The notes under the pieces: generated by a model
The model's database searches: none
Seen by the model: only the letters and a program-made list of their open reading frames with translations
What the model was told of the DNA's origin: nothing
Program-made: the position numbers and the translations under genes
Shown here: positions 1 to 64,000 of the stretch, piece by piece
How positions within the stretch are numbered: the first letter of the stretch is position 1
How the letters are laid out: every line of letters starts with the position of its first letter
DNA from: Anaerolineae bacterium
GTDB lineage: Bacteria > Chloroflexota > Anaerolineae > Fen-1058
Assembly: GCA_046328575.1 (NCBI GenBank)
Contig: JAXLWI010000019.1
Location: forward strand, 1,153 to 65,152
Reading direction: 5' to 3'
Length of the DNA stretch: 64,000 nt

Positions 1-64
1 TCTGCCTTCAACATTATTTCATCGGCTTTCTTGATGACTAAGGGGCCGTCATTTCAGCGAGTTG

Positions 65-1315
65 TTAGGCAGAGCGGCGCAAAGCCTGAAAGATTCGCCG
101 CACGTTCAGATTCGCCATCGATAATAGTGTGTCAGCTTTGAAGAATCGCGCCGCTAACAACACGACCCCATAAGTCGTGGCGGCCAACAGCACCAAACCG
201 AGGAGTAACTGCTCGATCGGTACCGGCGCAGCGGCCAGACGCGTGATCATCGAAGTGGGCGACGTCAACGGAAACAGGCTGAAGAACAACGCCGGACCAT
301 CGTTAGGCGATTGAATCAATGCGTTGCTCATCCACAACGGAATCATCAGCGGCAACAAGACGATGAACGTGAATTGCCCGCCCTCACGCGCTGAAGGCGC
401 TAGCGCACCGAGCGCGCCGAGTACAGACGCATACAGCAAATAGCCCAGCACAAAGTACAGCAATGCCCACACGATGAAACCGTCGGGTAAAGTCACATTC
501 TCAAAGCCGCCGCGATTCATCACCAGCAAGCCACCGCCCGCCCAAATCGCCACTTGCAACAACGCCACAATGCCCAGCCCCAACACCTTGCCCAGCATCA
601 ATTCACGCGGCTGGACGCTCAACAGCAGCACTTCTATAGTGCGATTTTCTTTCTCTTTCGACACACTCTGCAGCATAAAGCCGCTCGTCATCGTGATGAC
701 AAAGAAAAAGATAAACAACGCCGCGAACGGCACTATGAAGCCGGCACCCTCATCTTTGCCATTCACGTTCGATGTACGCTGCGGTGCAAGCGACCTCATC
801 TGAACTTCAGCTGTGGGATTGGTCAGCGCCACTGCCAGGGCCTGATCGCCCGACAAATTCAGCCGAATTAGATAGCCAAAGAAGTCGCTGTTATCCAGGC
901 TGTTGAACATGCTGAACTGACTATCGACCAATGTCACCTGGCCGGTCTTCAGATAGTCGGCGGGCACGATGTAGTACTTGCTGATCTTACCGTCTTCAAG
1001 CGCGGCTGTAGCCGAAACTTCGTCTTTGAACGGGCGTAGCCGCACTGACGGCCACTTAACGAACAGTGGCGCATCATCCGGCACAGTTTTGATGATCCCG
1101 GCCAGATCAACATAGCCGATCGGGAGTTGCGCCGTCGTCGACGAACCAAGCAGCGGATTCGAGCCATCCTGCGCCACAGCGCTGCGCGCCAATGCCTGCG
1201 AGCCGATGTTGGCAATAATGATCACGGCTGGCAGCAAGAACGTCGTCAACCAAAACGACCGTTTGCCGATCGTGGTCCTGATCTCATGTTTGATGATAGT
1301 CAATACATTTCGCAT
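65..1315 (-). CDS. ABC-2 family exporter permease (multi-pass membrane protein)
   Basis: 416-aa ORF, ATG at 1315 with GAGGA RBS; N-terminal TM helix then large loop and C-terminal TM bundle typical of ABC-2 permeases; 3' gene of ATPase-permease-permease operon. Confidence 0.75.
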   Translation of the reverse strand: MRNVLTIIKHEIRTTIGKRSFWLTTFLLPAVIIIANIGSQALARSAVAQDGSNPLLGSSTTAQLPIGYVDLAGIIKTVPDDAPLFVKWPSVRLRPFKDEVSATAALEDGKISKYYIVPADYLKTGQVTLVDSQFSMFNSLDNSDFFGYLIRLNLSGDQALAVALTNPTAEVQMRSLAPQRTSNVNGKDEGAGFIVPFAALFIFFFVITMTSGFMLQSVSKEKENRTIEVLLLSVQPRELMLGKVLGLGIVALLQVAIWAGGGLLVMNRGGFENVTLPDGFIVWALLYFVLGYLLYASVLGALGALAPSAREGGQFTFIVLLPLMIPLWMSNALIQSPNDGPALFFSLFPLTSPTSMITRLAAAPVPIEQLLLGLVLLAATTYGVVLLAARFFKADTLLSMANLNVRRIFQALRRSA

Positions 1316-1329
1316 GTTGATTGTCCTCG

Positions 1330-2544
1330 TTACGCTGCCCGCGTTCGAATCACCCGCAGCATTTCCTTAAACTCCAACCGTTGACCATAGCGCAGCATGC
1401 CAGCTCGGAACACCCGCGCCGCAGCCCAAATCATCATCACACTGGAAGCCGCCAACAGCACCCAGCTCGCAATGATTTCCCAGGCCGGAATCGACGTCAT
1501 GCCCCACCGCAGCGTCAGCGTGATAAACGACGTCGTAGGGAACAGCGTCAAGATCACCGACAGTGTACTGTTGGGTGCGGTGAAGAACACGATGATGAAA
1601 AAGTAGGGAAGCGTGAACAACATGTTCAACGCGCCGACGATCTGTTGGCCTTGCTTCAGTTCCGTCACCGCTGCGCCGACCGCGATCATCATCCCCGCGA
1701 TCAGTGTGTACGATGGCACATAGAATAGGGCGATCATCAATAGCAGCGACCACGGAATGCGCACTTCCTGCAAAATCTCAATAAACCGGGCGCCCACCAC
1801 TAACCCGATCGCGATCACGGCGATTAAGATCACCACCTGGGTGAGCGACACTGCGATCAACCCAATCGCTTTGCCGCCGATAAACTGATTCGGCGTCACC
1901 GATGTCGCCATGATCTCGGCCGTGCGATTTTCTTTCTCATCCGTTACGGCTTGCAGTAGATAACCGCCGGAACCCATGACGGTGATGATAAAGAACAACC
2001 CGATAAAAAACGGCAGCATCACGTTGATGAAGCTCTTGCCGCTGATTTCCTGCGCGCCGTCTACCGAACGGGCGGTGAGTTCCATGCCTTCACGGGCACG
2101 GGTTTGAACATCGGGAGGCAGTGTCGCCGCCAATTTGGCGCGCACAAAGTAATCGAAATCGCGCTGCACGGTCATCGCCGGGACTTTGTCCCAATACCGA
2201 AGTTCAATGCCTTGCGTGGTCAAATAAGTCGAGCTAATCACGTAGTAGCCTTGAATTTGCCCGGCTACTAAGGCTTGCTGCGCCGAGTTGGTGTCAGCAT
2301 AAGCGCGAATTTCGATCAACTTATCACCGCGCGCGTTTTCAAGCGGCGCCGGACTGGTGCCCAGGACACCCGATTGATCCACGTAGCCCAACGGACGTTG
2401 ATCGGTACCGCTGACTGTAAACACCACGCTCAGCACCATGATCGCGATGAAGAACACCGGCATCGCGATCGTGCCCAGAATAAATGATCGTTTGCGGACG
2501 ATCTTCAGATATTCGCCTTTGGCGATGATCCATAACTTACGCAT
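1330..2544 (-). CDS. ABC-2 family exporter permease
   Basis: Paralog of 65..1315; ATG at 2544 (MRKLWIIAKGEY) with AAGGAGCAGG RBS 7 nt downstream of ATPase stop; longest ORF extends to 2568. Confidence 0.75.
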   Translation of the reverse strand: MRKLWIIAKGEYLKIVRKRSFILGTIAMPVFFIAIMVLSVVFTVSGTDQRPLGYVDQSGVLGTSPAPLENARGDKLIEIRAYADTNSAQQALVAGQIQGYYVISSTYLTTQGIELRYWDKVPAMTVQRDFDYFVRAKLAATLPPDVQTRAREGMELTARSVDGAQEISGKSFINVMLPFFIGLFFIITVMGSGGYLLQAVTDEKENRTAEIMATSVTPNQFIGGKAIGLIAVSLTQVVILIAVIAIGLVVGARFIEILQEVRIPWSLLLMIALFYVPSYTLIAGMMIAVGAAVTELKQGQQIVGALNMLFTLPYFFIIVFFTAPNSTLSVILTLFPTTSFITLTLRWGMTSIPAWEIIASWVLLAASSVMMIWAAARVFRAGMLRYGQRLEFKEMLRVIRTRAA

Positions 2545-3460
2545 CGACCTGCTCCTTCGCCACACCATCGCCTTGCACCACCGAGATGAAGATGTCGTCC
2601 AGCGACGGCTCGGCGATCTCGAACCGTTCGATCTTGAGGCCGTCGCGTGTGGCTAATGCTCGAAACACGTCTTGCGGACTGGTGCCCGTCGCCAGCGCCA
2701 TGTGCAAGTCGCCGTTGATGTGCCGCGTTTCCAGCACACCCGGCACGTTGGCAAAATCGCCCTGCCCTTTGATCGAGACAGCGTTACCCGCAAAATTCCG
2801 CTTGATCTGATCGACCTCACCGTACAACACCACGCGGCCTTTGTTGATCAACGCGATGCGGCTGCACATCTGCTCGACCTGATGCATCTGGTGCGTAGAC
2901 ATGATGATGGTCTTGCCCGCCGCTTGCTGCTCGCGAATAATGTCTTCGACGAGACGCGTGTTCACCGGGTCGAGGCCTGAAAATGGCTCGTCGATGACGA
3001 TCAAGTCGGGTGCGTGCAGGAACGTGGCAATGACCTGTGCCTTCTGCTGCATACCCTTGCTCAACTCTTGAATCTTCTTGGTGCGGTGCTCGTACAGATC
3101 GAGCCGTTTGAGCCAAGGGGTCAATCGGGCACGAGCCGTCTTCTCGTCCAGACCTTTGAGCTGCGCTAGAAAGATCAGCGTCGGCTCCAATTTCAGGTCT
3201 TTGTACAAGCCGCGTTCTTCCGGCAAGTAGCCGATGCGATTCTTCTTGGCTTCGTCCATCGCGCCGCCCAGCACGCTGATCGTCCCGTGATCGGGCTTGA
3301 AGATGTCCAGCATCATGCGGATCGAGGTGGTCTTGCCCGCGCCGTTCGGCCCCAGCAGACCAAAGATCTCACCGGGATAGACTTCAAACGAGACATCTTC
3401 GACGGCGTGTACAGAACCAAAGGATTTGCGAAGCTGTGAAACCATGACCGTAGATTGCAT
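2537..3460 (-). CDS. ABC transporter ATP-binding protein
   Basis: Walker A GPNGAGKTT, ABC signature LSKGMQQK, Walker B LIVIDEPFSGLD; preferred start MQSTVMVSQL at 3460 (GAGG RBS), longest ORF to 3535. Confidence 0.85.
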   Translation of the reverse strand: MQSTVMVSQLRKSFGSVHAVEDVSFEVYPGEIFGLLGPNGAGKTTSIRMMLDIFKPDHGTISVLGGAMDEAKKNRIGYLPEERGLYKDLKLEPTLIFLAQLKGLDEKTARARLTPWLKRLDLYEHRTKKIQELSKGMQQKAQVIATFLHAPDLIVIDEPFSGLDPVNTRLVEDIIREQQAAGKTIIMSTHQMHQVEQMCSRIALINKGRVVLYGEVDQIKRNFAGNAVSIKGQGDFANVPGVLETRHINGDLHMALATGTSPQDVFRALATRDGLKIERFEIAEPSLDDIFISVVQGDGVAKEQVDA

Positions 3461-3674
3461 GCTAACCTCACAGGCAGGAGATAACTGTGGAAATTGTAAA
3501 CCGATTGGGCTGGGCGCGTCCTGCAAGTCAGCCACCGCCCAGCCGACAATTGGCGGAAACAGACTAGATTATACGCTGGCGGCGCGTGTCTGACATCGGT
3601 CACAAGCTGAAGATGCTCTCCAACTAAAGTCGGAGAGCGCGATCATTTGGCAAATTCTCGTCGTGAAAACAGCG

Positions 3675-5204
3675 TTACGGTTGATGGACGCGGCAGAACT
3701 TCGATTTGGGTAAGGCGTGGTTCTTACACGCTTGGCCGGCTTTGGTCACACCTTGACACAGCGGTAGCGGCTTCTTGATCGAGGCCGGTAACTTTCGAGC
3801 AACTTTGCGCGATAGCGTCGCGGGTTGCTTCACCCACGATTGCAAATGCGCGAACTCATCGTTAAAGGCCGCCACCAACCGATCGGGATTGGGCACCAGA
3901 CCGGCGTCTGTTGCTATCCCCACGATGACTTCGCCCGCATAACTGATAATGCTCACGCCCAGTGAGAGATTCCCTGGCGTCGGCACCCAGAACATGATGC
4001 GCTTCAACGGCTCGCCAGCCAGATAGATCGGTTCCCGCGGCCCCGGCACATTGGTCATTACCGCCGATACTTTAGCCGCGAAGAATTTGAGCAGGACATC
4101 TTCGATCTGGGTGGGCGTCACGCCCATGCCGCCCAGCAGGCCAAACGCGACTAAAGCCTCAGGTGTATTCTTGATCTCGTCCATGCGCTTCTTCAGCGTC
4201 AAGATGCGACGGATAGGTTCGCGCACACCGACTGGTAGCGACAAGATGACCAGACCAAATTGATTGCCAAGGTGATTCAACTGATCTTGCGGCCGAATGC
4301 TGACCGGCACCATGGCGCGCACATTCAGGCCATCGATGGTGTCGTCGTGCTCTTCGAGGTAGCGGCGCAGTGCGCCCGCCACTGTGGCTAACAGCACGTC
4401 GTTGATGGTAGCGTTGAACGTGTGAGCGACAGCCTTCACCTCATGCAACTTGATCGGCATCGACCAGGTGGCGCGTTTGGGCACGCCGCATTGGCCTTTG
4501 AACAGCGTGCGTCGATCGGGCGTCAGCAGCAGCAGCTTACTCAGCGCAATCGCCCCAAGCGCGCCGACTTTGGCCGCATCGATCAGGCGCGTCGGATGCG
4601 ACAACGTCACGAGGCTTTCATGCCACATTTGCTCGGCGACGGCGAAGGTGGTGCCTAGTGCTTTGGCGGCAGGTTCCAACAGGCCGTTCTTGACTTTCGG
4701 TTTTAGCGGGGTTGGGGTCGGTGTCTGCCATTCGGCGTCGGCGGACTGATCCGTCATTGACAACAAGACTTGTACTAACGCCAGTCCGTCGGCGATGCAA
4801 TGATGCAGGCGCGCAATGACCGCGCAGCCGGCACCGTACCCATCGACCAAGTGGAACTGCCACAACGGTCGGTGTGGATCGAGCGGCACGCCCATCATGT
4901 CACCGGCCAAGTGTTGCAGCGCGGCTTCATCGCCTGGCGCTGGCAGCGTGACGCGCTGAATGTGATAATCCAAGTCGAAGTTCGAATCAACTTCCCAGTG
5001 AGGCAGGCCCAACCGCAGCAGTGGCTCTTTCACGCGCTGCCGAAATCGATCGTAGATGAGGAAGCGTTCTTGCACCAGCGCCAGAAAACGATCGAAATCG
5101 ATCCGGCTATCAAACATCATCACGCCGACGATCATTGCCATATTCGTCGGCTTGTCCATGTGCAGCCAGGCGGCATCGACCGGTGAGAAGGGCTCGGTCT
5201 TCAT
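3675..5204 (-). CDS. wax ester synthase/diacylglycerol O-acyltransferase (WS/DGAT) family protein
   Basis: Catalytic HHxxxDG motif (ARLHHCIADGLA); start MKTEPFSPVDAAWLHMD at 5204; about 45-aa C-terminal extension with 3 Cys (CQGVTKAGQACKNHALPKSKFCRVHQP). Confidence 0.8.
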   Translation of the reverse strand: MKTEPFSPVDAAWLHMDKPTNMAMIVGVMMFDSRIDFDRFLALVQERFLIYDRFRQRVKEPLLRLGLPHWEVDSNFDLDYHIQRVTLPAPGDEAALQHLAGDMMGVPLDPHRPLWQFHLVDGYGAGCAVIARLHHCIADGLALVQVLLSMTDQSADAEWQTPTPTPLKPKVKNGLLEPAAKALGTTFAVAEQMWHESLVTLSHPTRLIDAAKVGALGAIALSKLLLLTPDRRTLFKGQCGVPKRATWSMPIKLHEVKAVAHTFNATINDVLLATVAGALRRYLEEHDDTIDGLNVRAMVPVSIRPQDQLNHLGNQFGLVILSLPVGVREPIRRILTLKKRMDEIKNTPEALVAFGLLGGMGVTPTQIEDVLLKFFAAKVSAVMTNVPGPREPIYLAGEPLKRIMFWVPTPGNLSLGVSIISYAGEVIVGIATDAGLVPNPDRLVAAFNDEFAHLQSWVKQPATLSRKVARKLPASIKKPLPLCQGVTKAGQACKNHALPKSKFCRVHQP

Positions 5205-5244
5205 AGTTGTCTCGCTCCCCAAAAGATTCAACTGCCGTTGCTTG

Positions 5245-6570
5245 TCAGCCGCGATACTCACGGACTTGCTGCATCGCACTCCCGACCAAGCGAAACGCGC
5301 CACGCTCGGCCTCGTACAAAATTCGCTCTTCGTCCAACGTCAACAGTTCGCCGTCACGATAGATTAACTGACCGTCCACGATAACGTGCGTCACGTCAGC
5401 GGCTTTAGCGCAGTGAACCAGGTTGCTGATGAGGTTATGGCGCGGCCGCAGGTGTGGCTTGTCCATATCGATCAAAATCAGATCGGCGCGATAGCCAGCT
5501 GCCAACGCGCCGGTCTTCTCCAACCCGATCGCGCTGGCGCCGTTCTGCGTTGCCATGCGCAAAGCCAGATCACCCGCCACCGCTTCGGGATTGTGCTGCG
5601 CGTGCTTCTGTAGAATCACGGTCTGTCGAATCGCCGCCAACAAATCCATGTCTGCATTCGAGCCGGGGCCGTCAGTGCCGATCGCGACGTTGATGCCGCG
5701 CTCGACGAACCGCGACAGATCGTTCACGCCCATCGCCAACTTCATATACGTGATCGGCGTGTGTGCGACGGACACCTGATGCTTCGCCAGTATATTCAGG
5801 TCGGCGTCCGTGACGGCGAGACAGTGCGCGGCCACGCACGGCCCATCGAACACGCCCAATGATTCCAGCAGCGCGACCGGCGTTTTGCCATAAGCTCGCA
5901 GCGAATTGTCCACTTGCTCTTGGGATTCGGCTACGTGGAGGTGAATGGGCAAGCCGCGGTCGTGCGCCACCCGCGCCACCCGCGCCAGAAAATCGGGCGG
6001 GCAAATATACGGCGAATGCGGCCCTAGCAACAACTTGATGCGTCCATTAGCACGGCCTTGCCAGCGGTCGATGAAGTCCAGCGTGCCATCCAGGTTCGCG
6101 CCGACTTCTTTCTCGTCGCCGATGCCGAATACACACCACGTTAAGCCCGCTTTCAAGCCCGATTGTTCCACCACCTCGGCGACGCGATCCATGTAGAAGT
6201 AGTGATCGTTAAAGGCCACCACGCCCGATCGGATCATTTCGCACGCGGCGAGCGCGGCGCCCCAATACACATCGTCGGCTGTCAGCGCCGATTCGGCCAC
6301 CCAAATCTTTTCGTTGAGCCAGCGCGGAAACGGCAAATCTTCGGCCCAGCCGCGCTCGTACGTCATGGGCGAGTGACAATGAGCATTCACGAGCCCGGGC
6401 AGCGCCACGTGCCCGTAACCGTTGATGACCTGATCGGCCTGAAAACCGATCGGGGCGGAGCCAACCGCCACCAGCGCGTTCCCTTCCATCGCCACTGCTG
6501 CATCGCGCAGTACCGTGCCTGCGGCATCCAGCGTGACCACATCGACATGTTCGATCAACGTGCGCGTCAT
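5245..6570 (-). CDS. amidohydrolase family protein (MTA/SAH deaminase or chlorohydrolase-like)
   Basis: Metal-binding HxH motif (LVNAHCHSPMT), TIM-barrel amidohydrolase architecture; ATG 6570 overlaps upstream stop as ATGA. Confidence 0.7.
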   Translation of the reverse strand: MTRTLIEHVDVVTLDAAGTVLRDAAVAMEGNALVAVGSAPIGFQADQVINGYGHVALPGLVNAHCHSPMTYERGWAEDLPFPRWLNEKIWVAESALTADDVYWGAALAACEMIRSGVVAFNDHYFYMDRVAEVVEQSGLKAGLTWCVFGIGDEKEVGANLDGTLDFIDRWQGRANGRIKLLLGPHSPYICPPDFLARVARVAHDRGLPIHLHVAESQEQVDNSLRAYGKTPVALLESLGVFDGPCVAAHCLAVTDADLNILAKHQVSVAHTPITYMKLAMGVNDLSRFVERGINVAIGTDGPGSNADMDLLAAIRQTVILQKHAQHNPEAVAGDLALRMATQNGASAIGLEKTGALAAGYRADLILIDMDKPHLRPRHNLISNLVHCAKAADVTHVIVDGQLIYRDGELLTLDEERILYEAERGAFRLVGSAMQQVREYRG

Positions 6571-6947
6571 GCCTGATCCTCGTCCATGTAACGCGCCACT
6601 TCCCGCGCCAGTTTGACATCGTCGTAAGGCTTCTGGATAAAGCCGACATGGGCCTGGCCACTAAAGCGGCGCGCCACTTCTACCGGATCGTAACCCGACG
6701 ATAGAATTACGCGCACTTGCGGATCGATCTGGCGCAAGCGTTGAAACGTTTCGTCGCCGCTCAGACCCGGCATCGAAAGATCAAGCAGCACCAGGTCAAT
6801 CTCGGCCTGATGTTGACGATAGACGTCTAGACCTTCTTCACCGGAGGCAGCCGTCAACACTTTCCAATGACTCAATTCCAATATATCGGTGACGGCAAGT
6901 CGTACCGGTTCTTCATCGTCGATGACTAGCAGTACAGGTTCCGTCAT
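6567..6947 (-). CDS. single-domain response regulator (CheY-like receiver)
   Basis: LLVIDDEEPVR ... LVLLDLSMPGLSG ... conserved K-region; GGTGGAG RBS. Confidence 0.85.
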   Translation of the reverse strand: MTEPVLLVIDDEEPVRLAVTDILELSHWKVLTAASGEEGLDVYRQHQAEIDLVLLDLSMPGLSGDETFQRLRQIDPQVRVILSSGYDPVEVARRFSGQAHVGFIQKPYDDVKLAREVARYMDEDQA

Positions 6948-7017
6948 GCTTTTTACTCCACCGGCATTCGGCAGTGGCCCAGCCGCTTAATACACAGTAT
7001 AGCACGCGCACCTCAAT

Positions 7018-8157
7018 TTACAGACGTTCAATAATCGTTGCGGTCGCCATACCATGCCCGATGCACATGGTCTGCAAACCATAGCGGCCGCCCGTGCGCT
7101 CCAAGTGATGCAGTAATTTGGTCATGAGAATCGCGCCCGTTGCACCCAACGGATGGCCGTGCGCGATCGCCCCGCCATTGGGATTGACGCATGCGGGATC
7201 AGGTTCGATCTCGGCTTGCCACGCCAGCACGACTGAAGCGAAGGCCTCGTTGATCTCGATCGCGTCGATCTGCCCGATCGTTAGCCCGGCCCGATCGAGC
7301 ACCTTGCGCGTGGCGGGGATCGGTCCCGTCAACATGATCACCGGATCACTGCCGATCACTGCTCGGGCGACGAGCCGCGCGCGTGGTTTCAACCCTAACT
7401 CGATCGCTTTATCCAGCGACATCAACAATACCGCGGCACTGCCATCGCTGATCTGACTGGCATTGCCCGCGGTGATGACGCCGTCAGGTTTGAAGGCTGG
7501 TTTCAACTGCGCCATCTTAGCCACATCCGGCTCGAAGCGAATACCTTCGTCATGGTTGAGGCAGTTGGTCGTGCCGTCGGGCGCGGTAAATTCGATCGGG
7601 ACGATCTCTTTCACGAAGTCGCCACGTTTGGTCGCCGCCGCTGCTTTGACGTGACTCTCGTACGAAAACTGATCGAGTTGGGCGCGCGATAGATGCCATT
7701 TTTCAGCCACCATCTCGGCAGAAAGACCTTGATTGACCAGCGGATACGGAAAGTCCGGCGGCCAATCTTTGGGCCAATCCGCGCCCAACGGCACGCGGCT
7801 CATCATCTCAATGCCGCCCGCGACGACGACGTCCATGTCGCCCGCGGCAATGGCTTGTGCAGCAAAGTGGATAGCTTGTTGGCCGGAACCGCACATGCGA
7901 TTGAGCGTGAGCGCGGGCACCTCGATGGGCAGACCGGCTTGCAGCACAGCGAGCCGGGTGATGTTGGCGCCCTGCTCACCTAGCGGTGTAACACAGCCAA
8001 AGATCACGTCTTCGATCAACGCCGGATCGATGTGTGCGCGCGTCACCAACTCGCGCAGCACGCGCGCCGCCAGGTGCGTAGGCAGCAGGCCGCTCAACGA
8101 ACCGTTGCGCCGACCGATCGGCGCGCGCACGGCTTCGACGATGACGACGTCACGCAT
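7018..8157 (-). CDS. acetyl-CoA C-acetyltransferase (thiolase II)
   Basis: Thiolase N-term VVIVEAVRAPIGRRNG, active-site Cys region NRMCGSGQQA, C-terminal GHPLGATG and CIGHGMA motifs; GGGAGG RBS. Confidence 0.9.
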   Translation of the reverse strand: MRDVVIVEAVRAPIGRRNGSLSGLLPTHLAARVLRELVTRAHIDPALIEDVIFGCVTPLGEQGANITRLAVLQAGLPIEVPALTLNRMCGSGQQAIHFAAQAIAAGDMDVVVAGGIEMMSRVPLGADWPKDWPPDFPYPLVNQGLSAEMVAEKWHLSRAQLDQFSYESHVKAAAATKRGDFVKEIVPIEFTAPDGTTNCLNHDEGIRFEPDVAKMAQLKPAFKPDGVITAGNASQISDGSAAVLLMSLDKAIELGLKPRARLVARAVIGSDPVIMLTGPIPATRKVLDRAGLTIGQIDAIEINEAFASVVLAWQAEIEPDPACVNPNGGAIAHGHPLGATGAILMTKLLHHLERTGGRYGLQTMCIGHGMATATIIERL

Positions 8158-8179
8158 GCTAACCTCCCGAATTAGATTG

Positions 8180-8560
8180 CTAGTCTTCTTTCACGTTACG
8201 CAGGGAGACGGTCGGCTCGCCTTGTTTGCGATATTGCGTTACTTCTGGATGAGACACCGCAAATTTATCCAGCCCTTTGGTGTCCCAGGTGACGCGGCCT
8301 TTGGAATAGACCGCGTGCAGATGAGCGCCTTTCACGCTGGCACCAGCGGACATCACTGCCTGTTTGATCTCTTCAGCCAAAGTTGCGATGCGTTCGGTCG
8401 AAGCGTCAAACAGCGGCTGATACTCGGCTTCCAGCGCTTCGAGTTCAGCCTGCACGGTGCGCATGATCTCGGCGCGTTTCGCTTCGTAATCAACTCGCGC
8501 CACATCCACGGCGCTTTGGATATCGGACAGTTCGTTGAGTTTCGAAATGATATCGGACAT
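8180..8560 (-). CDS. hypothetical protein
   Basis: ORF with coiled-coil-like acidic sequence; ATG at 8560 (MSDIISKL) or GTG at 8584; no recognised motif. Confidence 0.4.
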   Translation of the reverse strand: MSDIISKLNELSDIQSAVDVARVDYEAKRAEIMRTVQAELEALEAEYQPLFDASTERIATLAEEIKQAVMSAGASVKGAHLHAVYSKGRVTWDTKGLDKFAVSHPEVTQYRKQGEPTVSLRNVKED

Positions 8561-8585
8561 GCATTCGATCCTATTGAAAGACACG

Positions 8586-8816
8586 TCAGCGTTTCGCCGG
8601 TAGAATCAACGCCGCGACAAATGCGACTGGCCCCAGCAGCGCCGCGAGATATTGTGATGGTAGACCCAGGGCTGTAGTACGATGCGTGTACGTTGGGCGG
8701 GTGTGGGTACGTGCCTCAGGCGCGAGATACCCTTTCGTGGTTAACCACGTCGCGCCGATCGAGCCGATAATGAGCCAACCGATCAGGATTACGATAATCA
8801 CGGCAAAGGAACTCAT
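8586..8816 (-). CDS. small hypothetical membrane protein (2 TM)
   Basis: ATG 8816 with GAGGT RBS; two hydrophobic helices (AVIIVILIGWLIIGSIGATWL, LAALLGPVAFVAALIL). Confidence 0.4.
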   Translation of the reverse strand: MSSFAVIIVILIGWLIIGSIGATWLTTKGYLAPEARTHTRPTYTHRTTALGLPSQYLAALLGPVAFVAALILPAKR

Positions 8817-8820
8817 CGCA

Positions 8821-9021
8821 CTACCTCGTGGCAAGTTGATCAAGCAACTGGCGAGTCACAGTCGCCACATCCAGCACAGCTTGATTGAACGCGGCTTCAT
8901 TCATGCGCGACGGTTTGCGATAGCCGCTGACCTTGCGCACAAATTGCAGAGCGGCGGCTTGAATCTCCTCATCGGTCGGCGGTCGATCGGGCTGGCGAAG
9001 TTGCTTAATACTGCGACACAT
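8821..9021 (-). CDS. small conserved protein, DUF2277-like
   Basis: 66 aa; MCRSIKQL...PTDEEIQAAALQFVRKVSGYRKPSRMNEAAFNQAV matches my recollection of the DUF2277 family. Confidence 0.5.
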   Translation of the reverse strand: MCRSIKQLRQPDRPPTDEEIQAAALQFVRKVSGYRKPSRMNEAAFNQAVLDVATVTRQLLDQLATR

Positions 9022-9152
9022 TGACTGACTCCTAGTTTAAGCAAAAAAGCAATCTCGGATGCGACGTTGTCGTCTTCCGAGATTGAGTATAGCACACGGG
9101 ACTGAAAGGACATGACGCCAGCCGGATCACGCGAACTACATGGGCGCGGTCT

Positions 9153-9180
9153 GTTGACTTGCGGTTGGTTGAGGCTATAC
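9153..9180 (+). promoter_or_regulatory. sigma70-like promoter TTGACT-N16-TATACT upstream of methyltransferase gene
   Basis: 35 nt upstream of ATG 9216 in a divergent intergenic region. Confidence 0.35.
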
Positions 9181-9215
9181 TCCACGGTAAGAACCAAGTC
9201 CGAAATAGGAGCAGG

Positions 9216-10115
9216 ATGTCAACACCCGCAACACCTCGTTCGGTACAAAATTCGCCGTCTGAAACAGCCCTGGCCACTACACTGCTGCGCGCCTTTGCGA
9301 CGCTCGATGAACGGCCCGAAATCCGCGGCAGCGATTTGCTCGCCCGGCTTTTCCTCACTGCCGACCAACTGAAGCCGCTTGATGATCCCGCCGCTCGCAA
9401 GTGGATTCTACAAAATAAGACTTCGCCCGGCGTGTACGAGTATATGCTCGCGCGAACGGCGTATTTCGATCGGGTGGTAAAGACCGCTTTGTCACAGTCA
9501 GTGCCGCAAGTGGTGTTTCTCGGCGCAGGTTATGATTCGCGACCGTATCGTTTCAGCGATCTGGCGATAGCGACGACGATCTTTGAATTGGACGCAGCGC
9601 CGACACAGGCTCGCAAACGCGAGATACTCGATCGAGCGGCGGTGGTGAAGCCTGCGCACTTGACGTATATGCCGATCGATTTCAGCGTTGATTCATTGAG
9701 CGAGGTGTTACTACAGGCTGGTTTCAATCGCGAAGCACAAGCCTTGTTCGTGTGGGAAGGAGTCACCTACTACTTAACAGCCCAAGCCGTCGATGCGACC
9801 CTGGCCGCGATCAAGACCATCGCCCTGCCCGGTAGCACCATTTGCTTCGATTATGCAGCGCTCTCGTCGGAAACGCTTCGCGACGAAAACGCCGCAAAAC
9901 TGCGGGAGCACATGAAGTCAAACTTCGCGGCTGAACCGACACGCTTCGGTGTGCCGCGTGGGCACATCGCTGAATTTCTGTCAGCCCGTGGCTACACGGT
10001 GCTGGATCATCTCGGTTCGGCCGAGATAGTGGCGCAATTTCTTACCCTACACGACGGAACAGCGATCGGTCAACCGCCCGCGTTGTTCAGTTTGGTTCAT
10101 GCGGCGCTCGCCTAA
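9216..10115 (+). CDS. class I SAM-dependent methyltransferase (leucine carboxyl methyltransferase/TIGR00027-like)
   Basis: ATG 9216 with AGGAGCAGG RBS; SAM-binding VVFLGAGYDSRPYRF and VWEGVTYYL motifs. Confidence 0.75.
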   Translation: MSTPATPRSVQNSPSETALATTLLRAFATLDERPEIRGSDLLARLFLTADQLKPLDDPAARKWILQNKTSPGVYEYMLARTAYFDRVVKTALSQSVPQVVFLGAGYDSRPYRFSDLAIATTIFELDAAPTQARKREILDRAAVVKPAHLTYMPIDFSVDSLSEVLLQAGFNREAQALFVWEGVTYYLTAQAVDATLAAIKTIALPGSTICFDYAALSSETLRDENAAKLREHMKSNFAAEPTRFGVPRGHIAEFLSARGYTVLDHLGSAEIVAQFLTLHDGTAIGQPPALFSLVHAALA

Positions 10116-10117
10116 TG

Positions 10118-10615
10118 CTATCGACTCGGCCACACCTGTCCGCTCTGCTCGACGAAGTGCAGAATGATGTCCAACGTGGGCAGCGGATGGCCCAACTCCG
10201 TCAGGACCACCGACAACTCGCCGCGATGGTGCGCGGAATGCATAAAGATTTGTAATAGCAATTGCCACACTGGAAAGTGAAGCGTCTGCTGGCTAAACGG
10301 CCGGACTTCCCGCGCGAGATCATCTTCGGTCAGCTCAGTGATGAAGTCATGCGTGGTTTGTTCTACTTCGCCCCAGTAGCGGATGAGCGCCGCCAGCGCG
10401 GGCGAGTCAGGCCAATCGGGCGACGTGCCCTGACAACGCGCCAGAAACGTTGCCTCCAACCCCAGCATGTGTTCCATCAACTTCTGCACGGATTCATGGC
10501 TGGGGCTGACGGGGCGCGCCAGCTCAGCAGCGCTCAAGCACTGGACGACGTTCATGACCAAGCGATTCGCGTACGCGTTGTAAGCGCACAATGTCAACAA
10601 CCCAGCTCGATCCAT
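10118..10615 (-). CDS. DinB/YfiT-like metal-dependent hydrolase family protein
   Basis: DinB_2-type four-helix bundle His motifs (HMLGLE...HSAHHRGEL). Confidence 0.65.
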   Translation of the reverse strand: MDRAGLLTLCAYNAYANRLVMNVVQCLSAAELARPVSPSHESVQKLMEHMLGLEATFLARCQGTSPDWPDSPALAALIRYWGEVEQTTHDFITELTEDDLAREVRPFSQQTLHFPVWQLLLQIFMHSAHHRGELSVVLTELGHPLPTLDIILHFVEQSGQVWPSR

Positions 10616-10638
10616 GAAAACACTCCTTTCGTTAGCGG

Positions 10639-12123
10639 TTAAGCTGCTGGCAGCGTGAAACTAAACGTGCTGCCTTCGCCGGGGATGCCGCTGCTTTCCA
10701 CGCCGACCGTGCCGCCTAACCGCTCGACGATGCGTTTTACGATCGACAGGCCCAAGCCATGTCCGCCGCGCTTGGCCCGCGAAGTCTGGAAAAACGCTGT
10801 GAAGAGCTGCGCTTGCTCCTCAAGCGGAACCCCGATGCCGTCATCGTGAATCCAAAAGCAAATCTGCCCGTCGGCAATTGGCGCTGCGCCCAATTCAATG
10901 CAGCCAGGCCGATTCATGTACTTCAACGCATTGGACAAATAGTTCATCCACACTTCTTCGATCCACGGTGCGTACCCCAGCGCGTTCGGCCACAGACTGG
11001 GTTGCCGCACTTCGACTTGATCGTCCAACTGATCGATCAGGCGCTGCCGGACCTCAGTCACGATCGCATCCATGTCGAGAGGCCGTAACGTGAACGTATT
11101 CTGGCGCACCTCGGCCAAGAGCAGCAAATCGTCTGTAATACTGTTGATCTTCAGGGCTTGATGCTGGATGGCCTGTAAAACATCGAGATTTTCGGTCGAT
11201 GTGTACCGCGTTGAATAAAGCGACAGCAACTCGGCATAGCCAATGATCAGGTGCAGCGGATTCTTGATATCGTGGGCCACTGTATGAGCGAAGGCATCGA
11301 GTTCAGCATTGCGGGCCTGCAGCTCGGCGTTGGAATGGCGCAACTGCGCTTCCGCCTGTCGCCGTTCGGTGACATCGACGCCGGTGCCAATCACGTATTC
11401 GATTAGCCCGTCGTCATCGGCGAGCACCGTATTTGACCAGGCGATCAGCCGCCGCCGACCATCTTTCGTGATCCAGAAGTTCTCAAAGTTCAGCGGAAAG
11501 TCGCCTGCGCGCAGTTTTTCGAAGACACCTCGAACCGGATCAATTTCATTCGTGGTCAGCAGAAACTCCCACAGCTGACGATGTTTGACTTCAGCAAACG
11601 AATAGCCTGTCACGCGTTCGCACATCCGATTAAACCGGACGATACGCCCCTCGCGATCGAGGACGACGACCAATGCGCCGATCGTGTCCAACACGGCCGA
11701 CACGAAGTTACGCTCGCGCCGCAGTTCGTCTTCGACTTGTTTGCGGCGCGTGATATCATGCACGATCGCACACTGATACGTTTGGCCGCGCAGCTCAATC
11801 GGGCCGGTGTAGACTTCGACATCTCGAACCTCGCCATTGGCCAGGCGGTGTTTCAAGAGATGCGGCTGTCGATCAGTCCGGTGCGCTTCGCGTAAGGTCC
11901 TTTTTGCTTGCGCTGGTGGGAGGCCGTCGAGGTCAGTAATTTTGAGGGCGGTCAGTTGAGCGCGGGGATAACCATAGAATCGGCACGCCGCAGAGTTGAC
12001 ATCGACGATGTCAAACGTCTGTGGATCATAGATCAGCATGACGGTGTGCTGATTCTCAAACAACCGACGGTAGCGCTCGTCGTTGTTGGCAGGTCGGGCC
12101 GCAGATCGTTTAGCCATAATCAC
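10639..12123 (-). CDS. PAS domain sensor histidine kinase
   Basis: Two PAS-like segments, H-box HTVAHDIKNPL, N/G boxes (NALKYM, HDDGIGV, GHGLGLSIVKR). Confidence 0.85.
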   Translation of the reverse strand: MIMAKRSAARPANNDERYRRLFENQHTVMLIYDPQTFDIVDVNSAACRFYGYPRAQLTALKITDLDGLPPAQAKRTLREAHRTDRQPHLLKHRLANGEVRDVEVYTGPIELRGQTYQCAIVHDITRRKQVEDELRRERNFVSAVLDTIGALVVVLDREGRIVRFNRMCERVTGYSFAEVKHRQLWEFLLTTNEIDPVRGVFEKLRAGDFPLNFENFWITKDGRRRLIAWSNTVLADDDGLIEYVIGTGVDVTERRQAEAQLRHSNAELQARNAELDAFAHTVAHDIKNPLHLIIGYAELLSLYSTRYTSTENLDVLQAIQHQALKINSITDDLLLLAEVRQNTFTLRPLDMDAIVTEVRQRLIDQLDDQVEVRQPSLWPNALGYAPWIEEVWMNYLSNALKYMNRPGCIELGAAPIADGQICFWIHDDGIGVPLEEQAQLFTAFFQTSRAKRGGHGLGLSIVKRIVERLGGTVGVESSGIPGEGSTFSFTLPAA

Positions 12124-12270
12124 TCGGTTCTAGCTGCCCCCTTGGCCAGGTATCCGAATGATTGCTCTATTTACTAAACCGAAACTTAGCCTGTTTTGAT
12201 ACGGTCGGGTGTGGTATTCAATCGACTCTAAATCACGGCATTGTGGATCGGGTACTTAGCCTGTACAGTT

Positions 12271-14214
12271 CTACGGCACAGTGTAGGCCGCTAGCATAAC
12301 CTTCCCACAATCATACTCGTAGTGCAGATTACCCCCCGGGTGATCGCGTGTCCATTCGCGCAGTTCCGAAATGCGATCCGGAATCGCCACCACTACGGTG
12401 TCCGCCTCTGGCCGCTGTGTGCTCAGCGGCTCGTCCAGGTTGACGATTGGTACATTGCCGCCCAGAAAATCAACCGAGCGGTGCGTGCCATAGCGCAAGT
12501 CCGGATTGCTCAGCAAAATCAGGGTAGTCTCACGTTTGAGCGTACGCTGGTAATTGCCCAGATACGAGGCAAAGCGCGTGCCAAAGCCACCGCCGTAACG
12601 ACACTGTCCGGCAAAATCCAGGAAGTACGATTGCAGGTTCAGGGTCGCCGCTACTATAAGCAGACTGACCATGACGCTCAGGCGTGCTACGCGCCGTTCA
12701 GGCACAGCCAGCGCCAGCACAGTCAACATCAAATCGATGCCGAGCGCGGACAGCAAAATGGCCGCAGGCAGCACCATCAACATCCGATAGGAATCGGCCC
12801 CCGGCGGGATGGAAAAAATGCCGATCGCTAAAGTGCCCGACCAGAAATAACCATTCAGCAGCAAATGGTGACGATCACGCGTCCGCCAGATCGCGTACGC
12901 GATACCCAACATAAAGAAAATCGCGGTTAAGTCGCTAAGCACTGGTAACCGCGAACCATAGAATTCATCGGCGGGATAGTAGATCAACGAGAGGAAAGCG
13001 TGCGTCACCCGATCGGCCAGCACTTGCACCGCGCTCTGTCCGGTCGCAGCCATCTGGTTCGCCAGCCAACCCGATTGGAAAGTCCCATCGGCATTAAGTC
13101 GCGCCATATACAGATCAATATGGCGCGAGTTATACACAATCTGTGGCGCGGCCACCAACAATGCACTCAGTGCAAAAACCAGAATAGGGTAGCCGGCGCC
13201 TTTGAGCAACGAGCGCTTAAACACCGCGACTACCAGCACGTAGACCAGCAGCAGCGCCGCAACAATTTGAGCGCTGACATACACGCTGTTTTGCACGGCC
13301 AGAAAGACACCCCCCAGTGCCATGCGCCGCAGGTCGCGCCGCTCCAACCCGCTGATGAACAGAAACAGCACGACTGGAATGAACCATGTATCTTGAATGT
13401 AAGCCACTGCGACGGTGCGGCTGAAATGCACGTGCGTATGTGCCACAATCAGGAGTATCGCCGCCAGCAGCGCCACGCGCCGACTGAACAGATATCGCCC
13501 CAACACGTACAAAGCCGGAATCGCCAGACTGCCGCCAATGGCCGGCATCAGCCGCAAAGCAAACGGTGTGGTCCCAAACACCTGCACGCTTAGACTGATC
13601 GCTTGAATGTAGAGACCGCCAAAGTTATCTGCCAGCGAAAATGGATTCGCCAACGGGTTGCGATTGGTGGTTGTAGCGTACACGCCGATCAGCCCTTCAT
13701 CGCCGTTGATGACGCGCGGGATTTGTCCCAGGTTGTAGAACCGTACCGCAGCCCCGGCGGCGGTCAACAAGCCGATGATGATCAGTTCTTGACGGTGCGC
13801 TTTGAGCCAGGCGCGCACGTTGAACGGTTGGCTAGCCATGAACGCACCCAACCACAGCCCGATACTACTGAGCCACAACAAGAACACCAACATGTAATTG
13901 GTGCGGTCGAGCAATTCATATTGAACATCCAATGCCGTAGCCGAGGCACATGACGCCAGGGCCAGTAATATGAGAAGCGTGCGGGCCGAAGCATTGCGTC
14001 GGCCAACGAGCGCACTCAACCGCGCCGGCATGCGTCCTACTCTAGTCCAAACCAATAACACAACCGCCACAGCACTCAGCACCAGTCCAGGTATCAACCG
14101 GTCTGATCCTAAAGATATCAGCAATTGTCCAGCCGCCAAGGCGATTAGAAATAGAACACCCAAAAATGCGCGGGTTCGTTGCTCGGCCAACTGCGGTTCA
14201 GGTGCAGAATCCAT
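12271..14214 (-). CDS. glycosyltransferase family 39 (ArnT/PMT-like) membrane protein
   Basis: Polytopic membrane protein; preferred ATG 14214 (MDSAPEPQ) with AAAGG RBS, longest ORF uses TTG at 14319. Confidence 0.7.
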   Translation of the reverse strand: MDSAPEPQLAEQRTRAFLGVLFLIALAAGQLLISLGSDRLIPGLVLSAVAVVLLVWTRVGRMPARLSALVGRRNASARTLLILLALASCASATALDVQYELLDRTNYMLVFLLWLSSIGLWLGAFMASQPFNVRAWLKAHRQELIIIGLLTAAGAAVRFYNLGQIPRVINGDEGLIGVYATTTNRNPLANPFSLADNFGGLYIQAISLSVQVFGTTPFALRLMPAIGGSLAIPALYVLGRYLFSRRVALLAAILLIVAHTHVHFSRTVAVAYIQDTWFIPVVLFLFISGLERRDLRRMALGGVFLAVQNSVYVSAQIVAALLLVYVLVVAVFKRSLLKGAGYPILVFALSALLVAAPQIVYNSRHIDLYMARLNADGTFQSGWLANQMAATGQSAVQVLADRVTHAFLSLIYYPADEFYGSRLPVLSDLTAIFFMLGIAYAIWRTRDRHHLLLNGYFWSGTLAIGIFSIPPGADSYRMLMVLPAAILLSALGIDLMLTVLALAVPERRVARLSVMVSLLIVAATLNLQSYFLDFAGQCRYGGGFGTRFASYLGNYQRTLKRETTLILLSNPDLRYGTHRSVDFLGGNVPIVNLDEPLSTQRPEADTVVVAIPDRISELREWTRDHPGGNLHYEYDCGKVMLAAYTVP

Positions 14215-14236
14215 GAAATACCTTTCGGCAATAGAA

Positions 14237-14275
14237 TCATTCAGCCGTTCGTCGAATTGGCGAACGGCTGAATGA
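14237..14275. repeat. perfect 15-bp inverted repeat between the two GT39 genes
   Basis: TCATTCAGCCGTTCG-tcgaattgg-CGAACGGCTGAATGA. Confidence 0.4.
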
Positions 14276-14390
14276 AGATGAAGCGGTGGTCTGCCGTTCG
14301 TTGTTAGGGGCGAATCCAAACCGCCCGTTTCTTCTGAATCCGGCTGACCCCATTCTGATACTATTTGCCCATCATGTCAATGCGCCGAAC

Positions 14391-15941
14391 TTAGCCAAAA
14401 CCTCGCAACCGTTTCCAGAAATCAGGCCACGCTTGGCGCAGGTGTCGGCAAAAATATATATCGGGGTGACTTGTCTCTTCATTTCTCACACCATATGCAT
14501 TCTTGACTTGCCCGACCAACTGGCACGTGTCAAAGGCCGAATTGGGCAGCATCCCTAGCAAGATTAGATTCTGCGGTGGGGGATTGCCATAGCCGCGCAG
14601 CCAGTAGGAATTGATGCCGCTGATCGCCCCAGGCAAACCGTAAACTGGCCCATACAAGTTGATCGCGCCTGCTTCGCCATAGTTGCCGGTCAATATTCCC
14701 GTCTGGGCACGCTCATCAGCGGGCAAAGCCGCATAGATTTTGGCAACTGTTGCTACCAAATCGGGCCAACCGATCTGCTCTTTGAATTCGCCGTTGATTT
14801 CAGTCACTGTATTCCACCACGCCGACTTGATCGGCGCGATGGGCAGCGCCACAGCCGCAAAGAGCACGCCGCCGATCGCCAACGCCGTGAACACGCTAAT
14901 TCGAACGAGCCACGACCAACCGATCGAGAGCGCGGCGACCCCGCGTTCCATCATGACGGCACCCGCCGCGATCAACATTGGGTAAGCGGCCGCCAGGTAA
15001 TACGATCGGCCTTGTGTAACGACAAACAACATACCTGGCACGAGGAACATCCAGCCGATCGCGCGATAAGCCTTTCCGGCCTTGCCGAAGAAATAGAACA
15101 CCAGACCCATCACCCACAACGGAATGGTTACTGGGTTAGTGGAAAAGAGGAACTGCTCTTTCAGAAAGTCCTGAGTGCGCCCGATTCTGATATCGCGTGC
15201 GTGGATCGATCCCAGGAAATCCAGCGAGATGAAATTGTGTTGAATCTGCCAGATCAGATTCGGCAGGAAGATCAGCAGCGCCAGTGCAACACCGGCCCAC
15301 AACCACGGGCTGATCAAGTGACGGCGCGTTCGAGTGATGATTACGCCCGCCACAATTCCGGCGACTAGAAAGATCAGCGTGTACTTGGTCATCAGCCCGA
15401 GGCCGATGACCGCGCCGATCGCCAGCCACCAGCGCGGATTATCGGATTTCAACAGCCTGATCATCAGATAGGCGATCAGCACCCACCACAGCACATCGAA
15501 CGAAGAGTACGAGAACAACGCGCCCGCGAGAAGTGAAACCGGCGCAATACCTGCGGCCACAGCCGCCGTAACCTGAGCCAGTCGCTTGCCGCCCAATTCG
15601 CGGGCCATCAACCCGGCTAATAGCATCATGGCCGCTTGCGCCAGCGCTGGAAACAGGCGTACGCCAACTAGCGATGGGCCAAATAGCGTCAGAGCCGCGC
15701 GCATAATGAAGGCCGTCACCGGCGGATAAGCAACGTAACCCCAGTCCAGGTAACGCGCGCTATCCAACATGTCCAACTCGTCGCGATGCCAGCCATACTG
15801 GCTGTTGACGAGTAGATGCAGCCCAATTTTTGCCAGCGCCAACAAGATCAGAATGCTCACATCCGTAAATCGAATTCGAGCCTTGATCGCATCCAGAGAA
15901 AACCGCGCAGGTGTCGTAGCGCTCAAATTCTTGGCGGTCAT
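14391..15941 (-). CDS. glycosyltransferase family 39 (ArnT/PMT-like) membrane protein
   Basis: ATG 15941 with AAGGAG RBS; N-terminal loop with conserved D/E (RDELDMLD) typical of GT-C ArnT-like enzymes. Confidence 0.75.
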   Translation of the reverse strand: MTAKNLSATTPARFSLDAIKARIRFTDVSILILLALAKIGLHLLVNSQYGWHRDELDMLDSARYLDWGYVAYPPVTAFIMRAALTLFGPSLVGVRLFPALAQAAMMLLAGLMARELGGKRLAQVTAAVAAGIAPVSLLAGALFSYSSFDVLWWVLIAYLMIRLLKSDNPRWWLAIGAVIGLGLMTKYTLIFLVAGIVAGVIITRTRRHLISPWLWAGVALALLIFLPNLIWQIQHNFISLDFLGSIHARDIRIGRTQDFLKEQFLFSTNPVTIPLWVMGLVFYFFGKAGKAYRAIGWMFLVPGMLFVVTQGRSYYLAAAYPMLIAAGAVMMERGVAALSIGWSWLVRISVFTALAIGGVLFAAVALPIAPIKSAWWNTVTEINGEFKEQIGWPDLVATVAKIYAALPADERAQTGILTGNYGEAGAINLYGPVYGLPGAISGINSYWLRGYGNPPPQNLILLGMLPNSAFDTCQLVGQVKNAYGVRNEETSHPDIYFCRHLRQAWPDFWKRLRGFG

Positions 15942-15944
15942 GTC

Positions 15945-17135
15945 TCATGCTCCTTGCTTCGCTAACGCCGATCGAATATCCCGCGCATCGCGCTGCTTGG
16001 GCTTCATTCCAAACAGAAAGCGCAGCACGTTCGCGCGCCGGACGACGAATTCATACAGCACCAGGATGATGATGAACGACGTCGGTGTGATGATGAGCCA
16101 CTTCAACAGATCGGGGATATTCCACTGCACGACGAAGTAGCCGACGACGATCAGTACCGTCTGATGCAGAACGTAGAAGGGCAGCACACCCTCACTCGCG
16201 TATTGCAGGAACGGCGTAGATTTCGTGAATCGTTTGAAGCCATACCCCAGAATCGTTAGCAGCCAGCACCACGATAAGAGCGCATAAGCTGAGTTCATTA
16301 TGACGTACGGCAGTGTGCCGAACGAGGTCTCGCTCCACGCGACGTACAGCGCGATCATCACTGCTCCCATGATGCCGCCCGCATTCAACGAGGTTTGCCG
16401 CAGCTGTTGAATGCGCTGCTGCACGCCCGCGTGTGAGATGATCACGAAACCGTACACAAAGAAGAGGACGTAGATCAGCAGACTCCAGCCGCCGAAATCG
16501 TCTCGGCCAAAGAATGAGTCGGGGTCGAGCGTGCTGCGCAAGAGAGCGAGCGGCAGCACCAGCAGGTAGATCATTTTAGGCTTTGCCAGAAAGCTGCCCA
16601 TTCGATTAAGCACACGTTGCCCACCGCCGATCTTCAGCCAGCGGAAGAGTGGCAGGAGGGCGAGGCTGAACACAAACAAGACCAGCAAATACCATAAATG
16701 TAAGCCCATCCACGCGAAGTTGCCGCCAAAGCCGTACAAACCATCAAAGTAATGTGGCAAGAAATCAATAAATGTGCCGGCAAACTGTTGGTGCGAAACC
16801 CGCTCCAGATAAACCTGCAAGGCCACATGCGTGAACGCGCCAACCGCCAGCGGCACAAACAAGCGCAGCACTTTGTCTTTGATAAACGCCCCATTACCGC
16901 GCGTACCCAACGCGTAATACAGACTCGCGCCGGAAATGAGGAACATCAACGGCATCAACCAGCTTGCCAGAAATCCGATCCAGATTTCCACGCCTAGATA
17001 GGTCGTCGGATTCTTGACGTGCCAGCCGTCGAGATCGAAGAAGCGGCAGGAGTGGAAGATGAACACGGCCGCAATACCGAAGATGCGCAGCCAATCCAGA
17101 TCGTAGCGTCGAGTCGTTGTTACGTTGGTAGTCAT
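15945..17135 (-). CDS. acyltransferase family 3 (OafA-like) membrane protein
   Basis: N-term RYDLDWLRIFGIAAVFIFHS signature; 10 TM; AAAGGA RBS. Confidence 0.8.
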   Translation of the reverse strand: MTTNVTTTRRYDLDWLRIFGIAAVFIFHSCRFFDLDGWHVKNPTTYLGVEIWIGFLASWLMPLMFLISGASLYYALGTRGNGAFIKDKVLRLFVPLAVGAFTHVALQVYLERVSHQQFAGTFIDFLPHYFDGLYGFGGNFAWMGLHLWYLLVLFVFSLALLPLFRWLKIGGGQRVLNRMGSFLAKPKMIYLLVLPLALLRSTLDPDSFFGRDDFGGWSLLIYVLFFVYGFVIISHAGVQQRIQQLRQTSLNAGGIMGAVMIALYVAWSETSFGTLPYVIMNSAYALLSWCWLLTILGYGFKRFTKSTPFLQYASEGVLPFYVLHQTVLIVVGYFVVQWNIPDLLKWLIITPTSFIIILVLYEFVVRRANVLRFLFGMKPKQRDARDIRSALAKQGA

Positions 17136-17176
17136 GACAATTATCCTTTTAGGTTATGGTACCGCTAGTGAATATG

Positions 17177-17794
17177 CTAGGCTAGATTGAAACGCATGGC
17201 CGTTTCCCGATAAGCCGCGACGACAAGCATGAGCACACCTAGCGTTAGACACAGCACTTCAGCCTTGGTCAGCCTAACGTCGCGGAGGCTCATCACTTTG
17301 GTCGATTTCCACTGCCACCAACTCTGGTATTGATACACTCCCAACCTGACCGTTGAGGCGATAATCAGCAGGTAAGCCAGCATTTCAAAGCCGCCGATGC
17401 TGATCGCGAGCGCCGTGCCCGTCCAGGCGTTGAGTTGTGTCAAGTCGGAAGCGCTAAACGAGTTGGTGCCTGAAATCAGGCCACTGGTTATCCCCAGTGA
17501 AATCGGCACCAGGTAGCCCGCCGGCCAGCCTTTGACTTGATTCAGATTCAAGACTATGCCGAGCACGACTTGCAGCCCAAGGTTGAAGAACAACGTCAAG
17601 GCGAACTCCGTCCAGAAGTCGTTGGCGGTGGCCATGCGCCCGACGGCCACTGCCGGGCTACCACGCATAAAGCCTTGAGGCAGCAAGTAATACCCAACTA
17701 GATACGCAGCATTGGATAGCAGGGTATAGAGTCCATAGAGCCACAAAGCGCGCTTAAACACGCTATCGTGCACCTGAACCAGTGACGTATTCAT
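17177..17794 (-). CDS. hypothetical integral membrane protein
   Basis: ATG 17794 (MNTSLVQ) with AAGGA RBS; about 6 TM segments; longest ORF extends to 17986 in Arg-rich non-coding-looking sequence. Confidence 0.5.
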   Translation of the reverse strand: MNTSLVQVHDSVFKRALWLYGLYTLLSNAAYLVGYYLLPQGFMRGSPAVAVGRMATANDFWTEFALTLFFNLGLQVVLGIVLNLNQVKGWPAGYLVPISLGITSGLISGTNSFSASDLTQLNAWTGTALAISIGGFEMLAYLLIIASTVRLGVYQYQSWWQWKSTKVMSLRDVRLTKAEVLCLTLGVLMLVVAAYRETAMRFNLA

Positions 17795-17811
17795 CTTCCA
17801 TTCGTCCTTTC

Positions 17812-19032
17812 TTAGGCCGCCTTGCTTGATGTAGTCAAGCGGGCCACGGATCGGTGTGCGGCCTTCATGCCGAATGCACTCTGTAGTACGCTCACACGCT
17901 TGATAACCAGTTCGGTGATCCCAAGTGACATCACGAATGCGCCGAGTACAACGACCGGCAGTTTGACCACAAGGGCGGCCTCCCATTGCACGACGACGTA
18001 GGCAATGACTAGAATCGCCGGCTGGTGAACCACGAAGAATGGCAGGAGGGTCACCTGCCCGTAACGCAGTGCCTGGCTGTCACGGTTGAGGTAGCGCATA
18101 CCGATGACCAACACAAAGGCCGTCCAGCACCAGCCGCACGTCGCAATGAGTGCCCACATAAGGAATTCCCAGAACGTGCTGGGGGACCTCTCGATATCGA
18201 ACGATTCCAGCGACATGCCGATTACCATTGCTGCCAGTGTGGCTGCGATTCCGACACCGAGGATGATCCGCCAATCACGCCGGATAGCGCGTGTGAATCG
18301 CTCGTCGGCAAACACGACATAGCCCAGGACGAAAAACGTCCCATAGGTGAAGAAATCAGCCCAGTGTTGCAGTTGGGGGAAAAAAGGTTGGAGGCTTAGT
18401 CGAACTAAGGCGGGCGGGAGGATGAACAGCAAGATGGCGCCGCGACGCTCACACAGCTTTGCCAGGCGCGAGACAAGCCCTCGGCCGGTTTCGCCTTTGA
18501 GCCAGATAAAGAGCGGCAGGGCCAGCAGCGAGAAAGCGAACAGGAAGCCTAGAAACCACATATGGTAGCCGATCGCCCCGATGATCTTAGGGCCTGTATA
18601 TGATAGGCGTTCCGACACGAACTCAAAGAAAGAGCCATCAAAAACGCCGGTCTGCATTCTATGGCTCCATGAAAGATAGAGTTGGAGCGGGCCAAGCAGA
18701 ATGGTGCCAGTAAAGAACGGAACGAGAATCCGCAAGGTGCGTTCGCGGGTGAACTGCCCCGCCGAGCGTCGCTGCAACGCAAACCAACTCCCTGCTCCGG
18801 CAAGCAAGAAGAAGAGGGGCATCCCCCACGGGTAGAAGAGCGTATCGACGATCAGGATCACCTCGCTGCCCTCGGCATTCCTAATCTCGAAATTAGTCGT
18901 ATTGAACACATTGCTGGCATGGAAGAGAAAGACACCTAACGTGGCGATGACGCGCAGCCAATCGAGATAGTGTAGTCGTGCGGTCTCGCGCGTGGCGCCA
19001 GTGGGTTGCGGCAAAACGTTTGGACTTGACAT
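17812..19032 (-). CDS. acyltransferase family 3 membrane protein
   Basis: ATG 19032 (MSSPNVLP) 8 nt after receiver-gene stop; YLDWLRVIATLGVFLFHA signature. Confidence 0.75.
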   Translation of the reverse strand: MSSPNVLPQPTGATRETARLHYLDWLRVIATLGVFLFHASNVFNTTNFEIRNAEGSEVILIVDTLFYPWGMPLFFLLAGAGSWFALQRRSAGQFTRERTLRILVPFFTGTILLGPLQLYLSWSHRMQTGVFDGSFFEFVSERLSYTGPKIIGAIGYHMWFLGFLFAFSLLALPLFIWLKGETGRGLVSRLAKLCERRGAILLFILPPALVRLSLQPFFPQLQHWADFFTYGTFFVLGYVVFADERFTRAIRRDWRIILGVGIAATLAAMVIGMSLESFDIERSPSTFWEFLMWALIATCGWCWTAFVLVIGMRYLNRDSQALRYGQVTLLPFFVVHQPAILVIAYVVVQWEAALVVKLPVVVLGAFVMSLGITELVIKRVSVLQSAFGMKAAHRSVARLTTSSKAA

Positions 19033-19040
19033 GACAGACC

Positions 19041-19406
19041 TCACCTTCCCAGTGTCATAGCTTGTAAAAGCGAACTTAGCGGCGCGCCCTTTTCGATGAA
19101 GCCATCTACCCCAGCCTGAGCCGCTTTGTGCCGCGCGGCTTCGCCGGTGTGAATCGATAGGGCGACGATGCGGCAAGCTGAGCGCCGGGCCTTGATCTGC
19201 CGGGTAGCCTCATAGCCGTCCACCATCGGCATTTCCAAATCCATCAGGATGACATCCGGCTGCAGCACCGTGGCCTGCTCGATTGCTTCTGCGCCATTCG
19301 CGGCTTCTCCCACGACCTGGAAATCGCCAGCCAGCGGCAGCAGCGTGCACAAGTCTTGTCGCACTTGTGGTCGATCATCGACGATCAATACACGGATCGG
19401 CTTCAT
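19041..19406 (-). CDS. single-domain response regulator (receiver only)
   Basis: VLIVDDRPQVRQDL...DVILMDLEMPMVDG...K-box. Confidence 0.85.
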   Translation of the reverse strand: MKPIRVLIVDDRPQVRQDLCTLLPLAGDFQVVGEAANGAEAIEQATVLQPDVILMDLEMPMVDGYEATRQIKARRSACRIVALSIHTGEAARHKAAQAGVDGFIEKGAPLSSLLQAMTLGR

Positions 19407-19412
19407 AGCACA

Positions 19413-19595
19413 TCACGCCACGAAATAGAGATTGGCATAGTCGAGATCAAGGGTGCTGAAATCAATCTTCAATTTGGAATCTAAGTCCCCGAACATCTCG
19501 TTCGACGGGTCAACTTCGAATGGGTCGCTCAGCAAGCTGGACACCGATCGCTCGGTTGAATGATCGAAACGGATAGTGATAGTTGAGGTGCTCAT
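19413..19595 (-). CDS. possible small acidic protein (60 aa), uncertain
   Basis: ORF in a lower-GC spacer immediately upstream of receiver gene; no RBS, no motif. Confidence 0.2.
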   Translation of the reverse strand: MSTSTITIRFDHSTERSVSSLLSDPFEVDPSNEMFGDLDSKLKIDFSTLDLDYANLYFVA

Positions 19596-19815
19596 GGTTT
19601 AGTCTTTGCTCAATTGCATTCGCTGTGTTTCATTGCGCCATCACTATATGCCGGATTCACATCTGACACATCGCACAGCAGGCGGATTTGAGCCGCGGCG
19701 GCACGCTGATCTTTCCGTCGTTCCGCAGGATGAGGCGGCAAGCAGGGACTACGCCTGGAGATGTAGGACTAAAGGCGGAGCAGAGATATTCGAGATGATT
19801 TGTTGCGTGCTAGGC

Positions 19816-20604
19816 TTACTCTTTGGGGCGCAGCTGCGTGATCAGCGAACGGAGTTGGGCCAAAGCGTTACCGCTCAGCGCCTCCAGCTGATCGAGGTAC
19901 GGGGATACCCGCGCGGGATCTCGATCCAACATCGCCCGCGCTGCTTCGACGGTGAGCGTAATGCTGAAGATGCTTTGATTCACCGAGTCGTGCAATTCAC
20001 GGGCCACCCGATTGCGTTCATGCACCGCCGATAGTTCCTCGGCCTGTACGGCGTAATCCTGCAACTTGGCGTGGGCGGTTTGCAAGTCTTCCACGAGCGC
20101 AGCGCTTTCAGTCCGCGCCACCTCGGCTTGCCATGACAGTCGGCCGAAAGTGATCACGAAGATGCCGACCGCAATCAAGTTGAACAGTACCGACAGTCCA
20201 ATGGCCGCACCCATAGCTGTTATCAAGAACGGAGCGGCGATGATAATCAATAGGCTACACCAGAATATCGCCGTGCGAATCGGAAAGTAGAAGACCGCCT
20301 GTGTGCCAAGTATGACGTAGAGGCTCCACAAAAAATCGAAGTTCGGGGCCAACAGCCCCAGCCATACCACCAGCCCCGTTTCCAGGGCGAAATACAACCC
20401 GCGATAAGGCCGCCAGCGACATGACAGCCGCGGTTCAGTGGCGTACAACAGCAGAAAGATCGCCAACAGCAGCAAGCCCAGCCAAATCCCCGGCGTGCCG
20501 CCATAACTCAACAGCGCGCGCAGCGTCACGATGGCAAACAACGTGTAATGGGTGGCCGCAATCACCCGCTGGCTTTGTGTGCGTTGGCCGGCTGCTTTGA
20601 TCAT
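19816..20604 (-). CDS. truncated sensor histidine kinase paralog (TM region + HisKA_3 dimerisation/phosphoacceptor, no HATPase_c)
   Basis: ATG 20604 overlaps stop of upstream kinase (ATGA); H-box ELHDSVNQSIFSITL then stop after LRPKE; downstream 220 nt non-coding. Confidence 0.6.
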   Translation of the reverse strand: MIKAAGQRTQSQRVIAATHYTLFAIVTLRALLSYGGTPGIWLGLLLLAIFLLLYATEPRLSCRWRPYRGLYFALETGLVVWLGLLAPNFDFLWSLYVILGTQAVFYFPIRTAIFWCSLLIIIAAPFLITAMGAAIGLSVLFNLIAVGIFVITFGRLSWQAEVARTESAALVEDLQTAHAKLQDYAVQAEELSAVHERNRVARELHDSVNQSIFSITLTVEAARAMLDRDPARVSPYLDQLEALSGNALAQLRSLITQLRPKE

Positions 20605-21779
20605 GACGCCATCACCTTCACGCACGTCCCCTGCCCCGGCTGCGAATCAATCGTCAACGTCCAGCCTAACTCACGTGCGCGTTCGGCCATGCTGGCCAGC
20701 CCCATGTGGCCGCGCTGCGGCGTGAGGTCGCTCATCACAAACCCGGCGCCGCGATCGATCACTTCCACACAGGCGGGATGCTGATTCAAGCCTAACTTAA
20801 TCGTGACCTCGCGTGTGTCCGCGTGCTTGATCACGTTGTTCACGGCTTCCTGTACGATGCGATACAGGCCAAGGGTCACAGTCTCTGGCCAGCGACCGTC
20901 ATCGGGGACATCACTTATTTCTAGATGGGCGATCAAACCGTCACGCGCCTGTCGCTCCGCCAGGTAATCACGCAGCGCCGCCACCAGCCCCCGGTCGGCG
21001 ATCGACGCGGGGCGCAGCTGTTTGACGATCGTTTGTATTTCGCGCGACGCGTTCCGCGCCAATTCTGCCACCCGATCGAGCTGGGCGGCGACCCGGCTGA
21101 CGTCCTTGTCGAGCAACATCCGCGCGGCCTGCACGGCCAGCGTCAGGCTAAACACCGTTTGTGTCACCGAATCATGCAGTTCGCGCGCCAACCGGCCGCG
21201 CTCTTGCACAACAGCCAATTCTTCCAACTGCGCGGCCTGATCCTGCAACTGTCGATGCGCCACTTGCAGCTCAGCCAGCAGACGCTGATTCGCCTGCCGC
21301 GCCGCTTCCGCTTGTTGCCGAACATGCGCAATCTGGCCGACGAAAAAGCACACCGCGCCGTAGAGCAGCGTCATCGCGAATCCAGTCGCAGGATCGATGG
21401 CGAAATACACCTGACCCCAGACCCGCGGTCCCAGCGTAAACAAACTCAACATCGCTAACGCGCAGATCGCGATCCATGTAAACCCTACGCGCCGTCCAAA
21501 CAATTCGACTGCTTGCCAACTGAGGGGAATGAACAGGAGTGGAAAGAAATCGTGATGAAGCGGAATTAGTAACAGCGCAGCGACGAGGCCGGATTGCAAA
21601 CCAAGATAGATCAGCGATCGGTTGTGAGAGGTGGTGAACCAGGTCGAGCGGCGCTGACGAACGAGCAACAGCAAGCCATATGCCGCCAGCAACAGCATGA
21701 CCCAACCGCGCGATGAGCGGCCGCTGAAGGTCGCCCACGCCCGAATGACCACCGAAGCGAAAATGAACAGTGTGCCCAT
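20601..21779 (-). CDS. sensor histidine kinase, HisKA_3/NarX-LiaS type
   Basis: TM N-terminus, H-box ELHDSVTQTVFSLTL, HATPase N/G boxes (VQEAVNNVIKHA, DRGAGF, GHMGLASMAER). Confidence 0.85.
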   Translation of the reverse strand: MGTLFIFASVVIRAWATFSGRSSRGWVMLLLAAYGLLLLVRQRRSTWFTTSHNRSLIYLGLQSGLVAALLLIPLHHDFFPLLFIPLSWQAVELFGRRVGFTWIAICALAMLSLFTLGPRVWGQVYFAIDPATGFAMTLLYGAVCFFVGQIAHVRQQAEAARQANQRLLAELQVAHRQLQDQAAQLEELAVVQERGRLARELHDSVTQTVFSLTLAVQAARMLLDKDVSRVAAQLDRVAELARNASREIQTIVKQLRPASIADRGLVAALRDYLAERQARDGLIAHLEISDVPDDGRWPETVTLGLYRIVQEAVNNVIKHADTREVTIKLGLNQHPACVEVIDRGAGFVMSDLTPQRGHMGLASMAERARELGWTLTIDSQPGQGTCVKVMAS

Positions 21780-21782
21780 CGG

Positions 21783-22475
21783 TTAGGCTTTAGTACCCAA
21801 CCCCTTCTTCATGGCATAGATCGCTGCCTGGGTGCGATCTTCACAGTGCAGCTTGCTCAAGATGTTGCTGACGTGCGTCTTCACGGTCTTCTCGCTGATC
21901 GTCAATTTCTGCGCGATCTCGTGATTGTTCAGCCCTTGTGCGATGAGTTGGAGAACTTCTAGTTCGCGACCGGTCAAGTCAGATTCAGCGGGCGACGGTG
22001 TAGCGGCGGGCGCCGCCACTGCCGTCATCAGTTTCTTCGCCGCATCGGGATGCAGTTGCACCTTACCGGCATAAGCCTCGCGCACGGATTGAATCAGTTC
22101 CCGTGGCGGAATGTCTTTCAGCAGATAGCCTTGCGCCCCGGCTCGAATCGCCGGAATGACATGATCATCTTCGCCAAAGCTGGTCAAGATGATGATGCGC
22201 GTCTGAGGGCAAGCCGCGGTGAGATGGGGAATCGCCTCGACGCCGCCCATTTTGGGCATGAGCAGATCGAGCAAAACGATATCGGGCTGAGTGCGTCTGG
22301 CCTGGTCGATTGCTTCCAGTCCGTTGGCTGCTTCGCCCACGATTTCTATATCATCCTGGAGTTCAAGAAAGGTGCGCAAGCCTTGTCGAACGACGGCATG
22401 ATCGTCCACGATCAAGACCGTGATCCGATGCACCGGTATCCGATCGCTCTCGCCTGCTGGCTGCGCTGTGCTCAT
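21783..22475 (-). CDS. NarL/FixJ-family response regulator (REC + LuxR-type HTH)
   Basis: VLIVDDHAVVRQGL..., LTGRELEVLQLIAQGLNNHEIAQKLTISEKTVKTHVSNIL. Confidence 0.9.
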   Translation of the reverse strand: MSTAQPAGESDRIPVHRITVLIVDDHAVVRQGLRTFLELQDDIEIVGEAANGLEAIDQARRTQPDIVLLDLLMPKMGGVEAIPHLTAACPQTRIIILTSFGEDDHVIPAIRAGAQGYLLKDIPPRELIQSVREAYAGKVQLHPDAAKKLMTAVAAPAATPSPAESDLTGRELEVLQLIAQGLNNHEIAQKLTISEKTVKTHVSNILSKLHCEDRTQAAIYAMKKGLGTKA

Positions 22476-22573
22476 GCCGCTCCTTTCACGTTCAGGGTCT
22501 CGTACCGTGATCGACCAGCAAAGTTGCCAACCGTGTTTATCTTACCACGATCGATGCCGATTGTTTTCGCGGC

Positions 22574-22603
22574 CAAAAAGAAAGCCGACTCACCGTCGGC
22601 TCG
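22574..22603 (-). terminator. rho-independent terminator after CBS gene
   Basis: On minus strand GCCGAC-GGTGA-GTCGGC stem-loop followed by TTTCTTTTT. Confidence 0.5.
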
Positions 22604-22630
22604 CTGTCTATCGTCTGCCTTCAACCTATC

Positions 22631-23044
22631 CTAGTCCGGTCCCCAGCCCTTTTCTTCTACACACTGGAAGATGTCGGTATCGCTGACGATGCCGACGAGT
22701 TTGCCTTCCTTCATCACTACCGCGCGGCGGATGTTGGCGTCAAGCATGATGATGGAGCATTGCTTGATCGGAGTATCGGGCGACACGGCGATCAGCGGTG
22801 ACGACATCAAATCGCTGACCGTGACGTTGAGCAGCGGTCGATCGGCAGCGACGATCTTCTTCAACAGATCGCGCTGGGTCATGATCCCGTAGGCCCCCTC
22901 AGGTCGATCGGGTTCGACGACGACACTGTGAACGTGTCTCGAGCGCATTAAATGCAAAGCGTCTTCGGCCGGCATCGATGCGGGTACAGTAATTACTGGC
23001 GAGGTCATGATCTCGCCGACAGTGTACGGTTTCAAACCAGTCAT
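22631..23044 (-). CDS. CBS domain pair protein
   Basis: Two CBS repeats; ATG 23044 with GGGAGGTGA RBS. Confidence 0.8.
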   Translation of the reverse strand: MTGLKPYTVGEIMTSPVITVPASMPAEDALHLMRSRHVHSVVVEPDRPEGAYGIMTQRDLLKKIVAADRPLLNVTVSDLMSSPLIAVSPDTPIKQCSIIMLDANIRRAVVMKEGKLVGIVSDTDIFQCVEEKGWGPD

Positions 23045-23176
23045 GGCGTCACCTCCCAAACGTGCGAGATACTTACATCATAGCCCGCGCAGAGAGGAGT
23101 GTCAATTACCAGGTGATTGACGCGCACGGCGAATAGCCTATACTTGCAGTGTACTTTGCCAAAACAAGGAACTTCA

Positions 23177-23680
23177 ATGCCTGAATATCGCCGCCAGACT
23201 CACACGTACACCCTCGATCAACTTCGGCCAGAACTCGCCCGCGCCATTCGCGAGCATTTCGAAGCCAAGCAGATCACAGAGGAGATCACCGCCTGTTGTG
23301 AAACGATTTCCGACAAAATTGGATCAGCCTGGTATGACTCCCTGCTGGGCGACGAGGCCGTGCCGCTGACCTATCTGGCGTTGGTCCTCACGCCGCAACG
23401 CTTGATCTGGGCTCGCAGTAGCGAACGCAGCACCCCGATCGTTGCTTCAGCGCCCTTCAGCGATCTGTTCGTCAAGGTCGTCCGACCACGCGGCACGCAA
23501 GATTTTGGCCTGCAGCTGAACGTCCGCATGGAAGGTTCGCGCTTCACCGTTAACGGGCAGTTACTGCTAGGGCCAGACCCTGCCGCCGAAAAGTTCTGCG
23601 TCGCACTAGGTGAAGCCATGGGTTTCAACCTACTGGCACCACCGCCCAAGCCGTGGTGGGATCGTTTGTGGAGCCGATAA
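23177..23680 (+). CDS. hypothetical protein
   Basis: ATG 23177 (MPEYRRQ) with AAGGA RBS; no recognised motif. Confidence 0.5.
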   Translation: MPEYRRQTHTYTLDQLRPELARAIREHFEAKQITEEITACCETISDKIGSAWYDSLLGDEAVPLTYLALVLTPQRLIWARSSERSTPIVASAPFSDLFVKVVRPRGTQDFGLQLNVRMEGSRFTVNGQLLLGPDPAAEKFCVALGEAMGFNLLAPPPKPWWDRLWSR

Positions 23681-23686
23681 ACAGAA

Positions 23687-23710
23687 GAGCCGACTGGTTT
23701 AGTCGGCTCT
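23687..23710. terminator. stem-loop between convergent genes (possible bidirectional terminator)
   Basis: GAGCCGACT-ggttt-AGTCGGCTC perfect 9-bp inverted repeat. Confidence 0.45.
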
Positions 23711-23745
23711 CTTACATTCTTTAGATTTCAGTCTTTGAACTTCAC

Positions 23746-26526
23746 TTAGTCAACGCTCTTCGCGCCGCTCGTCATCGCCCGCAGCAACGAATCTTGATCG
23801 ACCGGCAAGCGGCGAATTCGCACACCGACCGCGTTATAGATCGCGTTGGTGATCGCGGGTGTGATCGGGATGCTGCTGATCTCGCCCACGCCCTTCGCGC
23901 CAAACGGCCCCGATGACACTTCGTGTTCAACGATGAACGACTTGATCTCCGGCACATGTTTGATGCTGGGCATCTTGTAGCGCGCCAGCCATTGCGCCCA
24001 CGGCACGCCCTGTTCATGCGGAAATTCTTCCGTCAGCGCATTGCCAAGACCCATCACGATGCCGCCGTCGATCTGACCTTGCAGCGCCAGCGGATTGATC
24101 GCACGGCCCACGTCGTGCGCGGCGATGACCTTCACCACCTTCACTTGCGCCGTGTCCACATCCACTTCCACCAGCGCGGCATGCGTGGCATACGAGAACG
24201 CCACGTGCATATCGCCGCCTTGTCCCAACGGCTTTGTTTCTGGCGCAGTGTACTCGTATGTAAGTTTAGTGGCGCGACCTTCAGCCTCCATCCATTGCAC
24301 CACTTCCGCAAACGACGCCGAGCGACCATCGTATTCGACTTTGCCGTTGCGGAACTTCAATTGATCCGGCGCGGCATCCAAATGCTCGGATGCGACTTGC
24401 GCCATGACTTCACGCATGCTGACCGCGGCGTGGCGCGCGGCATTGCCGCTGACAAACGTTTGCCGCGAGGCCGTCGTCGGGCCGCCGTTAGGCGTGAGAT
24501 CGGTGTCGCTGAGTAGGACCTTTACCTGCTCGATCGGCACGCCCAGTTCTTCGGCTACTACGGCGGCTAGCACGCCCGGCAGCCCTTGTCCGATCTCCGC
24601 CGACGAAGTGCGCACTTCGGCCGTACCGTCGCCGTACACTTCAATCTCGGCGGCCGCGCAATCATCAGCGCCGCCACCGAGGCCGGTATTCTTGTAACCC
24701 ACCGCGATGCCCCACGCATAGCGCTTATTGCCGACTTGCCACGGACGACCGTACACAAATGGTTCGGTGGTGCGCGCGGCTTCATCGGCCTTCATCGCGT
24801 CGACGACCTTATCGAAGCATTCGTCCAGGCCCACCGATTCGCTGAGAATCTGACCCGTGTTCGTGATCGATCCCACGCGTAGCGCATTCATCTTTCGCAA
24901 CTCAAGCGGATCGATCTTTAACGCTTCAGCCAGTTCGTCCACGGTGTTCTCAACCGCGTAACACGACTGTGTCACGCCGAAGCCGCGGAACGCACCGGCC
25001 GGGACGTTGTTGGTGTACATGGCAAAACAATCGGACTTGGCGTTGGGCACATCGTACGGGCCGTTCGCGTGCGTCGTCGCGCGCGTCAACACCTTCTCGC
25101 CCAACGACGCATACGCGCCAGTATCGCCGTACAACTCCGCTTTCGCCGCCACCAAACGACCATCTTTCTTTGCGCCGAGTTTTACCGTAATCGTCGTGGC
25201 ATGCCGCTTGGGATGCACAATCAGCGATTCGTGCCGCGTGTACAGCATCTTCACCGGTCGACCCGTCGCTTTCGCCAACAGCGCCACGTGAATCTGACCC
25301 ATGATGTCTTCTTTGCCGCCGAAGCCACCACCAATCAACGTACCGATGATGCGCACCTGCGATTCCGGCACGCCTAGTGAATAAGCCACTTGCTCGCGAT
25401 CTTGATACGAGATTTGCGAGCCGACATAGATTTCGTAGCGGCCCTCAGGGGTGATGCGGCCAACTGAACATTCCGGCTCAAGGAAGGCGTGCTCCGTCGA
25501 AGCCGTGTGATACTTCCGCTCGATTACAAGATCGGCTTCAGCGAAGCCCTGCTCCACATCGCCCTTCGCGACTTTGATGTGCTTCAACAAGTTGCCTTTT
25601 TCGTGGACTTGCGGTGCATCCGATTGGTGAGCATATTCCGCCGTATCGACTACGGGCAGCGGTTCGTACTCCACCTCGATCAGTTTTAGCGCCGTTTTCG
25701 CGATGTCGAGCGTGTCGGCGGCGACAATCGCCACGGCATCGCCGACGTAGCGGACTTTGTCGTAACACAGCACCGGCCAATCGATGGTGACGAGGCCGTG
25801 ATTCTTGCGCCCCGGCACATCCTCGTGCGTCAATACCGCCTGCACACCGGGCAGTGCCTTCGCTTTGCTCGTGTCGATCTTCTTGATCAACGCGTGCGGA
25901 ATATTCGCGCGCAGCGTCGCGCCCCATAGCATGCCGGGAAAATTCACGTCGTCGGAGTAAATCGCCGCGCCCGTGACTTTCGCCACGGCATCGGCACGCG
26001 GCTTGGCTTGACCGACGACGCTAAGGCCATGCTTCGTCTCCGGCAAATATTCTTCCAGCAAAACTTCCTGCCCGTTCGCCGCTTGGATCGCGTTCTTGAT
26101 CGCCACATAGCCTGTGCAGCGACAATACGAATCTTTGAGCGCGATCTTGATTTCTTCATCGGTGACAGGCTGGCCCTGCTTCTTATCCAGCAGCGCCTTC
26201 GATTGCATGATCAAGCCCGGCGTGCAGAAGCCGCATTGCACCGCGCCAAACTTGATGAAGTTCTCTTGCAACGGATGCAAATGTCCATTAGCCAGGCCTT
26301 CAATCGTCTGGACGCTCGCACCACTGGCGCGCAATGCCGGATACACGCATGAGTTGACCGACTGCCCATTGACGATGACGGTGCAGATGCCGCACTCGGC
26401 TTCGTTGCAGCCGACCTTTGTGCCGGTCAACCCCAATTTGTAGCGCAGCACCTCGGCCAGAAATTCATTCGGCTTCACTTCGACTGAAACGGGTTTCCCG
26501 TTAAGGGTAAAGTCTAGAGTAGGCAT
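23746..26526 (-). CDS. molybdopterin-dependent oxidoreductase, fused 2Fe-2S (CoxS-like) + Moco-binding (CoxL/XdhA-like) subunit
   Basis: N-terminal plant-type and second 2Fe-2S cysteine clusters (CNEAECGICTV, CGFCTPG) followed by aldehyde oxidase/xanthine dehydrogenase a/b hammerhead and Moco domains. Confidence 0.85.
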   Translation of the reverse strand: MPTLDFTLNGKPVSVEVKPNEFLAEVLRYKLGLTGTKVGCNEAECGICTVIVNGQSVNSCVYPALRASGASVQTIEGLANGHLHPLQENFIKFGAVQCGFCTPGLIMQSKALLDKKQGQPVTDEEIKIALKDSYCRCTGYVAIKNAIQAANGQEVLLEEYLPETKHGLSVVGQAKPRADAVAKVTGAAIYSDDVNFPGMLWGATLRANIPHALIKKIDTSKAKALPGVQAVLTHEDVPGRKNHGLVTIDWPVLCYDKVRYVGDAVAIVAADTLDIAKTALKLIEVEYEPLPVVDTAEYAHQSDAPQVHEKGNLLKHIKVAKGDVEQGFAEADLVIERKYHTASTEHAFLEPECSVGRITPEGRYEIYVGSQISYQDREQVAYSLGVPESQVRIIGTLIGGGFGGKEDIMGQIHVALLAKATGRPVKMLYTRHESLIVHPKRHATTITVKLGAKKDGRLVAAKAELYGDTGAYASLGEKVLTRATTHANGPYDVPNAKSDCFAMYTNNVPAGAFRGFGVTQSCYAVENTVDELAEALKIDPLELRKMNALRVGSITNTGQILSESVGLDECFDKVVDAMKADEAARTTEPFVYGRPWQVGNKRYAWGIAVGYKNTGLGGGADDCAAAEIEVYGDGTAEVRTSSAEIGQGLPGVLAAVVAEELGVPIEQVKVLLSDTDLTPNGGPTTASRQTFVSGNAARHAAVSMREVMAQVASEHLDAAPDQLKFRNGKVEYDGRSASFAEVVQWMEAEGRATKLTYEYTAPETKPLGQGGDMHVAFSYATHAALVEVDVDTAQVKVVKVIAAHDVGRAINPLALQGQIDGGIVMGLGNALTEEFPHEQGVPWAQWLARYKMPSIKHVPEIKSFIVEHEVSSGPFGAKGVGEISSIPITPAITNAIYNAVGVRIRRLPVDQDSLLRAMTSGAKSVD

Positions 26527-26546
26527 GTCGTTTCTCTTTCTAACAA

Positions 26547-26571
26547 GTAACGAGTAACGGTTACTCGTTAC
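26547..26571. repeat. perfect palindrome GTAACGAGTAAC-g-GTTACTCGTTAC in the intercistronic gap of the Mo-enzyme operon
   Basis: 12-bp arms, 1-nt centre; partial third copy TCATTACTCG follows. Confidence 0.5.
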
Positions 26572-26581
26572 TCATTACTCG

Positions 26582-27490
26582 CTATTCCACCCGATAAATT
26601 TCCGGCACGACTTCGCCCGTGACGGCCCGCTCGATCGCGCTGCTGAGCGTGCGGCGCAGCAAGACCGGCAACACTTCTTTGCGATATTCAGCCGTCGATC
26701 GATGCGGGCTGGTGCGCGGCTTGCATTCGCCCAACAGCACCGGAATCGCCGCTTCGATTGATTCAGCCGTCGCGGGCTTACCAACTAGGAACGCTTCTGT
26801 CTTCACACAACGGAACGGCGTCGGAGCCACGGGCGCGGTGGCTACCGCCACCCGATCGAACTTGCCATCGATCACGCGCACCTTTACGGACATATTCAAG
26901 ATCGGCAGAGCGACGCCTTGCGGCCGCATGATACGCGACGACGCACTCGCTTCGTGTTCGGCGGTGGCTTTGAAGCGAATGCCTACCAGCACTTCGCGGG
27001 TGCTGTCGATGGCGGACTTGCCAGGTCCTAAAAAGAGCGACGTGAATGGAATCCAGCGGCGGCCGCTATACGCAGCAACTTCGACTTCGGTGTCGAGTGC
27101 GTTGAGGGCGGTAGTTCCATCGGCGGCGGGCAAAGCGTGGGCGACGTTGCCGCCTAATGTGGCGACGTTACGGACTTGCGGTCCGCCCACCACGTAACTC
27201 GCTTCGACTAAGGCCGTAGCTTTGCGATGCAGCAACTGGCTCTCCACGATCTGGTTATGCGTGACGCTGCACCCGATGTAGATCGTGTCGCCGCGTTCAT
27301 CGATCGTGTTGAGGCCCGTCAGGCGGGTTACGTCGACCAGGGCTTCGACGGGATGCTCGTTGCCCTGCTGCAAATCGAGGATGAGGTCGGTGCCGCCTGC
27401 GACTACGCGCGCTTTGCCGTCGTAGCGCGCCAGCAGAGATACGGCGTCTTCAACCGAGGTCGGCAAATGATACTCGTTCCAGAGTGGCAT
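26582..27490 (-). CDS. xanthine dehydrogenase family FAD-binding subunit (CoxM-like)
   Basis: FAD_binding_5 motif VVAGGTDLILDLQQG; ATG 27490 with GAGAGGGA RBS. Confidence 0.8.
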   Translation of the reverse strand: MPLWNEYHLPTSVEDAVSLLARYDGKARVVAGGTDLILDLQQGNEHPVEALVDVTRLTGLNTIDERGDTIYIGCSVTHNQIVESQLLHRKATALVEASYVVGGPQVRNVATLGGNVAHALPAADGTTALNALDTEVEVAAYSGRRWIPFTSLFLGPGKSAIDSTREVLVGIRFKATAEHEASASSRIMRPQGVALPILNMSVKVRVIDGKFDRVAVATAPVAPTPFRCVKTEAFLVGKPATAESIEAAIPVLLGECKPRTSPHRSTAEYRKEVLPVLLRRTLSSAIERAVTGEVVPEIYRVE

Positions 27491-27668
27491 GCGTTCCCTC
27501 TCTATTTGACGTGGCACTTCAGGATCGTTGGTGCTTTTCGACAAGTGAGGATACTTGCCGCCGCTTCACGTCCGACGTGAACCGACCACCGATCGAGGAT
27601 GCAAAAATTATAACACACGTGCGGGCGAACTTGTGAGTTCGCCCGTAGGCAGACACAGGGGGCTGCCC

Positions 27669-29216
27669 CTACGCTTTTTCCTTAACGACGCCCGCCATCA
27701 ACAGGCCGATCTCTTCCGGTGTGGCTTCACCGCGATTGACGATGCCAACAATGCGGCCTTCGAACATCACCGCGATCCGATCGGACAATTCCTGAATCTC
27801 GTCGAGGTCCTCAGAGATCAACATGATGGCTGTGCCCGCGTCCCGCTGCTCCATCAAACGTTGATGAATGTATTCCGTCGCGCCGATGTCCACTCCGCGC
27901 GTTGGCTGCGCGGCAATCAAAATCTTGGGCGAACGAGACAATTCGCGGGCTAGAATCAACTTCTGAATATTGCCGCCCGACAGGTTCTTGATCGGCGTTT
28001 CGAGCGTCGGCGTCTTTACGCTAAATTTGTTGATCAGCATGCGGGCGTGCGCCGACATCTCGGCGAAGTTCAGGAAGATGCCGCGCGTAAACTTAGGCGA
28101 CGCGTGCTCGTGCAAGAAGACGTTCTCCTGCACGCTGAACTCGCGGATCGCACCGTCACGCATGCGCTCTTCCGGCACATACGCCAGCCCGGCCTCGATG
28201 CGCTCACGCAGCGAGACGTGCGTCATATCATGCGTCTCGATCGTGATCAGGCCGCTGGTCACTTTGCGCAACCCGGCCAGACATTGCGCGAGTTCACGCT
28301 GGCCGTTGCCCGAGACACCCGCAATCCCTACGATCTCGCCGCCGCGCACGTCGAGGTTGACGCCGCGCAGCGCCTCCGTGCCGCGATCGCCCATCGCGTG
28401 CAGCGCTTCAATCTTCAAGCGAACGGGGCCGGCGTTCAAAGGCTGCGGCGCCAGCGGCTTTACATCGCGGCCAACCATCATCTTGGCGAGTTCGTTGCGC
28501 GTTGCGCCTTTGGTCGACCGTGAACCGGCCAACTTGCCATCGCGCAAGGCCGTCACGCGATCGCTGATCGCCATGACTTCGTGCAACTTGTGCGAAATAA
28601 AGATCAGCGCGTGGCCTTCATTCGCCATGCGACGCAGCGTGACGAAAAACTCGTCTACTTCCTGTGGCGTCAACACGGCGGTCGGTTCGTCGAGGATGAT
28701 CAGGCTCGCCCCACGATACAGGGCTTTGATAATTTCAACACGTTGCTGTTCGCCGACGGCCAATTGCCACACGTAAGCGGACGGATCGACCTTCAGACCG
28801 TACATCTTTGACAACTCGGCGACGCGTTTGGCGACCACATCCAGATCGAGCCGCGGTTCGCGCGACGACTTCAAACCCAATGCCACATTCTCAGCCACCG
28901 TCAGCGTCGAGACCAGCATGAAGTGCTGATGGATCATGCCGATACCCGCGCGGATCGCGTCTGACGGCGAATGGAACACGACCGGCTTGCCATCGATCAG
29001 GATCTCACCTTCATCGGGCCGGTAGAGGCCGTACAGCTGGCGCATCAACGTGCTTTTGCCCGCGCCATTTTCACCCAATAGCGCATGCACTTCGCCCGAC
29101 TTCACATCGAAAGTGACGTGATCGTTAGCCAGCACGCCCGGAAAGCGTTTGACTATATCGCGCATTTCCAGCTGCTGAATATGCTTGATCGTGGGGGTCG
29201 CCAAGTTAGTGGCCAT
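27669..29216 (-). CDS. ABC transporter ATP-binding protein, duplicated ATPase domains (BMP/CUT2-type importer)
   Basis: Two Walker A ([16 protein letters not shown]), two signature/Walker B sets; ATG 29216. Confidence 0.85.
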
Positions 29217-29239
29217 GAGCAAATCATTCACCACATAGT

Positions 29240-29275
29240 CACAGAGACACGGAGTGTGAACCCCGTGTCTCTGTG
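29240..29275 (-). repeat. intercistronic stem-loop between substrate-binding-protein and ATPase genes
   Basis: CACAGAGACACGG / CCGTGTCTCTGTG perfect 13-bp arms, 10-nt loop. Confidence 0.45.
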
Positions 29276-29287
29276 AGTAGACTAAAC

Positions 29288-30277
29288 TTACGGATTGACC
29301 TTGACAGCGCCGCTCTTGATGTCTTCGATGGCCTTGTCACCAGCCGCCTTGGCATCCGCGGGCAAGCTATAGCCGCTGTTGTACGCCATCTTCAAGCCGC
29401 CGGTCTTGAGCTGCAGCACGTACGTATCGCCGCCCAACTTGCCGGACTTGATCTTGGCGATCATGTCCTTCAGGATCACGGTCCAGTCATAGACCTGGCT
29501 GGACACGACCAAGTTCGGGGCCAGCGAGGCCTGATCGGCCTGGGTGCCAAACCACAGCACGCCGCCCTTATCCTTGGCCGCCTGGATCGAGCCGACCACT
29601 GACTGCGACGAACCAGTCAACACATCCGCGCCATTAGCGATGTGCGTCTTGGCCGCTTCGGTCATCAGCGCCACGTCCGAGAACGAGCCGGTCCATGTCT
29701 TCGCTACAGCGATCGACGGATCAACCGAGGCCACGCCTTGCACGAAGCCATCGATGTAAGTCTTGGCGTCGCCCACTTCCACCGGGCCGGTCACGCCGAT
29801 CTTCTTCGACTTGGTCAACTTCGCCGCCAGCACGCCGTTCACGTAGCCGCCTTCTTCAGCCGCAGCGGTGTAGGCAAACACGTTGGCCAGACCGAACGTG
29901 TTGACGTCCGTGCCCCACGCAAACGAAACCTTGGGGAAGTCCTTGGCGATTTCCTGTACGCCCGCGCCGTACTGCGAACCGTGTGCGATCACCAGGTTGA
30001 AGCCCTGCGACGCATAGTCACGAATGGCCGCTTGCGCATCCGGCACTTTGAACATGTTCTCGGAATACTTGATTTCGAAGTTGGCTTCGCCACCGCTCTC
30101 AGCCTGAATCGTCTTGAGGGCCTGGAACATCGACTGGCTGAAGGCCATGTCCGTTGTCGCGCTCGGCATGATCACTGCCACGCGGAACTTGCCGCCGGTT
30201 GCGCCGCCTGCGCCACCGCAGGCCGACACAAACACGGCCATCAACAACAATGCAATTACCACTTGTCGGGTCTTCAT
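29288..30277 (-). CDS. BMP-family (PnrA/Med-like) ABC transporter substrate-binding lipoprotein
   Basis: ATG 30277 with AGAGGAGAGA RBS; signal peptide with lipobox (LLLMAVFVSAC); BMP-family core. Confidence 0.8.
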   Translation of the reverse strand: MKTRQVVIALLLMAVFVSACGGAGGATGGKFRVAVIMPSATTDMAFSQSMFQALKTIQAESGGEANFEIKYSENMFKVPDAQAAIRDYASQGFNLVIAHGSQYGAGVQEIAKDFPKVSFAWGTDVNTFGLANVFAYTAAAEEGGYVNGVLAAKLTKSKKIGVTGPVEVGDAKTYIDGFVQGVASVDPSIAVAKTWTGSFSDVALMTEAAKTHIANGADVLTGSSQSVVGSIQAAKDKGGVLWFGTQADQASLAPNLVVSSQVYDWTVILKDMIAKIKSGKLGGDTYVLQLKTGGLKMAYNSGYSLPADAKAAGDKAIEDIKSGAVKVNP

Positions 30278-30369
30278 CGGTTCTCTCCTCTTGAGAATTG
30301 AGTTGTGCATCAAAGGCCGCGTTCGACACTCGGATTGCCGATAGCCGTTCGCAGTCTTTATCACCACAC

Positions 30370-31318
30370 TTAGCTTTCGCCGCGCTCGAACGGTTTATTC
30401 AAGGCTGCCGGCTGGCGAGCGCGATTCACCGCGAATACCAACGCCACAATCGTCAAGATATACGGCAGCATAACGGCGATATCTGAGGGGATCTTGACAC
30501 CGAAAATTTGTCCGCCCAGCACTTGCACCCACAATTGCAGCGCATTCACCGAACTGAACAGCAACGCGCCCAACATGATGCCGACGGGTCGCCAGCTGCC
30601 GAAGTAAACCAACGCCACGGCGATGAAACCTTGGCCGGCAGTGAGATTATCCTGGAAGAGATTCAAAAGCGCGATCGACAATGAGGCGCCCGCTAACCCG
30701 GCCAGCACTGCGCCAAGGCACACGCAGAAATACCGCACCCGATTGACATCCACGCCCAGCGTATCCGCCGCCGCCGGATTCTGCCCCACAGCCTTGATCT
30801 TTAGGCCCCACGTGGTCTTTTCAAAGAACCACCACGCCAGCGGCACCAACAGGAAGGCAACGTAGACCGGCAAGCTCTGCTGGAAAAAGATCGGCCCGAG
30901 CACGGGGATGTCGCTAATGCCGGGAACATTCAGCGGCGGGAAACCATCGACGGTCTTGACGGTGCCGACCAACACTCGAAACAACAGGCTGGACAACCCC
31001 GTTCCAAACAACGCCAAACCGATGCCGCTGATGCCTTGTTCCGCTTTGAAGGTCACGCTGATCACCGACATCAGCAGTCCCATCAACAAGCCGACGAACG
31101 CAGCCGCCAATACCCCTAACAACAAACTGCCAGTGTGGAGCGTCACATAGAAGGCCGAGAAAGGCCCCACAACGCTGATGCCATCCACGCCGAGATTCAC
31201 CACCTGAGCGCTGCGCGGGCATCTCGCCGATCGACGCGTACAAATACGGCGTCGCCAAGCAGATGGCCGAACTCAACACACCAATCACAATGGCCAGCGT
31301 ATCTGTCTGTTGGGTCAT
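30370..31318 (-). pseudogene. BMP-family ABC permease (YufQ-like) with frameshift near 31210
   Basis: N-terminal piece MTQQTDTLAIVIGVLSS...ASIGEM (start 31318) continues in the +2 frame as ...VVNLGVDGI...; rest of ORF intact to 30370. Confidence 0.6.
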
Positions 31319-31329
31319 GCCTGCGACTC

Positions 31330-32332
31330 CTTCACCCGTGTCTGCCTCCGACACGCAGCGAGCCGCGCGTTTGCGCGCCCAATACTGTGAGCCGACGACG
31401 AACAGCACGATCAAGCCGGATGCGTCAGTCAGCATAGGGGAGCACTTGCACCGCCCGCTGCATCTTGTCAGCCCCGACAGGCAAACTGCCGAAGAGATAA
31501 AGGCCGGTATCGCGCCTAAGGATGCAGGCCGCCAAACAGCTTTACCGCCACAATTCCGCTAAAGCCATAGCCGCTGGTAATACCTTCCAACAACCGGTGC
31601 TGGACGCCGATAACCTCGATCACCCCGGCGACGCCCGCCAGACCACCGGCCAGCGTCAGCGACAGCATGATAAACCGGCACGCGAATGCCCGCGTAGCGC
31701 TGAAGCGTCGGGATTCAAACCCACCGCGCGGATGCGATAACCGATCGTGGTGCGCCACAACACGTACACCACAATCGCCAAGATCACCGCGATGATCGTG
31801 CGGTGTTTAACAGCGTCTGTGGAATCAAGCGCGGCAGCCACACTTGTTCCGGCTTGACTGCTCCGATTGCGCCAGATATTGCCGGCTGACACACCGGCCG
31901 GATCAATCAACGGCCCGCGAATCACGTAAGTTCATGAACTGCAACGCGATGGCGTTAAGCATCACCGTACTCAGAATCTCGTTGACGCCCAAACGGGCTT
32001 TGAGCACGCCTGGAATGAAGCCCCAGACGCGCCCGCAGAAGCCCATTAACAGCGTCGCCGGGATCAGGATCAGCCCGCCCACTCGCGGAACTGCAGCGAG
32101 AACCACGTCGCCATCACCCGCGCCCAAAGATGATCCTGGCCTTCCGCACCGATGTTGATCCTGGCCAGACGCGATGCAGATCCCCAACCCGACCAGCAGC
32201 AAGGGCGTCGCTTTGACCAATGATTGCGTGAGACCGGACACGCTGCCCAGCACGCCTTCGATCAGTGCGCCATATGCCTGAAATGGATTAGCGCCGAGCA
32301 GCACTGACCTGCTCCCTTTTTGGTACCAGGTC
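31330..32332 (-). pseudogene. BMP-family ABC permease (YufP-like), 3' portion, at least 3 frame changes
   Basis: Fragments LLGANPFQAYGALIEGVLGS..., AVILAIVVYVLWRTTIGYRIRAVGLNPDAS, MLSLTLAGGLAGVAGVIEVIGVQHRLLEGITSGYGFSGIVA in different frames; boundaries approximate. Confidence 0.5.
32317..32332. repeat. direct repeat flanking IS remnant (right copy TTTTGGTACCAGGTCA)
   Basis: Imperfect 15/16-nt match to 33468..33482 TTTTGGTAGCGGTCA. Confidence 0.3.
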
Positions 32333-33467
32333 AAATAGAATTCGCGCCCGGATTGTTGGGTCGATAACGTCGCCATTTGGGCGGGCGTTCGGTAAGCCAG
32401 CGCGCTATGGGGACGTTATTATTACTCCTTTCGCCAGTGCTCGATCACGATCGTCGCCTCGTGACCGGTCGTGAACCATTCGCGATTCAAGCATTCATCA
32501 CGGAACTTACCGTAGAAACTTTCGATGAAGCCATTTTGCCGGATGACCCGGCGCAATGAAACTCAGCCCGACGTGCTGGTCGTGCAACCACTGTTGGACC
32601 AAGATCGCCGTAAACTCACTGCCGTTATCGACCGCAGGAATTGCGGAGAACCGGTACCGTCGTGTGCTGCAAGACCGCGCGTCGGTTGCTGCGCGAATCG
32701 ACGGTGCGACATGAATCGCCAGACATTCGCAGGTGAACTCATCCAAGATACTCCGGGGTTTTTGAAGAGCCGGCCATCCGCCAAGCGATCAAACAAGATG
32801 TCGTATGTCCAGACATGGTTGCGGTGCATGGCCTGCTGGGGTCGGTCGTCACGGCGAATGGCCCGTGGGCGGCGCACCCGCGCTGGTTGCACGGCAAATC
32901 CTTGTTAACCACAGAAGCGCCAGGCGCGCTTGAACGAGAAGCTGCGCCAACATCGCTACGCGCCGGTAGCCAAACCGCGGATGCGTCATCACCGGCTGCA
33001 TCGCCGTAATCGCGCAGACGTGGCTGGTTGCTGCAAGCGATACCGAGCCGTACTGCGCGCGATCCCAACTCCAGCGACAGGCGCTCCGCTGCGACAGCCC
33101 TTGCTCGTCAAATGTGCCGGGACTTCATGACGCTGCGCGCCGGCGTTCACCATTTTTTGCCAACACTTCCTTTAAGCCCTTCATTGGCTAACAGCGCTTC
33201 GGCCAATAGTTTTCAACTTGGCGTTTTTCAACCTCTAAAGCTTTCAAGCGTTTGGCTTCATCGATTTGCAGATTGCCATATTTTTGTCGCCAACGGTACA
33301 GCGTCGCTTCGGCAATGCCCGTCCGCCGACAGAAGTCGGCGACGGATTCGGTGCCCGCCTCAATGCGCAGTGGCATGACGATTTCTTCAGCCGTATGTTG
33401 TTTCATCGAGTGCGCTCCTTTGTCTAGAGTTAGGACGCAACACTTTCTCATTACACTTGGTACTAAT
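32333..33467 (-). mobile_element. degenerate IS3-family insertion sequence (orfA intact-ish, orfB fragmented)
   Basis: OrfA HTH and leucine-zipper (TLYRWRQKYGNLQIDEAKRLKALE); OrfB integrase-core fragments (HRNHVWTYDI, DNGSEFTA, QNGFIESFYGKFRDECLNREWF ending in TAATAATAA at about 32424); inserted inside the permease gene. Confidence 0.6.
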
Positions 33468-33545
33468 TTTGGTAGCGGTCAGCACCAACATCACGCCGCC
33501 GATCAATAGCGCCGCTACCACGGCCAACTAATGGTAGTGAGGCAC
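33468..33545 (-). pseudogene. 5' fragment of the IS-disrupted BMP permease
   Basis: MPSYSVPHYH-stop-LAVVAALLIGGVMLVLTA (first TM helix) abutting the IS end. Confidence 0.4.
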
Positions 33546-33724
33546 TGAATAGGACGGCATTCCGTCGATACGAGCTTTGCGGCGTTGCAGACGAACTTGG
33601 GGAACAATCGTCGATGGCATAAGTTAAGAGTATAGTGATTTTGCCGGGTTAGGCAAATGACAATCATATCAGGGTGAACAAAAGCATGCCGATTCCGGTT
33701 AGGACTCTAGTGTAAAATCTGGGT

Positions 33725-34540
33725 ATGACCTACGCCACTTTGATTACAACCGCTGAACTTGCCCGGAACTTAACGCGCAAACCCGATTGGGTCATCTTCG
33801 ATTGCCGGTTTACACTGGCCGATCGGGAACGTGGTCGTCGTGATTATCTACACAATCATATTTCAGGTGCGATTTACGCCCATCTCAACGACGATCTCCG
33901 GGCCGATTGTATCGGGCCAAACCGGACGACATCCGCTGCCCACTGTCGAGGTCATTAGTCGTTTCTTTTCCCGCACAGGCGTAGATTCAACCATACAAGT
34001 AATCGCGTACGACGATGCTGGCGGCAATAGCGGCGTTTGTGGTGGTTATTGCGCTGGTTAGGACCGCGTGACGCGGTGGCGATTTTGGACAGCAGCTGGC
34101 GAAGTGGACGCAGGCTGACGGACCAACAACGGCGACGATTCCAACACCCACGCCGCGCGTTTTTGTACCGCAAAGCCAGTCGGACGACTGGCTCACCAGC
34201 GATCGAGTACCTGGCGCAGATCGGCGATCCTAACTTTAAACTCCCTCGATTCGCGCAAGCGCCGATCGCCTATCGCGGTGAAAACGAAACGATCGATCCG
34301 ATCGCCGGTCACATCCCCGGCGCGATTAGTGCGCCCTATGCGGACAACCTCAACCCCGATGGAACCTTCAAACCGATCGAGCAACTGCGTGCCCGCTTCG
34401 AATCGCTGTTGGGCGACACATCCGCCACGTCACGCCGCATTTGTGCGGCTCAGGTGTCACTGCCGCACACAACATTCTGGCCGTAAAACACGCCGGACTC
34501 GGTGAGGCGAAGTTGTATCTCGGTTCATGGAGCGCGAGTG
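33725..34540 (+). pseudogene. sseA: 3-mercaptopyruvate/thiosulfate sulfurtransferase (rhodanese, SseA-like) broken into at least 4 frames
   Basis: Pieces VIFDCRFTLADRERGRRDYL / TGRHPLP / WWLLRWLG...IAGHIPGA / CGSGVTAAHNILA...LYLGSWS in successive frames. Confidence 0.6.
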
Positions 34541-34600
34541 GATCACAGACCCGTCGCGCCCGCGAGCATCGGCCCCGAGTGACGAAGCTAGCCACTCCCC

Positions 34601-34635
34601 CTTCTCCCGAGTTGGCAGTTCCAACTCAGGAGAAG
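34601..34635 (+). terminator. hairpin downstream of sseA remnant
   Basis: CTTCTCCCGAGTTGG-cagtt-CCAACTCAGGAGAAG (15-bp arms, 1 mismatch); no U-tract. Confidence 0.3.
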
Positions 34636-35722
34636 GAGCCGAAAGATGAGGCACAAGCCAGCCGCATTCTTTGTCGAGAGAAGATTATACTCTCCAACCC
34701 ATCGATGCGCTGGCACGACACGAGTGATGAACGCGTATCGAAGCAGGCGTAGTGCAACACAACAAACGGCTTGCCTTTTTCAGCAGGCAAAACAAGGTCA
34801 CACTGTGTCTACCAAAACCATTCTAAGTCTTAGGCCTGGCCTGCGTTGCGCTATTTGTGATAGAGATTCTGTTTGATCCATTCTATTATGTGGCGAATGT
34901 GTTCGTATCGGCAGATCCGGCACGCACATTACCAATCGCAAAAGCGCGCTGGCAAAGCCTGGGGCATAACCAACTACGCGGTGAAGGTCAGAGGCGGTGT
35001 ACCGCTGGTCTGTATGTTTCTGGTGATCAATTGATCGTTCAGCTATAACCGGCTTGTTAGTGTATTCGCCAGAGCCAAGCCATTTGATGAAACTTCGCCC
35101 CAAAAACATTCTGGCTACGGCAGAAGATTGGCAGGCGTGTCCGTTTCAATGAATTGGTTATACCAAAGATGTTTGAACAGATCGAGCAGAATTTACAGCA
35201 AATTGATCCTGTTAAGGAAGAGTTGAAAGTTGGCTGAGTGAAACGCTTGGAACATGCTGATTACACCCTGAATTATGGATATGGGCATGGAGTCTTTAGT
35301 CCAGGCTTTGAGAGGTATACTGCATGAAACACAAGTTTAGAAGAGAATTTCAAGTCTTTGCCCGCAACGGTCACAAAAATTGAAAATCCGGTTTCACAAC
35401 GTCACCGTTGCGTTCGAGCCACGAATTGCCCAACCCGCCGATGCTCCCGCGCCAGAGCTCGCTGGGAATGAGGGCCGGTCAGATTCAAAACTAATCCACA
35501 CCCCACGCGCCGAGGCCGCCCAAAGAAACACTCCGTTATCTCCAAGGCCGCCGTTAACGCGCAGCAGGAGCGATGGCTTCGCCATCGGCTACTCAAACCA
35601 AGCCTGACGCGGGCTTCCCTACCTTTGCCGTCGATTTGCAATCGATGGCGAACCCCAACAAAAAGGACGCAGAGCGATGTTCGCACTCACGTCCTCGGTG
35701 TCCCCTCAACAGTAAATCAAAC

Positions 35723-36402
35723 CTACAGGGTAAGGCTCTCCCCCGGCTTCGAGATATGCACCTGCGCCGAAGTCTCCGCCGTCACCCGTTTCGCCCACGC
35801 GCTCACGTCCTGCGCGATCGATCCCCATGTATCGTAGTGCACAGGAATTACATAGCAGGTTGCAAAAGTCTCACCGCGCGCAAGGCATCATCCGGCCCCA
35901 TCGTGAAGTTGTCGCCAATCGGCAGCACAGCCAGATCGAGGCCTTCTTCGCCTATCAACTTCATGTCTACAAAAACAGCCCCGTATCACACGCGAGATAG
36001 ATCTTCTTGCCCTCAGCGGTTAACAAGAACCCCGCCGGATTGCCTGTCCGATCCATCGGGCAACGCCGAGCCCATGCATGGCCTGCGTCAACTGGTAGCC
36101 GAACGGATAGTTGAAGCCGCCGCCGATATTGCTGCGCGTGCACATTGCTCACGCCCTTGCCCTCGAACCAATTGGCGATCTCGAAGTTGGCGATGATTTG
36201 CGCTTGTGCGTTTCGCGATTGCCACGGCGTCGCCGACGTGATCGCCGGCAGCCGTGGGAGACAAGAATGTAATCGGCTTGGGCCTTGTCCGCCGTAATCG
36301 GGGCGGCGGGATTGCCGCTAAAGAACGGATCAATCAGCAACTTTGTGCAGGCTGCATCCAGCGGCACGTCATGTCCAAACAACGTATGCTTGATCGACAT
36401 CG
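35723..36402 (-). pseudogene. UPF0173-family metal-dependent hydrolase (beta-lactamase fold), frameshifted
   Basis: Fragments [117 protein letters not shown] in different frames. Confidence 0.5.
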
Positions 36403-36479
36403 TTACAGGCCTCCTGTAAAGGGGATGTGAAATAATCATAGCACCTGATGCGTACTGCGTATTGCGTAATGTTTCGCCG

Positions 36480-37140
36480 CTACTGCTCGGTCACGAGAAA
36501 GCCCGCCACACAAACTTCGGCAGCGCCAACTGTCGCCGCCAACGCCACAGTTCGCAGCCGAGACGGTACAACCATTCGGAATTGAGCCGCTGAATCCAAT
36601 GGGGTGCGCGCCGCTGTGTGCCAACGACAAAATCGAGCGAGCCACCGATGCCGATGCCGACCTTCGCGCCCGTGCGCGCCAAATTCGATCGATCCACTTG
36701 TCCTGCTTGGGCGCACCGTACGCCACCAACACGATATCCGCGCCGGATGCTTGAATGCGACGAACGGCGTCGGCATCGTCGTCGGGTCGCGGCCAGACCC
36801 GCCACGTCGACGATGCGAATACAGCAGGAAGGCGTAATTTGATCGCGAAGTTGTTCGGCGACGCCATCCGCTGCGCCCAATAGAAAAATCTTCCAGCCGG
36901 TATCTGCGGCTCGCTCGGCCAGCCGATAGATCCGTCGATCCGGCGACTCGTTCACGAATCGGCTGAACCGCTTTCGCCACGCCGCCCAGACCACGCCGAT
37001 ACCGTCCGGCAGATTCAGCGCTGCTCGATCGAGAATCTGCTGAAATTCAAGGTCATTCTGCGCAGCCATGATAGACTCGGGGTTGACGGTGCAGATTTGA
37101 CGCACCCATATAAACGACAAATTGCTCGATCAGGTCGAGC
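36480..37140 (-). pseudogene. WecB/TagA/CpsF-family glycosyltransferase, frameshifted mid-gene
   Basis: ILDRAALNLPDGIGVVWA, KIFLLGAADGVAEQ, C-terminal WIQRLNSEWLYRLGCELWRWRRQLALPKFVW; middle in another frame. Confidence 0.5.
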
Positions 37141-37199
37141 GTTTCTGTCATCGTTACGTCGTGAACAGGAATGCCGAGGATGGTCACTGCTCAAGTTTG

Positions 37200-38300
37200 C
37201 CATTACATCTAAATCTGACAGAATGACCAGATGACAGGCTGAATCTTGCGTGAGATCTTCCGGTCATTGTGTCATCCGCCGCGTTGTGTGCGGCTCGCCA
37301 TCTTGTCACCGATGAGGACTTCTTCAAACACTTTAACACGGTAGCCGCGCACTGCCCACGTGAACCGCTGTGCCTGCTGATACCCACGTTCCGATCAGCG
37401 TGCGGCTGAGTCTACGTCGCCGACGATTTGCTTCAGGCCATGCGCGATCTCTTCGACGTTCAACGGATCGACTTGCAGCGCGCGTCGCCGCCCCACTTCC
37501 GGCGGCGACGGTGTTGCTGCACACCACCGGCACACCGCACGCCATCGCTTCCAACACCGGGGAAACCGAAGCCTTCATACAACGACGAGACGCAAACGCC
37601 TTCGCCCCCCGATAACAGCGCGGCTTTGTCGACTTCTTCCGCGTAGCCGATGAAGCGAATGTTACGTCCGGCTTGCTTGATCAACTGCTCATCAGAACCA
37701 GCCGCGTTTGCCCGCCAGCACCAACAGGCGATTCGTGTTATTGGTGCGATGCCACGCTTCGATCAACCGCGTCAGATTTTTGCGTGGCTGGAGCGTGCGC
37801 AAATACAACACGTACTCGCCAGCACAACGCCATGCCCGGTTTTCACTCGCGCGATCTCAGCGTACGCGATCTTCGACGCGCTTCACCCACGGATCAAGAC
37901 CCAGATGACCACCGTGATCCAGTCGGGCCGCGCACCGTACCGCGCGATGAGATCGCGTTTGGTGGCGCAGCCAGATCCGCCAAGACTCGCGCGGCCGTCA
38001 GCGTGTGCCAGCGTGTCGACCATCGAGATAAAGGCGCTGTCCGGTGGGATGCGTTTCAGGAAAGAACAGGTAACCCAGATCGTGCACGGTGACCACTGCG
38101 GCGCGGATGCACAATCGGCAGGACGTCGACAGCACAAACAGCAGATCGGGGGTCTGTGTCAGCATCTCCCGGCAGGCGGACTTGCGTCCACAAGCGCGGG
38201 GGCTGGCATGATTCTGGCTTCTGGTCTGGTTGCCGATTTGAAAACGCGGCGGTCGATTGAAGTACAGTCGGAATGAAAACCGATCGGGCGCACGTTCAAG
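37200..38300 (-). pseudogene. GT4 (group 1) glycosyltransferase, fragmented
   Basis: IRFIGYAEEVDKAALLSG...SLYEGFGFP and LEAMACGVPVVCSNT in different frames; extent approximate. Confidence 0.4.
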
Positions 38301-38899
38301 CAGCGCGTCAGATCAACTGGCGCGAATAGAGTTCGGTACCGGTGGCTGTTCGATCACCGATCGGCTGGCATCCACCCCAGGCAGTAATGGCGGTTCATCA
38401 CGAGTGAATAATCAGCGCGGCTTTCGAACAGGTTGCGGCAAGACGATCAAGCCCAAGACGATCAGCGGCACCGGTAAAGGCGGCCAGGGTGCGCCAGTTC
38501 GGCATATCGCCGAGCGTGAAGGCGAAGCCGCCCCGCGCTACGAGCAGCCAAGATCGTCGCTGGAATCCACAGGCCCATATCGCGCATACGGCCGGTCAGC
38601 CACAACACGACGAGCAATACCGACAATGAGTGGGAAAGCTGGCCACAAACGGCCCCACCCGATTGGACCGAAACCGGGTACGTTGATGTGCAGCGTGAAG
38701 AGGAAGAAGAACAGGCCGACCTTGAAAGCGATCGTGCCGACAAACGCCAGGCCGGGATCATGTCGTCCGCCAAAGAGGTAGCCGCCCCAGAACATCAGGC
38801 CGACCAGCACGACGATGCCCGGCCACAATTCGGTAATGGACAACGACGGCAGCACGCCAAAAGTTGACCAACGGGAAGAACGCGCGAGCAGATGAGAAA

Positions 38900-39600
38900 C
38901 AGCGCCGGAACTATTGCACCACGTCGTTCCGCGATCACCTCCGCTAGCGGCATTGTATCACAGGTCGCGCAAAAACGCTACTCAATTTGATCGGCCGTCG
39001 CGCCCGCGCACGGCCGCGCCGAGGGCGGCGTTGTCAGTCCACGGCACGGTCGATGGCACCGCCCGACGTTTCACCGCCGTCCACGATTGCCTCGTGCGCC
39101 CCGTCAAGTTGATCCAACACTTCGCGCGCACTACGGGGATTCAGTCCCGCGCAATCAGTTGGCGCTCGTCACGGCCAACGGTCCGGTCAGGCGCATCAGA
39201 GTGCGCGTCAGATCCAGATCGGGCATGCGCACCGCCACTGTTCAGTCGCGCTCACTTCCGGCAACCTTTACGCGGATCTTTACCGGCAGCACCAGCATCA
39301 ACGCCGAGGCCCAGGGTATATCAAGCGATAGGCAATCGGCGGAATGTCGATCGCCCACACCAGTCGAGATCAAGCTTTGCTGTCGGCGATCAAAATGGGG
39401 ATTGGCTTTTTCAGGCGGGCGTTCGCCTGGCAACGTACAGCACAAGGCTGTGTGACCGTCAAACGCCTTGCATCGTGCCGAATGGTATACCGTGTCAGTG
39501 GGGAACGCGACGAGTTTGCGCTCACAGAGAAATTTGCGCGGCAAAATCCATTTGGTCAGGGCGTAGAATTTGAGTCATGGTGATTCATCACTCGACGCGT
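38900..39600 (-). pseudogene. L-threonylcarbamoyladenylate synthase (Sua5/YrdC/TsaC-like), fragmented
   Basis: KLVAFPTDTVYHSA fragment (YrdC PTDTVYG signature) plus downstream pieces; extent approximate. Confidence 0.35.
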
Positions 39601-40099
39601 AAGACCTGACGTTGACGAAAGCGTTGCCATCGAACGAGAATCGCACGCCTTCACAATAGTTACAGAACGACCAGAACGCAAGTCCCGTCCGGGTGGCAAA
39701 CAACCGATCGTGCCGCTTCAGGCACGATACCGCCATGCAAAAATGATCAATGCGCGGCCGTCTCAGCACCGCTCGCACGATGCTGCGCCCCAGATCCGCC
39801 ATGCGTCGCGCATACATCGCGACGACCGCGCGCGGCCAGGCTCCCAGCCACGCGGCAAACCAGCATTCCACTGCACCGCACGCCCCGACTTCTTCCGCCC
39901 ATCACAGCCAATTGCTCGATTTCTTTCATCGACGGCAAAGCCCATCGCGATGGCGGTTTCGAAGGCGCGGGGCGGCGTGCTGGTCACAACGCCAGCGAAC
40001 GGTCCAGCGCACTTCAGGCACGCGGCGGGCTAAATCAACACCGGCTTGTGTCGCATGCTGGCCAGGTCATATTGCGCATGGTATGGCGTCGAACCGGCG

Positions 40100-40930
40100 T
40101 GCGCACGGTTCGGCTTCCAGGCTTCAACTCAATCACGGCCAATCCAGGTCGATCCGGCGTAATCTGCGGCGACCTGATTCGCCTGCGTCGAGGCTGGTGC
40201 CCAGGCTTTGCGGCCTGGTGATCGCTGTCTGCGCTGATGCCGCGATTTCAGGACGATCACGCGCTCTGCGGCCTGGCTGCGCGTGGCGCAGTTCGCGGCA
40301 GTTCACCCGGATCAAGTCCAGCCATCCGGCCCGCCGATGAACGCCATCTTCGGTTCGGCGCGAATGGTCTTCTGCAAAAACGGCCAGTCTTTGTCATCGA
40401 TGTAAGGCAGGTTGGCGGCCAACAAATCCGGCTGCTCCGTCGCGAAACCAACAGTTGCCCGCACGAAATCAATGCCGTGGAATCGAGGTTGATGTTGCTG
40501 CGCATTCGACGTGCCAGATCGATCGCTTCGGCGGACAGATCCGTGGCGACGATCACCGTTGGGCAAGCTCTTGGCCAGCGTCACGATTACGCCGAAGCCA
40601 GTACTGCGATGTCGGCAACATGGGCGCGGGATGGTCGCGGAACCGATCGAGCACGAACTCGATCAGGCATTCAGTTTCGGGGCGCGGGATCAGCATCACG
40701 ATCGGTGATCAGATCGAGATCGTAGAACTCACGATGACCGACGACGTAAGCCAGCGGTTCGTCGCGCAAAACCCGATCGAGATCGATCTGGAAGCGCATC
40801 GATCTGATCGGCGGGGGTGGGCGTCAAGCCGCGCCAACAACTGCGTGCGCTCGATGCCGAGCGCATGCGCCATGACCGCCTGTTTTCAGCGCGGCGCATC
40901 GATGTCGACGGCTTCAAATTGTTGAGCAAA
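40100..40930 (-). pseudogene. prmC: release-factor glutamine methyltransferase (PrmC/HemK), fragmented
   Basis: IVATDLSAEAIDLARRN-like and NLPYID (NPPY-type) ... EPKMAFIGGPDG fragments in different frames. Confidence 0.45.
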
Positions 40931-40980
40931 CTGTTGACACAGTTGGTGAAAGGTGAGCGGTATCATTCATGGATAATGGG

Positions 40981-41030
40981 TAACAACTAACGGGAAACGA
41001 GTATACGGTAAGTCGGTCGTTACTCGTTAA
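40981..41030. repeat. second locus of GTAACGAGTAAC-family motif (GTAACAACTAACGG GAAACGAGTATACGG ... CGTTACTCGTTAA)
   Basis: Two direct imperfect units and one inverted unit, in the prfA-prmC intergenic gap. Confidence 0.4.
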
Positions 41031-41049
41031 TCTGAATAGTCCAGCCGCT

Positions 41050-42150
41050 TACCGCTTCTCGGCCTGATCGCGGGTCGAAAGTTCATCGTGAATTCGTCCA
41101 AATCGCCGTCAAAATCGTGTTCAGGCGATGGACGTGAGTTGACCTGCGATGATCGGTAACGCGGCTCTGCGGAAAATTGTACGTGCAGATCTTCTCGCTG
41201 CGCTCACCACTGCCCACACCAGAACGACGCGCAGCCATTCCTCGCTGCGGCGCTTTTCTTCTTCAACTCATACAGCGCGCGCGCAAGATCGACATAGCCC
41301 GCAGCCGATTCTGCAATTGCAGCCGTTCGTCCTGGCACCGACGATGCCAGGCAGGCGAATACCACCGTCAGGTTCTTCTACGTTCTGGCCGCCGCGCCCT
41401 GAACGATACACTTCCATCTCAATGTCTTTTTCGGAATGTCGATTTCCGCTTCGTCTTCCGGGCAGCACGCCACGGTCGCCGTCGACGTATGGATGCGGCC
41501 TTGCGCTTCAGTGACAGGCACGCGCTGTACACGATGCACACCGCTCTCGAACTTCACGCCGCGAATAAGCGCCCTTCCTTTCACCATGAAGATAACTTTT
41601 CTTTGAAACCATGTGCCGATATCGCTGCTCGGTTGATAACGGTTCGCTCTTTGAAATTATGCGTTTCGGCGTAGCGCGTGTACATCCGACAGATCGTGGC
41701 CCCATAAAAATACCGGCCTCGTCGCCGCCAGTCCCAGCGCGAATCTCGACAATGACGTTCTTGTCGTCGCGCGGATCTCGGCACAGCAAGACCTTGAGGT
41801 TGGCCTCCATCGACCCGACCTGCGCTTGCAGGCTGGTCACTTCTTCCGCCGCCATTTACGCCTGATGGATCGGCTTCCGACGCAACCAGCGCGCGCGCGC
41901 CTCGTCGGGTGTGCAGCGTCGCGATACTCACGATACGCTTCCGATTGGCTGTAAAAACAATTTGCGCTCCTGGCCGACCTCACGCAAACGATTGTAATCA
42001 GCGTCACTGCCGGATCGGACATCAGGCGTATTCAGTTCTTCGTAGCGGTTCTCAATCCCCGCCAGTTTTTTCGAGCAGTCTGTGACACGTCATTGAAATC
42101 AATCAATGAGGCGACCAGACTTTCGGTCGCCTCGTTTGTGAGCCTATTAT
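41050..42150 (-). pseudogene. prfA: peptide chain release factor 1, fragmented
   Basis: [17 protein letters not shown] and [19 protein letters not shown] in two overlapping frames (RF1 GGDEA...RMYxRYAE signature); classic prfA-prmC arrangement. Confidence 0.5.
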
Positions 42151-42175
42151 AGCCTAGACGCGGCTAGCGTGTCAA

Positions 42176-43500
42176 CGAATCACCGCGTTTTGCGCGCCTT
42201 CATAACCTCGCTTAGCCGCGGGTTTCTTGGCCGCGACTTTCTTTACAGGCTTCTTAGCAACGGATTTCTTCGCCGCTTTCTTGGCCGTCGACTTTTTCCT
42301 TGCCTGCTTCTTAGCGGCCGGTTTCCTTGGCGGTCGATTTCTTCGCAGCGACTTTCTTTGGCAGGTTTCTTAGCCGCCGATTTCTTTGCCGATCGTTTCT
42401 TCGGGGCCGCCGGTGTGGCGGATTCGATCAGGACGGTGAACTGCGCGCGTTTCGTCTCGATCACGTTGAGCAGACCATCGAACGACTTGATGAATTTATC
42501 CGCCTCAATCGACGCTGCTCTGTAGGCGGTGAGATCGAAGCCCAACACCCGTAGATCAGCCACCACTTGCCGTGCGGCGGCAAGATCGGCATCGACGGTG
42601 CGCGCCACAACAGGTATGATCAATAGCGGCATAGGTTTCCGGCGGCCACCGGTGTTGACGGTGTCCGGTCCGATGAGCGTATCGACATACAACACGTCGG
42701 GGTACTTAGGGTTCTTGGTGCGATTTTGCTTCGCGCGCTGCTTGCGCGCTCCGACTGCGCAGCCAGTTTCATGAAGCGTTCACTGCCAAACAGTTCGCTG
42801 TACTTCTCAAACACGCCATTGCGAATTGGCGACGGCGGCTTTGCCCATCAACGCCACGGCCTGTGCCGCCTGCGGCCTTTAAGCGCCGCACGAGTTCTTC
42901 CGGCTTCTTGTCGAGCAACGTATCAACCATGACGACAAAGAACGACGCCACCGACGCGATGTGATCGATGCGGCGATTGGCGGCGACGCGGCGTTCCAGT
43001 TGCGCGAATATGCGCTTCGGCTACGGCAATGTAATGATCCATAGAGAACATCAACGCTAAACGGTGCGACGTTGATACCGTCATACAACGCCTCTTCGAT
43101 CGCGGGCAGACCTTCTTTGGTCGCCGGGATCTTGATCATAACGTTAAGGCGTTGTAGGGTTTGCCACAGCCAGACGCGCGTCGGCCAGCGTATAAAATCG
43201 GTATCGCCTTAATTTCGGCGACACTTCGATGCTGACATCGCCATCCACGCCGTGTGTTTGGCGAAAGACGGTTCGAAACTCATCCGCCGCCATTCCGACA
43301 TCTTCGATAGTGAGGGCGTCGTAAATCTGCTCGACGCCAGCAGCGGCAGCCAGCACCTTCATCGCTACGGTAATGATCACTGCTTCCGCCGATGGCGCCT
43401 CGAAAATCGACGGGTTCGAGGTCATGCCCAGCAAGCCTTCGGCTATCATCGCCTTGAAAACTGCCTGCCGTGATCATCTGGCGCTGAATGTTGTCGTACA
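42176..43500 (-). pseudogene. tal: transaldolase followed by a Lys/Ala-rich repeat tail, fragmented
   Basis: LLGMTSNPSIFE, MIKIPATKEGLPAIEEALYDGINV, FEKYSELFGSERF, LYVDTLIGPDTVNT in different frames; 42176..42420 encodes AAKKQARKKSTAKKAAKKSVAKKPVKKVAAKKPAAK. Confidence 0.5.
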
Positions 43501-43599
43501 GATGCTCTGGCCCAGTTGAGCGAGTTGCTGAATCTTATTCGTGTGTATGGCTCTGTCCTCGATCCCCGCTCCACGTGTCACCTTAATTTAGATCGCGAT

Positions 43600-44060
43600 G
43601 ATTCGTGTTGATTAGTGGATCAAGCGTTCTTTTCGATTGCTAATACCTTATAGTCGCCGCTGAAATTTCTCGGCGGTGTTGAACTGCAGCGCCAACGAAA
43701 GCCAGCACAATCTCGCGCGCCAACTCCACGCCGATGATGCGCGCACCAAGGCACAGCACGTTCATCGTCGTACACCTGATGGGCCGAATACGTATCGTGG
43801 CACAGGCCAGCGCGAATACCTTTCATTTTATTTAGCGGCAATACACGCGCCAACGCCGCTGCCGCAATCCACGTTGCCGCGTTCGGCACTGCCGTTTTTG
43901 GACGGCCTGGCCTGCAATAAAGCATAATCAGGATGGTCATCACCAGCAAGGTAGGTGTATTGCGCCGAGGTCGTGACGTCGTGACCGGCCTGCTCGAGAG
44001 CGTCAACCGTCCGCTTTGAGGGAGTAACCGCCGTGATCGGCGGCAATGGCCAATTTTCAT
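43600..44060 (-). pseudogene. rpiB: ribose-5-phosphate isomerase B, fragmented
   Basis: NVDCGSGVGACIAAK and KGIRAGLCHDTYSA in different frames. Confidence 0.5.
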
Positions 44061-44175
44061 CGAAGCGATCGCCCAGTAGCCAGTATCGGTCGTGATTCTC
44101 AGTATAAAGGTTACACCAAAACGCGAAGATCTACCAGCCTATTTGGGCAAGTGACGGCACCGATTTGCAATAAAA

Positions 44176-44200
44176 CGAGCGATCTGAAAACAGATCGCTC
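44176..44200 (-). terminator. rho-independent terminator 3' of tRNA-Leu
   Basis: Minus strand: GAGCGATCTG-tttt-CAGATCGCTC then TTTTATTG. Confidence 0.5.
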
Positions 44201-44202
44201 GA

Positions 44203-44284
44203 TGGGCCAGAAGGACTCGAACCTTCACGTTCTCGCGAACGGGAGATTTTAAGTCTCCTGCGGCTGCCATTTCGCCACCGGCCC
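44203..44284 (-). tRNA. tRNA-Leu (anticodon UAA), class II with long variable arm
   Basis: Acceptor GGGCCGG/CTGGCCC+A, anticodon stem GGAGA/TCTCC with loop CTTAAAA, variable arm CGTTCGCGAGAACG, T-loop TTCGAGT; CCA not encoded; T-arm/acceptor junction 1 nt short. Confidence 0.6.
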
Positions 44285-44330
44285 GTGACCGCCATTCTAA
44301 CACGCCCAGCGCGGTCACGCAACTACAAAT

Positions 44331-45610
44331 ACTTCAACTCGTGTGCTTGCCGTTCCAACTCCTCGCGGAAGTCAGGATGCGCGATGTTGATCAATGAACG
44401 TGCTCGTTCGCGGATGCGCTTGCCGTACAACTCCGCCACGCCATACTCGGTGACGATGAAGCGGATGTGATTGCGCGTGGTCACTACCGCCGCGCCCTAT
44501 TTCAACATCGCCACGATCTTGCTGGTGTTGGTGCCTTTGATCATAGCCGGGGCCGGTAGCGCGATGATGGGAATGCGCGGTGCTGCGTGAGGCGCCGTGC
44601 ATGAAATCGACCTGGCCGCCAACGCCGCTGTAAAACCGCGGGCCGATCGGATGCCGCGCACACCTGCCGATCAGATCGACTTCGATCGCGCTGTTGATAG
44701 CCACCATCCGATCGTTCTGGGCGACGACGAAAGGATCGTTGATGTACTCAGGTCGGGTGCAGTTCCACGATCGGGTTGTCATCGACAATCGTACAAGCGC
44801 TGTGTACCCAGCATGAAGCCCGCCACGATCTTTTTGCCAGGATGCAGACTCTTGCGTTCGCCGTTGATCCTGCCGCGCTCCACCAGATCGATCACGCCGT
44901 CGGCAAACAGTACTCGATATACACGCCCAAATCTTTGTGCGTGGTCAGTTCCTTCAACACCGCGTCCCGGGAATTGCGCCGATACCGGTTTGCAGTGTTC
45001 CGCACCGTCAGGGATCATGGCCGCGATGTGCTTGGCGATCCGCGCGGCCACTTCGGATAGCCGCGCATTTGAACCTCAGGCGGTTGTAATCGACCGGAAT
45101 AATGTGCGTCGTTTGCGACATGAGACCGAACGAGTCGCCCAGCGTGCGGCATCTGCTGATTGACTTCGGCGACAATCTTAGCGACCTGTGCCGCGGTTTA
45201 AGTGCGCCCACTTCAATGCCGAACGAGCAATAACCGTGTTCGTCAGGCGGGCTGACGTGAATTAAGGCCACGTCGATGGGCGAGCAGACGCGGCATCTCT
45301 GACAAAAACATCGGCGTGAGAAAGTCGGCGCGGCCTCGTTGACGACGCGCGTGCGGTCATCGCTGATGAACGGCGTATTTGACGCGCATGTGCTCTTCCA
45401 TGCCCGGCTGCACATACGCCGCGTCGCCCACCGTCGTTGCATGATTTCAGTAGTGCAGTTCCGGCGCATAATCAACCAGCGCCTTCATCACCTTTTGTGA
45501 TGCCGACAGTTGCCCGTTAGAAAGACCCGCATACCGGGCTTGATCGCCCGTACGGCCTGATCGGGCGTAGCGGTACGTTCCTGATAGAGTTTCGTCCAAG
45601 CAGCCATACT
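44331..45610 (-). pseudogene. acetyl-CoA hydrolase/4-hydroxybutyrate CoA-transferase family, fragmented
   Basis: VALIHVSPPDEHGYCSFG, EYINDPFVVAQNDRMVAINSAIEVDLIG..YSGVGGQVDF, C-terminal ...FIVTEYGVAELYGK in different frames. Confidence 0.5.
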
Positions 45611-45619
45611 GTCACCTCG

Positions 45620-46720
45620 ACCCGTTACACGTAGTTGGTGCAGCGCGGATTGCTCAACATCTCCGTCGCGAGTGTTCACGCCACGCGCCAGTGACGGATC
45701 GTCGGCGATGGCCTGATCAAGCCCTTTACGCATAGGCACGGAATGTAAGGCCAGGCCGCATTGTTGAAGGCATGCCGTGGCGGTGCGCGCCGCCGCGCAC
45801 CGTCATATTGGGGACGCAGTAATGCGTGACGTTCTCTTCGATGAACGTCGGCTTTACGATGCGTCGTCGGCCGGCTGGTTTCGACACACCCGCCTGATCG
45901 ATCGCCACACATCGCGAGCACGCACGCCTTCATCGTGCGCACCATCTCGCGCGTAATCACGATCGGGTGCGTCACCGGCTTGATAAATCGCGCCGATCAG
46001 TACGTCGGCAAACTTCACGACTTTGCGCAGGTCTGAACTCGTGCGACACCATCGTCACGGCGCGACCACCAAGATCGCATCGACGGTTTGTAGCCGTTTC
46101 AGATCCCAGTCGAGCAGGTAGACGCATTCCAGCGCCGATGCCACAAAACGCGCGCTGCGCACGTGCCTAACGTGCCCGCCAACTATCACAACTTCGGCAG
46201 GCGCTTTACCCGGCACGCAGCTCAACAGAGCATCACCTTTACCACCCCCGATCATTTTTGGGCAACATCGCGGCGATTTGCACCATCATACAGCCCACGG
46301 CTTGCGACAATGGCGTGAGAACTGGCAGAGTGCCATCATCTTGCTGGATCATTTCGTAGCCGATGGCGGTATTCTTCTGCAGCAAGGCTTCAACACGCGA
46401 ACGTCGCGCCGCGGCGGTGTAGCCCCATTAACGTCTGGCCTTCGCGTAACCAATCGGCCTCTTCAGCAGTAGGCCGCGCGACTTTCAATACGAGGTCGGC
46501 TCGTCCATACGCCTCTTGCGTGGAATAGACGATCTTGCCGCCACCAACCCATAGTGCGCGATCGCGCTGAAGCCAGCCCCCAACCCAGCACCGCGTTCAA
46601 TCACACGTGTGCCCTTCGGCGGTCAGCAGTTTAGCGCCAATCGGCGTCAAACCGACGCGGTATTCACCTTCGCGCCGTTCACGTGGAATACCAATATCCA
46701 TGTTTGTCACCTCATCTTGG
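45620..46720 (-). pseudogene. ald: alanine dehydrogenase, fragmented
   Basis: ADLVLKVARPTAEEADWLREG, GKAPAEVVIVGGHV (NAD fold), KPTFIEENVTHYCVPNMTVRGG, ITREMVRTMKACVL in different frames. Confidence 0.5.
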
Positions 46721-46789
46721 AATGAGAGATTGAAAGACGGCGGCTCAGCTCATGGCCGCCTGCCATTTTACAACTTTTTCACGCTCCCT

Positions 46790-47240
46790 TTCAACAAGAT
46801 CGGGCGTTCGGCCACGCGCAGGACCCGATCGGCCACACTGCCGTACGTCCAGCGGGCAATCCCCGATCGGCCATGCGCGTTACCACATCGCGATCAAATC
46901 GGCCTGAATATCGTGCGCATACGAGATGATCTCATTGGCCGGATTGCCAAAGCGCACTTCGCTCGACAATTCGACGCAAACCTGAGTCAGATTCTTCTCA
47001 ACGCCGTGCAGATAGTTGCGCAGTTCATCTTCGACCCGCTTCCGCCTCACCGGTTTCGTCAAACGGCTCGCCCGGATACACCGCCATCGGATAGACCATC
47101 GCGGAGGCCGCCGCTAAATCGACGACCTGCGCGACCGATAGCGAATAGACGTCAGCGCGCCGGCACGCCTTCAACACCACCTTCACATGCGGTAAGACCT
47201 GTTCAGCCAACGGCGCCCATCGGTGTAACGAGAATTCGGC
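46790..47240 (-). pseudogene. universal stress protein (UspA family), fragmented
   Basis: VELSSEVRFGNPANEIISYAHDIQADLIAMW C-terminal USP signature in one frame, N-terminal part in another. Confidence 0.4.
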
Positions 47241-47467
47241 GGTACATGGTAGCCTCCTGGCGGATTATAAACGAAGGTTGAGGCTGCGGTAGGGTATACC
47301 CACTACGGGTTAAACCTATGTTTAGATTAGCATCGATCTGGCTCAAGGGAGTGAACAACGTCTCATTCTGTCAGGTTGAATGTCACCACACGCTTGATCG
47401 GTTGGTAAAATGAAGCGCGGGTACCCGTATTCGGATACCCGCGCTTGCTCCAGGAGGAGATTGCCCG

Positions 47468-47839
47468 TTAGTTATTTGTGGTGCCAAACGATCGCGCCAA
47501 TACCGCGATACCGGCGATGACCAGGAAAATCGGCCAGACGACACCCCAGTTCATATTGAACAGGAAGATCAGGGCGACTGCCAGCGGGAACAACCCGCCG
47601 ATGAAGGCTCCGGTGACCGCGGGCGTAATGCGTTGCCCGTTGTTCTGGTAGATACGCCACGCGCTGCCCCACGCCCCCGCTGTGCCAAGCAGGATGAACA
47701 ATGCCCACCAATTACCAATGTTTAACACATTAAAGTTCTGCAACAGAAAAATTACACCCAACCCGATCAAGACTATCGCGCCAACCCAGGCGCCGCTGTT
47801 ACGCTGAACCGTTGGTTGAGAGGGTGGAAGTTCGCTCAT
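47468..47839 (-). CDS. hypothetical small membrane protein (4 TM)
   Basis: Intact 123-aa ORF, ATG with AAGGAGTGA RBS; four hydrophobic helices. Confidence 0.6.
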   Translation of the reverse strand: MSELPPSQPTVQRNSGAWVGAIVLIGLGVIFLLQNFNVLNIGNWWALFILLGTAGAWGSAWRIYQNNGQRITPAVTGAFIGGLFPLAVALIFLFNMNWGVVWPIFLVIAGIAVLARSFGTTNN

Positions 47840-47958
47840 GATGATGTCACTCCTTGGAAGTTATGAGCGCAGTATACTCGTTCTCATTTGAATATTTAAC
47901 TGCCTTATGCCTGAAATCTTCTCAGACTTAAGGCGGAGGTCGTGCGTGGTGCCGCCGA

Positions 47959-47987
47959 TTGACAGCCCTTCCTGCTTAAGGTAATCT
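47959..47987 (+). promoter_or_regulatory. sigma70-like promoter TTGACA-N17-TAATCT, predicted leaderless start
   Basis: -10 element ends 7 nt before ATG 47995. Confidence 0.35.
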
Positions 47988-47994
47988 AAGCCCC

Positions 47995-48849
47995 ATGTCC
48001 ACCCTAACCAAGGCAGCCGTGATCGATCGCCGCGAAGTACGCTATCGCCGTCGCATGAATCTACGTGTAACCACCCCAGAGCAAGCCGTCAAGTTCGTCA
48101 ACGATGTCGGCTTCAGTTTTCTCTTCCCAATTCAAAGCGTAGAGATGCCGTCCCTTTGGGACGCGATTGCCGGTCGGGTAATGAAAACGACCAATAAGCA
48201 CAGCGGCTACGAAATCGAGCGCACCTGGGGCTGGAAGGATGAAAGTCTCGATAAGAAATGGTGGTACTACGGCAAGCTGATCCGCGACAAGGCGACCCTC
48301 GTCAGCCTCGATGTTCTGCCGACCTTCTACGCCCTCAGCGAAAACTACGGCGACTACGAGAACGATTATCTCGAAGAGTATCGCACCGGCGCGATCTCGT
48401 CGGAAGCAAAACAGATTTATGAAGCGTTGCTGCAATATGGCGCGTTAGATGCCATTCGCTTGAGGCGTGAAGCGCGGATGAGTTCCGATGAAAGCAAGCC
48501 GCGTTTCGAGAAAGCCCTGACCGATTTGCAAGCCGGTTTGAAAGTATTGCCGATCGGCATCGCGCCTGTCGGCGCGTGGCGCTACGCCTTCATCTATGAA
48601 ATCCTGCCGCGCTGGCTGCCCGACGTGCCCGATCGGGCGCGGGCGATTAGTCGGACTGAGGCCCGCCGCCGGATCCTCGATCGTTACATTCATAACGTGA
48701 TCGCTGCGCCGCTGCCCACGATCGCGCGGCTATTCAAGTGGAAATCCACTGAAGCGCAGCAAGCCGCCGAAGCGCTGGCCGCCGCAGGCCGCGTCGAACT
48801 CGACGTCAAAGTGACCGGCATCCGAGAACTTCAATTGATGGCCAAATAA
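47995..48849 (+). CDS. conserved hypothetical protein, possibly winged-helix DNA-binding (YcaQ/AlkZ-like HTH_42?)
   Basis: 284 aa; N-terminal ...FLFPIQSVEMPSLWDAIAGR and Trp-rich segments reminiscent of HTH_42 family; assignment uncertain. Confidence 0.55.
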   Translation: MSTLTKAAVIDRREVRYRRRMNLRVTTPEQAVKFVNDVGFSFLFPIQSVEMPSLWDAIAGRVMKTTNKHSGYEIERTWGWKDESLDKKWWYYGKLIRDKATLVSLDVLPTFYALSENYGDYENDYLEEYRTGAISSEAKQIYEALLQYGALDAIRLRREARMSSDESKPRFEKALTDLQAGLKVLPIGIAPVGAWRYAFIYEILPRWLPDVPDRARAISRTEARRRILDRYIHNVIAAPLPTIARLFKWKSTEAQQAAEALAAAGRVELDVKVTGIRELQLMAK

Positions 48850-50684
48850 TGTCTGCTACTCACGATCTACTCGTCATTGGCGGCGCGTCGTTGGACGTGC
48901 TGCACCTGCCCGATGGTCACTCCGTCAAATCGCCGGGCGGCGCGGGAATGTACACCGCGCTCGCCGCCGCCAAAGCGGGCGCACGGGTGTCGATGTTTGC
49001 CCCGCGCCCCAAGCCAGTTCCGAGCGAACTTCTGCCCGCGCTGGATCGCATCGACTGGATCGGCCCAATCGTTCCGCCCGATCAACTGCCGCGCTTCGAG
49101 ATCGCCCATCACGGTGGCGGACGCGCCACGCTGGTCGATGCGTTCTGGGGCGGCGAAATGCTCATCACGCCGGAATCACTCACGCCCGATCATTTAACCG
49201 CGCCCCTCGTGCACATCGCCGCCCTGCGCACTGCCGAGCGACAACTCAACTTTGCGAAAGCACTGGCTCCCGCCCCAACTCTCGCCCGATTCTCAGGGGC
49301 GGGAGTCCGCATTTCGGCGGGCACTTACGGCAAAATCTGCACCAGCGAACCGGACACAGTGCGCGCTATCATGGCGTTAGCCGATTACTTCTTCATGAAC
49401 GAAAATGAGGCCACCTTGATCTTCGGCAGCCTCGATCGAGTCCAAGCGCGACCCGGCCAATTTTTGTTCGTCACACTCAGTGCCAACGGCGCACTGGTTT
49501 TTCAGGGCAACCACGTCACCCACGTCGCAGGCGTGCCCGCTACCGAAGTCGATCCGACCGGTGCGGGCGACACGTTTTGCGGTGCCACGTTAGCCGGCCT
49601 GGCGCGCGGCCAACATCCGATTATGGCGGCGCGTGCGGCGATAGCCTTGGCCGCGGACATGATTGGTGGTGTGGGACCGACGCGGCTGTTAAGCGACGCC
49701 CCCGCCCCACCCTACCCGATCGATCCGCGGGTGGCCCCCGTGCCCGATCAGATTCAGCGCATCGCTACGCTGATTGCGCGTCTGCCCGACGTGCAGCCCT
49801 TCGACTTCACGGGCGGCTTGTTCCCGCCCGTCGATCATCCCGGCGCGCTCGACCTGTTCTTTACGTCCACCTTGCAGCAGTTCAGTTTCTGGAATTTCAA
49901 TCGCGCCGATGCACCGCGCGCCTACGGGACACCCCTAATTGCCGACTTTGACGGGCGGGCGCTCAAAGGTTCCGATTATTTGTTTGCAGCATATCGTCGC
50001 GCACTGGACGCCACTGCGACTCTGCTCACGCCGATCGGCCAGCGCGCCCTCACCGCCGATCAACTGGCCGCACTCTTTCGCGCCGACGACGGCGCCAATC
50101 CCATGCCCGCCTTCGATCTTCATCTGCAGCAGGCCAACGCCTATGGCCGCGACCTGCTGGCGCTGAACTTAACGCCGTCCGCCATCGTCGAGATCGCCAA
50201 TCGGGCCGCGCACCCACGCGCCGCGTTGTTGTCGCTATTGGATCACATTGGTGGTTACAAAGACGATCCGCTGCGCAAGAAATCGATGTTGCTGGCGTTG
50301 ATTCTCGAACAACGGCCGGAGAAGTTCTTGCACGCCGTGACCGATGAACCTCAGCCGCCTGTGATTGACTATCACCTGATGCGATCGTGTTTGCGCACAG
50401 GCTTGATCGAAATCAGTGACGTGGCACTGCGCGATCAACTCATCCGGCGTGAGGAAGTCTCAGCGCCGGATGAGTGGGCGATTCGGTTGGCGGCTTATGC
50501 GGCCATCGAGCAGGTGCAAAAACAATCGGGGCGCAGCATGGGTGCGGTGGATTGGTTCTTCTTCAATGCACGCCGCCGCTGCCCGGAAATGACGCCGCCA
50601 GACTGCGCGGCGTGCGCCATCGATGCCGTGTGCGCGCATTACGTCGAACTATTCCAGCCGGTTCGGCGCACGACGTTCTACTAG
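48849..50684 (+). CDS. PfkB-family carbohydrate/nucleoside kinase fused to about 300-aa C-terminal domain of unknown function with terminal Cys4 cluster
   Basis: N-term LLVIGGASLDVL and PfkB signature DPTGAGDTFCGATLAGL; C-term ends CPEMTPPDCAACAIDAVCAHY (C-x7-C-x2-C-x5-C); start overlaps upstream stop (TAATG). Confidence 0.75.
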   Translation: MSATHDLLVIGGASLDVLHLPDGHSVKSPGGAGMYTALAAAKAGARVSMFAPRPKPVPSELLPALDRIDWIGPIVPPDQLPRFEIAHHGGGRATLVDAFWGGEMLITPESLTPDHLTAPLVHIAALRTAERQLNFAKALAPAPTLARFSGAGVRISAGTYGKICTSEPDTVRAIMALADYFFMNENEATLIFGSLDRVQARPGQFLFVTLSANGALVFQGNHVTHVAGVPATEVDPTGAGDTFCGATLAGLARGQHPIMAARAAIALAADMIGGVGPTRLLSDAPAPPYPIDPRVAPVPDQIQRIATLIARLPDVQPFDFTGGLFPPVDHPGALDLFFTSTLQQFSFWNFNRADAPRAYGTPLIADFDGRALKGSDYLFAAYRRALDATATLLTPIGQRALTADQLAALFRADDGANPMPAFDLHLQQANAYGRDLLALNLTPSAIVEIANRAAHPRAALLSLLDHIGGYKDDPLRKKSMLLALILEQRPEKFLHAVTDEPQPPVIDYHLMRSCLRTGLIEISDVALRDQLIRREEVSAPDEWAIRLAAYAAIEQVQKQSGRSMGAVDWFFFNARRRCPEMTPPDCAACAIDAVCAHYVELFQPVRRTTFY

Positions 50685-50686
50685 AA

Positions 50687-52198
50687 TCAGTATCGCTCCA
50701 GATATGCGCCGGGGAACGATAGCCGTTTAGCGGCGCGCGGCGCTGAGTCATCGGTCGGCAAGTTGATCTGCACCATCACGCCCGGCCCATTGACGCGATT
50801 GCGCATGTAACATGCCCCGTTGACCGCCCAGACCAGCGAGGCGACCAGCGCCAATCCCAGGCCCATGCCGGCGACTTCGCCGGTAAAGTATTTCTCGGCT
50901 TGATAGTATGGTTCCCAAACTTGCGTCAGTTGTTCCGGCGACAGGGTCAAGCCGTCGTCACCAACGCACAATCGAGCGTGGCCTACGCCGTCCAGATCAA
51001 AGCGAACTTCAACGCGGGGCGCCTGCTGCGGATGAAACTTGCCGGCATTCTCCAACACTTCAGCCAGAATCCACTCGAGCGCTTTATCCGAGAGCGGCGT
51101 GATGACTGTCGCCGCTTTGGCATCGACGGTCACGGTTACATGGGCTAAAGCTAGACGGGCGCTGATCTGCGCGACCAGTTCAGGCAGTTTAGTCCAGACG
51201 AACGGCGCACCCTCGCTAATCAGACTGGTCGCCGACATGTACTGCAGAATATCGTCGACGACTGTTCGCAAACGCGTCGCGCTTTTCAACGCCAACTGCG
51301 TCATCTCATTCACCGTGAAGATCGGTAAGTCCTGAACATCGTACGCGAGCATCTCCAACGACCCCAACACTCCAGCCATTGGCTCACGCAGTTTGTGGGC
51401 TACAATACCCTGAAACGTGCGCTCATTGCGCTGTTCGAGCATGTTCAACGTAATATCGTGCAGCCTAATCAAGCGCTGGCCTTCCAAGCCCGGCCGTTGC
51501 TCGAAGATCCACACAGCCAGCCAACACGGGTGCGACGTCGCCGATTCTGGCCGTACCAGATAGCGCGTATGTGCGAGCATCTCAGTCGGTGACGATTGAC
51601 CGTTCCACGTTTCGTCCAGTTCAAGCCGATAGTGCTCAGTGATCACTTGAAGAAAAGTGCGTTCAGCCGCCTCGGTCCGATCGGCTGACAGGTTCAACAA
51701 CAGGCGCGCCTGTACGTTGGCATACACGATCCGATCGGACTGATCGACGATCACGTAGCCATCGACCGCATGCTCGATCACCCATTGGAATTGTGCTTTT
51801 TCGGCCAACCAACGGCGGTAACGATTGAGTTGCAGAATCGTGCGGATGCGGGTGCGCAATTCCGTCCGATCGAACGGCTTGGAGATGAAGTCATCGGCCC
51901 CAACTTCCAAGCCGAGCAGTTTCGCGGCCCGATCGTCCAGCGCCGTAATCATGAGCACCGGAATCTGCGCCGTGCGTGGATCGCGGCGCAATGCTTGGCA
52001 GACTTCGTAGCCGTCCATGTCCGGCATCATCACATCCAACAGCACCACATCCGGTGACAAGTTCCGCGCGAGGCGCAAGGCCTGCGCGCCGTTCTCAGCC
52101 ATCAGCAGTTCATAGCCCAGACCAAATAGCACCCCTTCCAACGCTGCGCGGCCTGCCGGCAAATCATCGACGACGAGCACTGTGCCACTAAGCGCCAT
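50687..52198 (-). CDS. hybrid two-component protein: N-terminal receiver + PAS-like region + HisKA/HATPase histidine kinase
   Basis: REC motifs VLVVDDLPAGR / VVLLDVMMPDMDGYEV / ISKPF; H-box IVAHKLREPMAGV; G-box GMGLGLALV. Confidence 0.85.
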   Translation of the reverse strand: MALSGTVLVVDDLPAGRAALEGVLFGLGYELLMAENGAQALRLARNLSPDVVLLDVMMPDMDGYEVCQALRRDPRTAQIPVLMITALDDRAAKLLGLEVGADDFISKPFDRTELRTRIRTILQLNRYRRWLAEKAQFQWVIEHAVDGYVIVDQSDRIVYANVQARLLLNLSADRTEAAERTFLQVITEHYRLELDETWNGQSSPTEMLAHTRYLVRPESATSHPCWLAVWIFEQRPGLEGQRLIRLHDITLNMLEQRNERTFQGIVAHKLREPMAGVLGSLEMLAYDVQDLPIFTVNEMTQLALKSATRLRTVVDDILQYMSATSLISEGAPFVWTKLPELVAQISARLALAHVTVTVDAKAATVITPLSDKALEWILAEVLENAGKFHPQQAPRVEVRFDLDGVGHARLCVGDDGLTLSPEQLTQVWEPYYQAEKYFTGEVAGMGLGLALVASLVWAVNGACYMRNRVNGPGVMVQINLPTDDSAPRAAKRLSFPGAYLERY

Positions 52199-52233
52199 AC
52201 TGTAGCTTGACCTTCATATCAGAATTTAGTCAC

Positions 52234-53757
52234 TCATGCGCGAACTACTGGCCGCTCGATCTCGTGGTGGCAGCCGATGTTCAGGTGGGTGCTGTCAGGT
52301 TCTGGCTCTATGATCGGCAGCGTGATCTGAACCATCACCCCCGCCCCGTCGGTACGGTTCCGCAATTGGCAAGTCCCGTTGGCTTCCCAGACCAGCGAAG
52401 CCACCAGCGACAAACCCAACCCCATCCCGGCTGCCTCCCCGGTGAAGTACTTTTCGCCTTGGTAATATGGTTCCCAGACTTGCGCCAGCTGTTCCGGCGA
52501 CAAAGTCAAACCGTCATCTATGACGCGCAAGCGCGCCTGGCGCTCGTCGTCAAGATCGAACCGGACCTCAACGTGCGGTGTCTGTAGCGGGTGAAACTTG
52601 CGGGCGTTCTCCAACAGTTCAGACAGAATCCAATCTAAGGCCGTGTCGGAAAGCCGTGTAGCGACGGCTGCGGCGGCTTCGTCTATCGTTACGGTTACGT
52701 CGGCTAGATCGAGACTAGCGCCGATCTGCTTGATCAGGTCAGGCAGTTGCGCCCACACAAATGGCTCGCCGTGCGCAGCAAGCTTGGCCGCAGACACGTA
52801 ATGCAGCACATCTTCAATCTCGTTGCGCATGCGTGTGGCGCTGCGCAGGGCCACACGCGCCATGTCATCCGCTTTGACCATCGTGCTCTCTTGAGCGTGA
52901 TAAGCCAGAATCTCCAGTGAGCCCAGCAAGCTCGCCAGTGGCGAACGCAGCTTGTGGGCTACGATGCCTTGAAAAGTCCGCTCATGCCGCCGCTCGATCA
53001 TCCGCAGCGTGACGTCGTGCAGCCGGATCAAGCGCTGACCGTTGAGTCTGAGTTGTTGATTGAAGGTCCAGACTGCCAGCCAGCACGCGTGTGCTGTCGA
53101 CGATTCTGGACGCACCAGATACCGCGTGTGCGAGACAGGCTCGACAGGTGATGTCCAATCTATCCATGCGATGGACGGCTCGGGACGATACTGCTGGGCG
53201 GCTAATTGAAAAAAGGTGCGGTCGGCCGCCTCAGCCAGATCGATCGATAGATTCAAATACAATCGCGCCTGGGCGTTGGCATATACAATCCGATCGGACT
53301 GATCGACAATCACGTAGCCATCCGCCGCTTGTTCGATCACCCACTGAAACTGGGCCTGCTCGTCCAGCAACCGGCGATAACGATTGAGCTGCGTAATGGT
53401 CCGCACCCTGATACGCAGCTCCGTCCGATCGAACGGCTTGGAGATGAAGTCGTCGGCTCCGACTTCCAGACCGCGTAGTTTAGCCATCCGATCTTCCAGC
53501 GCCGTGACCATCACCACTGGAATCTGAGCCGTCCGCGGATCATCGCGTAACCGCTGGCAGACTTCATAGCCATCCATGTCCGGCATCATGACATCCAATA
53601 GCACGATATCTGGGGCCGACGTGCGAGCCAACTGCAAAGCCTGCAGCCCATTCTCGGCCATCAACAGTTCATACCCTTGATCGAATAGCAATCCTTCCAG
53701 TGCCGCGCGTCCAGACGGCAAATCGTCAACTATAAGGACTGTGCCATTATGTGCCAT
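52234..53757 (-). CDS. hybrid receiver-histidine kinase, paralog 2
   Basis: About 65% identical to 50687..52198 by eye; preferred start MAHNGTVLIVDD (53757), longest ORF to 53778. Confidence 0.85.
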   Translation of the reverse strand: MAHNGTVLIVDDLPSGRAALEGLLFDQGYELLMAENGLQALQLARTSAPDIVLLDVMMPDMDGYEVCQRLRDDPRTAQIPVVMVTALEDRMAKLRGLEVGADDFISKPFDRTELRIRVRTITQLNRYRRLLDEQAQFQWVIEQAADGYVIVDQSDRIVYANAQARLYLNLSIDLAEAADRTFFQLAAQQYRPEPSIAWIDWTSPVEPVSHTRYLVRPESSTAHACWLAVWTFNQQLRLNGQRLIRLHDVTLRMIERRHERTFQGIVAHKLRSPLASLLGSLEILAYHAQESTMVKADDMARVALRSATRMRNEIEDVLHYVSAAKLAAHGEPFVWAQLPDLIKQIGASLDLADVTVTIDEAAAAVATRLSDTALDWILSELLENARKFHPLQTPHVEVRFDLDDERQARLRVIDDGLTLSPEQLAQVWEPYYQGEKYFTGEAAGMGLGLSLVASLVWEANGTCQLRNRTDGAGVMVQITLPIIEPEPDSTHLNIGCHHEIERPVVRA

Positions 53758-53821
53758 AGTATGACTTCTCTTCTCCATTAGAATTTAACGCTGCTTATTT
53801 AGTGCCGGGATGCGCCCGTGA

Positions 53822-55285
53822 CTACGATGCTGATTCCACTGTCGGCAGCGTGATCTGCACCACCACGCCCGGCGCATCGGTCCGATTGCGCATCTGGCAC
53901 GTCCCGTTGGCCTCCCAGACCAGCGACGCCACCAGCGACAGCCCTAGCCCCATGCCAGCCGCTTCTCCCGTGAAATACTTCTCACCCTGGTAATATGGCT
54001 CCCAGACCTGCGCCAGCTGCTCCGGCGACAGCGTCAAACCATCATCAATGACGCGCATGCGCGCCTGACCAGTTTCAGCCAGATCAAGGTGAACTTCAAT
54101 GCGTGGCAGCTGCTCGGGATGGAACTTTCGCGCGTTCTCCAGCAGCTCAGAGAGTATCCAATCGAGCGCTTTGCCTGATACTTGCGTCGCCAGCGTCTCA
54201 GGCACTTTGACCAGCGTGACCGTCACCTCGCTCAGGTTGAGGTTTGCACCAACCTGTTGCACCAAATCCGGCAGGTTGGCCCACACGAACGGTTCGTCAT
54301 AGGCGACGGTCTTTACGGCCGACATGTACTGCAGCACATCTTCAACGTCGTTGCGCAATCGAACGGCGCAGTCGCTCGCCAGGCGCGCTGTCTCCGCTGC
54401 TGTGCTGGACGGAGCCTCTCGAACGTGATGGGCCAGGACTTCTAGAGACACCAGCAAGCCGGTTACTGGCGTGCGCAACTTATGCGACACCGCGCCTTCA
54501 AAAGTACGCTCAGCCCGCCGCTTCAGCATTTGCATCGTAACATCCTGCAGACGGATCAAGCGCTGACTTTCCAAGCCGGGCCGCCGCTCAAAAATCCGCA
54601 CCGCTAGCCAACACGCACGCGCTGTCGACGTTTCGGGTCGAACCAGATACCGGGTTAGCGCGATTGGCCCGATCGGCAAAGACCAATCGATCCATGCCTC
54701 GTCAGGCTCAAGCCGATAGTGCTCGGCGGCGAGCTGAACAAAAGACCGATCAGCCGCCTCAGCCAAATCGGGTGATAGATTCAACATCGCCCGTGCCTGG
54801 GCATTGGCATAGACGATCCGATCAGACGCATCGACAATCACGTAGCCATCGGCCGCTTGTTCGATCACCCATTGGAACTGCGCTTGCTCGTCCAATAACC
54901 GACGATAGCGATTTAGGCGCGTGATGGTGCGCACGCGCGTGCGCAGCTCAATCCGATCGAACGGCTTGGAAATAAAGTCGTCGGCTCCGACCTCCAGGCC
55001 GCGCAGCTTCGCAGCCCGATCGTCCAAGGCAGTCAGCATCAGGATCGGAATCTGAGCTGTCCGCTCATCGCAGCGCAATTGCTGGCACACTTCGTAACCA
55101 TCCATGTCCGGCATCATGACATCCAGCAACACGACGTCTGGCGTTGATGTGCGAGCCAGCTGCAAAGCCTGGTGCCCGTTCTCGGCCATGACCAGCTCAT
55201 ACCCTTGATCAAATAACAGCCCTTCTAGCGCCGCACGTCCGGCTGGCAAATCGTCGACAACCAAGATCCGTTCGTTATGCGTCAT
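53822..55285 (-). CDS. hybrid receiver-histidine kinase, paralog 3
   Basis: Same architecture (MTHNERILVVDD..., AVSHKLRTPVTGL, GMGLGLSLV); AAAGGAAAG RBS. Confidence 0.85.
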   Translation of the reverse strand: MTHNERILVVDDLPAGRAALEGLLFDQGYELVMAENGHQALQLARTSTPDVVLLDVMMPDMDGYEVCQQLRCDERTAQIPILMLTALDDRAAKLRGLEVGADDFISKPFDRIELRTRVRTITRLNRYRRLLDEQAQFQWVIEQAADGYVIVDASDRIVYANAQARAMLNLSPDLAEAADRSFVQLAAEHYRLEPDEAWIDWSLPIGPIALTRYLVRPETSTARACWLAVRIFERRPGLESQRLIRLQDVTMQMLKRRAERTFEGAVSHKLRTPVTGLLVSLEVLAHHVREAPSSTAAETARLASDCAVRLRNDVEDVLQYMSAVKTVAYDEPFVWANLPDLVQQVGANLNLSEVTVTLVKVPETLATQVSGKALDWILSELLENARKFHPEQLPRIEVHLDLAETGQARMRVIDDGLTLSPEQLAQVWEPYYQGEKYFTGEAAGMGLGLSLVASLVWEANGTCQMRNRTDAPGVVVQITLPTVESAS

Positions 55286-55408
55286 GGTTCACCATAACTT
55301 TCCTTTAACTATCCTCAGTCACTCTTCTTCACACGGTCGCAATGCCAATATCGAAGTCAAACAAAGTGTGCACCGGGCAAAACTTTTCAACCAGAACCAT
55401 CTAAAGAA

Positions 55409-58400
55409 TCAACTCGGCCTTTCAGTCTGAGCCAGCTGCGCCTCAATAGTGCGCACCAGCTGCTTCAACCGCACGGGTTTGCTCAGATATTCATTAGCAC
55501 CGGCCGCCAGACAACGATCGCGATCGCCCGCCATGGCCAGTGCCGTCAGCGCTATGATTGGGATATGCGCCAACGCCGCGTCGGCCCGGATGCGGCGCGT
55601 CGCTTCGAGCCCGTCCATAATTGGCATTTGAATGTCCATCAGGATAATGGCTGGCTGCGCGGTCCGCGCTTGCTCGATAGCCTCCAGGCCATTACGCGCT
55701 ACACTCACCCGAAATTCGGCCGCGTCCAAATAATCGACAATCGATTGCAGATTCATTTCGTTGTCGTCGACGACCAGCACCAGCGGCGGCCGCGACAATT
55801 CCGATAGAGGCGGCCGCGTGCTTTCTCGTTGGACGACCGCGACGCGCGTCAGTGCCTGTTGCAATCGACGCCGGGTAACCGGCTTGACCAGAAAGTCGAT
55901 CGCGCCGCTTTCCAAACCCACGGCTTGCTCGTCGCTGATCGACGCAATGATCACGGGGATCTCACGCGTGCGCGCGTCGGCTTTGAGTTCCGCCAGCACC
56001 GACCAGCCTGACTTATCGGGCAAGAGCAGATCCAACACGATCAAATCTGGTTGAACTTCCAGCGCTATCTCCAGAGCCTGCGTCGCCCGATCATGGACCA
56101 CGGCCTGGATGCTAAACTCGTTCAAGTAGTGGCTGAGCTGCTGGGCGGCAACATTAGTATCCTCGATGACGAGGACGCGATGAATAGACATCGAATGCGC
56201 GGGCGAGTCGGCGTCCAGCGTGTCTTCAAACGCGCTCTGTGGTTGCCACGGCAAAGTAACGGTGAAACGGCTGCCGCGGCCCAATTCGCTTTCTACGCTG
56301 ACGCTGCCACCGTGCAGTTCGGTCAGGCGCGCGACCAGTGTTAAACCTAAACCGGTGCCTTCATATTGGCGCGACAAACGGCTGTCAACCTGGACAAAGG
56401 CCCTAAAGAGTTGTGGCAAGTTCTCGGCTGCGATGCCGATCCCCGTATCCCACACTGTGAAGCGCACCACCTCCTGCGCCGGATCGCCGCGCACCTCCAA
56501 TCCAATCTGCCCACCTTCGGGTGTGAACTTCACCGCGTTGCTTAATAAATTCACCAAAATCTGCTTCAGGCGGCGCACATCGGCATTGACGAGCGACACG
56601 TGACTATCGAGATTGGATGAGACGCCCAATCGTTTCTTGTGAGCAGTCTCTCTAATCATTCGCAAGGCGGCCTGGCACACATCGTCGACGATCACTTGGT
56701 CGAGGTCCAGTTCCACCCGCCCGGCCCCGATCTTTGCCAAATCCAGCACATCATTGATCAGGACGAGCAGATGCCGCCCGCTCTCTTCGATGTTATGCAG
56801 TGCCTTGCTTTGCTTCTCGTTGATGGCACCGTACACAGCGTCTTGCAGCGTCTCCGACAAACTCAGGATTGCATTGAGCGGGGTGCGAAGTTCGTGGCTC
56901 ATATTGGCCAGGAACTCATCCTTCAGCCGCGCCGCTCGCGCCAGCTCGGCGTTGGCCGCGCTGAGTTCAGCAGTGCGCTCAGCCACACGTTGGGCAAGCA
57001 ACGCGCGTTCTTGCTGTAAGGCGCGCTCGGTGCTCCGCCGGGCGAACATATTGGCGATAGACTCGCTGACCAACTGCAACAGGCGAATGTCTTCTTCAGC
57101 CCAGGTCTTTGATTGGCGCACCGCATCAAAGCCCAGAAAGCCCAGCAACGCCCCCCCGTACGCCAGCGGGACGACAATCACCGATTGAATGGCTTGCGCT
57201 TCCAACAGATCTTTCTCGGCACTGGCCTCCGGCGGCAAGTCCGCCACGCGCGGAATGTGAATGACCTCAAAGCGCTTCAGCCGCGACATCCACCACGGCA
57301 GCAGATTGACCGGTAGCCCCTGCAAGTTGTCGATCTCAGGCGTGATGCCATCGGCACACCATTCGTGCGTGTTATCCATCGCCGTACGGTCGGCAGTGAA
57401 CTGAAAGATATAGCTGCGATCGACGCACGCAAACGAACCGATCGAACGCAGGGCCAGCTCAATGCCCCGATCAATCTCCGGCAGGGCCAGGTTGATGAAG
57501 TTGGTCGAGATTGTCGAGATCAACTTCTCCAATTCCAATCGATAGCGCAGCGCTGCATCCGCGCGCACGCGTTCCGTGATCTCGCGTTCCAATTCGTGAT
57601 TTGCCGCAGCCAACTGCGCCGTGCGCTCAGTAACCCGTCGCTCCAAATCCTCGTTCAGGCCCTTAATCGCCTGCTCGGCTCGCTGGCGCTCGGTCACATC
57701 GCGGCTGATGCCAAACAGCACGGCTCGCTCGGACCAACGCCCCGGCCAGACTTTTGTTTCGACCGGAATGTATTGGCCCGCGCGCGTCAGCAGCGGCACG
57801 TAGCACTTGTCCCGCCGACCAGCCAGCATCTCGCCGATCATGATGGCGGCTTCACTGCGACCTTCGGGCGGATGAACGATCAGCACTGGTTGCCCTAGCA
57901 GTTCCTCGGTGCTATACCCCAACCGATCGAGCACCACCTGATTCACGCGCATGATATGGCCATGCTCATCCAGCACAAACAGGAAATCCTGCAACGAATC
58001 GAATAAGGCTTGTAGTTCAGCTTCACTTTCACGCAGGCTTTCTTCCGCCTGCAACCGCACGATGGCATTCTCAACGTGCGCGGCGATGGCGGCCAAGGCG
58101 CTGCGGCTGTGCAGCGGCACTTCGTCCAGGGTGTGCGAAGCGATATTGAAACAAGCCACCACCTGCCCCTGATGCCGCATGGGAATGATCGCCATGGCAC
58201 GCAGTCCTTCGCGCCGCTGTGCGTCCGATCGAGGGAGCGATATCTGCGAATACTGCGCGTAAATCGGCTGGCCTTTCATAACCAATCGCACACGATCTGA
58301 ACCAGCATCCAAGCGGACGACTTGCTGCACAAACTCCGGCGAGAGCCCATCCACACATGCTAGTTCAAGATCGCCGGTCGCCCGCTCGGTAAGGTAGATA

Positions 58401-60403
58401 CCGCCGCTATCCATACCTGATGCTTGCAAAGCGGCTTCCAGGCAAATCGGCAGCGCCGCATCCAGGGTGGAAGTGGCCGCCAGTTTCATAGATAGGTCGT
58501 GCTGGATGGCGGTTTGTCGTTCGGCCAGTTTCCGTTCGGTAATGCTGCGCACGATCGCCAAGACTTCGTCCGGACTGCTGGCGACGATGCGCGCCTCAAA
58601 ATCGCGCAGTTGTCCGGCAACCTTCATTTGATACTCGAAAACTTGAATCTGCCCGGTATCAAGGGCTTGTGTCAAGCGCGTCATGTATAACTGCGCGAGA
58701 TCGGGCGGCAGGACTTCTGGAACAGTTCGATTCAAAAACTCCGTCGGAGGAATAGCCAGATCGTCATTTGGTGCACCTTTGAAGTCCAAAAAAGTGCCGT
58801 CGCGTGCTACGCGGAACACCATGTCAGGCAGAGCATTGAGGATGGCACGATTGTGTGCCTCACTAGTGCGCAGCTGCTCTTCGGTCTGACGGCGCGCCGT
58901 GATGTCCCAGAAAATGCCCTGCATCCCGATTACGTTGCCCGCTTGATCGAGCAGCGGCGTCTTGATCGTCTGCACGTACGTCGTCGGCCCGCCAATCGAT
59001 TGATGCTCTTCAACCGTTTCCAAAGTTTGACCAGCGACTGTCACCTGTTCATCATCGGCACGATACTTGCGCGCCAGCTCCGGCGGGTGAAGATCGAAGT
59101 CGGTCTTGCCAACCAGTTCACTTAGCATCACCCCTTGCGTCTTGCAGTACATGGTGTTGCCAAACGTAAAGCGGCCGTCGGCATCTTTGCGGAAAATATT
59201 CATCGGCAGCGTTTCCACCAGCGTGTGATACAGCGCTTCCGATTGACGCAGCGAATCTTCAGTCTGCTTGCGTTCGGTGATATCGCGGGCAAACCCGGTG
59301 GTCCCCAGGACACGCCCACTGTCATCGAGAATCGGCGTCTTGAATGTTTCAAACCACTTGGTTGTGCCCTGGTCGATGATCGTTTCTTCGAGCGTTTTTT
59401 GCTGCCGTGATAGCATCACGCTGGCGTCATCCGCCCGATAGCGCTCGGCCAGGTCCTGCGGCCACACGTCCAGGTCGGTCTTGCCGATCACGTCATCAGC
59501 ACTGGCTTTACCACAGGCACGTGCAAAAACGTCGTTAACGGCTAGGAAGCGCCCCTCGGTGTCTTTCAGCCACATCATAAACGGCGAGTTGTCGAAGATC
59601 GCGCGTAAATATGCCGCTCGCCGGCTGACCGTTTCATGATCGAGTTTGGAGGTTGTAATATCGCGGCCCACCGCTTGAATCTCAGTGGTGTGACCGCCCG
59701 CATCTTTGATGGCATAATACTCCCAGGCTAGCCATCGCCAGCCATGCAGCGTCATCGCCCGATGCTCTACATGAATTCGATAGGGTGGCTCCTCCAAGCC
59801 GTTCATCGCCGCCAACGTGGCCGCCTCATCGTCGGGATGGATCATCGGGGCAAACGTTTGCCCGATGAGATCAGCACGCTTCAAGCCAAACAGATTACAG
59901 TAGGCATCGTTGACAAATGTGAAATGTCCTTCGGCATCCACCCGCACGATCAAATCGCGCTGCGATTCGATCAGACCGCGATAGCGCGCTTCGCTTTCGC
60001 GCAACGCGGCCTCCGTACTCATGCGCGCACTGATGTCACGCGCAATGGCCATAAACCATAGTTGGTTATTTACCTCTAATTTCGTGATGGCGACTTCAAG
60101 CGCAATCCATTGACCGGCCTTGTGTCGGCCATCCAACATCCACCGCGTTGTTCCAGGCTGTGTCTGAGTCGAAGCAGTGGTTAGGTTGCGCAGGTGAAGC
60201 ACATGCTGCATGGCATCCAATGTCGGCATTAACTTATCAAGCGGCTGTCCGAGCACTTCGGCTGAACCGTAGCCGAAAATACGCTCGGCGACAGCATTGA
60301 ACAAGCAGACGCGATAGTCGGTGTCCAGGACGATCACCGCATCAGGTGCGGCATCGACCAACAACGGCAGCAGACGCGGATCCACCTGCGACACACTGGT
60401 CAT
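55409..60403 (-). CDS. large multi-sensor hybrid histidine kinase (multiple PAS/GAF + HisKA + HATPase + two C-terminal receiver domains)
   Basis: 1664 aa; at least 6 PAS-like repeats with ERK/ITERKQ linkers, GAF-like segments, H-box MSHELRTPLNAI, HATPase G boxes, two REC (VLVIEDTNVAAQQL..., VLVVDDNEMNLQSI...). Confidence 0.9.
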   Translation of the reverse strand: MTSVSQVDPRLLPLLVDAAPDAVIVLDTDYRVCLFNAVAERIFGYGSAEVLGQPLDKLMPTLDAMQHVLHLRNLTTASTQTQPGTTRWMLDGRHKAGQWIALEVAITKLEVNNQLWFMAIARDISARMSTEAALRESEARYRGLIESQRDLIVRVDAEGHFTFVNDAYCNLFGLKRADLIGQTFAPMIHPDDEAATLAAMNGLEEPPYRIHVEHRAMTLHGWRWLAWEYYAIKDAGGHTTEIQAVGRDITTSKLDHETVSRRAAYLRAIFDNSPFMMWLKDTEGRFLAVNDVFARACGKASADDVIGKTDLDVWPQDLAERYRADDASVMLSRQQKTLEETIIDQGTTKWFETFKTPILDDSGRVLGTTGFARDITERKQTEDSLRQSEALYHTLVETLPMNIFRKDADGRFTFGNTMYCKTQGVMLSELVGKTDFDLHPPELARKYRADDEQVTVAGQTLETVEEHQSIGGPTTYVQTIKTPLLDQAGNVIGMQGIFWDITARRQTEEQLRTSEAHNRAILNALPDMVFRVARDGTFLDFKGAPNDDLAIPPTEFLNRTVPEVLPPDLAQLYMTRLTQALDTGQIQVFEYQMKVAGQLRDFEARIVASSPDEVLAIVRSITERKLAERQTAIQHDLSMKLAATSTLDAALPICLEAALQASGMDSGGIYLTERATGDLELACVDGLSPEFVQQVVRLDAGSDRVRLVMKGQPIYAQYSQISLPRSDAQRREGLRAMAIIPMRHQGQVVACFNIASHTLDEVPLHSRSALAAIAAHVENAIVRLQAEESLRESEAELQALFDSLQDFLFVLDEHGHIMRVNQVVLDRLGYSTEELLGQPVLIVHPPEGRSEAAIMIGEMLAGRRDKCYVPLLTRAGQYIPVETKVWPGRWSERAVLFGISRDVTERQRAEQAIKGLNEDLERRVTERTAQLAAANHELEREITERVRADAALRYRLELEKLISTISTNFINLALPEIDRGIELALRSIGSFACVDRSYIFQFTADRTAMDNTHEWCADGITPEIDNLQGLPVNLLPWWMSRLKRFEVIHIPRVADLPPEASAEKDLLEAQAIQSVIVVPLAYGGALLGFLGFDAVRQSKTWAEEDIRLLQLVSESIANMFARRSTERALQQERALLAQRVAERTAELSAANAELARAARLKDEFLANMSHELRTPLNAILSLSETLQDAVYGAINEKQSKALHNIEESGRHLLVLINDVLDLAKIGAGRVELDLDQVIVDDVCQAALRMIRETAHKKRLGVSSNLDSHVSLVNADVRRLKQILVNLLSNAVKFTPEGGQIGLEVRGDPAQEVVRFTVWDTGIGIAAENLPQLFRAFVQVDSRLSRQYEGTGLGLTLVARLTELHGGSVSVESELGRGSRFTVTLPWQPQSAFEDTLDADSPAHSMSIHRVLVIEDTNVAAQQLSHYLNEFSIQAVVHDRATQALEIALEVQPDLIVLDLLLPDKSGWSVLAELKADARTREIPVIIASISDEQAVGLESGAIDFLVKPVTRRRLQQALTRVAVVQRESTRPPLSELSRPPLVLVVDDNEMNLQSIVDYLDAAEFRVSVARNGLEAIEQARTAQPAIILMDIQMPIMDGLEATRRIRADAALAHIPIIALTALAMAGDRDRCLAAGANEYLSKPVRLKQLVRTIEAQLAQTERPS

Positions 60404-60789
60404 TGCTTCGGCTCTTTCTGCGCTTGAGACTCAGCGGGACAGTCTTCTGCGCTTAGCTGAATAACCCGGATTAAGTCGTCCAACGAGTTCAGGGTGAGTC
60501 GTTGGCTGGACATCAACACGACTGAGCTTCGATTCAGGTTCAGGCCGATCGATAACAAGTTGGGGCAACCTTGCAGGAGCGGCATAAGCCGATCGGCTTC
60601 CGGCGATTCCAGATCGAAGATCAAACTGCGCGGCTTCAACTGGGCTAAGGTAGCAGCGGCCTCTGGCGCGTGTGGATCAAACCGGCACACGGTATACATC
60701 AACCGATCGGTCAGGGTTGCTTCAACGGCCGTCATAATGACCGAATCACCTACCACTGCAATCGGGCGCTCTCGCTCAGACTGTAACAT
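60400..60789 (-). CDS. small protein with degenerate receiver-like fold (pseudo-receiver), translationally coupled to the large kinase
   Basis: AGGAGAAG RBS; IAVVGDSVIM...LIFDLESPEAD pattern resembles REC but lacks the acidic pocket; stop overlaps kinase ATG (ATGA). Confidence 0.5.
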   Translation of the reverse strand: MLQSERERPIAVVGDSVIMTAVEATLTDRLMYTVCRFDPHAPEAAATLAQLKPRSLIFDLESPEADRLMPLLQGCPNLLSIGLNLNRSSVVLMSSQRLTLNSLDDLIRVIQLSAEDCPAESQAQKEPKQ

Positions 60790-60877
60790 CCTTACTTCTC
60801 CTGTAATTTGGACTATGTCTGACAGTATGCAGGAGTTCAGGCATGGAATCTAGTGACAGGCGACCAATGCATGTGGG

Positions 60878-60915
60878 CAAAAAAAGGACAATCTTCGCGG
60901 TGAAGATTGTCCTTT
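60878..60915 (-). terminator. rho-independent terminator after NarL-type regulator gene
   Basis: Minus strand AAAGGACAATCTTC-accgc-GAAGATTGTCCTTT (14-bp perfect stem) followed by TTTTTTT. Confidence 0.65.
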
Positions 60916-60950
60916 AGGACAAACAGCGCAAAACTAGGAACAGAGTCAGG

Positions 60951-61616
60951 TTATGAGTCGGACAGCAAGCCGCGTTGAGCAGCGTATGCCACCACTTGTT
61001 CGCGATTTCGGAGATGCAAGCGTTTTAGGATTTTACTCATGTGATACTTAACCGTGCGTTCGCTGAGATAGAGCGTCTGCCCAATCTCCTTGTAAGTTCG
61101 ACCGCGTGCGACATACTTAAGGATATCCAATTCCTGATCGCTAAGGGTATCCAGTTCCGCGTCACTTGGCGCGCTGGCCGCCCCGTCGATCTGCTGAGCT
61201 TGCCGCGCAAATTCTTTGATCAGCCGCCGGGCGAGCCCCGGCGCTAACGGCGCTTCACCTTGAATGGCGCTTTGAAACAGCTCAAAGAACTGCCGCCCGC
61301 CCATACTTTTGAGCAAGTAGCCGGACGCCCCGGATTTGATGGCCTCAAACAGATCGTCGTCATCGTCCGACGAGGACAAGATCACGATCGGCTTATCAGG
61401 AAATTCGGCTTTGATGCAGCGCGTGGCTTCCAACCCGCTGCAGCGTGGCATCTGAATGTCCATCAGGATGACGTCGGGCTGCAAAGCGCGCGTCTGCGCC
61501 AGGGCTTCGACCCCGTCATAAGCCAGGCCGACAACATCCAGGCCGCGCGCGGTCAACAAATCGCGCATAGCTTCCAGAAACAGTTGGTGATCGTCGACGA
61601 TGAGAACCGAAGTCAT
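60951..61616 (-). CDS. NarL/FixJ-family response regulator
   Basis: VLIVDDHQLFLEAMRDLL..., LSDQELDILKYVARGRTYKEIGQTLYLSERTVKYHMSKILKRL. Confidence 0.9.
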   Translation of the reverse strand: MTSVLIVDDHQLFLEAMRDLLTARGLDVVGLAYDGVEALAQTRALQPDVILMDIQMPRCSGLEATRCIKAEFPDKPIVILSSSDDDDDLFEAIKSGASGYLLKSMGGRQFFELFQSAIQGEAPLAPGLARRLIKEFARQAQQIDGAASAPSDAELDTLSDQELDILKYVARGRTYKEIGQTLYLSERTVKYHMSKILKRLHLRNREQVVAYAAQRGLLSDS

Positions 61617-61822
61617 GAGTTAGTAGCTTACCCTATCTATAGTGTATTGTACCGCAGCATGGGTCGGAGTCAATGCGGAGCGAGCGATGCGATGTGCGAT
61701 ATAAGCCACACTCACTGGCAGGCAGCGCCCGATCGTTGCTCACTCGCTGTCGGCTTGGAGTATAATAACGATTGACTTTAGCAACGCCGGAGTGAATTTT
61801 GGACAAACAGCCCAACTCACGC

Positions 61823-62269
61823 ATGTGCTTCATTTGCGGCATTCAGAACCCCGTCGGCTTGCACATGAAGCTATACAACGATCACGAACATCAGCAGGTT
61901 GTCTCAACCATCACCCTTCCTGATCAATATCAAAGTTATCCCGGCGTCGTGCACGGCGGCATCGTCGCCACCATGTTGGATGAAGTCTCGGGTCGCGCGC
62001 TGCTCATCAATGGCGGCGATGACGATCTGATGGTCACACTGAAACTGGAAATCAAATATCGCGCGCCTACACCCACTAACACGCCGCTGAAAGTGATCGG
62101 ACGGGTGGTCTCAGTCGCGGGCAATCGCGCCAAAGTCGAAGGCGAGATCGTCTTACCCGATGGCACCATCTCGGCAACGGCGGAAGCGCTGCTGGCGCGC
62201 CCGCCGCAAAATATGCGCGATCAATGGGCCGCCGAACTGCCGTATTGGAAGGTGTATCCTGACACATGA
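61823..62269 (+). CDS. hotdog-fold thioesterase (PaaI/4HBT family)
   Basis: MCFICGIQNPVGLHM N-terminal signature, GVVHGGIVATMLDEVSG; ATG 61823 (ORF track begins at TTG 61799). Confidence 0.75.
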   Translation: MCFICGIQNPVGLHMKLYNDHEHQQVVSTITLPDQYQSYPGVVHGGIVATMLDEVSGRALLINGGDDDLMVTLKLEIKYRAPTPTNTPLKVIGRVVSVAGNRAKVEGEIVLPDGTISATAEALLARPPQNMRDQWAAELPYWKVYPDT

Positions 62270-62772
62270 TCGTCGTGAGCGATACGTCGCCGGTGTTGAG
62301 CCTGGCGCTGGTCGGCCAACTCGATCTGCTCAAGCGCCTGTACGGCTCCATCGTCATCCCGCGCGCGGTGCACGACGAACTGGTTGTCGGCGGCGCAGCT
62401 TATGACGATGGCGATGATATCGTGCGGCAATCGTGGATCAGCGTCGGGGCGGCCACCAACTCGATCGTGATCGCCCTGCTCTTGCGCGAGCTCGATCGAG
62501 GTGAAGCCGAGGCGATTGCGCTCGCCGTTGAACTGAAAGCCAACTTGTTGCTCATCGACGAATTCAAAGGCCGCCGTCTGGCCGAATATCTGGGATTGCC
62601 ACATGCCGGCGTCGTCGATCTGCTAGGCGAAGCCAAACGTCATCGCTACTTGCCCGTCATCAAGCCGACACTCGATGCTCTCATCGAACGCGCCAACTTT
62701 CGAGTCAGCGCTAAACTCTATCAACGCACCCTAGAAACCGCAGGAGAATGGACCAATGCCAACGCTGCGTGA
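62266..62772 (+). CDS. DUF3368-like PIN-related protein
   Basis: MIVVSDTSPVLSLALVGQLDLLKRLYGSIVIPRAVHDELVVGG...GEAEAIALAVE...LLIDEFKGRRLA; ATG overlaps thioesterase stop (ATGA). Confidence 0.65.
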   Translation: MIVVSDTSPVLSLALVGQLDLLKRLYGSIVIPRAVHDELVVGGAAYDDGDDIVRQSWISVGAATNSIVIALLLRELDRGEAEAIALAVELKANLLLIDEFKGRRLAEYLGLPHAGVVDLLGEAKRHRYLPVIKPTLDALIERANFRVSAKLYQRTLETAGEWTNANAA

Positions 62773-63526
62773 TTTAACCGAATACCATAAACCCACCGAC
62801 CTCGACGAAGCCGTAAAGTTATTGCGCCGCCGCAAGATTCGCACCGTACCGCTGGGCGGTGGCGGCGAGTTGGTGGCCGCTGCACCCGGCAATGTACAGG
62901 CCGTGGTCGATCTGAGCGCGCTGGGGCTGTCATACATCAAAGCCACTGAGGCCGGACTAGAGATCGGCGCGACGACGACGCTGCAAACGCTGGTCGACGA
63001 TGCGCACGTGCGCGACTACGCGGGCGGCGTGCTGGTGAAAGCCGTCCTCGACACCGCCAGCCGCAATGTGCGCGAAGCCGCCACCCTCGCCGGATCGATC
63101 GTCGCGTCCGACGGCAAATCACCGCTGCTGGCGATGCTGTTCGCCCTCGACGCACAGTTGACGGTGCGCGCCGCGCGCGAACAGACCGTGCCTTTGGCCG
63201 AATTCGGCCCGCAAGATGGAACCTTAATCCTCGCAGTGACGTTACCCTCTCTGCCAGCCGAGTCGCGTGTGGCCTATGAAAAAGTGGCGCGCACGCCCGC
63301 CGACCTGCCGATCGTGTGTGTGGCTGCGGTTCAAACGGCTGAAGATGTGCGGCTGGCGTTGGGCGGTGTCGGTTCGCAGATGGTGCTCATCGAAGCCGAA
63401 GCACCGACGATCGACGAAGCCGTCGAACTGGCGCAAGCGTCCGTCAATCCGCCCACCGATTACTTCGCCTCGGCTGAATATCGCCGCGAGATGATCGGCG
63501 TGCTGGTGAGACGCTGTCTAAAGTGA
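62756..63526 (+). CDS. orphan CoxM/XdhB-like subunit (FAD_binding_5 + CO_deh_flav_C) with degenerate FAD motif
   Basis: AGGAGA RBS; fold-level similarity to FAD subunits but has VPLGGGGELVAAAPGN instead of AGGTDL; overlaps DUF3368 gene by 17 nt. Confidence 0.75.
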   Translation: MPTLRDLTEYHKPTDLDEAVKLLRRRKIRTVPLGGGGELVAAAPGNVQAVVDLSALGLSYIKATEAGLEIGATTTLQTLVDDAHVRDYAGGVLVKAVLDTASRNVREAATLAGSIVASDGKSPLLAMLFALDAQLTVRAAREQTVPLAEFGPQDGTLILAVTLPSLPAESRVAYEKVARTPADLPIVCVAAVQTAEDVRLALGGVGSQMVLIEAEAPTIDEAVELAQASVNPPTDYFASAEYRREMIGVLVRRCLK

Positions 63527-63545
63527 GCACCCTTCATCCTCTGCC

Positions 63546-63568
63546 CTCTCCCTGCTAGGGAGAGGGAG
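63546..63568 (+). terminator. possible terminator hairpin after CoxM-like gene
   Basis: CCCTCTCCC-tgcta-GGGAGAGGG; no U-tract. Confidence 0.3.
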
Positions 63569-63606
63569 CGTGCTCTGCACGTGGGTGAGGGTGTGTGCGG
63601 GGGCAC

Positions 63607-64000
63607 ATGACCAAATCCGTAATTCGCACGCCGGATCAACGCCTGCGTGTCTTTGTCAGTTCAACGCTGCAAGAATTAGCCGAGGAACGCCGGGCCGCGC
63701 GCGAAGCGATCGAGCAGCTGCACCTCGCGCCGGTGATGTTTGAACTCGGCGCACGCCCTCATCCGCCTAAAGACCTCTATCGCGCCTACCTCGATCAAAG
63801 TCATATCTTCGTCGGCATTTACTGGCAGAAGTATGGCTGGGTTGCGCCCGATATGGACGTCAGCGGCCTTGAAGACGAATACAACCTATCGGCTGGTAAG
63901 CCCAAACTGCTGTACATCAAATCGCCCGCGCCCGAGCGTGAAACGCGCCTGAAAGGCTTGCTCGATCGCATCAAAGGCGACAACGTCTCCTACAAATACT
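63607..64000 (+). CDS. DUF4062 domain protein, 5' part (runs off window)
   Basis: RVFVSSTLQELAEERRAAREAIEQL...IFVGIYWQKYGW pattern of DUF4062 N-terminal domains; no stop before window end. Confidence 0.5.
   Translation, partial: MTKSVIRTPDQRLRVFVSSTLQELAEERRAAREAIEQLHLAPVMFELGARPHPPKDLYRAYLDQSHIFVGIYWQKYGWVAPDMDVSGLEDEYNLSAGKPKLLYIKSPAPERETRLKGLLDRIKGDNVSYKY

Follow-up and report, generated by a model that had tools for sequence, protein, structure and literature searches.

Proteins that contain a DHp domain but have no ATPase domain are usually dismissed as noise in the annotation or as genes in decay, and to our knowledge none of them has been characterised. Galperin et al. (2018, PMC5847659) described the nonenzymatic histidine kinase-like proteins ("HisKA, no HATPase", also a category in P2CS), which are annotated as kinases and for which roles as phosphoacceptors or phosphatases were put forward but never tested. 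In the RedCDEF system of Myxococcus xanthus (PMC2755868), a true kinase, the non-autophosphorylating histidine kinase-like protein RedE and two response regulators constitute one pathway, where RedE is phosphorylated by a receiver and dephosphorylates the other regulator. DivL from Caulobacter is a histidine kinase paralogue without kinase function that senses a phosphorylated single-domain receiver and modulates a true kinase. RocA from Streptococcus pyogenes has six transmembrane (TM) helices and interacts with CovS; its His is dispensable, and a form without the catalytic ATP-binding (CA) domain complements when overexpressed.

Here, we analyse a locus in a window of 64,000 nucleotides from an Anaerolineae bacterium (contig JAXLWI010000019.1). 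All coordinates refer to this window, and all features lie on the reverse strand. A NarL-type response regulator (RR, 230 aa, 21783..22475; Pfam Response_reg E 1e-29, GerE E 2e-22), a complete sensor kinase (F, 392 aa, 20601..21779) and its kinase-less paralogue (S, 262 aa, 19816..20604) form an RR-F-S operon, and a single-domain NarL-type receiver (REC, 121 aa, 19041..19406; Response_reg E 4e-26) follows downstream, all four inside 3.5 kb. The regulator, a REC domain joined to a GerE/LuxR HTH, is the first gene of the operon; an initial sequence-only reading had placed both kinases upstream of it, while it is in fact 5' of both. Its best NCBIfam matches, NarL and MadR, are both under the cutoff, and a terminator-like hairpin is located 5' of it (22602..22582). 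The coding region of F begins 3 nt past the RR stop. The stop of F overlaps the start of S as ATGA (20601..20604), just as the sequence-only reading stated, and a Shine-Dalgarno-like AAGGTGA lies inside F, 7 nt 5' of the S start. S runs from a conserved ATG at 20604 to a TAA at 19816. An Acyl_transf_3 membrane acyltransferase (AT3, 17812..19032; PF01757 E 6e-32), 406 aa long when read from the ATG at 19032, 8 nt past the REC stop, is the likely effector or target of the module. Among the named NCBIfam equivalogs, the best matches at the locus are MadS, LiaS, NarQ/X and MctS, all far under cutoff.

The Pfam domain search agrees with the architecture first proposed for F, i.e. a TM region, a HisKA_3 H-box and HATPase_c. 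Its N-terminal region is of the 6-TM type, HisKA_3 covers residues 193-258 (E 2e-16) and HATPase_c residues 303-389 (20613..20873; PF02518 E 1e-11); the latter is the only CA domain in the module. The H-box H202-D-S-V-T-Q207 (21159..21176) contains the phospho-His and the DxxxQ phosphatase motif. Of 40 F proteins whose loci contain S, 37 have HDSVTQ, and the Thr at H+4 is a marker of the F clade.

In S, six TM helices are followed by a signalling helix and then by a DHp hairpin of the HisKA_3 type, and the stop comes two residues past QLRP. The HisKA_3 match spans residues 196-261 (19822..20019; PF07730, E 9e-20, profile positions 1-66 of 68), i.e. S ends right after the DHp, as had been claimed. 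The H-boxes quoted for the two proteins are both present, and the alignment of the paralogues that had been suggested gives 40% identity across 201 aa (E 2e-39). According to the AF2 model (pLDDT 76), the helices of S span residues 10-34, 40-61, 65-85, 90-106, 109-131 and 133 onward, joined by loops of 1-5 residues. The membrane sensor region (residues ~10-155, 20140..20577, from the AF2 secondary structure and alignment A1) is modelled as a multi-helix unit that has hardly any loops and runs on into the signalling helix, and the polar residues R29, Y71, D90 and Y96 in it are invariant among the 26 sequences of alignment A1. In the DHp hairpin, formed by helices 133-228 and 234-258, H205 is on the first helix. 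A profile search of the PDB with S matched the DHp of DesK only, and Foldseek places the S DHp onto the DesK DHp with an rmsd of 2-3.5 A over 70-90 residues; the fold search with the TM sensor returned no solved counterpart.

Pfam finds no HATPase_c in S, and the domain is also absent from more than 110 homologues. Searching 18900..19900 with the catalytic domain of F (tblastn) gave chance matches only (best E 0.74), and translation of the three frames 3' of S revealed no ATPase motif, so that a frameshift or a hidden ATPase domain behind S is ruled out and the absence of any HATPase remnant, noted earlier, holds. Compared with the enzymatic HisKA_3 kinases, S has the DHp with its His and the DxxxQ but no HATPase_c; it has the sensor region and His-bearing DHp without a recognisable HATPase that characterise the incomplete, or "HisKA, no HATPase", proteins. 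A protein without a CA domain cannot phosphorylate itself, and ATP-dependent autophosphorylation by S is expected to be absent.

Such a protein could be what is left, without function, of a duplicated kinase after a 3' deletion or a frameshift. S does end at a domain boundary followed by lower-GC DNA, and decay is seen in a few related loci: S is cut inside the DHp in L032 and reduced to a 115-aa fragment in L030, and F is broken by frameshifts in L013 and L020. However, S finds homologues with matches as strong as E 1e-146, far beyond chance, and more than 110 clusters of S-like proteins (256-285 aa, HisKA_3 only) share one domain boundary, ending ~0-20 aa from QLRP, so that length and stop position are kept across 45-92% identity. 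Among the best 150 clusters at 50% identity, 71 have the CA-less form, i.e. they end no more than 30 aa past the DHp. The dN/dS of S is 0.13-0.20, with 0.13 (dS 0.33) and 0.18 against close relatives; the corresponding values of its module partners are 0.11 for F, 0.09 for RR and 0.19 for REC. S is under purifying selection. Its DHp is conserved at least as strongly as that of F, with a column entropy of 1.01 bits versus 1.05.

All sequences compared are of MAG or metagenome origin. In the NJ trees, bootstrap support is 80-98 for the F clades and 97 for the S type B clade, and S is never nested inside F. From these trees, S and F appear to be separate clades that diverged together. The monophyly of all S proteins has a bootstrap of 15, and the CA domain may have been lost once or twice. 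The age and distinctness of the S clades, together with the conserved gene order, the conserved start/stop overlap and the lack of any ATPase remnant 3' of S, leave the remnant explanation with practically no probability. The sequence-only reading had offered it next to a functional DHp-only paralogue; the latter is sustained in general terms by the conserved form, the purifying selection and the conserved synteny. For the dominant-negative role that was suggested with it, the comparison yields no specific support.

The 220 nt after S (19596..19815) had been described as lower-GC non-coding DNA. The length and the GC content (~52-54% versus 58-62% in the genes) are as described, but the region is not featureless, since it contains conserved blocks and is followed by a conserved ORF. 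In an alignment of the window with L092, L011 and L001, we found a conserved block, TAGTCCTACATCTCC (19771..19757), and a TATAGT -10-like element near 19640. The region is probably the promoter/operator of the downstream unit. No terminator was found 3' of S, and an Rfam scan of 19000..22700 (E <= 1) gave no match to a structured RNA. A second convincing copy of the conserved 15-mer is absent from the window, and autoregulation via the same site upstream of RR is therefore unsupported. Directly 5' of REC there is a small acidic ORF of 60 aa (19413..19595), which is conserved in related loci: it is matched in L011 (phmmer E 9e-20), a homologous ORF exists in L092, and a motif of it is common to ORFs of L008, L013, L014, L015 and L024. 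Searches of Pfam and NCBIfam with this ORF gave no match.

A full paralogue is located just upstream of S in 30 out of 31 loci, 20 times adjacent and 10 times with RR between the two. Comparison with orthologous loci, which the sequence-only reading had proposed, reveals two genes as in the window and not one fused normal kinase. Among the 43 loci with sufficient downstream sequence, 36 have a single REC at most 4.5 kb downstream of S, versus 2 out of 9 control loci (Fisher p = 7e-4). This REC is usually accompanied by an Acyl_transf_3 gene, and the REC-AT3 pair is present in most S loci. Seven of the 43 loci have no nearby REC (e.g. L004 and L099, both with a 6 kb flank, where the His of S is still present), and one locus (L016) is arranged as F-RR-REC-AT3 with S missing. 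Dozens of loci repeat the four-component makeup of a true kinase, a putatively non-autophosphorylating kinase-like protein and two receivers. That S forms part of a larger conserved module with REC and the acyltransferase had escaped the sequence-only reading. S, a real, intact and conserved gene without an ATPase domain, is inherited together with F, RR and REC. Judged by its sequence, it is a member of a conserved Chloroflexota family of putative membrane sensors that has kept the phosphate-handling helix and lost the ATP-using domain.

The constant company of F raises the question of a complex. S and F could form an obligate asymmetric heterodimer with one catalytic domain, where the CA domain of F phosphorylates His205 of S in trans and S is a positive, phosphoryl-carrying subunit; we regard this as possible, though on the unlikely side. 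Contacts through the DHp helices, the signalling helices and the TM domains, which would result in a two-sensor receptor, are tentative to a similar degree. That S is hardly ever found without F is what a heterodimer would predict, as is the translational coupling by ATGA, which is conserved in many loci (the 4-nt overlap is also found in L001, L004, L008, L012, L014, L015, L092, L174 and L176). In two sequences (P0124/P0268, 84% identical and gap-free), the arrangement exists as a natural single-chain fusion of 703 aa, [6TM-DHp]-[6TM-DHp-CA]. Further, in 18 pairs the stretch between TM6 and the His aligns without any indel in S relative to F, which means that the helices of the two proteins could stay in register, and the His is retained in most S proteins. 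Split or trans-phosphorylating kinases exist, e.g. the split CheA Hik36/Hik43 of Synechocystis, and Mtb Rv0600c/Rv0601c and CheA3/CheA4 reportedly operate in this way; one paper lists Rv0600c/Rv0601c-TcrA simply as a pair of sensor kinases plus a single regulator. On the other hand, S and F are merely ~40% identical and separated long ago, and paralogous kinases usually evolve away from heterodimer formation. In a third of the loci (10/30) the RR gene separates F from S, and the fused chain could homodimerise module by module just as well. Trans-phosphorylation of S cannot be its universal function, because S lineages without the His persist in otherwise intact modules.

The H-box of S is H205-D-S-V-N-Q210 (19975..19992; translation and alignment A1), in which D206, S207, V208 and Q210 are invariant among the 26 sequences. 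The D and Q of DxxxQ are kept in 116 out of 116 H-boxes of S homologues and in all locus copies. The His is retained in ~94-99% of the S sequences, including the copy in the window. In two S lineages it is replaced, by Arg (P0113, P0133) or by Tyr (P0141, P0227), and all four proteins still have the D and the Q. The whole module is still present in these lineages; P0141 was found on 12 contigs, within the canonical RR-F-S-REC-AT3 locus.

These variants bear on a phosphorelay of the Spo0B/ChpT type, in which phosphoryl groups would pass from F to REC, to His205 of S and to RR (His-Asp-His-Asp) and the membrane sensor of S would act as a second checkpoint. The module does contain exactly the four parts of a relay (a kinase, a REC-only protein, a DHp-only protein with a conserved His and an output regulator), S and REC co-occur as described above, REC keeps its complete phospho-acceptor set (DD, D56, S/T and K in the alignment), and Spo0B has a DHp-like helical domain. 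However, a relay is impossible with Tyr or Arg in place of the His, in modules that are complete and contain REC. The His is also kept in the loci that have no REC nearby, and L016 has the remaining genes without S. The Gln of DxxxQ is invariant although a pure phosphotransferase does not need it, and S has no pseudo-CA domain such as those of Spo0B and ChpT. Finally, helix alpha1 is similar in RR and REC (VRQGLRTFLEL vs VRxDLxTLLxL), so that direct phosphorylation of RR by F is probable. The relay is consequently quite unlikely.

The alpha1 helix of the S DHp likewise resembles that of the F DHp, and these likenesses would suit a single pathway with cross-talk better than two insulated pathways. 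Specificity residues do not discriminate between REC and RR as the partner of S, as the alpha1 helices are too similar and the 18 paired loci too few.

The variants also speak for a pseudokinase like DivL or RocA. In that case S would be free of phosphoryl chemistry and act allosterically on F via the TM or DHp domains, which we consider very unlikely; that it reads the phosphorylation of REC and thereby switches F between kinase and phosphatase modes is an equally remote suggestion. Tyr and Arg variants of S sit in intact modules, and DivL is said to have a Tyr at the His position. The tight linkage of S to F and to a REC-only protein has precedents in DivL-DivK-CckA and RocA-CovS. The great majority of S proteins, however, keep the His, with D and Q invariant, where drift would be expected (compare RocA), and the DHp conservation, at least equal to that of F, points the same way. 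A combination of these ideas is doubtful, somewhat more so than the heterodimer as such: a hard-wired asymmetric S:F heterodimer (two intramembrane sensors, two DHp hairpins, one CA), in which S would read REC phosphorylation like DivL and/or supply a phosphatase half-site. If this combined reading is true, a natural "half-kinase" would control envelope acylation and the 703-aa fusion would be its covalent version.

The mechanism that we favour, with a probability of about 0.45, is a drain, i.e. S removes phosphoryl groups from RR and/or REC under the control of its own membrane signal. F would be the sole ATP-driven source of phosphoryl groups in the module of F, S, RR and REC, which would be wired to an envelope acyltransferase unit. 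S, with a predicted six-helix intramembrane sensor of its own and with the putative docking face for receivers intact on its DHp, would bind phosphorylated RR and/or REC as gated by that signal. In all lineages it would drain the receivers by DxxxQ-assisted hydrolysis, and in most of them, including the window, also by back-transfer onto His205. The pathway would in this way have an "off" or redistribution arm under gating of its own, with S most likely bound to F. We infer the phosphatase and back-transfer activities of S, the identity of the receiver, the gating by a TM signal and the association with F. Indirect evidence of phosphatase chemistry comes from the DxxxQ, which is invariant even where the His is missing, and RedE, DivL and the suggestion of Galperin et al. 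for their HisKA proteins are precedents.

What is known of DesK is in part consistent with such a drain. The Gln at H+5 (Q193 in DesK) is critical for the phosphatase activity of HisKA_3 proteins, with the motif DxxxQ/H. In DesK-DesR thermodynamics favour the transfer from the phosphorylated regulator to the His, and it is the conformational equilibrium of the kinase that normally prevents it. In the phosphatase-state complex of DesK, the receiver touches the ATP-binding domain, and these contacts account for part of the positioning; for this reason the DHp of S may perform poorly as a phosphatase by itself, except where F contributes its CA domain. The DxxxQ of F is retained, so there is no sign that a phosphatase role was handed over from F to S. 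As the His is kept beyond the needs of a purely hydrolytic phosphatase, what S mainly does in most lineages may be phospho-His chemistry, either in a relay or through trans-phosphorylation by F.

S is a selected and conserved component. Its nearly constant companions are a complete sister kinase, a regulator that binds DNA, a free-standing receiver and acyltransferases of the envelope. The label "histidine kinase" should be avoided when genes of this type are annotated. Natural variants are to hand (loss of the His, a covalent fusion, two gene orders), and the system is a compact one for asking whether kinase and phosphatase inputs can be split over two sensors. It bears on functional heterodimers of sensor kinases and on what a lone DHp domain is capable of.

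Among the known systems, the split kinases (Hik36/Hik43, Rv0600c/Rv0601c) and Spo0B/ChpT resemble S in having a His-bearing helical module that receives the phosphoryl group from the CA domain or the receiver of another protein. In the split kinases each protein lacks what its partner supplies, and the partner that brings the missing domain has no DHp/His itself, whereas F is complete with H-box and CA. Spo0B and ChpT have a DHp-like hairpin with the transfer His, which is also present in the AF2 model of S (H205 on the first helix), but they are soluble with an alpha/beta pseudo-CA, while S has six TM helices and ends two residues after QLRP. Their His and obligatory REC donor are not shared throughout the S family, see the Tyr and Arg variants in intact modules and the 7 out of 43 loci without REC. 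DivL and RocA are similar to the S lineages with Tyr or Arg for His; they keep a degenerate CA, whereas S has none and yet strongly conserves the His and the phosphatase motif.

RedCDEF has the same number of parts as the module described here. Of its regulators, one has two receivers and the other is a single-domain output, and the description (PMC2755868) includes no NarL-type regulator that binds DNA. RedE is known as histidine kinase-like by description only, while S is a HisKA_3 protein without CA. Our literature search for a CA-less HisKA_3 family, or for a module of F, S, two receivers and an acyltransferase, yielded only the general category of incomplete histidine kinases, which a preprint also treats as iHKs. 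The members of that category (PMC5847659) have, like S, a sensor region and a His-bearing DHp without an ATPase domain; the described cases are for the most part HisKA proteins of archaea that carry PAS or GAF domains, whereas S is a bacterial 6-TM HisKA_3 protein in a fixed module.

The closest class is that of DesK (Bacillus subtilis), LiaS and NarX, with which S shares the HisKA_3 DHp and its HDxxxQ H-box; the DHp structures of DesK are the sole solved relatives of S in both sequence and fold. A multi-helix membrane sensor with minimal loops and a NarL/LuxR-type partner regulator are common to both, with six TM helices predicted for S and five reported for DesK. S differs from this class in having no HATPase_c, and thus in not being a kinase, and in being paired almost always with a complete paralogue.

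The module genes of the window all lie on the minus strand. A terminator-like hairpin (22602..22582) precedes the gene of a NarL-type response regulator with REC and GerE domains (22475..21783), and 3 nt further on begins F, a complete sensor kinase of 392 aa (21779..20601; HisKA_3, residues 193-258, and HATPase_c, residues 303-389). The end of F overlaps the start of its kinase-less paralogue S, a 262-aa ORF (20604..19816), in the tetranucleotide ATGA (20604..20601), with a ribosome-binding-like AAGGTGA just before it. The regulator is thus upstream of both kinases, and the sequence-only reading, which had placed it downstream of them, was wrong on this point. Beyond S, a small acidic ORF of 60 aa (19595..19413) lies directly upstream of a single-domain receiver of 121 aa (19406..19041), and an Acyl_transf_3 acyltransferase (19032..17812) begins 8 nt past the receiver. 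A 204-aa membrane protein without a family match (17177..17791) separates it from a second Acyl_transf_3 gene. Past both acyltransferases come two PMT_2 (GT-C) glycosyltransferases and a cytoplasmic PAS-PAS-HisKA-HATPase_c kinase (10639..12123 and 12271..15941, minus strand), which places the module at the start of a cluster for envelope glycosylation and acylation.

HisKA_3, the phosphoacceptor and dimerisation helical domain (DHp), is the sole domain match in S (residues 196-261, E 9e-20), and the protein stops two residues past QLRP, the motif closing the second DHp helix. S and F share 40% identity over 201 aa. These coordinates and domain contents confirm that a full kinase is followed by an ATGA-overlapping DHp-only paralogue, and the proposed absence of an HATPase remnant also holds: neither tblastn with the catalytic domain of F nor the three downstream reading frames revealed one after S. 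An AlphaFold model of S (26 sequences, pLDDT 76) has six membrane helices joined by loops of 1-5 residues; the last extends without a break, via the signalling helix, to form DHp helix 1, and DHp helix 2 follows. The membrane part contains four invariant polar residues, R29, Y71, D90 and Y96. By sequence and fold, DHp structures of DesK are the only structural counterparts.

A search of 5.8 billion proteins with S gave 559 matches. The best 120 are nearly all 256-285 aa long with HisKA_3 alone, at identities from 92% to 45%; the first full-length kinase is at rank 112, and the tail beyond the L[RH]P motif measures 0-20 aa in 116 of these homologues. When 1.84 billion representatives at 50% identity were searched exhaustively with a profile, 328 proteins scored E < 1e-30; among the best 150, 71 end at most 30 aa past the DHp and 63 carry a catalytic domain. 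The dN/dS of S against two close relatives is 0.13 (dS 0.33) and 0.18, compared with 0.11 for F, 0.09 for the regulator and 0.19 for the receiver. The DHp domains of S and F are equally well conserved (mean column entropy 1.01 and 1.05 bits, respectively; 18 paired loci). Judged by these sequence comparisons, S is a conserved protein and not a remnant. That it is a dead, 3'-deleted copy, as had been considered earlier, is excluded for practical purposes by the conserved length and end, the dN/dS values and the conserved module. All comparative sequences come from MAGs or metagenome contigs. In some MAGs, frameshifts or early stops interrupt or shorten F or S (L013 3738-4944, L020 3592-5774, L032 4893-5618, L030 5001-5348), which could be assembly error or genuine lineage decay.

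The loci inspected, about 170, came from species-representative genomes, metagenomes and single look-ups; 80 carried S after de-duplication, and their domains were called by phmmer with the domains of the window as queries. A full paralogue is found upstream of S in 30 of the 31 loci with at least 2.7 kb of upstream sequence, directly adjacent in 20, usually with the same 4-nt overlap, and with the regulator gene between them in 10. A single-domain receiver follows within 4.5 kb in 36 of the 43 loci with at least 1.5 kb downstream, mostly with Acyl_transf_3 immediately after it, compared with 2 of 9 control loci that have a homologous full kinase and no S (Fisher p = 7e-4). S is carried by Chloroflexota MAGs (Thermoflexales, Anaerolineales, Caldilineaceae) and by one MAG labelled Actinomycetes; the best species-representative match of the S protein is in a Thermoflexales MAG, at 60% identity. 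The co-occurrence of S and F and their translational coupling would suit the main rival explanation, an obligate S:F heterodimer with S as a trans-phosphorylated, positively signalling subunit. The parts list would also suit a Spo0B-like relay from F via the receiver and S to the regulator, but some S loci have no receiver.

Several loci have features of their own. An island of toxin-antitoxin (MazE/PIN), DNA methyltransferase/HinfI and HEPN genes separates S from the receiver-acyltransferase unit in L006, L007 and L019 (5940-9000). In L004 (6825-9482) the unit is replaced after S, with a 4-nt overlap, by an 885-aa MalT-like AAA_16-TPR-GerE regulator. NarL-type regulators of about 500 aa with a long N-terminal extension precede F in L004 (3184-4692), L012 (1454-3013), L025 (3281-4834) and L096 (3162-4691); in L004, the one that was domain-scanned, this extension consists of a Ser/Thr protein kinase domain (Pkinase-REC-GerE). 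L092 (1-4847; S 76% identical) is the closest long relative, and its module adjoins the start of a division/cell-wall cluster on the opposite strand (mraZ, rsmH, a small ftsL-like gene, PBP and murE). Two Caldilineaceae loci (L046 4713-5768, L060 4953-5711) hold a second, distinct kinase-less HisKA_3 paralogue adjoining a full kinase, with a degenerate H-box, ARELNH[TS]LGH, in which His is one position off and H stands for Q.

The 220 nt of intergenic DNA between S and the small ORF (19596..19815, minus strand) have no match in Rfam. The blocks TAGTCCTACATCTCC (19771..19757), AAAGATC, AATCCGCCTGC and GCGTATAGTGA.GGCGCA, the last accompanied by a -10-like TATAGT, are kept in the window, L092, L011 and L001, although dS is already about 0.85 between the window and L092, the nearest of the three. 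The region is probably the promoter/operator of the small ORF-receiver-acyltransferase unit. The 60-aa ORF, without a match in Pfam or NCBIfam, is kept in L011 (E 9e-20) and L092, and ORFs of 63-96 aa in L008, L013, L014, L015 and L024 have the motif D[YP][GF]F[DE][FV]D...acidic...[FY]..[LI][YF] in common.

Neighbour-joining trees were built from about 250 columns, one with bootstrap and another without. F proteins from the two gene orders together form one clade (bootstrap 80%; subclades 98 and 95), and S proteins group apart from them in one clade or two (97 for type B, 62 for type A, 15 for both as one), S never being nested within F. Both the duplication and the catalytic-domain loss are therefore ancient. 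In the unbootstrapped tree the branching order of the S subclades appears to match that of the F subclades, and the two genes appear to have diverged together since the duplication.

The H-box of S reads H-D-S-V-[N/S/G]-Q, and that of F H-D-S-V-T-Q (37 of the 40 F proteins from S-containing loci). The Asp and Gln of S fit DxxxQ/H, the HisKA_3 phosphatase motif; in DesK, the attacking hydroxide is positioned by the Gln at H+5, without which dephosphorylation is a hundredfold slower. Both residues occur in every S sequence examined, and the putative phosphatase/docking face of S is universal. The phospho-acceptor His is kept in 115 of 116 close homologues. It is replaced in four short clusters (50%-identity representatives), by Arg in P0113 and P0133 and by Tyr in P0141 and P0227, all of which retain the Asp and Gln. 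P0141 (L176/L177) is represented by 12 contigs and has the canonical locus, regulator-F-S(ATGA)-receiver followed by two acyltransferases, and P0113 (L174) has F-S-receiver-acyltransferase; on the short contigs of P0133 (L178) no receiver was called downstream of S. Phospho-His chemistry is consequently usual in S, but apparently not essential. His-less S in complete modules and the invariant Gln speak against the relay, which we consider improbable. A purely allosteric S, similar to DivL or RocA, would account for Tyr or Arg in place of the His but would leave the strongly conserved H-box unexplained, and seems slightly less probable still.

The phospho-acceptor residues of the receiver are complete. 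In alpha1 the receiver resembles the regulator, and the DHp of S resembles that of F, which suggests a single pathway with cross-talk and not two that are insulated from each other. A 703-aa protein (L175 5001-7112, P0124; also P0268) fuses a kinase-less [6TM-DHp] to a complete [6TM-DHp-CA] module, CA being the catalytic ATP-binding domain. The two copies, from different samples, are 84% identical without gaps, and the following genes encode a regulator, a single receiver, an alpha/beta hydrolase and an Lnt-type N-acyltransferase. By Rosetta-stone logic the fusion argues that kinase-less and complete modules work in physical association. Together with the retention of His in S, it would also favour the obligate heterodimer; the His-less lineages count against that explanation, which we regard as possible but rather doubtful.

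Our preferred reading, with a probability of roughly 0.45, is that S is a kinase-less, separately gated arm that drains or redistributes phosphoryl groups in a four-protein phosphotransfer module. F would be the only ATP-driven phosphoryl source. S, probably associated with F while acting, would dock the phosphorylated regulator and/or receiver and remove or redistribute their phosphoryl groups, in all lineages by hydrolysis with the help of DxxxQ, and in most, the window's included, also by back-transfer to His205 of S. In DesK, thermodynamics favour back-transfer from the phosphorylated regulator to His, a step that a conformational equilibrium of the kinase normally restrains; by analogy, S as a ready phosphoryl acceptor would be favoured. 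The ATP-binding domain of DesK helps to position the receiver in the phosphatase state, so a DHp on its own may have only weak hydrolytic phosphatase activity if F does not contribute its ATP-binding domain.

The literature searched gives no description of the HisKA_3/6-TM kinase-less family or of its module; "HisKA, no HATPase" proteins are a recognised, uncharacterised category with proposed phosphoacceptor or phosphatase roles (PMC5847659). Lacking a catalytic domain, S lies outside the definition of an enzymatic histidine kinase. It also lies outside that of Spo0B/ChpT, as a membrane protein with no pseudo-CA domain and with a His that is not required in every case. It does belong to the incomplete histidine kinases as these are defined, and its module has the parts of a four-component system. 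Its functional analogues are the pseudokinases DivL and RocA, the split kinases, and RedE of the four-component system RedCDEF (PMC2755868).

Follow-up and report, generated by a model that had tools for sequence, protein, structure and literature searches.

Does a block of adjoining genes that all appear broken, several of them for housekeeping functions, reflect decay of the genome, or does it reflect the way in which the sequence was obtained? We addressed this question for the window, a 64,000-nucleotide stretch of a metagenome-assembled contig of an Anaerolineae bacterium. The preliminary description, drawn from the sequence alone, had reported that no ORF exceeds about 220 aa at about 31.2–47.3 kb. 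This holds: the longest ORF between 31,163 and 47,334 has 224 aa and is itself spurious, lying antisense over usp (46607..47281), whereas flank ORFs reach 1,664 aa. The longest stop-free stretch per position has a median of 370–630 nt in the block; over most of the flanking sequence this median is 1,000–5,000 nt. All genes that had been named as broken, i.e., those for BMP-type permeases, sseA/rhodanese, prfA, prmC, tal, rpiB, ald, a CoA-transferase and usp, are present and disrupted, and so are genes for an MBL hydrolase, WecG and GT4 glycosyltransferases, a LiaF-TM-like protein, a Sua5/YrdC protein and a His_Phos_1 phosphatase (Table 1). The genes of the block need 6–42 frame corrections each and the neighbouring genes none. 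The frame jumps had been placed every 100–300 nt; they are in fact much denser: indel events, many of them compensating, occur about every 35 nt, and the whole block holds about 350–390 frame-breaking indels, all small.

Table 1. Features in the block and at its left limit (window coordinates; events are frame-breaking events).
Feature	Position	Strand	Remarks
ABC permease 2 (BPD_transp_2)	30370..31318	-	3 events, all past 31163
ABC permease 1 (BPD_transp_2), distal part	31315..32304	-	read-error frameshifts and true IS interruption
IS3-family insertion sequence, 1,177 bp	32305..33481	-	in permease 1; full of read errors
ABC permease 1, first ~46 codons	33482..33620	-	aligns to L002 10304..10164; IS splits off remainder
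rhodanese/sseA	33725..34590	+	frameshifted, 23 events vs intact 288-aa ortholog
1.16-kb segment	34563..35723	.	absent from L002, where 87 bp stands instead
MBL-fold hydrolase	35725..36400	-	frameshifted, 15 events
WecG/TagA-type glycosyltransferase	36480..37200	-	frameshifted, 23 events
GT4 glycosyltransferase	37306..38398	-	frameshifted, 38 events
LiaF-TM-like membrane protein	38412..38932	-	frameshifted, 11 events
Sua5/YciO/YrdC family protein	38958..39588	-	frameshifted, 31 events
His_Phos_1 phosphatase	39588..40106	-	frameshifted, 25 events
prmC (release-factor methyltransferase)	40122..40970	-	frameshifted, 41 events
prfA (release factor 1)	41036..42083	-	frameshifted, 42 events
tal (transaldolase, HC2-like Lys/Ala-rich tail)	42180..43542	-	frameshifted, 41 events
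rpiB	43620..44060	-	frameshifted, 11 events
tRNA-Leu(taa)	44201..44285	-	still detectable; 1-nt deletion and 1 substitution
acetyl-CoA hydrolase/transferase	44323..45608	-	frameshifted; AcetylCoA_hyd_C, AcetylCoA_hydro in different frames
ald (alanine dehydrogenase)	45625..46701	-	34 events vs intact 361-aa L001 gene
usp (universal stress protein)	46768..47247	-	9 events vs intact 157-aa L001 gene

We compared the locus with two independent metagenome contigs, L001 (JGI) and L002 (ENA), which jointly span both boundaries and are collinear with the window from the clean flank into the block. The flank of L001 is about 99% identical to that of the window, with identical AlkZ-like and LiaF-TM proteins, and its ald and usp genes are intact. 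In L002, whose identity to the window is about 92% in the clean flank, all genes of the series that runs from rpiB to the ABC ATPase are undamaged and collinear with those of the window. Gene order and spacing in the block are preserved, with no large deletions. Alignment to the orthologous locus of relatives, which had been suggested beforehand, shows all of these genes undamaged at the corresponding syntenic position in independent assemblies.

The same alignments define the error-ridden block as 31163..47334 (about 16.17 kb), with the first indel at 31,163 against L002 and the last at 47,334 against L001. At these two sharp points, one of them intragenic, the indel rate jumps between zero and about 3 events per 100 nt, and nearly all 250-nt bins inside the block contain indels. 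The only indels in the flank at 28.7–31.16 kb are one compensating pair (29255/29259), and the flank at 47.34–49.19 kb aligns to the intact reference with no indels, in agreement with the clean flanks and abrupt boundaries described earlier. The left limit falls within the permease 2 gene: its C-terminal 277 aa lie on the clean side and stay in register, and about 52 aa at the N-terminus are frameshifted. Substitutions follow the same limits. Against L001, 1,836 nt of the block show 51 indel events and 73 substitutions, compared with no indels and 17 substitutions in the adjoining 1,874 nt, an approximately fourfold rise in substitution density. Those in the block are spread over the three codon positions (19/20/26), and 38 of 65 alter the amino acid or create a stop codon; outside it, 13 of 16 affect third positions and are synonymous. 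Against L002, the synonymous share likewise falls from about 90% in genes of the flank to about 64% within the block.

The differences from L001 over the 1,836 nt aligned in the block amount to 40 bases deleted, 34 inserted and 73 substituted; the indel events (29 deletions and 22 insertions) are each 1–4 nt long, and some 56 substitutions are in excess. After removal of about 0.9% real divergence, as measured in the flank, the error amounts to about 7%, to which deletions contribute about 2.2%, insertions 1.9% and excess mismatches 3%. PacBio CLR reads have an insertion-dominated error profile, unlike the block, in which deletions, mismatches and insertions occur at similar low-percent rates. 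For raw Oxford Nanopore (ONT) R9.4 reads, a total error of about 5.7–8% with each class at about 1–3% has been reported (deletions 1.6–2.7%, insertions 1.1–2.4%, mismatches 1.2–2.2%), with transitions commoner than transversions, a higher error in high-GC DNA and about half of the errors linked to homopolymers (PMC8486125). The block resembles such reads in total error, in its low-percent rates of all three classes and in its excess of transitions (51 of 73 substitutions, 70%); the transition bias discriminates only weakly, since the flank divergence is also rich in transitions (11 of 17). It differs from them in its mismatch rate, which at about 3% is somewhat higher, and in having no detectable homopolymer enrichment in a small sample (PMC8486125). 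Homopolymer-associated errors had been expected, but only 8 of 20 single-base deletions lie in runs of at least two bases (background 41%) and 12 of 20 at non-repeated bases (background 59%), and 10 of 13 single-base insertions are unlike both neighbours, with just 33 single-base indels in all. The missing homopolymer signature points to raw single-read sequence and not to a poorly polished consensus. The tRNA-Leu(taa) gene, noted before as 1 nt short, indeed lacks one nucleotide in the 3' strand of the T-arm/acceptor relative to the copy of the relative; that a non-coding gene also carries errors counts for a read-error artefact.

Intact and syntenic genes in independent assemblies, the density and spectrum of errors expected of raw reads, and the sharp limits together lead us to regard the apparent pseudogenisation as an assembly artefact; on these comparisons, the genes of the block are very probably intact in the real organism. 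The region from 31,163 to 47,334 is almost certainly long-read sequence from a single pass, in essence raw and in all likelihood of Oxford Nanopore origin, that was left uncorrected within a polished contig, where the platform and the reason for the missing polishing are what we infer. The earlier suggestion of an unpolished long-read or low-coverage patch in place of pseudogenes is thereby upheld.

Second intact copies of prfA and tal had been proposed as a mark of a genuine duplication, and such copies exist: an intact 358-aa RF1 (MFN8598434) and a 458-aa Tal (MFN8598435) of the same lineage are encoded on a separate contig of 14,783 bp, about 2,100 accessions after that of the window. Accession and locus-tag arithmetic suggests that it probably belongs to the same MAG. 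Of the 26 assessable sites at which these two proteins depart from those of L002, the codons of the window agree with MFN8598434/MFN8598435 at 21. The 14.8-kb contig is most plausibly an accurate but redundant representation of the same locus. Intact second copies are equally expected under assembly redundancy.

These copies, along with the IS element within the block, are what a genuine pseudogene island would have in its favour, namely a decaying set of housekeeping genes with functional copies elsewhere, e.g., on the 14.8-kb contig. They fail to rescue a decaying duplication because the broken block occupies its native locus, where it is in register with the flanks and, on both sides, collinear with independent contigs, and its left limit falls in the middle of permease 2 with the clean part still in frame. 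Decay of bacterial pseudogenes is dominated by substitutions and biased toward deletions. The block instead has about 350–390 small indels with insertions nearly as frequent as deletions, preserved gene lengths, no large deletions and an indel to excess-substitution ratio of about 1:1, and its divergence of about 7% stands beside flanks that differ from the same reference (L001) by about 1%, nearly all synonymous. We therefore consider a pseudogene island extremely improbable, and the decaying duplicated segment named as the alternative in the preliminary description is not borne out. It is hardly more credible that a rapidly decaying copy occupies the native locus while a functional one was moved to, or retained on, another replicon or contig, such as the 14.8-kb one; an Anaerolineae population would then harbour 16 kb of essential genes all dying at once. 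Many adjoining disrupted frames and an IS element are indeed shared with pseudogene-rich regions of reductive genomes; however, real reductive decay does not stop in mid-gene or fully spare the flanks, shows a deletional bias with larger deletions, and does not place 40 compensating indels of 1–4 nt in a 1-kb gene. The fourfold rise in substitutions at sharp limits could also recall a tract recombined from a divergent relative, or local hypermutation (DGR-like or by error-prone repair), but neither process produces dozens of frameshifts per gene, the substitutions are blind to codon position and include stop codons, and at sites where the references differ the sequence beneath the errors agrees with the same lineage, which leaves such an origin with a negligible probability.

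Two routes may have brought raw sequence into the contig. A hybrid scaffolder or gap-closer may have bridged two accurate contigs, whose ends lay near 31.16 and 47.33 kb, with the sequence of a single spanning long read, with no later polishing and with the true 14.8-kb short-read contig left unplaced. The abruptness of both limits, with wholly clean sequence beyond them, the error level of a single read and the length of the block minus the IS (16,172 - 1,177 = 14,995, close to the 14,783 bp of the contig with intact prfA and tal) fit this account, but N runs and other scaffold marks are absent at the limits; we give it a substantial chance, somewhat short of even. We prefer an origin from a minority molecule. 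In the Anaerolineae (Thermoflexales-like, Chloroflexota) MAG, the sequence beside the block would have been polished and the block not, as the latter would come from a read of a molecule whose permease 1 gene had received the IS3-family insertion; the locus in its majority version would have been assembled apart, as the accurate contig of 14.8 kb that probably shares the bin. Polishing reads would in that event go to this contig, or fail to align on a template with 7% error, and the block would stay raw. A simple IS bubble alone would not suffice for an unpolished span of 16 kb. Short-read polishers are known to miss errors in places where reads cannot be aligned dependably, e.g., in repeated sequence (Polypolish, PMC8812927). 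The proposed case is similar in that errors would survive in multiply represented sequence whose reads are placed elsewhere or ambiguously; it differs in that the "repeat" would not be genomic but assembly redundancy between the 14.8-kb contig and the raw path.

Indel errors that fragment genes have been described for long-read (ONT/PacBio) assemblies (Kastor, PMC12007338; R10.4 near-finished genomes, PMC9262707). As in those studies, the frameshifts and stops found here mimic pseudogenes, stem from read errors and are revealed by intact orthologs; there, polishing removes them. The usual residual errors are, however, sparse (well under 1%), genome-wide and linked to homopolymers (PMC12007338; PMC9262707), whereas the present ones form one patch of 16.2 kb at about 7%, are not homopolymer-linked and leave the rest of the contig clean. 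In the deposited MAG (locus tag U0559_, contig of 66,863 bp), the patch would score as about 17 pseudogenes, including those for release factor 1, PrmC, transaldolase and RpiB; genome completeness would be underestimated, and counts of pathways and pseudogenes would be skewed. Judging from the accession numbers, protein databases have probably taken in about 23 ORF fragments that mean nothing, and the redundant accurate copy, probably in the bin, would inflate estimates of duplication or contamination. Where ORF length collapses locally between sharp limits and substitutions ignore codon position, an unpolished patch is reliably indicated even when no reads are at hand.

The value of the locus is that of quality control, and there is no biological discovery here; the only real biology in the block is the IS3-family insertion in one permease gene. 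The 1.16-kb segment between the rhodanese and MBL hydrolase genes has no Pfam match and no homolog in the compared loci. The transposase of the IS is recognizable in Pfam by an HTH_Tnp_1 fragment above the curated cutoff (E=2.1e-10) and an rve fragment below it (E=4.8e-5, 24 bits against 32.6), the latter in an error-laden piece of 79 aa. IS3 elements end in 5'-TG...CA-3' with imperfect inverted repeats and generate a target-site duplication of 3–5 bp. Their orfA and orfB are joined by a programmed -1 frameshift; in the present element, read errors obscure the frames. The insertion is absent from L002, relative to which its insertion point is precise; its termini are TG...CA with imperfect terminal inverted repeats, TGACCTGCTCCC and, reverse-complemented, TGACCGCTACC, and 4-bp GCAC direct repeats flank it at 32301–32304 and 33482–33485.

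Between about 31.2 and 47.3 kb of the window, the six-frame ORF listing contains no ORF longer than 224 aa, as the preliminary description had reported, against ORFs of 300-1,664 aa in the flanks. A reference-free measure, the longest stop-free stretch at each position summarized in 2-kb bins, agrees with this picture. Inside the block, the medians of all bins lie at 370-630 nt, compared with 1,000-5,000 nt for most bins of the flanks; where a flank bin falls below this, short genes are located there. The base composition is unchanged across the block limits. The left limit lies inside the gene of permease 2, one of two BPD_transp_2 ABC permeases at this end of the block, of which the C-terminal 277 codons are clean. 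In comparison with L002, an ENA contig about 92% identical to the window in the clean left flank, the indels begin at 31,163, 31,174, and 31,200 and continue in nearly every 250-nt bin to the end of the alignment. The adjoining stretch at 28.7-31.16 kb is indel-free except for one compensating pair at 29255/29259, an insertion and a deletion of 1 nt each, located 4 nt from each other in the space that separates the Bmp and ABC ATPase genes, which is probably real intergenic variation. On the right, L001, a JGI metagenome contig about 99% identical to the window in the flank, shows 0 indels and 17 substitutions from 47,334 to 49,194.

The genes broken in the block are intact at the same locus in relatives. 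The AlkZ-like protein encoded to the right of the block is found residue-for-residue on L001 (sample 3300009870, 3,716 bp), which also carries intact ald (361 aa), usp (157 aa), and LiaF-TM genes. A rough RF1 probe stitched from three frames of the block matched three proteins at 85-86% identity and all others at 79% or less, and one of the three top matches led to the 20.6-kb L002. Its gene order is the same as that of the window, with rpiB, tal, prfA, prmC, a His_Phos_1 phosphatase, Sua5/YrdC, and a LiaF-TM-like protein, followed by GT4 and WecG glycosyltransferases, an MBL hydrolase, a rhodanese, two BPD_transp_2 permeases, Bmp, and the ABC ATPase. In each case the ORF is full length and the expected Pfam domains are present. 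The CoA-transferase stretch, which the references cover only partly, was confirmed by fragments in different frames. A 50-mer from inside the block does not occur in GTDB representatives, and the assembly is not among them. In the GTDB genomes, PrmC relatives reached 76% or less (Thermoflexales/Anaerolineae MAGs), so that no near-identical genome was available, and a search of metagenome contigs with sseA gave no match above 75%. An exact look-up of the Bmp lipoprotein also returned no match, probably because of the start-codon choice.

When each intact reference gene was mapped onto the window, the in-block genes showed 6-42 frame-breaking indel events each, the count for permease 1 being inflated by the insertion sequence within the gene, and none was found in the flank genes Bmp, ABC ATPase, LiaF-TM, and AlkZ-like. 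Relative to L001, the stretch 45,485-47,334 lacks 40 bases, has 34 extra ones, and carries 73 substitutions; the indels make up 51 events of 1-4 nt (29 deletions vs. 22 insertions). The homopolymer association anticipated in the preliminary description was not seen in this small sample of indels. The error profile of PacBio CLR reads is dominated by insertions; the profile of the block is not, and we rejected a CLR origin for this reason. The rates amount to about 2.2% deletions, 1.9% insertions, and 3% excess mismatches, with 70% transitions. They are within or near the values published for raw ONT R9.4 reads, for which a total error of 5.7-8% with 1-3% in each class, an excess of transitions over transversions, and an error rising in high-GC DNA have been described (PMC8486125).

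Could the broken genes instead form a pseudogene island? Gene order, spacing, and lengths are kept throughout, and the substitutions relative to L001 fall almost evenly on codon positions 1, 2, and 3 (19/20/26), 38 of the 65 altering an amino acid or creating a stop, whereas 13 of 16 outside the block are synonymous third-position changes. The non-synonymous share relative to L002 is likewise about 36% in the block, with nine stop codons among these changes, vs. about 9% in the flank (10/108, Bmp and ABC ATPase). The block is thus noise over functional sequence rather than decay, and we consider a pseudogene island extremely improbable. Hypermutation, DGR-like or other, was rejected as well, and so was a tract recombined in from a divergent relative, as neither makes frameshifts. 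We are highly confident that the block consists of raw long-read sequence that was never polished, the reading already favored in the preliminary description.

Intact copies of prfA and tal, for which the preliminary description proposed to look, lie on a separate contig. The best RF1 match (MFN8598434; P0001, 358 aa) and the second-best Tal match (MFN8598435; P0143, 458 aa) are adjacent on a 14,783-bp NCBI contig under the same organism name as the window. At sites where the two differ from the L002 proteins, the window codons match them in 21 of 26 assessable cases and L002 in 2, so that they represent the window's own lineage. Judging from the accession numbering, this contig probably belongs to the same MAG: counting from gene 1,834 of the MAG, whose accession ends in 6336, the protein with the accession ending in 8434 would be about number 3,900, plausible for the same MAG of roughly 4-5 Mb. 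Without the insertion sequence, the block measures 14,995 bp, nearly as much as the prfA/tal contig, which suggests two representations of this locus in the bin. In our reading, the assembly contains the locus in two versions, one of them accurate and the other a raw read path. Such a path might arise if a gap-filler pasted a single read, or if the accurate copy attracted the reads meant for polishing; short-read polishing is known to break down where reads cannot be aligned reliably (PMC8812927).

Positions of features in the block and to its right
Feature	Position	Size	Description
IS3-family insertion sequence	32305..33481	1,177 bp	HTH_Tnp_1 and rve fragments; TG...CA ends; imperfect terminal inverted repeats
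Target duplication GCAC	32301-32304 and 33482-33485	4 bp	flanks the insertion sequence
Unassigned insert	34563..35723	1.16 kb	flanked by sseA and the MBL-hydrolase gene, which are convergent; L002 has 87 bp in its place
tal	42180..43542		L002 1310..2719
tRNA-Leu(taa)	44201..44285		sole RNA gene found
AlkZ-like gene	47995..48849	284 aa	right of the block

The insertion sequence and the unassigned insert are the two segments that the window has in addition to L002, and homologs of neither were present among 95 fetched loci. The insertion sequence interrupts permease 1 at about codon 46. Its inverted repeats, missed by the repeat finder through the noise, became apparent when the element ends were aligned directly. 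The insertion reflects a true transposition in the molecule that was sequenced and makes permease 1 the only gene in the block that is genuinely disrupted; it may explain why the assembly kept this molecule apart from the majority sequence. The unassigned insert has an AT-richer core at 34.7-35.4 kb, and its ORF fragments, their content obscured by read errors, gave no Pfam match. An Rfam search of the block found nothing besides the tRNA-Leu, which, as noticed before, is one base short and has one base substituted in addition.

Nine of ten clean flank proteins exactly match NCBI records in the range MFN8596299-MFN8596342, which belong to a 66,863-bp contig of an Anaerolineae bacterium MAG, and the LiaF-TM gene is U0559_09170 in the MAG annotation. 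As accession numbers track gene order in the flanks, 23 records (presumably MFN8596313-MFN8596335) are left for 30.37-47.4 kb, compared with 16-19 real genes, indicating that fragment ORFs were probably deposited as proteins. Exact look-up of the ten longest fragment ORFs, each read from its first start codon, gave no match in the protein collection. Gene calls within the block should be disregarded; as an artefact, it is of low scientific interest but of real curation value.

In this lineage, the tal gene encodes a Lys/Ala-rich C-terminal tail of about 90 aa matching Pfam HC2 (PF07382, histone H1-like). Among the 120 best Tal homologs, only about nine have such an HC2-like tail, all on Anaerolineae/Thermoflexales-like contigs.

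What the first reader, a model, noticed from the sequence alone, without database searches (positions are those of the whole stretch)
47959..50684. Two-gene module: conserved 284-aa protein (possibly winged-helix DNA-binding) plus a PfkB kinase fused to an unknown C-terminal domain ending in a C-x7-C-x2-C-x5-C cluster
The second gene has an unmistakable PfkB ribokinase-family N-terminal half (DPTGAGDTFCGATLAGL). The about 300-aa C-terminal half matches nothing I can name and terminates in CPEMTPPDCAACAIDAVCAHY. That Cys spacing resembles the [4Fe-4S] loop of EndoIII/MutY-type glycosylases (C-x6-C-x2-C-x5-C) but no helix-hairpin-helix/GPD motif is visible. The genes are coupled (TAATG) and preceded by a leaderless-type promoter. 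One speculative reading is a fused kinase/glycosylase-like enzyme for salvage of a (modified) nucleoside or sugar, with the upstream protein as a DNA/nucleic-acid-binding partner. It is the most function-unknown intact module in the window.
Basis: partly seen in the sequence, partly recalled or inferred. Interest (0 to 1): 0.65.

Follow-up and report, generated by a model that had tools for sequence, protein, structure and literature searches.

The report
Kinase fused to iron-sulfur Qng1-like glycosylase
The second gene encodes a ribokinase-type kinase fused to a distant relative of the queuosine-salvage enzyme Qng1 that still carries the four-cysteine iron-sulfur loop of DNA-repair glycosylases; this fusion is conserved across several bacterial phyla and offers a testable lead to the still unidentified kinase of queuosine-type nucleoside salvage.

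Summary
Both genes exist as described: a 284-aa ORF (47995-48849) and a 611-aa ORF (48849-50684) overlapping in TAATG.

**ORF2.** It has a PfkB kinase half with all catalytic motifs. The "unknown" C-terminal half is a divergent Qng1/Q_salvage domain. Evidence:
- Pfam scores it just above threshold.
- A predicted structure matches Qng1 crystal structures (TM about 0.7).
- Profile comparison with canonical Qng1 gives 97% probability.

It keeps Qng1's catalytic Asp-Tyr, the helix-hairpin-helix Lys, the guanine-reading Asp and the C-terminal Tyr. The two aromatic residues of Qng1's queuosine side-chain pocket are replaced by Ser-Asp.

**Cysteine motif.** The motif survives in 94 of 99 family representatives and aligns with the [4Fe-4S] ligands of E. 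coli endonuclease III.

**Fusion.** The kinase domain lies directly upstream of the Qng1-like domain in 80 of 83 homologous loci from several phyla. Canonical Qng1 is not fused in the 120 closest relatives listed.

**ORF1.** It is an AlkZ-related (HTH_42) protein. It neighbours the fusion only in the window's own Thermoflexales-like clade, in varying orientation, so a general two-gene module is not supported.

**Most likely function.** Nucleoside to nucleoside 5'-phosphate to free base plus ribose 5-phosphate, acting on a guanine-type or 7-deazaguanine-type nucleoside. The substrate is unproven. I rate it a new variant of a known kind.

The parts
47959..47987 (+). Possible sigma-70-type promoter: TTGACA (47959-47964), 17-nt spacer, TAATCT (47982-47987), ending 7 nt before the ORF1 ATG. 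This would give a leaderless or near-leaderless mRNA.
   Evidence: Read directly from the sequence. The consensus scan did not report it because the -10 matches only 3 of 6 positions. Unverified.
47995..48849 (+). ORF1, 284 aa: AlkZ-related protein of the HTH_42 (AlkZ/YcaQ DNA glycosylase) superfamily. A clade-specific neighbour of ORF2.
   Evidence: PF24741 AlkZ-rel scores 126 bits (cutoff 26.5) over the whole profile. PF06224 AlkZ-like scores 28.8 bits. A 100% identical protein is named 'crosslink repair DNA glycosylase YcaQ family protein [Anaerolineae bacterium]' by NCBI. Adjacency is seen only in close relatives.
48849..50684 (+). ORF2, 611 aa: fusion of a PfkB kinase domain and an Fe-S-loop-bearing Qng1-like domain. 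Its start overlaps the ORF1 stop (TAATG).
   Evidence: The fusion is collinear in 80 of 83 homologous loci.
48849..49703 (+). PfkB (ribokinase-like) kinase domain, residues about 1-285. Asp16 sits in GGASLD at the position where ribokinase-type enzymes have a ribose-binding Asp (assignment from my own knowledge). G30-G31 is the GG switch, and N184-E-N-E187 is the NxxE motif.
   Evidence: PF00294 scores 75.3 bits. The best PDB relatives are 3kd6 and ribokinases. The motifs are conserved across 17 fused orthologs at 30-51% identity.
49551..49583 (+). PfkB signature D235-P-T-G-A-G-D241-T-F-C-G245. In the ribokinase family the Asp of GAGD is the catalytic base.
   Evidence: The role of this Asp comes from established knowledge of the ribokinase family.
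49746..50681 (+). Qng1-like (Q_salvage, helix-hairpin-helix fold) nucleotide N-glycosylase domain, residues about 300-611.
   Evidence: PF10343 scores 26.2 bits (cutoff 25), residues 333-474. The AF2 model has pLDDT 87. Foldseek matches StQng1/HsQNG1 at TM 0.66-0.74, probability 1.0. A family profile hits StQng1 at E 2.7e-17. hhalign against canonical Qng1 gives 97% probability.
49971..49976 (+). Ser375-Asp376 (in KGSD), at the positions of Qng1 Tyr93-Trp94, which line the pocket for the queuosine side chain. This is the main active-site difference from Qng1.
   Evidence: Alignments. Ser occurs in 44 of 62 sequences and Asp/Glu in 48 of 62 across the family. The roles of Y93/W94 are from PMC9881137.
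50277..50282 (+). Lys477-Lys478 (in DPLRKK). Lys477 is equivalent to the helix-hairpin-helix Lys199 of StQng1.
   Evidence: Lys occupies this column in 58 of 62 sequences.
50367..50375 (+). Asp507-Tyr508-His509 (in VIDYH). Asp507 is equivalent to the catalytic Asp231 of StQng1 and Asp138 of E. coli EndoIII. Tyr508 is equivalent to the ribose-stacking Tyr232.
   Evidence: The D231N mutant chain 7ulc aligns its Asn to this column. hhalign against Nth aligns VIDYHLMR with VDTHIFRV. Asp occurs in 59 of 62 and Tyr in 55 of 62 sequences.
50550..50564 (+). Asp568-Trp-Phe-Phe-Phe572, equivalent to StQng1 Asp298-Trp299-x-x-Trp302. The Asp reads the guanine-type edge of the base and the aromatic residue stacks on it.
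   Evidence: Asp occurs in 54 of 62 sequences; the stacking position is Trp in 38 and Phe in 19 of 62. Roles are from PMC9881137.
50580..50633 (+). Cys578-x7-Cys586-x2-Cys589-x5-Cys595: predicted [4Fe-4S] cluster loop. Relative to canonical Qng1 it is part of an insertion of about 18 residues between the base-binding helix and the C-terminal tail.
   Evidence: Conservation is shown. The loop aligns to EndoIII/MutY/ROS1 cluster loops and to E. coli Nth C187/C194/C197/C203. No cluster has been shown experimentally.
50649..50681 (+). C-terminal tail LFQPVRRTTFY, ending exactly at Tyr611. It is equivalent to the Qng1 tail ...RTRTIFY, whose terminal carboxylate is part of the active site.
   Evidence: The C-terminal residue is Tyr in 57 of 62 sequences and Phe in 4. 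The canonical Qng1 consensus is PYHRTRTIFY. The role is from PMC9881137.

Best explanation
**ORF2: proposed mechanism**

ORF2 is a bifunctional salvage or catabolic enzyme.
1. The N-terminal ribokinase-like (PfkB) domain phosphorylates the 5'-OH of a ribonucleoside (inferred).
2. The C-terminal Qng1-like domain, which has the helix-hairpin-helix glycosylase fold, hydrolyses the N-glycosidic bond of the resulting nucleoside 5'-monophosphate. The products are the free base and ribose 5-phosphate (inferred from homology).

**Residue roles (by alignment with Qng1)**
- Asp507 acts as the catalytic nucleophile or stabiliser.
- Lys477 and the free carboxylate of the C-terminal Tyr611 hold the ribose.
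- Asp568 reads a guanine-type edge of the base.

**Substrate.** The base is probably a guanine or 7-deazaguanine derivative, such as queuosine or a related modified nucleoside. It is not necessarily queuosine itself, because the pocket that holds the queuosine side chain in Qng1 is rebuilt (Tyr-Trp replaced by Ser-Asp).

**Iron-sulfur loop.** The four cysteines most likely bind a structural [4Fe-4S] cluster inherited from an EndoIII-like ancestor. The cluster would fix the C-terminal tail that folds back into the active site. This is inferred, not shown.

**ORF1.** It is an AlkZ-related HTH_42 protein that happens to neighbour the fusion in this lineage. It is not an obligatory partner.
For: **Shown by tools**
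- The PfkB domain is present with GG, NxxE and DPTGAGD motifs, conserved in 17 fused orthologs.
- The C-terminal model (pLDDT 87) matches Qng1 crystal structures best: TM 0.66-0.74, probability 1.0. EndoIII, MIG and AGOG come next.
- A family profile hits StQng1 at E 2.7e-17 and HsQNG1 at E 1.5e-16 over nearly the full length.
- hhalign against 26 canonical Qng1 sequences gives 97% probability over 296 columns.
- The catalytic Asp-Tyr, the HhH Lys, the base-reading Asp plus aromatic residue, and the C-terminal R-T-x-F-Y are all conserved.
- The four Cys are conserved in 94 of 99 representatives and align with the EndoIII cluster ligands.
- The kinase domain is collinear and directly upstream in 80 of 83 loci from Chloroflexota, Gammaproteobacteria (Woeseiaceae), Gemmatimonadales, Acidobacteriota, Caldithrix and Coprothermobacterota.
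- Neighbours in various lineages are nucleoside or purine genes. They include a PNP_UDP_1 phosphorylase, a 5'-nucleotidase, SurE, a xanthine-dehydrogenase-family protein, a xanthine/uracil permease, an IU nucleoside hydrolase and an adenosine deaminase.

**From the literature**
- Qng1 prefers queuosine 5'-monophosphate, and the kinase that makes it is unidentified (PMC9881137; PMC12207525).

**From my own knowledge**
- Kinase plus nucleotide-glycosidase logic is established for pseudouridine (YeiC/YeiN).
Against: - No enzymology has been done. The substrate, the kinase activity and the Fe-S cluster are all inferred.
- The Pfam Q_salvage hit is marginal (26.2 against a cutoff of 25) and partial. 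Pairwise similarity to Qng1 is undetectable.
- Qng1 pocket residues Y93/W94 and D207 are not conserved.
- No tgt, queA or yhhQ homolog lies within about 8 kb (the fetched flanks) in 89 loci, or anywhere in the 64-kb window.
- None of the 120 closest canonical bacterial Qng1 relatives is fused to PfkB, and three neighbourhoods showed no PfkB.
- Qng1 is reported as metal-independent, so an Fe-S cluster in a nucleotide hydrolase has no demonstrated role.
- Two fused orthologs have degenerate kinase motifs.
- The Cys loop has low model confidence.
Confidence: 0.6

Rival explanations
1. Strict queuosine salvage. The PfkB domain is the missing queuosine 5'-kinase. The C-terminal domain is a true Qng1 orthologue in function (queuosine 5'-phosphate to queuine), supplying queuine to a queuine-accepting tRNA-guanine transglycosylase. 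This is a narrower version of the best explanation.
For: - Qng1 is the closest solved structure and the closest profile relative.
- The catalytic residues, the guanine-edge-reading residue and the C-terminal carboxylate are conserved.
- The Qng1 substrate is the 5'-monophosphate, and its kinase is still unknown.
- The characterised bacterial Qng1 comes from the same phylum, Chloroflexota.
Against: - The aromatic Tyr93-Trp94 of the cyclopentenediol pocket are replaced by Ser-Asp across the family.
- No Q-pathway gene lies within the flanks fetched around 89 loci, up to about 8 kb each side.
- Canonical Qng1 is never fused among its 120 closest relatives.
- The gene context points to general purine and nucleoside metabolism.
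- The genome-wide Q-pathway status of the host could not be checked.
Confidence: 0.25
2. General purine ribonucleoside catabolism. The enzyme takes ordinary guanosine, xanthosine or inosine (or a broad range) and yields base plus ribose 5-phosphate for carbon and purine recycling. It would have no special link to modified nucleosides.
For: - Neighbours include a secreted-type 5'-nucleotidase, a PNP_UDP_1 phosphorylase, a xanthine/uracil permease, a xanthine-dehydrogenase-family enzyme, an IU nucleoside hydrolase and an adenosine deaminase.
- The guanine-reading Asp is conserved, while the queuosine pocket is not.
Against: - Simpler routes (nucleoside hydrolase or phosphorylase) exist, often in the same loci, which makes an ATP-consuming route redundant.
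- The strongly conserved, elaborate pocket (KGSD, QQFxFW) and the family's slow divergence suggest a specific ligand.
- Each neighbour type is confined to one lineage, in at most 10 of 82 loci.
Confidence: 0.15
3. Nucleic-acid repair. The C-terminal domain is an Fe-S DNA (or RNA) glycosylase like EndoIII or MutY. It would work with the AlkZ-related protein on alkylated or modified guanines in DNA, with the PfkB domain regulatory or acting on a sugar terminus.
For: - The four-Cys loop and the VIDYH motif align with EndoIII.
- Neighbours are an AlkZ-related gene in the window's clade and an alkyltransferase-like MGMT-domain gene in Anaerolineales loci.
Against: - Qng1-specific features that block the DNA cleft are kept: the beta-hairpin after FSFW and the C-terminal tail ending in an invariant aromatic residue.
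- The segment between the first two Cys is acidic and proline-rich (PEMTPPD), not basic as in EndoIII (IARKPR).
- There is no Pfam HhH-GPD hit.
- Structural similarity to EndoIII is far weaker than to Qng1: TM 0.35-0.48 against 0.7.
- The conserved fusion to a small-molecule kinase fits a mononucleotide substrate.
- The DNA-repair neighbours are clade-specific.
Confidence: 0.07

Closest known systems
Qng1 / QNG1 (DUF2419, PF10343; queuosine 5'-phosphate N-glycosylase/hydrolase; Sphaerobacter thermophilus and human C9orf64; PDB 7u07, 7ulc, 7ugk)
   Same: - Same two-lobe helix-hairpin-helix fold: TM about 0.7.
- The two families are homologous by profile: E 2.7e-17 and hhalign 97%.
- Equivalent residues: D231-Y232 = D507-Y508; K199/I203 = K477/L481; D298-W299-x-x-W302 = D568-W-F-F-F572; F75-W76 = F347-W348.
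- The C-terminal R-T-x-F-Y carboxylate tail is shared.
   Different: - Identity is only 16-21%, and the similarity is undetectable pairwise.
- Y93-W94 of the queuosine side-chain pocket are replaced by S375-D376, and D207 by Ile.
- An insertion of about 18 residues carries three of the four conserved Cys. Canonical Qng1 has no conserved Cys and is reported to be metal-independent.
- This family is almost always fused to a PfkB kinase. Canonical Qng1 is standalone in its 120 closest relatives.
Endonuclease III / MutY / ROS1-type [4Fe-4S] HhH-GPD DNA glycosylases
   Same: - A C-terminal Cys-x6/7-Cys-x2-Cys-x5-Cys motif aligns with Nth C187/C194/C197/C203.
- The catalytic Asp motif VIDYHLMRSCLRTG aligns with VDTHIFRVCNRTQ.
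- Some distant family members have the exact x6 spacing.
   Different: - There is no Pfam HhH-GPD hit for the window protein, and the fold match is weak (TM 0.35-0.5).
- The loop between the first two Cys is acidic rather than basic.
- Qng1-type insertions and a C-terminal tail occupy the region where DNA binds.
- The domain is fused to a small-molecule kinase.
Pseudouridine kinase PsuK (YeiC, PfkB) plus pseudouridine 5'-phosphate glycosidase PsuG (YeiN), also found as fusions (my own knowledge, not tested here)
   Same: The pathway logic is the same. A PfkB kinase makes the 5'-monophosphate of a modified nucleoside. A dedicated glycosidase then releases the base and ribose 5-phosphate.
   Different: The glycosidase fold is unrelated, the bond cleaved is a C-glycoside, and the substrate is different.
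QueK (queuosine nucleoside hydrolase of C. difficile, IU_nuc_hydro superfamily)
   Same: It releases queuine from a queuosine precursor in bacteria (PMC9881137).
   Different: It has an unrelated Rossmann-fold, Ca2+-dependent enzyme architecture, acts on the nucleoside and needs no kinase.
AlkZ / YcaQ (HTH_42) interstrand-crosslink and N7-alkylguanine DNA glycosylases (for ORF1)
   Same: - ORF1 matches PF24741 AlkZ-rel strongly and PF06224 AlkZ-like marginally.
- NCBI names an identical protein as a YcaQ family protein.
   Different: - ORF1 is 284 aa, against 410 aa for YcaQ.
- hhalign to YcaQ is not significant.
- The catalytic (H/Q)-aliphatic-(D/Q) motif is not clearly present. Only Q47-x-V-E50 is found, at a comparable N-terminal position.
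- No member of PF24741 was found characterised in the library searched.

Membership tests
PfkB / ribokinase-like kinases (PF00294) | Profile match above the curated threshold | tested here: met
   75.3 bits against a cutoff of 25.8, E 6.8e-21. Only the C-terminal half of the profile (175-296) is matched. PDB relatives are 3kd6 and ribokinases.
PfkB / ribokinase-like kinases (PF00294) | GG dipeptide, NxxE motif and DTxGAGD motif with the catalytic Asp | tested here: met
   G30-G31, N184-E-N-E187 and D235-P-T-G-A-G-D241 are present. They are conserved in most of 17 fused orthologs and degenerate in P0164 and P0165.
PfkB / ribokinase-like kinases (PF00294) | ATP-dependent phosphorylation of a hydroxymethyl group; identity of the substrate | not testable with these tools
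   Requires an enzyme assay.
Qng1 / Q_salvage (PF10343) | Profile match above the curated threshold | tested here: inconclusive
   26.2 bits against a cutoff of 25, covering only profile positions 10-143 of 285. There is no NCBIfam hit for this domain. Family members score from 0 to 45 bits.
Qng1 / Q_salvage (PF10343) | Qng1-type helix-hairpin-helix fold | tested here: met
   Foldseek's top 11 hits are all Qng1/QNG1 chains: E 5e-10 to 7e-9, TM 0.66-0.74. hhalign against a canonical Qng1 alignment gives probability 97%, E 1e-10.
Qng1 / Q_salvage (PF10343) | Catalytic Asp231-Tyr232 and helix-hairpin-helix Lys199 | tested here: met
   D507-Y508 and K477 align to these positions. The D231N mutant chain aligns to the same column. 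Conservation is 59/62, 55/62 and 58/62 respectively.
Qng1 / Q_salvage (PF10343) | Base-reading Asp298 and stacking Trp302 | tested here: met
   D568 is Asp in 54 of 62 sequences. F572 is Trp in 38 and Phe in 19 of 62.
Qng1 / Q_salvage (PF10343) | Invariant C-terminal Tyr whose free carboxylate completes the active site | tested here: met
   The protein ends ...RRTTFY. The last residue is Tyr in 57 of 62 sequences and Phe in 4. The canonical consensus is ...RTRTIFY.
Qng1 / Q_salvage (PF10343) | Aromatic pocket for the cyclopentenediol side chain of queuosine (Tyr93, Trp94, with W48, W299, P46, H53) | tested here: not met
   Y93-W94 align to S375-D376 (Ser 44/62, Asp/Glu 48/62). W48 aligns to Phe, H53 to Phe/Tyr, and W299 is variable.
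Qng1 / Q_salvage (PF10343) | Metal-independent enzyme without conserved Cys | tested here: not met
   Four conserved Cys are present in an inserted loop. The canonical alignment has no invariant Cys.
Qng1 / Q_salvage (PF10343) | Hydrolysis of queuosine 5'-phosphate, and co-occurrence with a queuine-using TGT | not testable with these tools
   Activity needs an assay. Locally, no tgt, queA or yhhQ lies within about 8 kb in 89 loci, or anywhere in the window.
EndoIII / MutY-type Fe-S HhH-GPD DNA glycosylases | HhH-GPD profile match (PF00730) | tested here: not met
   There is no hit for the window protein. A distant family member, P0268, scores 20 bits, below the cutoff of 26.2.
EndoIII / MutY-type Fe-S HhH-GPD DNA glycosylases | C-terminal Cys-x6-Cys-x2-Cys-x5-Cys cluster loop | tested here: met
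   The window protein has x7 spacing, and distant members have x6. The loop aligns to Nth C187/C194/C197/C203 and to the EndoIII/MutY/ROS1 loops. Cluster binding itself is not shown.
EndoIII / MutY-type Fe-S HhH-GPD DNA glycosylases | Open DNA-binding cleft and a basic cluster loop that contacts the DNA backbone | tested here: not met
   The loop is PEMTPPD (acidic, Pro-rich) against IARKPR in Nth. The Qng1-type hairpin and C-terminal tail are retained. This rests on sequence and a model, not an experimental structure.
HTH_42 AlkZ / YcaQ DNA glycosylases (ORF1) | Profile match | tested here: met
   PF24741 AlkZ-rel scores 126.1 bits (cutoff 26.5). PF06224 scores 28.8 bits (cutoff 25.9).
HTH_42 AlkZ / YcaQ DNA glycosylases (ORF1) | Catalytic motif (H/Q)-aliphatic-(D/Q), or H-aliphatic-(S/T)-(D/E) | tested here: inconclusive
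   The motif definitions come from PMC9040887. ORF1 has F-P-I-Q47-S-V-E50, with Q47 at least 90% conserved and E50 invariant. It sits at a place comparable to YcaQ L-L-Q45-I-D47. No significant alignment could be obtained, and the AF2 model was poor (pLDDT 53).
HTH_42 AlkZ / YcaQ DNA glycosylases (ORF1) | DNA glycosylase activity on N7-alkylguanine or crosslinks | not testable with these tools
   Requires an assay.

The most novel reading that the evidence does not exclude
The conserved PfkB domain of this fusion is the first identifiable queuosine-type (7-substituted guanosine or 7-deazaguanosine) nucleoside 5'-kinase. Its standalone relatives would then point to the 'unknown kinase' of queuine salvage in other organisms. 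The C-terminal domain would be an ancestral, [4Fe-4S]-dependent form of Qng1. That would document how an EndoIII-like DNA repair glycosylase was converted into a mononucleotide hydrolase.
Probability: 0.25. Interest if true: 0.8.

Novelty: new variant of a known kind. Interest (0 to 1): 0.62.

Why it matters
Queuine salvage needs queuosine to be phosphorylated before Qng1 can release the base. Papers from 2023 and 2025 still call that kinase unknown (PMC9881137, PMC12207525).

- **A lead to the kinase.** The fusion of a PfkB kinase to a Qng1-like hydrolase is found in relatives from at least 392 species genomes. It gives a concrete, clonable candidate for this class of kinase, or at least shows that kinase-then-glycosylase coupling is an old and widespread bacterial strategy.
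- **An evolutionary intermediate.** The retained EndoIII-type four-cysteine loop makes the family an apparent intermediate between Fe-S DNA repair glycosylases and the metal-free Qng1.
- **A possible new role for Fe-S clusters.** If the cluster is real, this would be, as far as I found, the first Fe-S cluster reported in a Qng1-type nucleotide N-glycosylase.
- **An annotation gap.** Where a source names these proteins at all, the name refers only to the kinase ('PfkB family carbohydrate kinase'), so the second activity is missed.

Tried and rejected
**Single-sequence and direct searches that gave little**
1. A single-sequence search of the C-terminal domain against PDB sequences gave only insignificant hits (HsQNG1 E 0.84). 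Significance needed a profile of diverse family members.
2. tblastn of StQng1 against all loci and the window found nothing. No canonical Qng1 lies nearby, and the two families are too far apart for pairwise detection.

**ORF1**
3. hhalign of the family alignment against E. coli YcaQ was not significant.
4. The AF2 model was poor (pLDDT 53) because all listed homologs are at least 71% identical. I did not run a fold search on it.
5. A general ORF1-ORF2 module is rejected. AlkZ-rel lies within the fetched flanks (up to 8 kb) in only 6 of the 83 loci scanned, all close relatives, on either strand and at 0.1-5 kb. Look-ups of AlkZ-rel homologs showed divergent or 3-kb-separated arrangements. The TAATG overlap appears only in the window and its near-identical contig L090.

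**Links to queuosine or defence**
6. There is no tgt, queA or yhhQ near any locus.
7. There are no PADLOC defence-system hits for ORF1 or ORF2.
8. There are no viral structural relatives beyond a weak viral EndoIII.
9. Literature searches for the fusion or for an Fe-S Qng1 found nothing relevant. Zallot et al. 2014 could not be read, so an earlier mention of the fusion cannot be excluded.

**Tools and data that were unavailable**

**Other checks**
12. The promoter scan did not call the proposed promoter.
13. Several 'standalone' homologs in long-read assemblies (L002, L003, L095) are frameshift-split fusions, not true standalone genes. L001 and L093 appear to be genuinely standalone.

Full report
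**1. The observation**

The window holds two same-strand ORFs exactly as described. ORF1 is 47995..48849 (284 aa) and ORF2 is 48849..50684 (611 aa). The ORF1 stop and the ORF2 start share one base in ...AAATAATGTCT.

ORF2 contains DPTGAGDTFCGATLAGL. It ends in C578-PEMTPPD-C586-AA-C589-AIDAV-C595-AHYVELFQPVRRTTFY.

Upstream of ORF1 the sequence reads TTGACA, 17 nt, TAATCT, 7 nt, ATG. The -10 element is weak, and the consensus scan did not report the site. The leaderless promoter is therefore possible but unproven.

A 100% identical ORF1 product is on record from an Anaerolineae MAG contig of 66.9 kb. The closest relatives of ORF2 are in Thermoflexales MAGs, at 65-69% identity.

**2. What ORF2 is**

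*Domain assignment.* Pfam finds PfkB (75 bits) and, just above threshold, Q_salvage/PF10343 (26.2 bits against a cutoff of 25, residues 333-474).

*Kinase half.* It has the family's hallmarks:
- Asp16 in GGASLD;
- G30-G31;
- N184-x-x-E187;
- D235-P-T-G-A-G-D241.

These are conserved in 17 fused orthologs at 30-51% identity. Two orthologs have a degenerate GAGD. The nearest solved relatives are a PfkB kinase (3kd6) and ribokinases.

*C-terminal half: structure.* I aligned it with 30 homologs and predicted its structure (pLDDT 87, pTM 0.85).
- The 11 best PDB matches are all Qng1/QNG1 chains: Sphaerobacter thermophilus 7ulc, 7u07, 7u1o, 7u91, 7u5a and 7uk3, and human 7ugk.
- These matches have TM 0.66-0.74, probability 1.0 and 16-20% identity.
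- Next come endonuclease III (2abk), the thermostable thymine glycosylase 1kea, AGOG, OGG1 and TAG.

*C-terminal half: sequence.*
- A single sequence shows no significant similarity to Qng1.
- A profile of 62 diverse family members hits StQng1 at E 2.7e-17 over profile positions 3-287, and human QNG1 at E 1.5e-16.
- A profile-profile comparison with 26 canonical bacterial Qng1 sequences gives 97% probability over 296 columns at 21% identity.

**3. Residue-level comparison with Qng1**

Hung et al. (PMC9881137) showed four things about Qng1:
- It has a helix-hairpin-helix glycosylase fold.
- It prefers queuosine 5'-monophosphate.
- It uses D231 (nucleophile), Y232 and F75 (ribose stacking), K199 (ribose), D298 and W302 (base), and an aromatic pocket (W48, Y93, W94, W299, P46, H53) for the cyclopentenediol side chain.
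- It needs the free carboxylate of its invariant C-terminal Tyr323.

In the alignments the window protein corresponds as follows:

| StQng1 | Window protein | Note |
|---|---|---|
| D231-Y232 | D507-Y508 | the D231N mutant chain puts its Asn in this column |
| K199 / I203 | K477 / L481 | |
| F75-W76 | F347-W348 | |
| D298-W299-x-x-W302 | D568-W-F-F-F572 | |
| tail R-T-R-T-I-F-Y | tail R-R-T-T-F-Y | |

Conservation across 62 diverse members:

| Position | Count |
|---|---|
| Lys (K477) | 58/62 |
| Asp (D507) | 59/62 |
| Tyr (Y508) | 55/62 |
| Base-reading Asp (D568) | 54/62 |
| Stacking residue (F572) | Trp 38, Phe 19 |
| Last residue | Tyr 57, Phe 4 |

Three features are not conserved. Y93-W94 become S375-D376 (the KGSD motif, with Ser in 44/62 and Asp/Glu in 48/62). 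D207 becomes an aliphatic residue. W299 is variable.

The chemistry and the recognition of a guanine-type base and a ribose 5'-phosphate therefore look retained. The pocket that defines queuosine specificity is rebuilt.

**4. The cysteine motif**

- All 120 listed close homologs have C-x7-C-x2-C-x5-C.
- Of 99 representatives (50%-identity clusters) with a complete C-terminus, 94 keep a four-Cys motif.
- Some distant members have the exact EndoIII spacing, x6.
- The family profile hits ROS1, EndoIII and MutY. For EndoIII and MutY the match is confined to this loop (profile 272-306); for ROS1 it also covers the catalytic-Asp region.
- hhalign against E. coli Nth (E 4e-5) aligns three Cys with Nth C194/C197/C203 and the first Cys one position from C187. 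It also aligns VIDYHLMRSCLRTG with AVDTHIFRVCNRTQ, which contains the catalytic D138.
- Canonical Qng1 has no invariant Cys. Relative to it, the loop is part of an insertion of about 18 residues just before the C-terminal tail.
- Between the first two Cys the loop is acidic and proline-rich (PEMTPPD). EndoIII's loop there is basic (IARKPR). I take this as an argument against DNA-backbone binding. This is inference.
- The cluster itself is not shown. AlphaFold models this stretch with low confidence.

**5. The fusion is old and widespread; the gene pair is not**

*Family size.* An exhaustive profile search found 657 cluster representatives at E ≤ 0.001. They include fused forms of about 600 aa and standalone forms of about 310-340 aa. 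A scan of species-representative genomes found 392 loci, and the 80 best were kept. These come from Chloroflexota, Woeseiaceae and other Gammaproteobacteria, Gemmatimonadales, Acidobacteriota, Caldithrix and Coprothermobacterota.

*The fusion.* In 80 of 83 loci an orthologous PfkB domain (43-72% identity) lies directly upstream and collinear. Several apparent standalone genes in long-read assemblies are frameshift-split fusions.

*Canonical Qng1.* It is never fused among the 120 closest relatives of StQng1. Three of its neighbourhoods hold no PfkB.

*ORF1.*
- It matches PF24741 AlkZ-rel at 126 bits.
- Within the fetched flanks (up to 8 kb) it occurs in only 6 of those 83 loci. All six are the closest relatives, on either strand and 0.1-5 kb away.
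- Look-ups starting from AlkZ-rel homologs show it divergently adjacent (L084, L086, L087) or 3 kb away (L088). In all of them it sits inside a syntenic block of Usp, AlaDH, acetyl-CoA hydrolase, RpiB and transaldolase.
- This is lineage-specific synteny. The persistence of adjacency through an inversion is a weak hint of a link, no more.
- Whether ORF1 is a glycosylase is open. It is 284 aa against YcaQ's 410 aa.
- It has Q47-x-V-E50 where YcaQ has Q45-I-D47. No significant alignment or confident model could be obtained.

**6. Context elsewhere**

Each lineage has its own neighbours, and many are nucleoside or purine genes:

| Neighbour | Where |
|---|---|
| PNP_UDP_1 phosphorylase, divergently upstream | 7 loci, mainly gammaproteobacterial |
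| 5'-nucleotidase | 10 loci |
| Xanthine/uracil permease, downstream | 3 loci |
| SurE | 8 loci |
| Xanthine-dehydrogenase-family enzyme | 6 loci |
| P-loop kinase-like gene, IU nucleoside hydrolase, adenosine deaminase | operon-like run upstream of a standalone member in L001 |

No tgt, queA or yhhQ homolog lies in any of 89 loci (1.09 Mb) or in the window.

**7. Interpretation**

The best-supported mechanism has three steps:
1. A ribokinase-like domain makes a nucleoside 5'-monophosphate.
2. The fused Qng1-like domain cleaves it to base plus ribose 5-phosphate.
3. A structural [4Fe-4S] cluster, inherited from an EndoIII-like ancestor, holds the C-terminal tail in place.

Shown here: domain identities, fold, residue equivalences, conservation and the distribution of the fusion.

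Inferred: both activities, the order of the reactions, the cluster and the substrate class.

The queuosine-specific reading is attractive. The kinase that feeds Qng1 is still called unknown (PMC9881137; PMC12207525). However, the rebuilt side-chain pocket and the absence of any Q-gene linkage weaken it.

A DNA-repair role is unlikely, given the retained Qng1 tail and hairpin, the acidic loop and the kinase fusion.

**8. Novelty**

I found no paper describing a PfkB-Q_salvage fusion or an Fe-S-type Qng1 in the held library. Where a database source names these proteins at all, the name refers only to the kinase ('PfkB family carbohydrate kinase'). I rate this a new variant of a known kind, with interest about 0.6.

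Noticed in passing
window 42400-47300, minus strand: The genes syntenic with related contigs (transaldolase, RpiB, acetyl-CoA hydrolase, alanine dehydrogenase, Usp) are each hit by tblastn in two or three reading frames. This stretch therefore carries many frameshifts, either pseudogenes or assembly errors, while the two genes of the finding are intact.
   Followed up: partly
window 50687-55285 (minus strand) and 55409-60403 (minus strand): Three tandem paralogous genes encode REC-PAS-HisKA-HATPase hybrid sensor kinases (503, 514 and 487 aa). They end 2 nt from the ORF2 stop, convergently. Beyond them, at 55409-60403 on the same strand, lies a 1664-aa ORF that was not analysed.
   Followed up: partly
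L093 5582-6993 (also L094): A standalone Fe-S Qng1-like gene (330 aa) overlaps the stop of a 140-aa DUF6884-like gene. That gene has a weak PADLOC hit to DpdC of the 7-deazaguanine DNA-modification system (E 0.005). The region also holds a HEPN/AAA_16/TPR protein, a Dam-type methyltransferase, an HNH protein and an antitoxin. This is a possible 7-deazaguanine link, but the evidence is weak.
   Followed up: partly
L001 3126-7017: A same-strand run contains a P-loop (AAA_33/AAA_18) kinase-like gene, an inosine-uridine nucleoside hydrolase, an adenosine deaminase and a standalone Fe-S Qng1-like gene. A different kinase type may replace PfkB here.
   Followed up: partly
L017, L020, L021, L063, L068, L083, about 6200-7100 in each: In Anaerolineales loci, the gene immediately upstream of the fusion on the same strand is a 120-130-aa MGMT DNA-binding-domain protein. 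Its active-site Cys is replaced (PWQRV), making it alkyltransferase-like. This is a second DNA-alkylation-repair-type neighbour in another clade, and it is unexplained.
   Followed up: partly
L084 2216-5867, L087 2212-5855, L003 7401-8132: In the window's clade, the fusion is followed on the same strand by a short-chain dehydrogenase and an Abhydrolase_5 gene. The SDR recurs downstream in several further loci. Both genes are absent from the window, where the sensor kinases follow instead.
   Followed up: no
proteins P0164 and P0165 (alignment A5): Two distant fused orthologs have lost the GAGD catalytic motif and the N-terminal Asp of the kinase domain, but keep the glycosylase residues and the four Cys. 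Their kinase domains may be inactive.
   Followed up: no
window 47468-47839, minus strand: A 123-aa membrane protein with LiaF-type transmembrane domains lies divergently upstream of ORF1. It shares the 155-nt intergenic region that holds the proposed promoter.
   Followed up: partly
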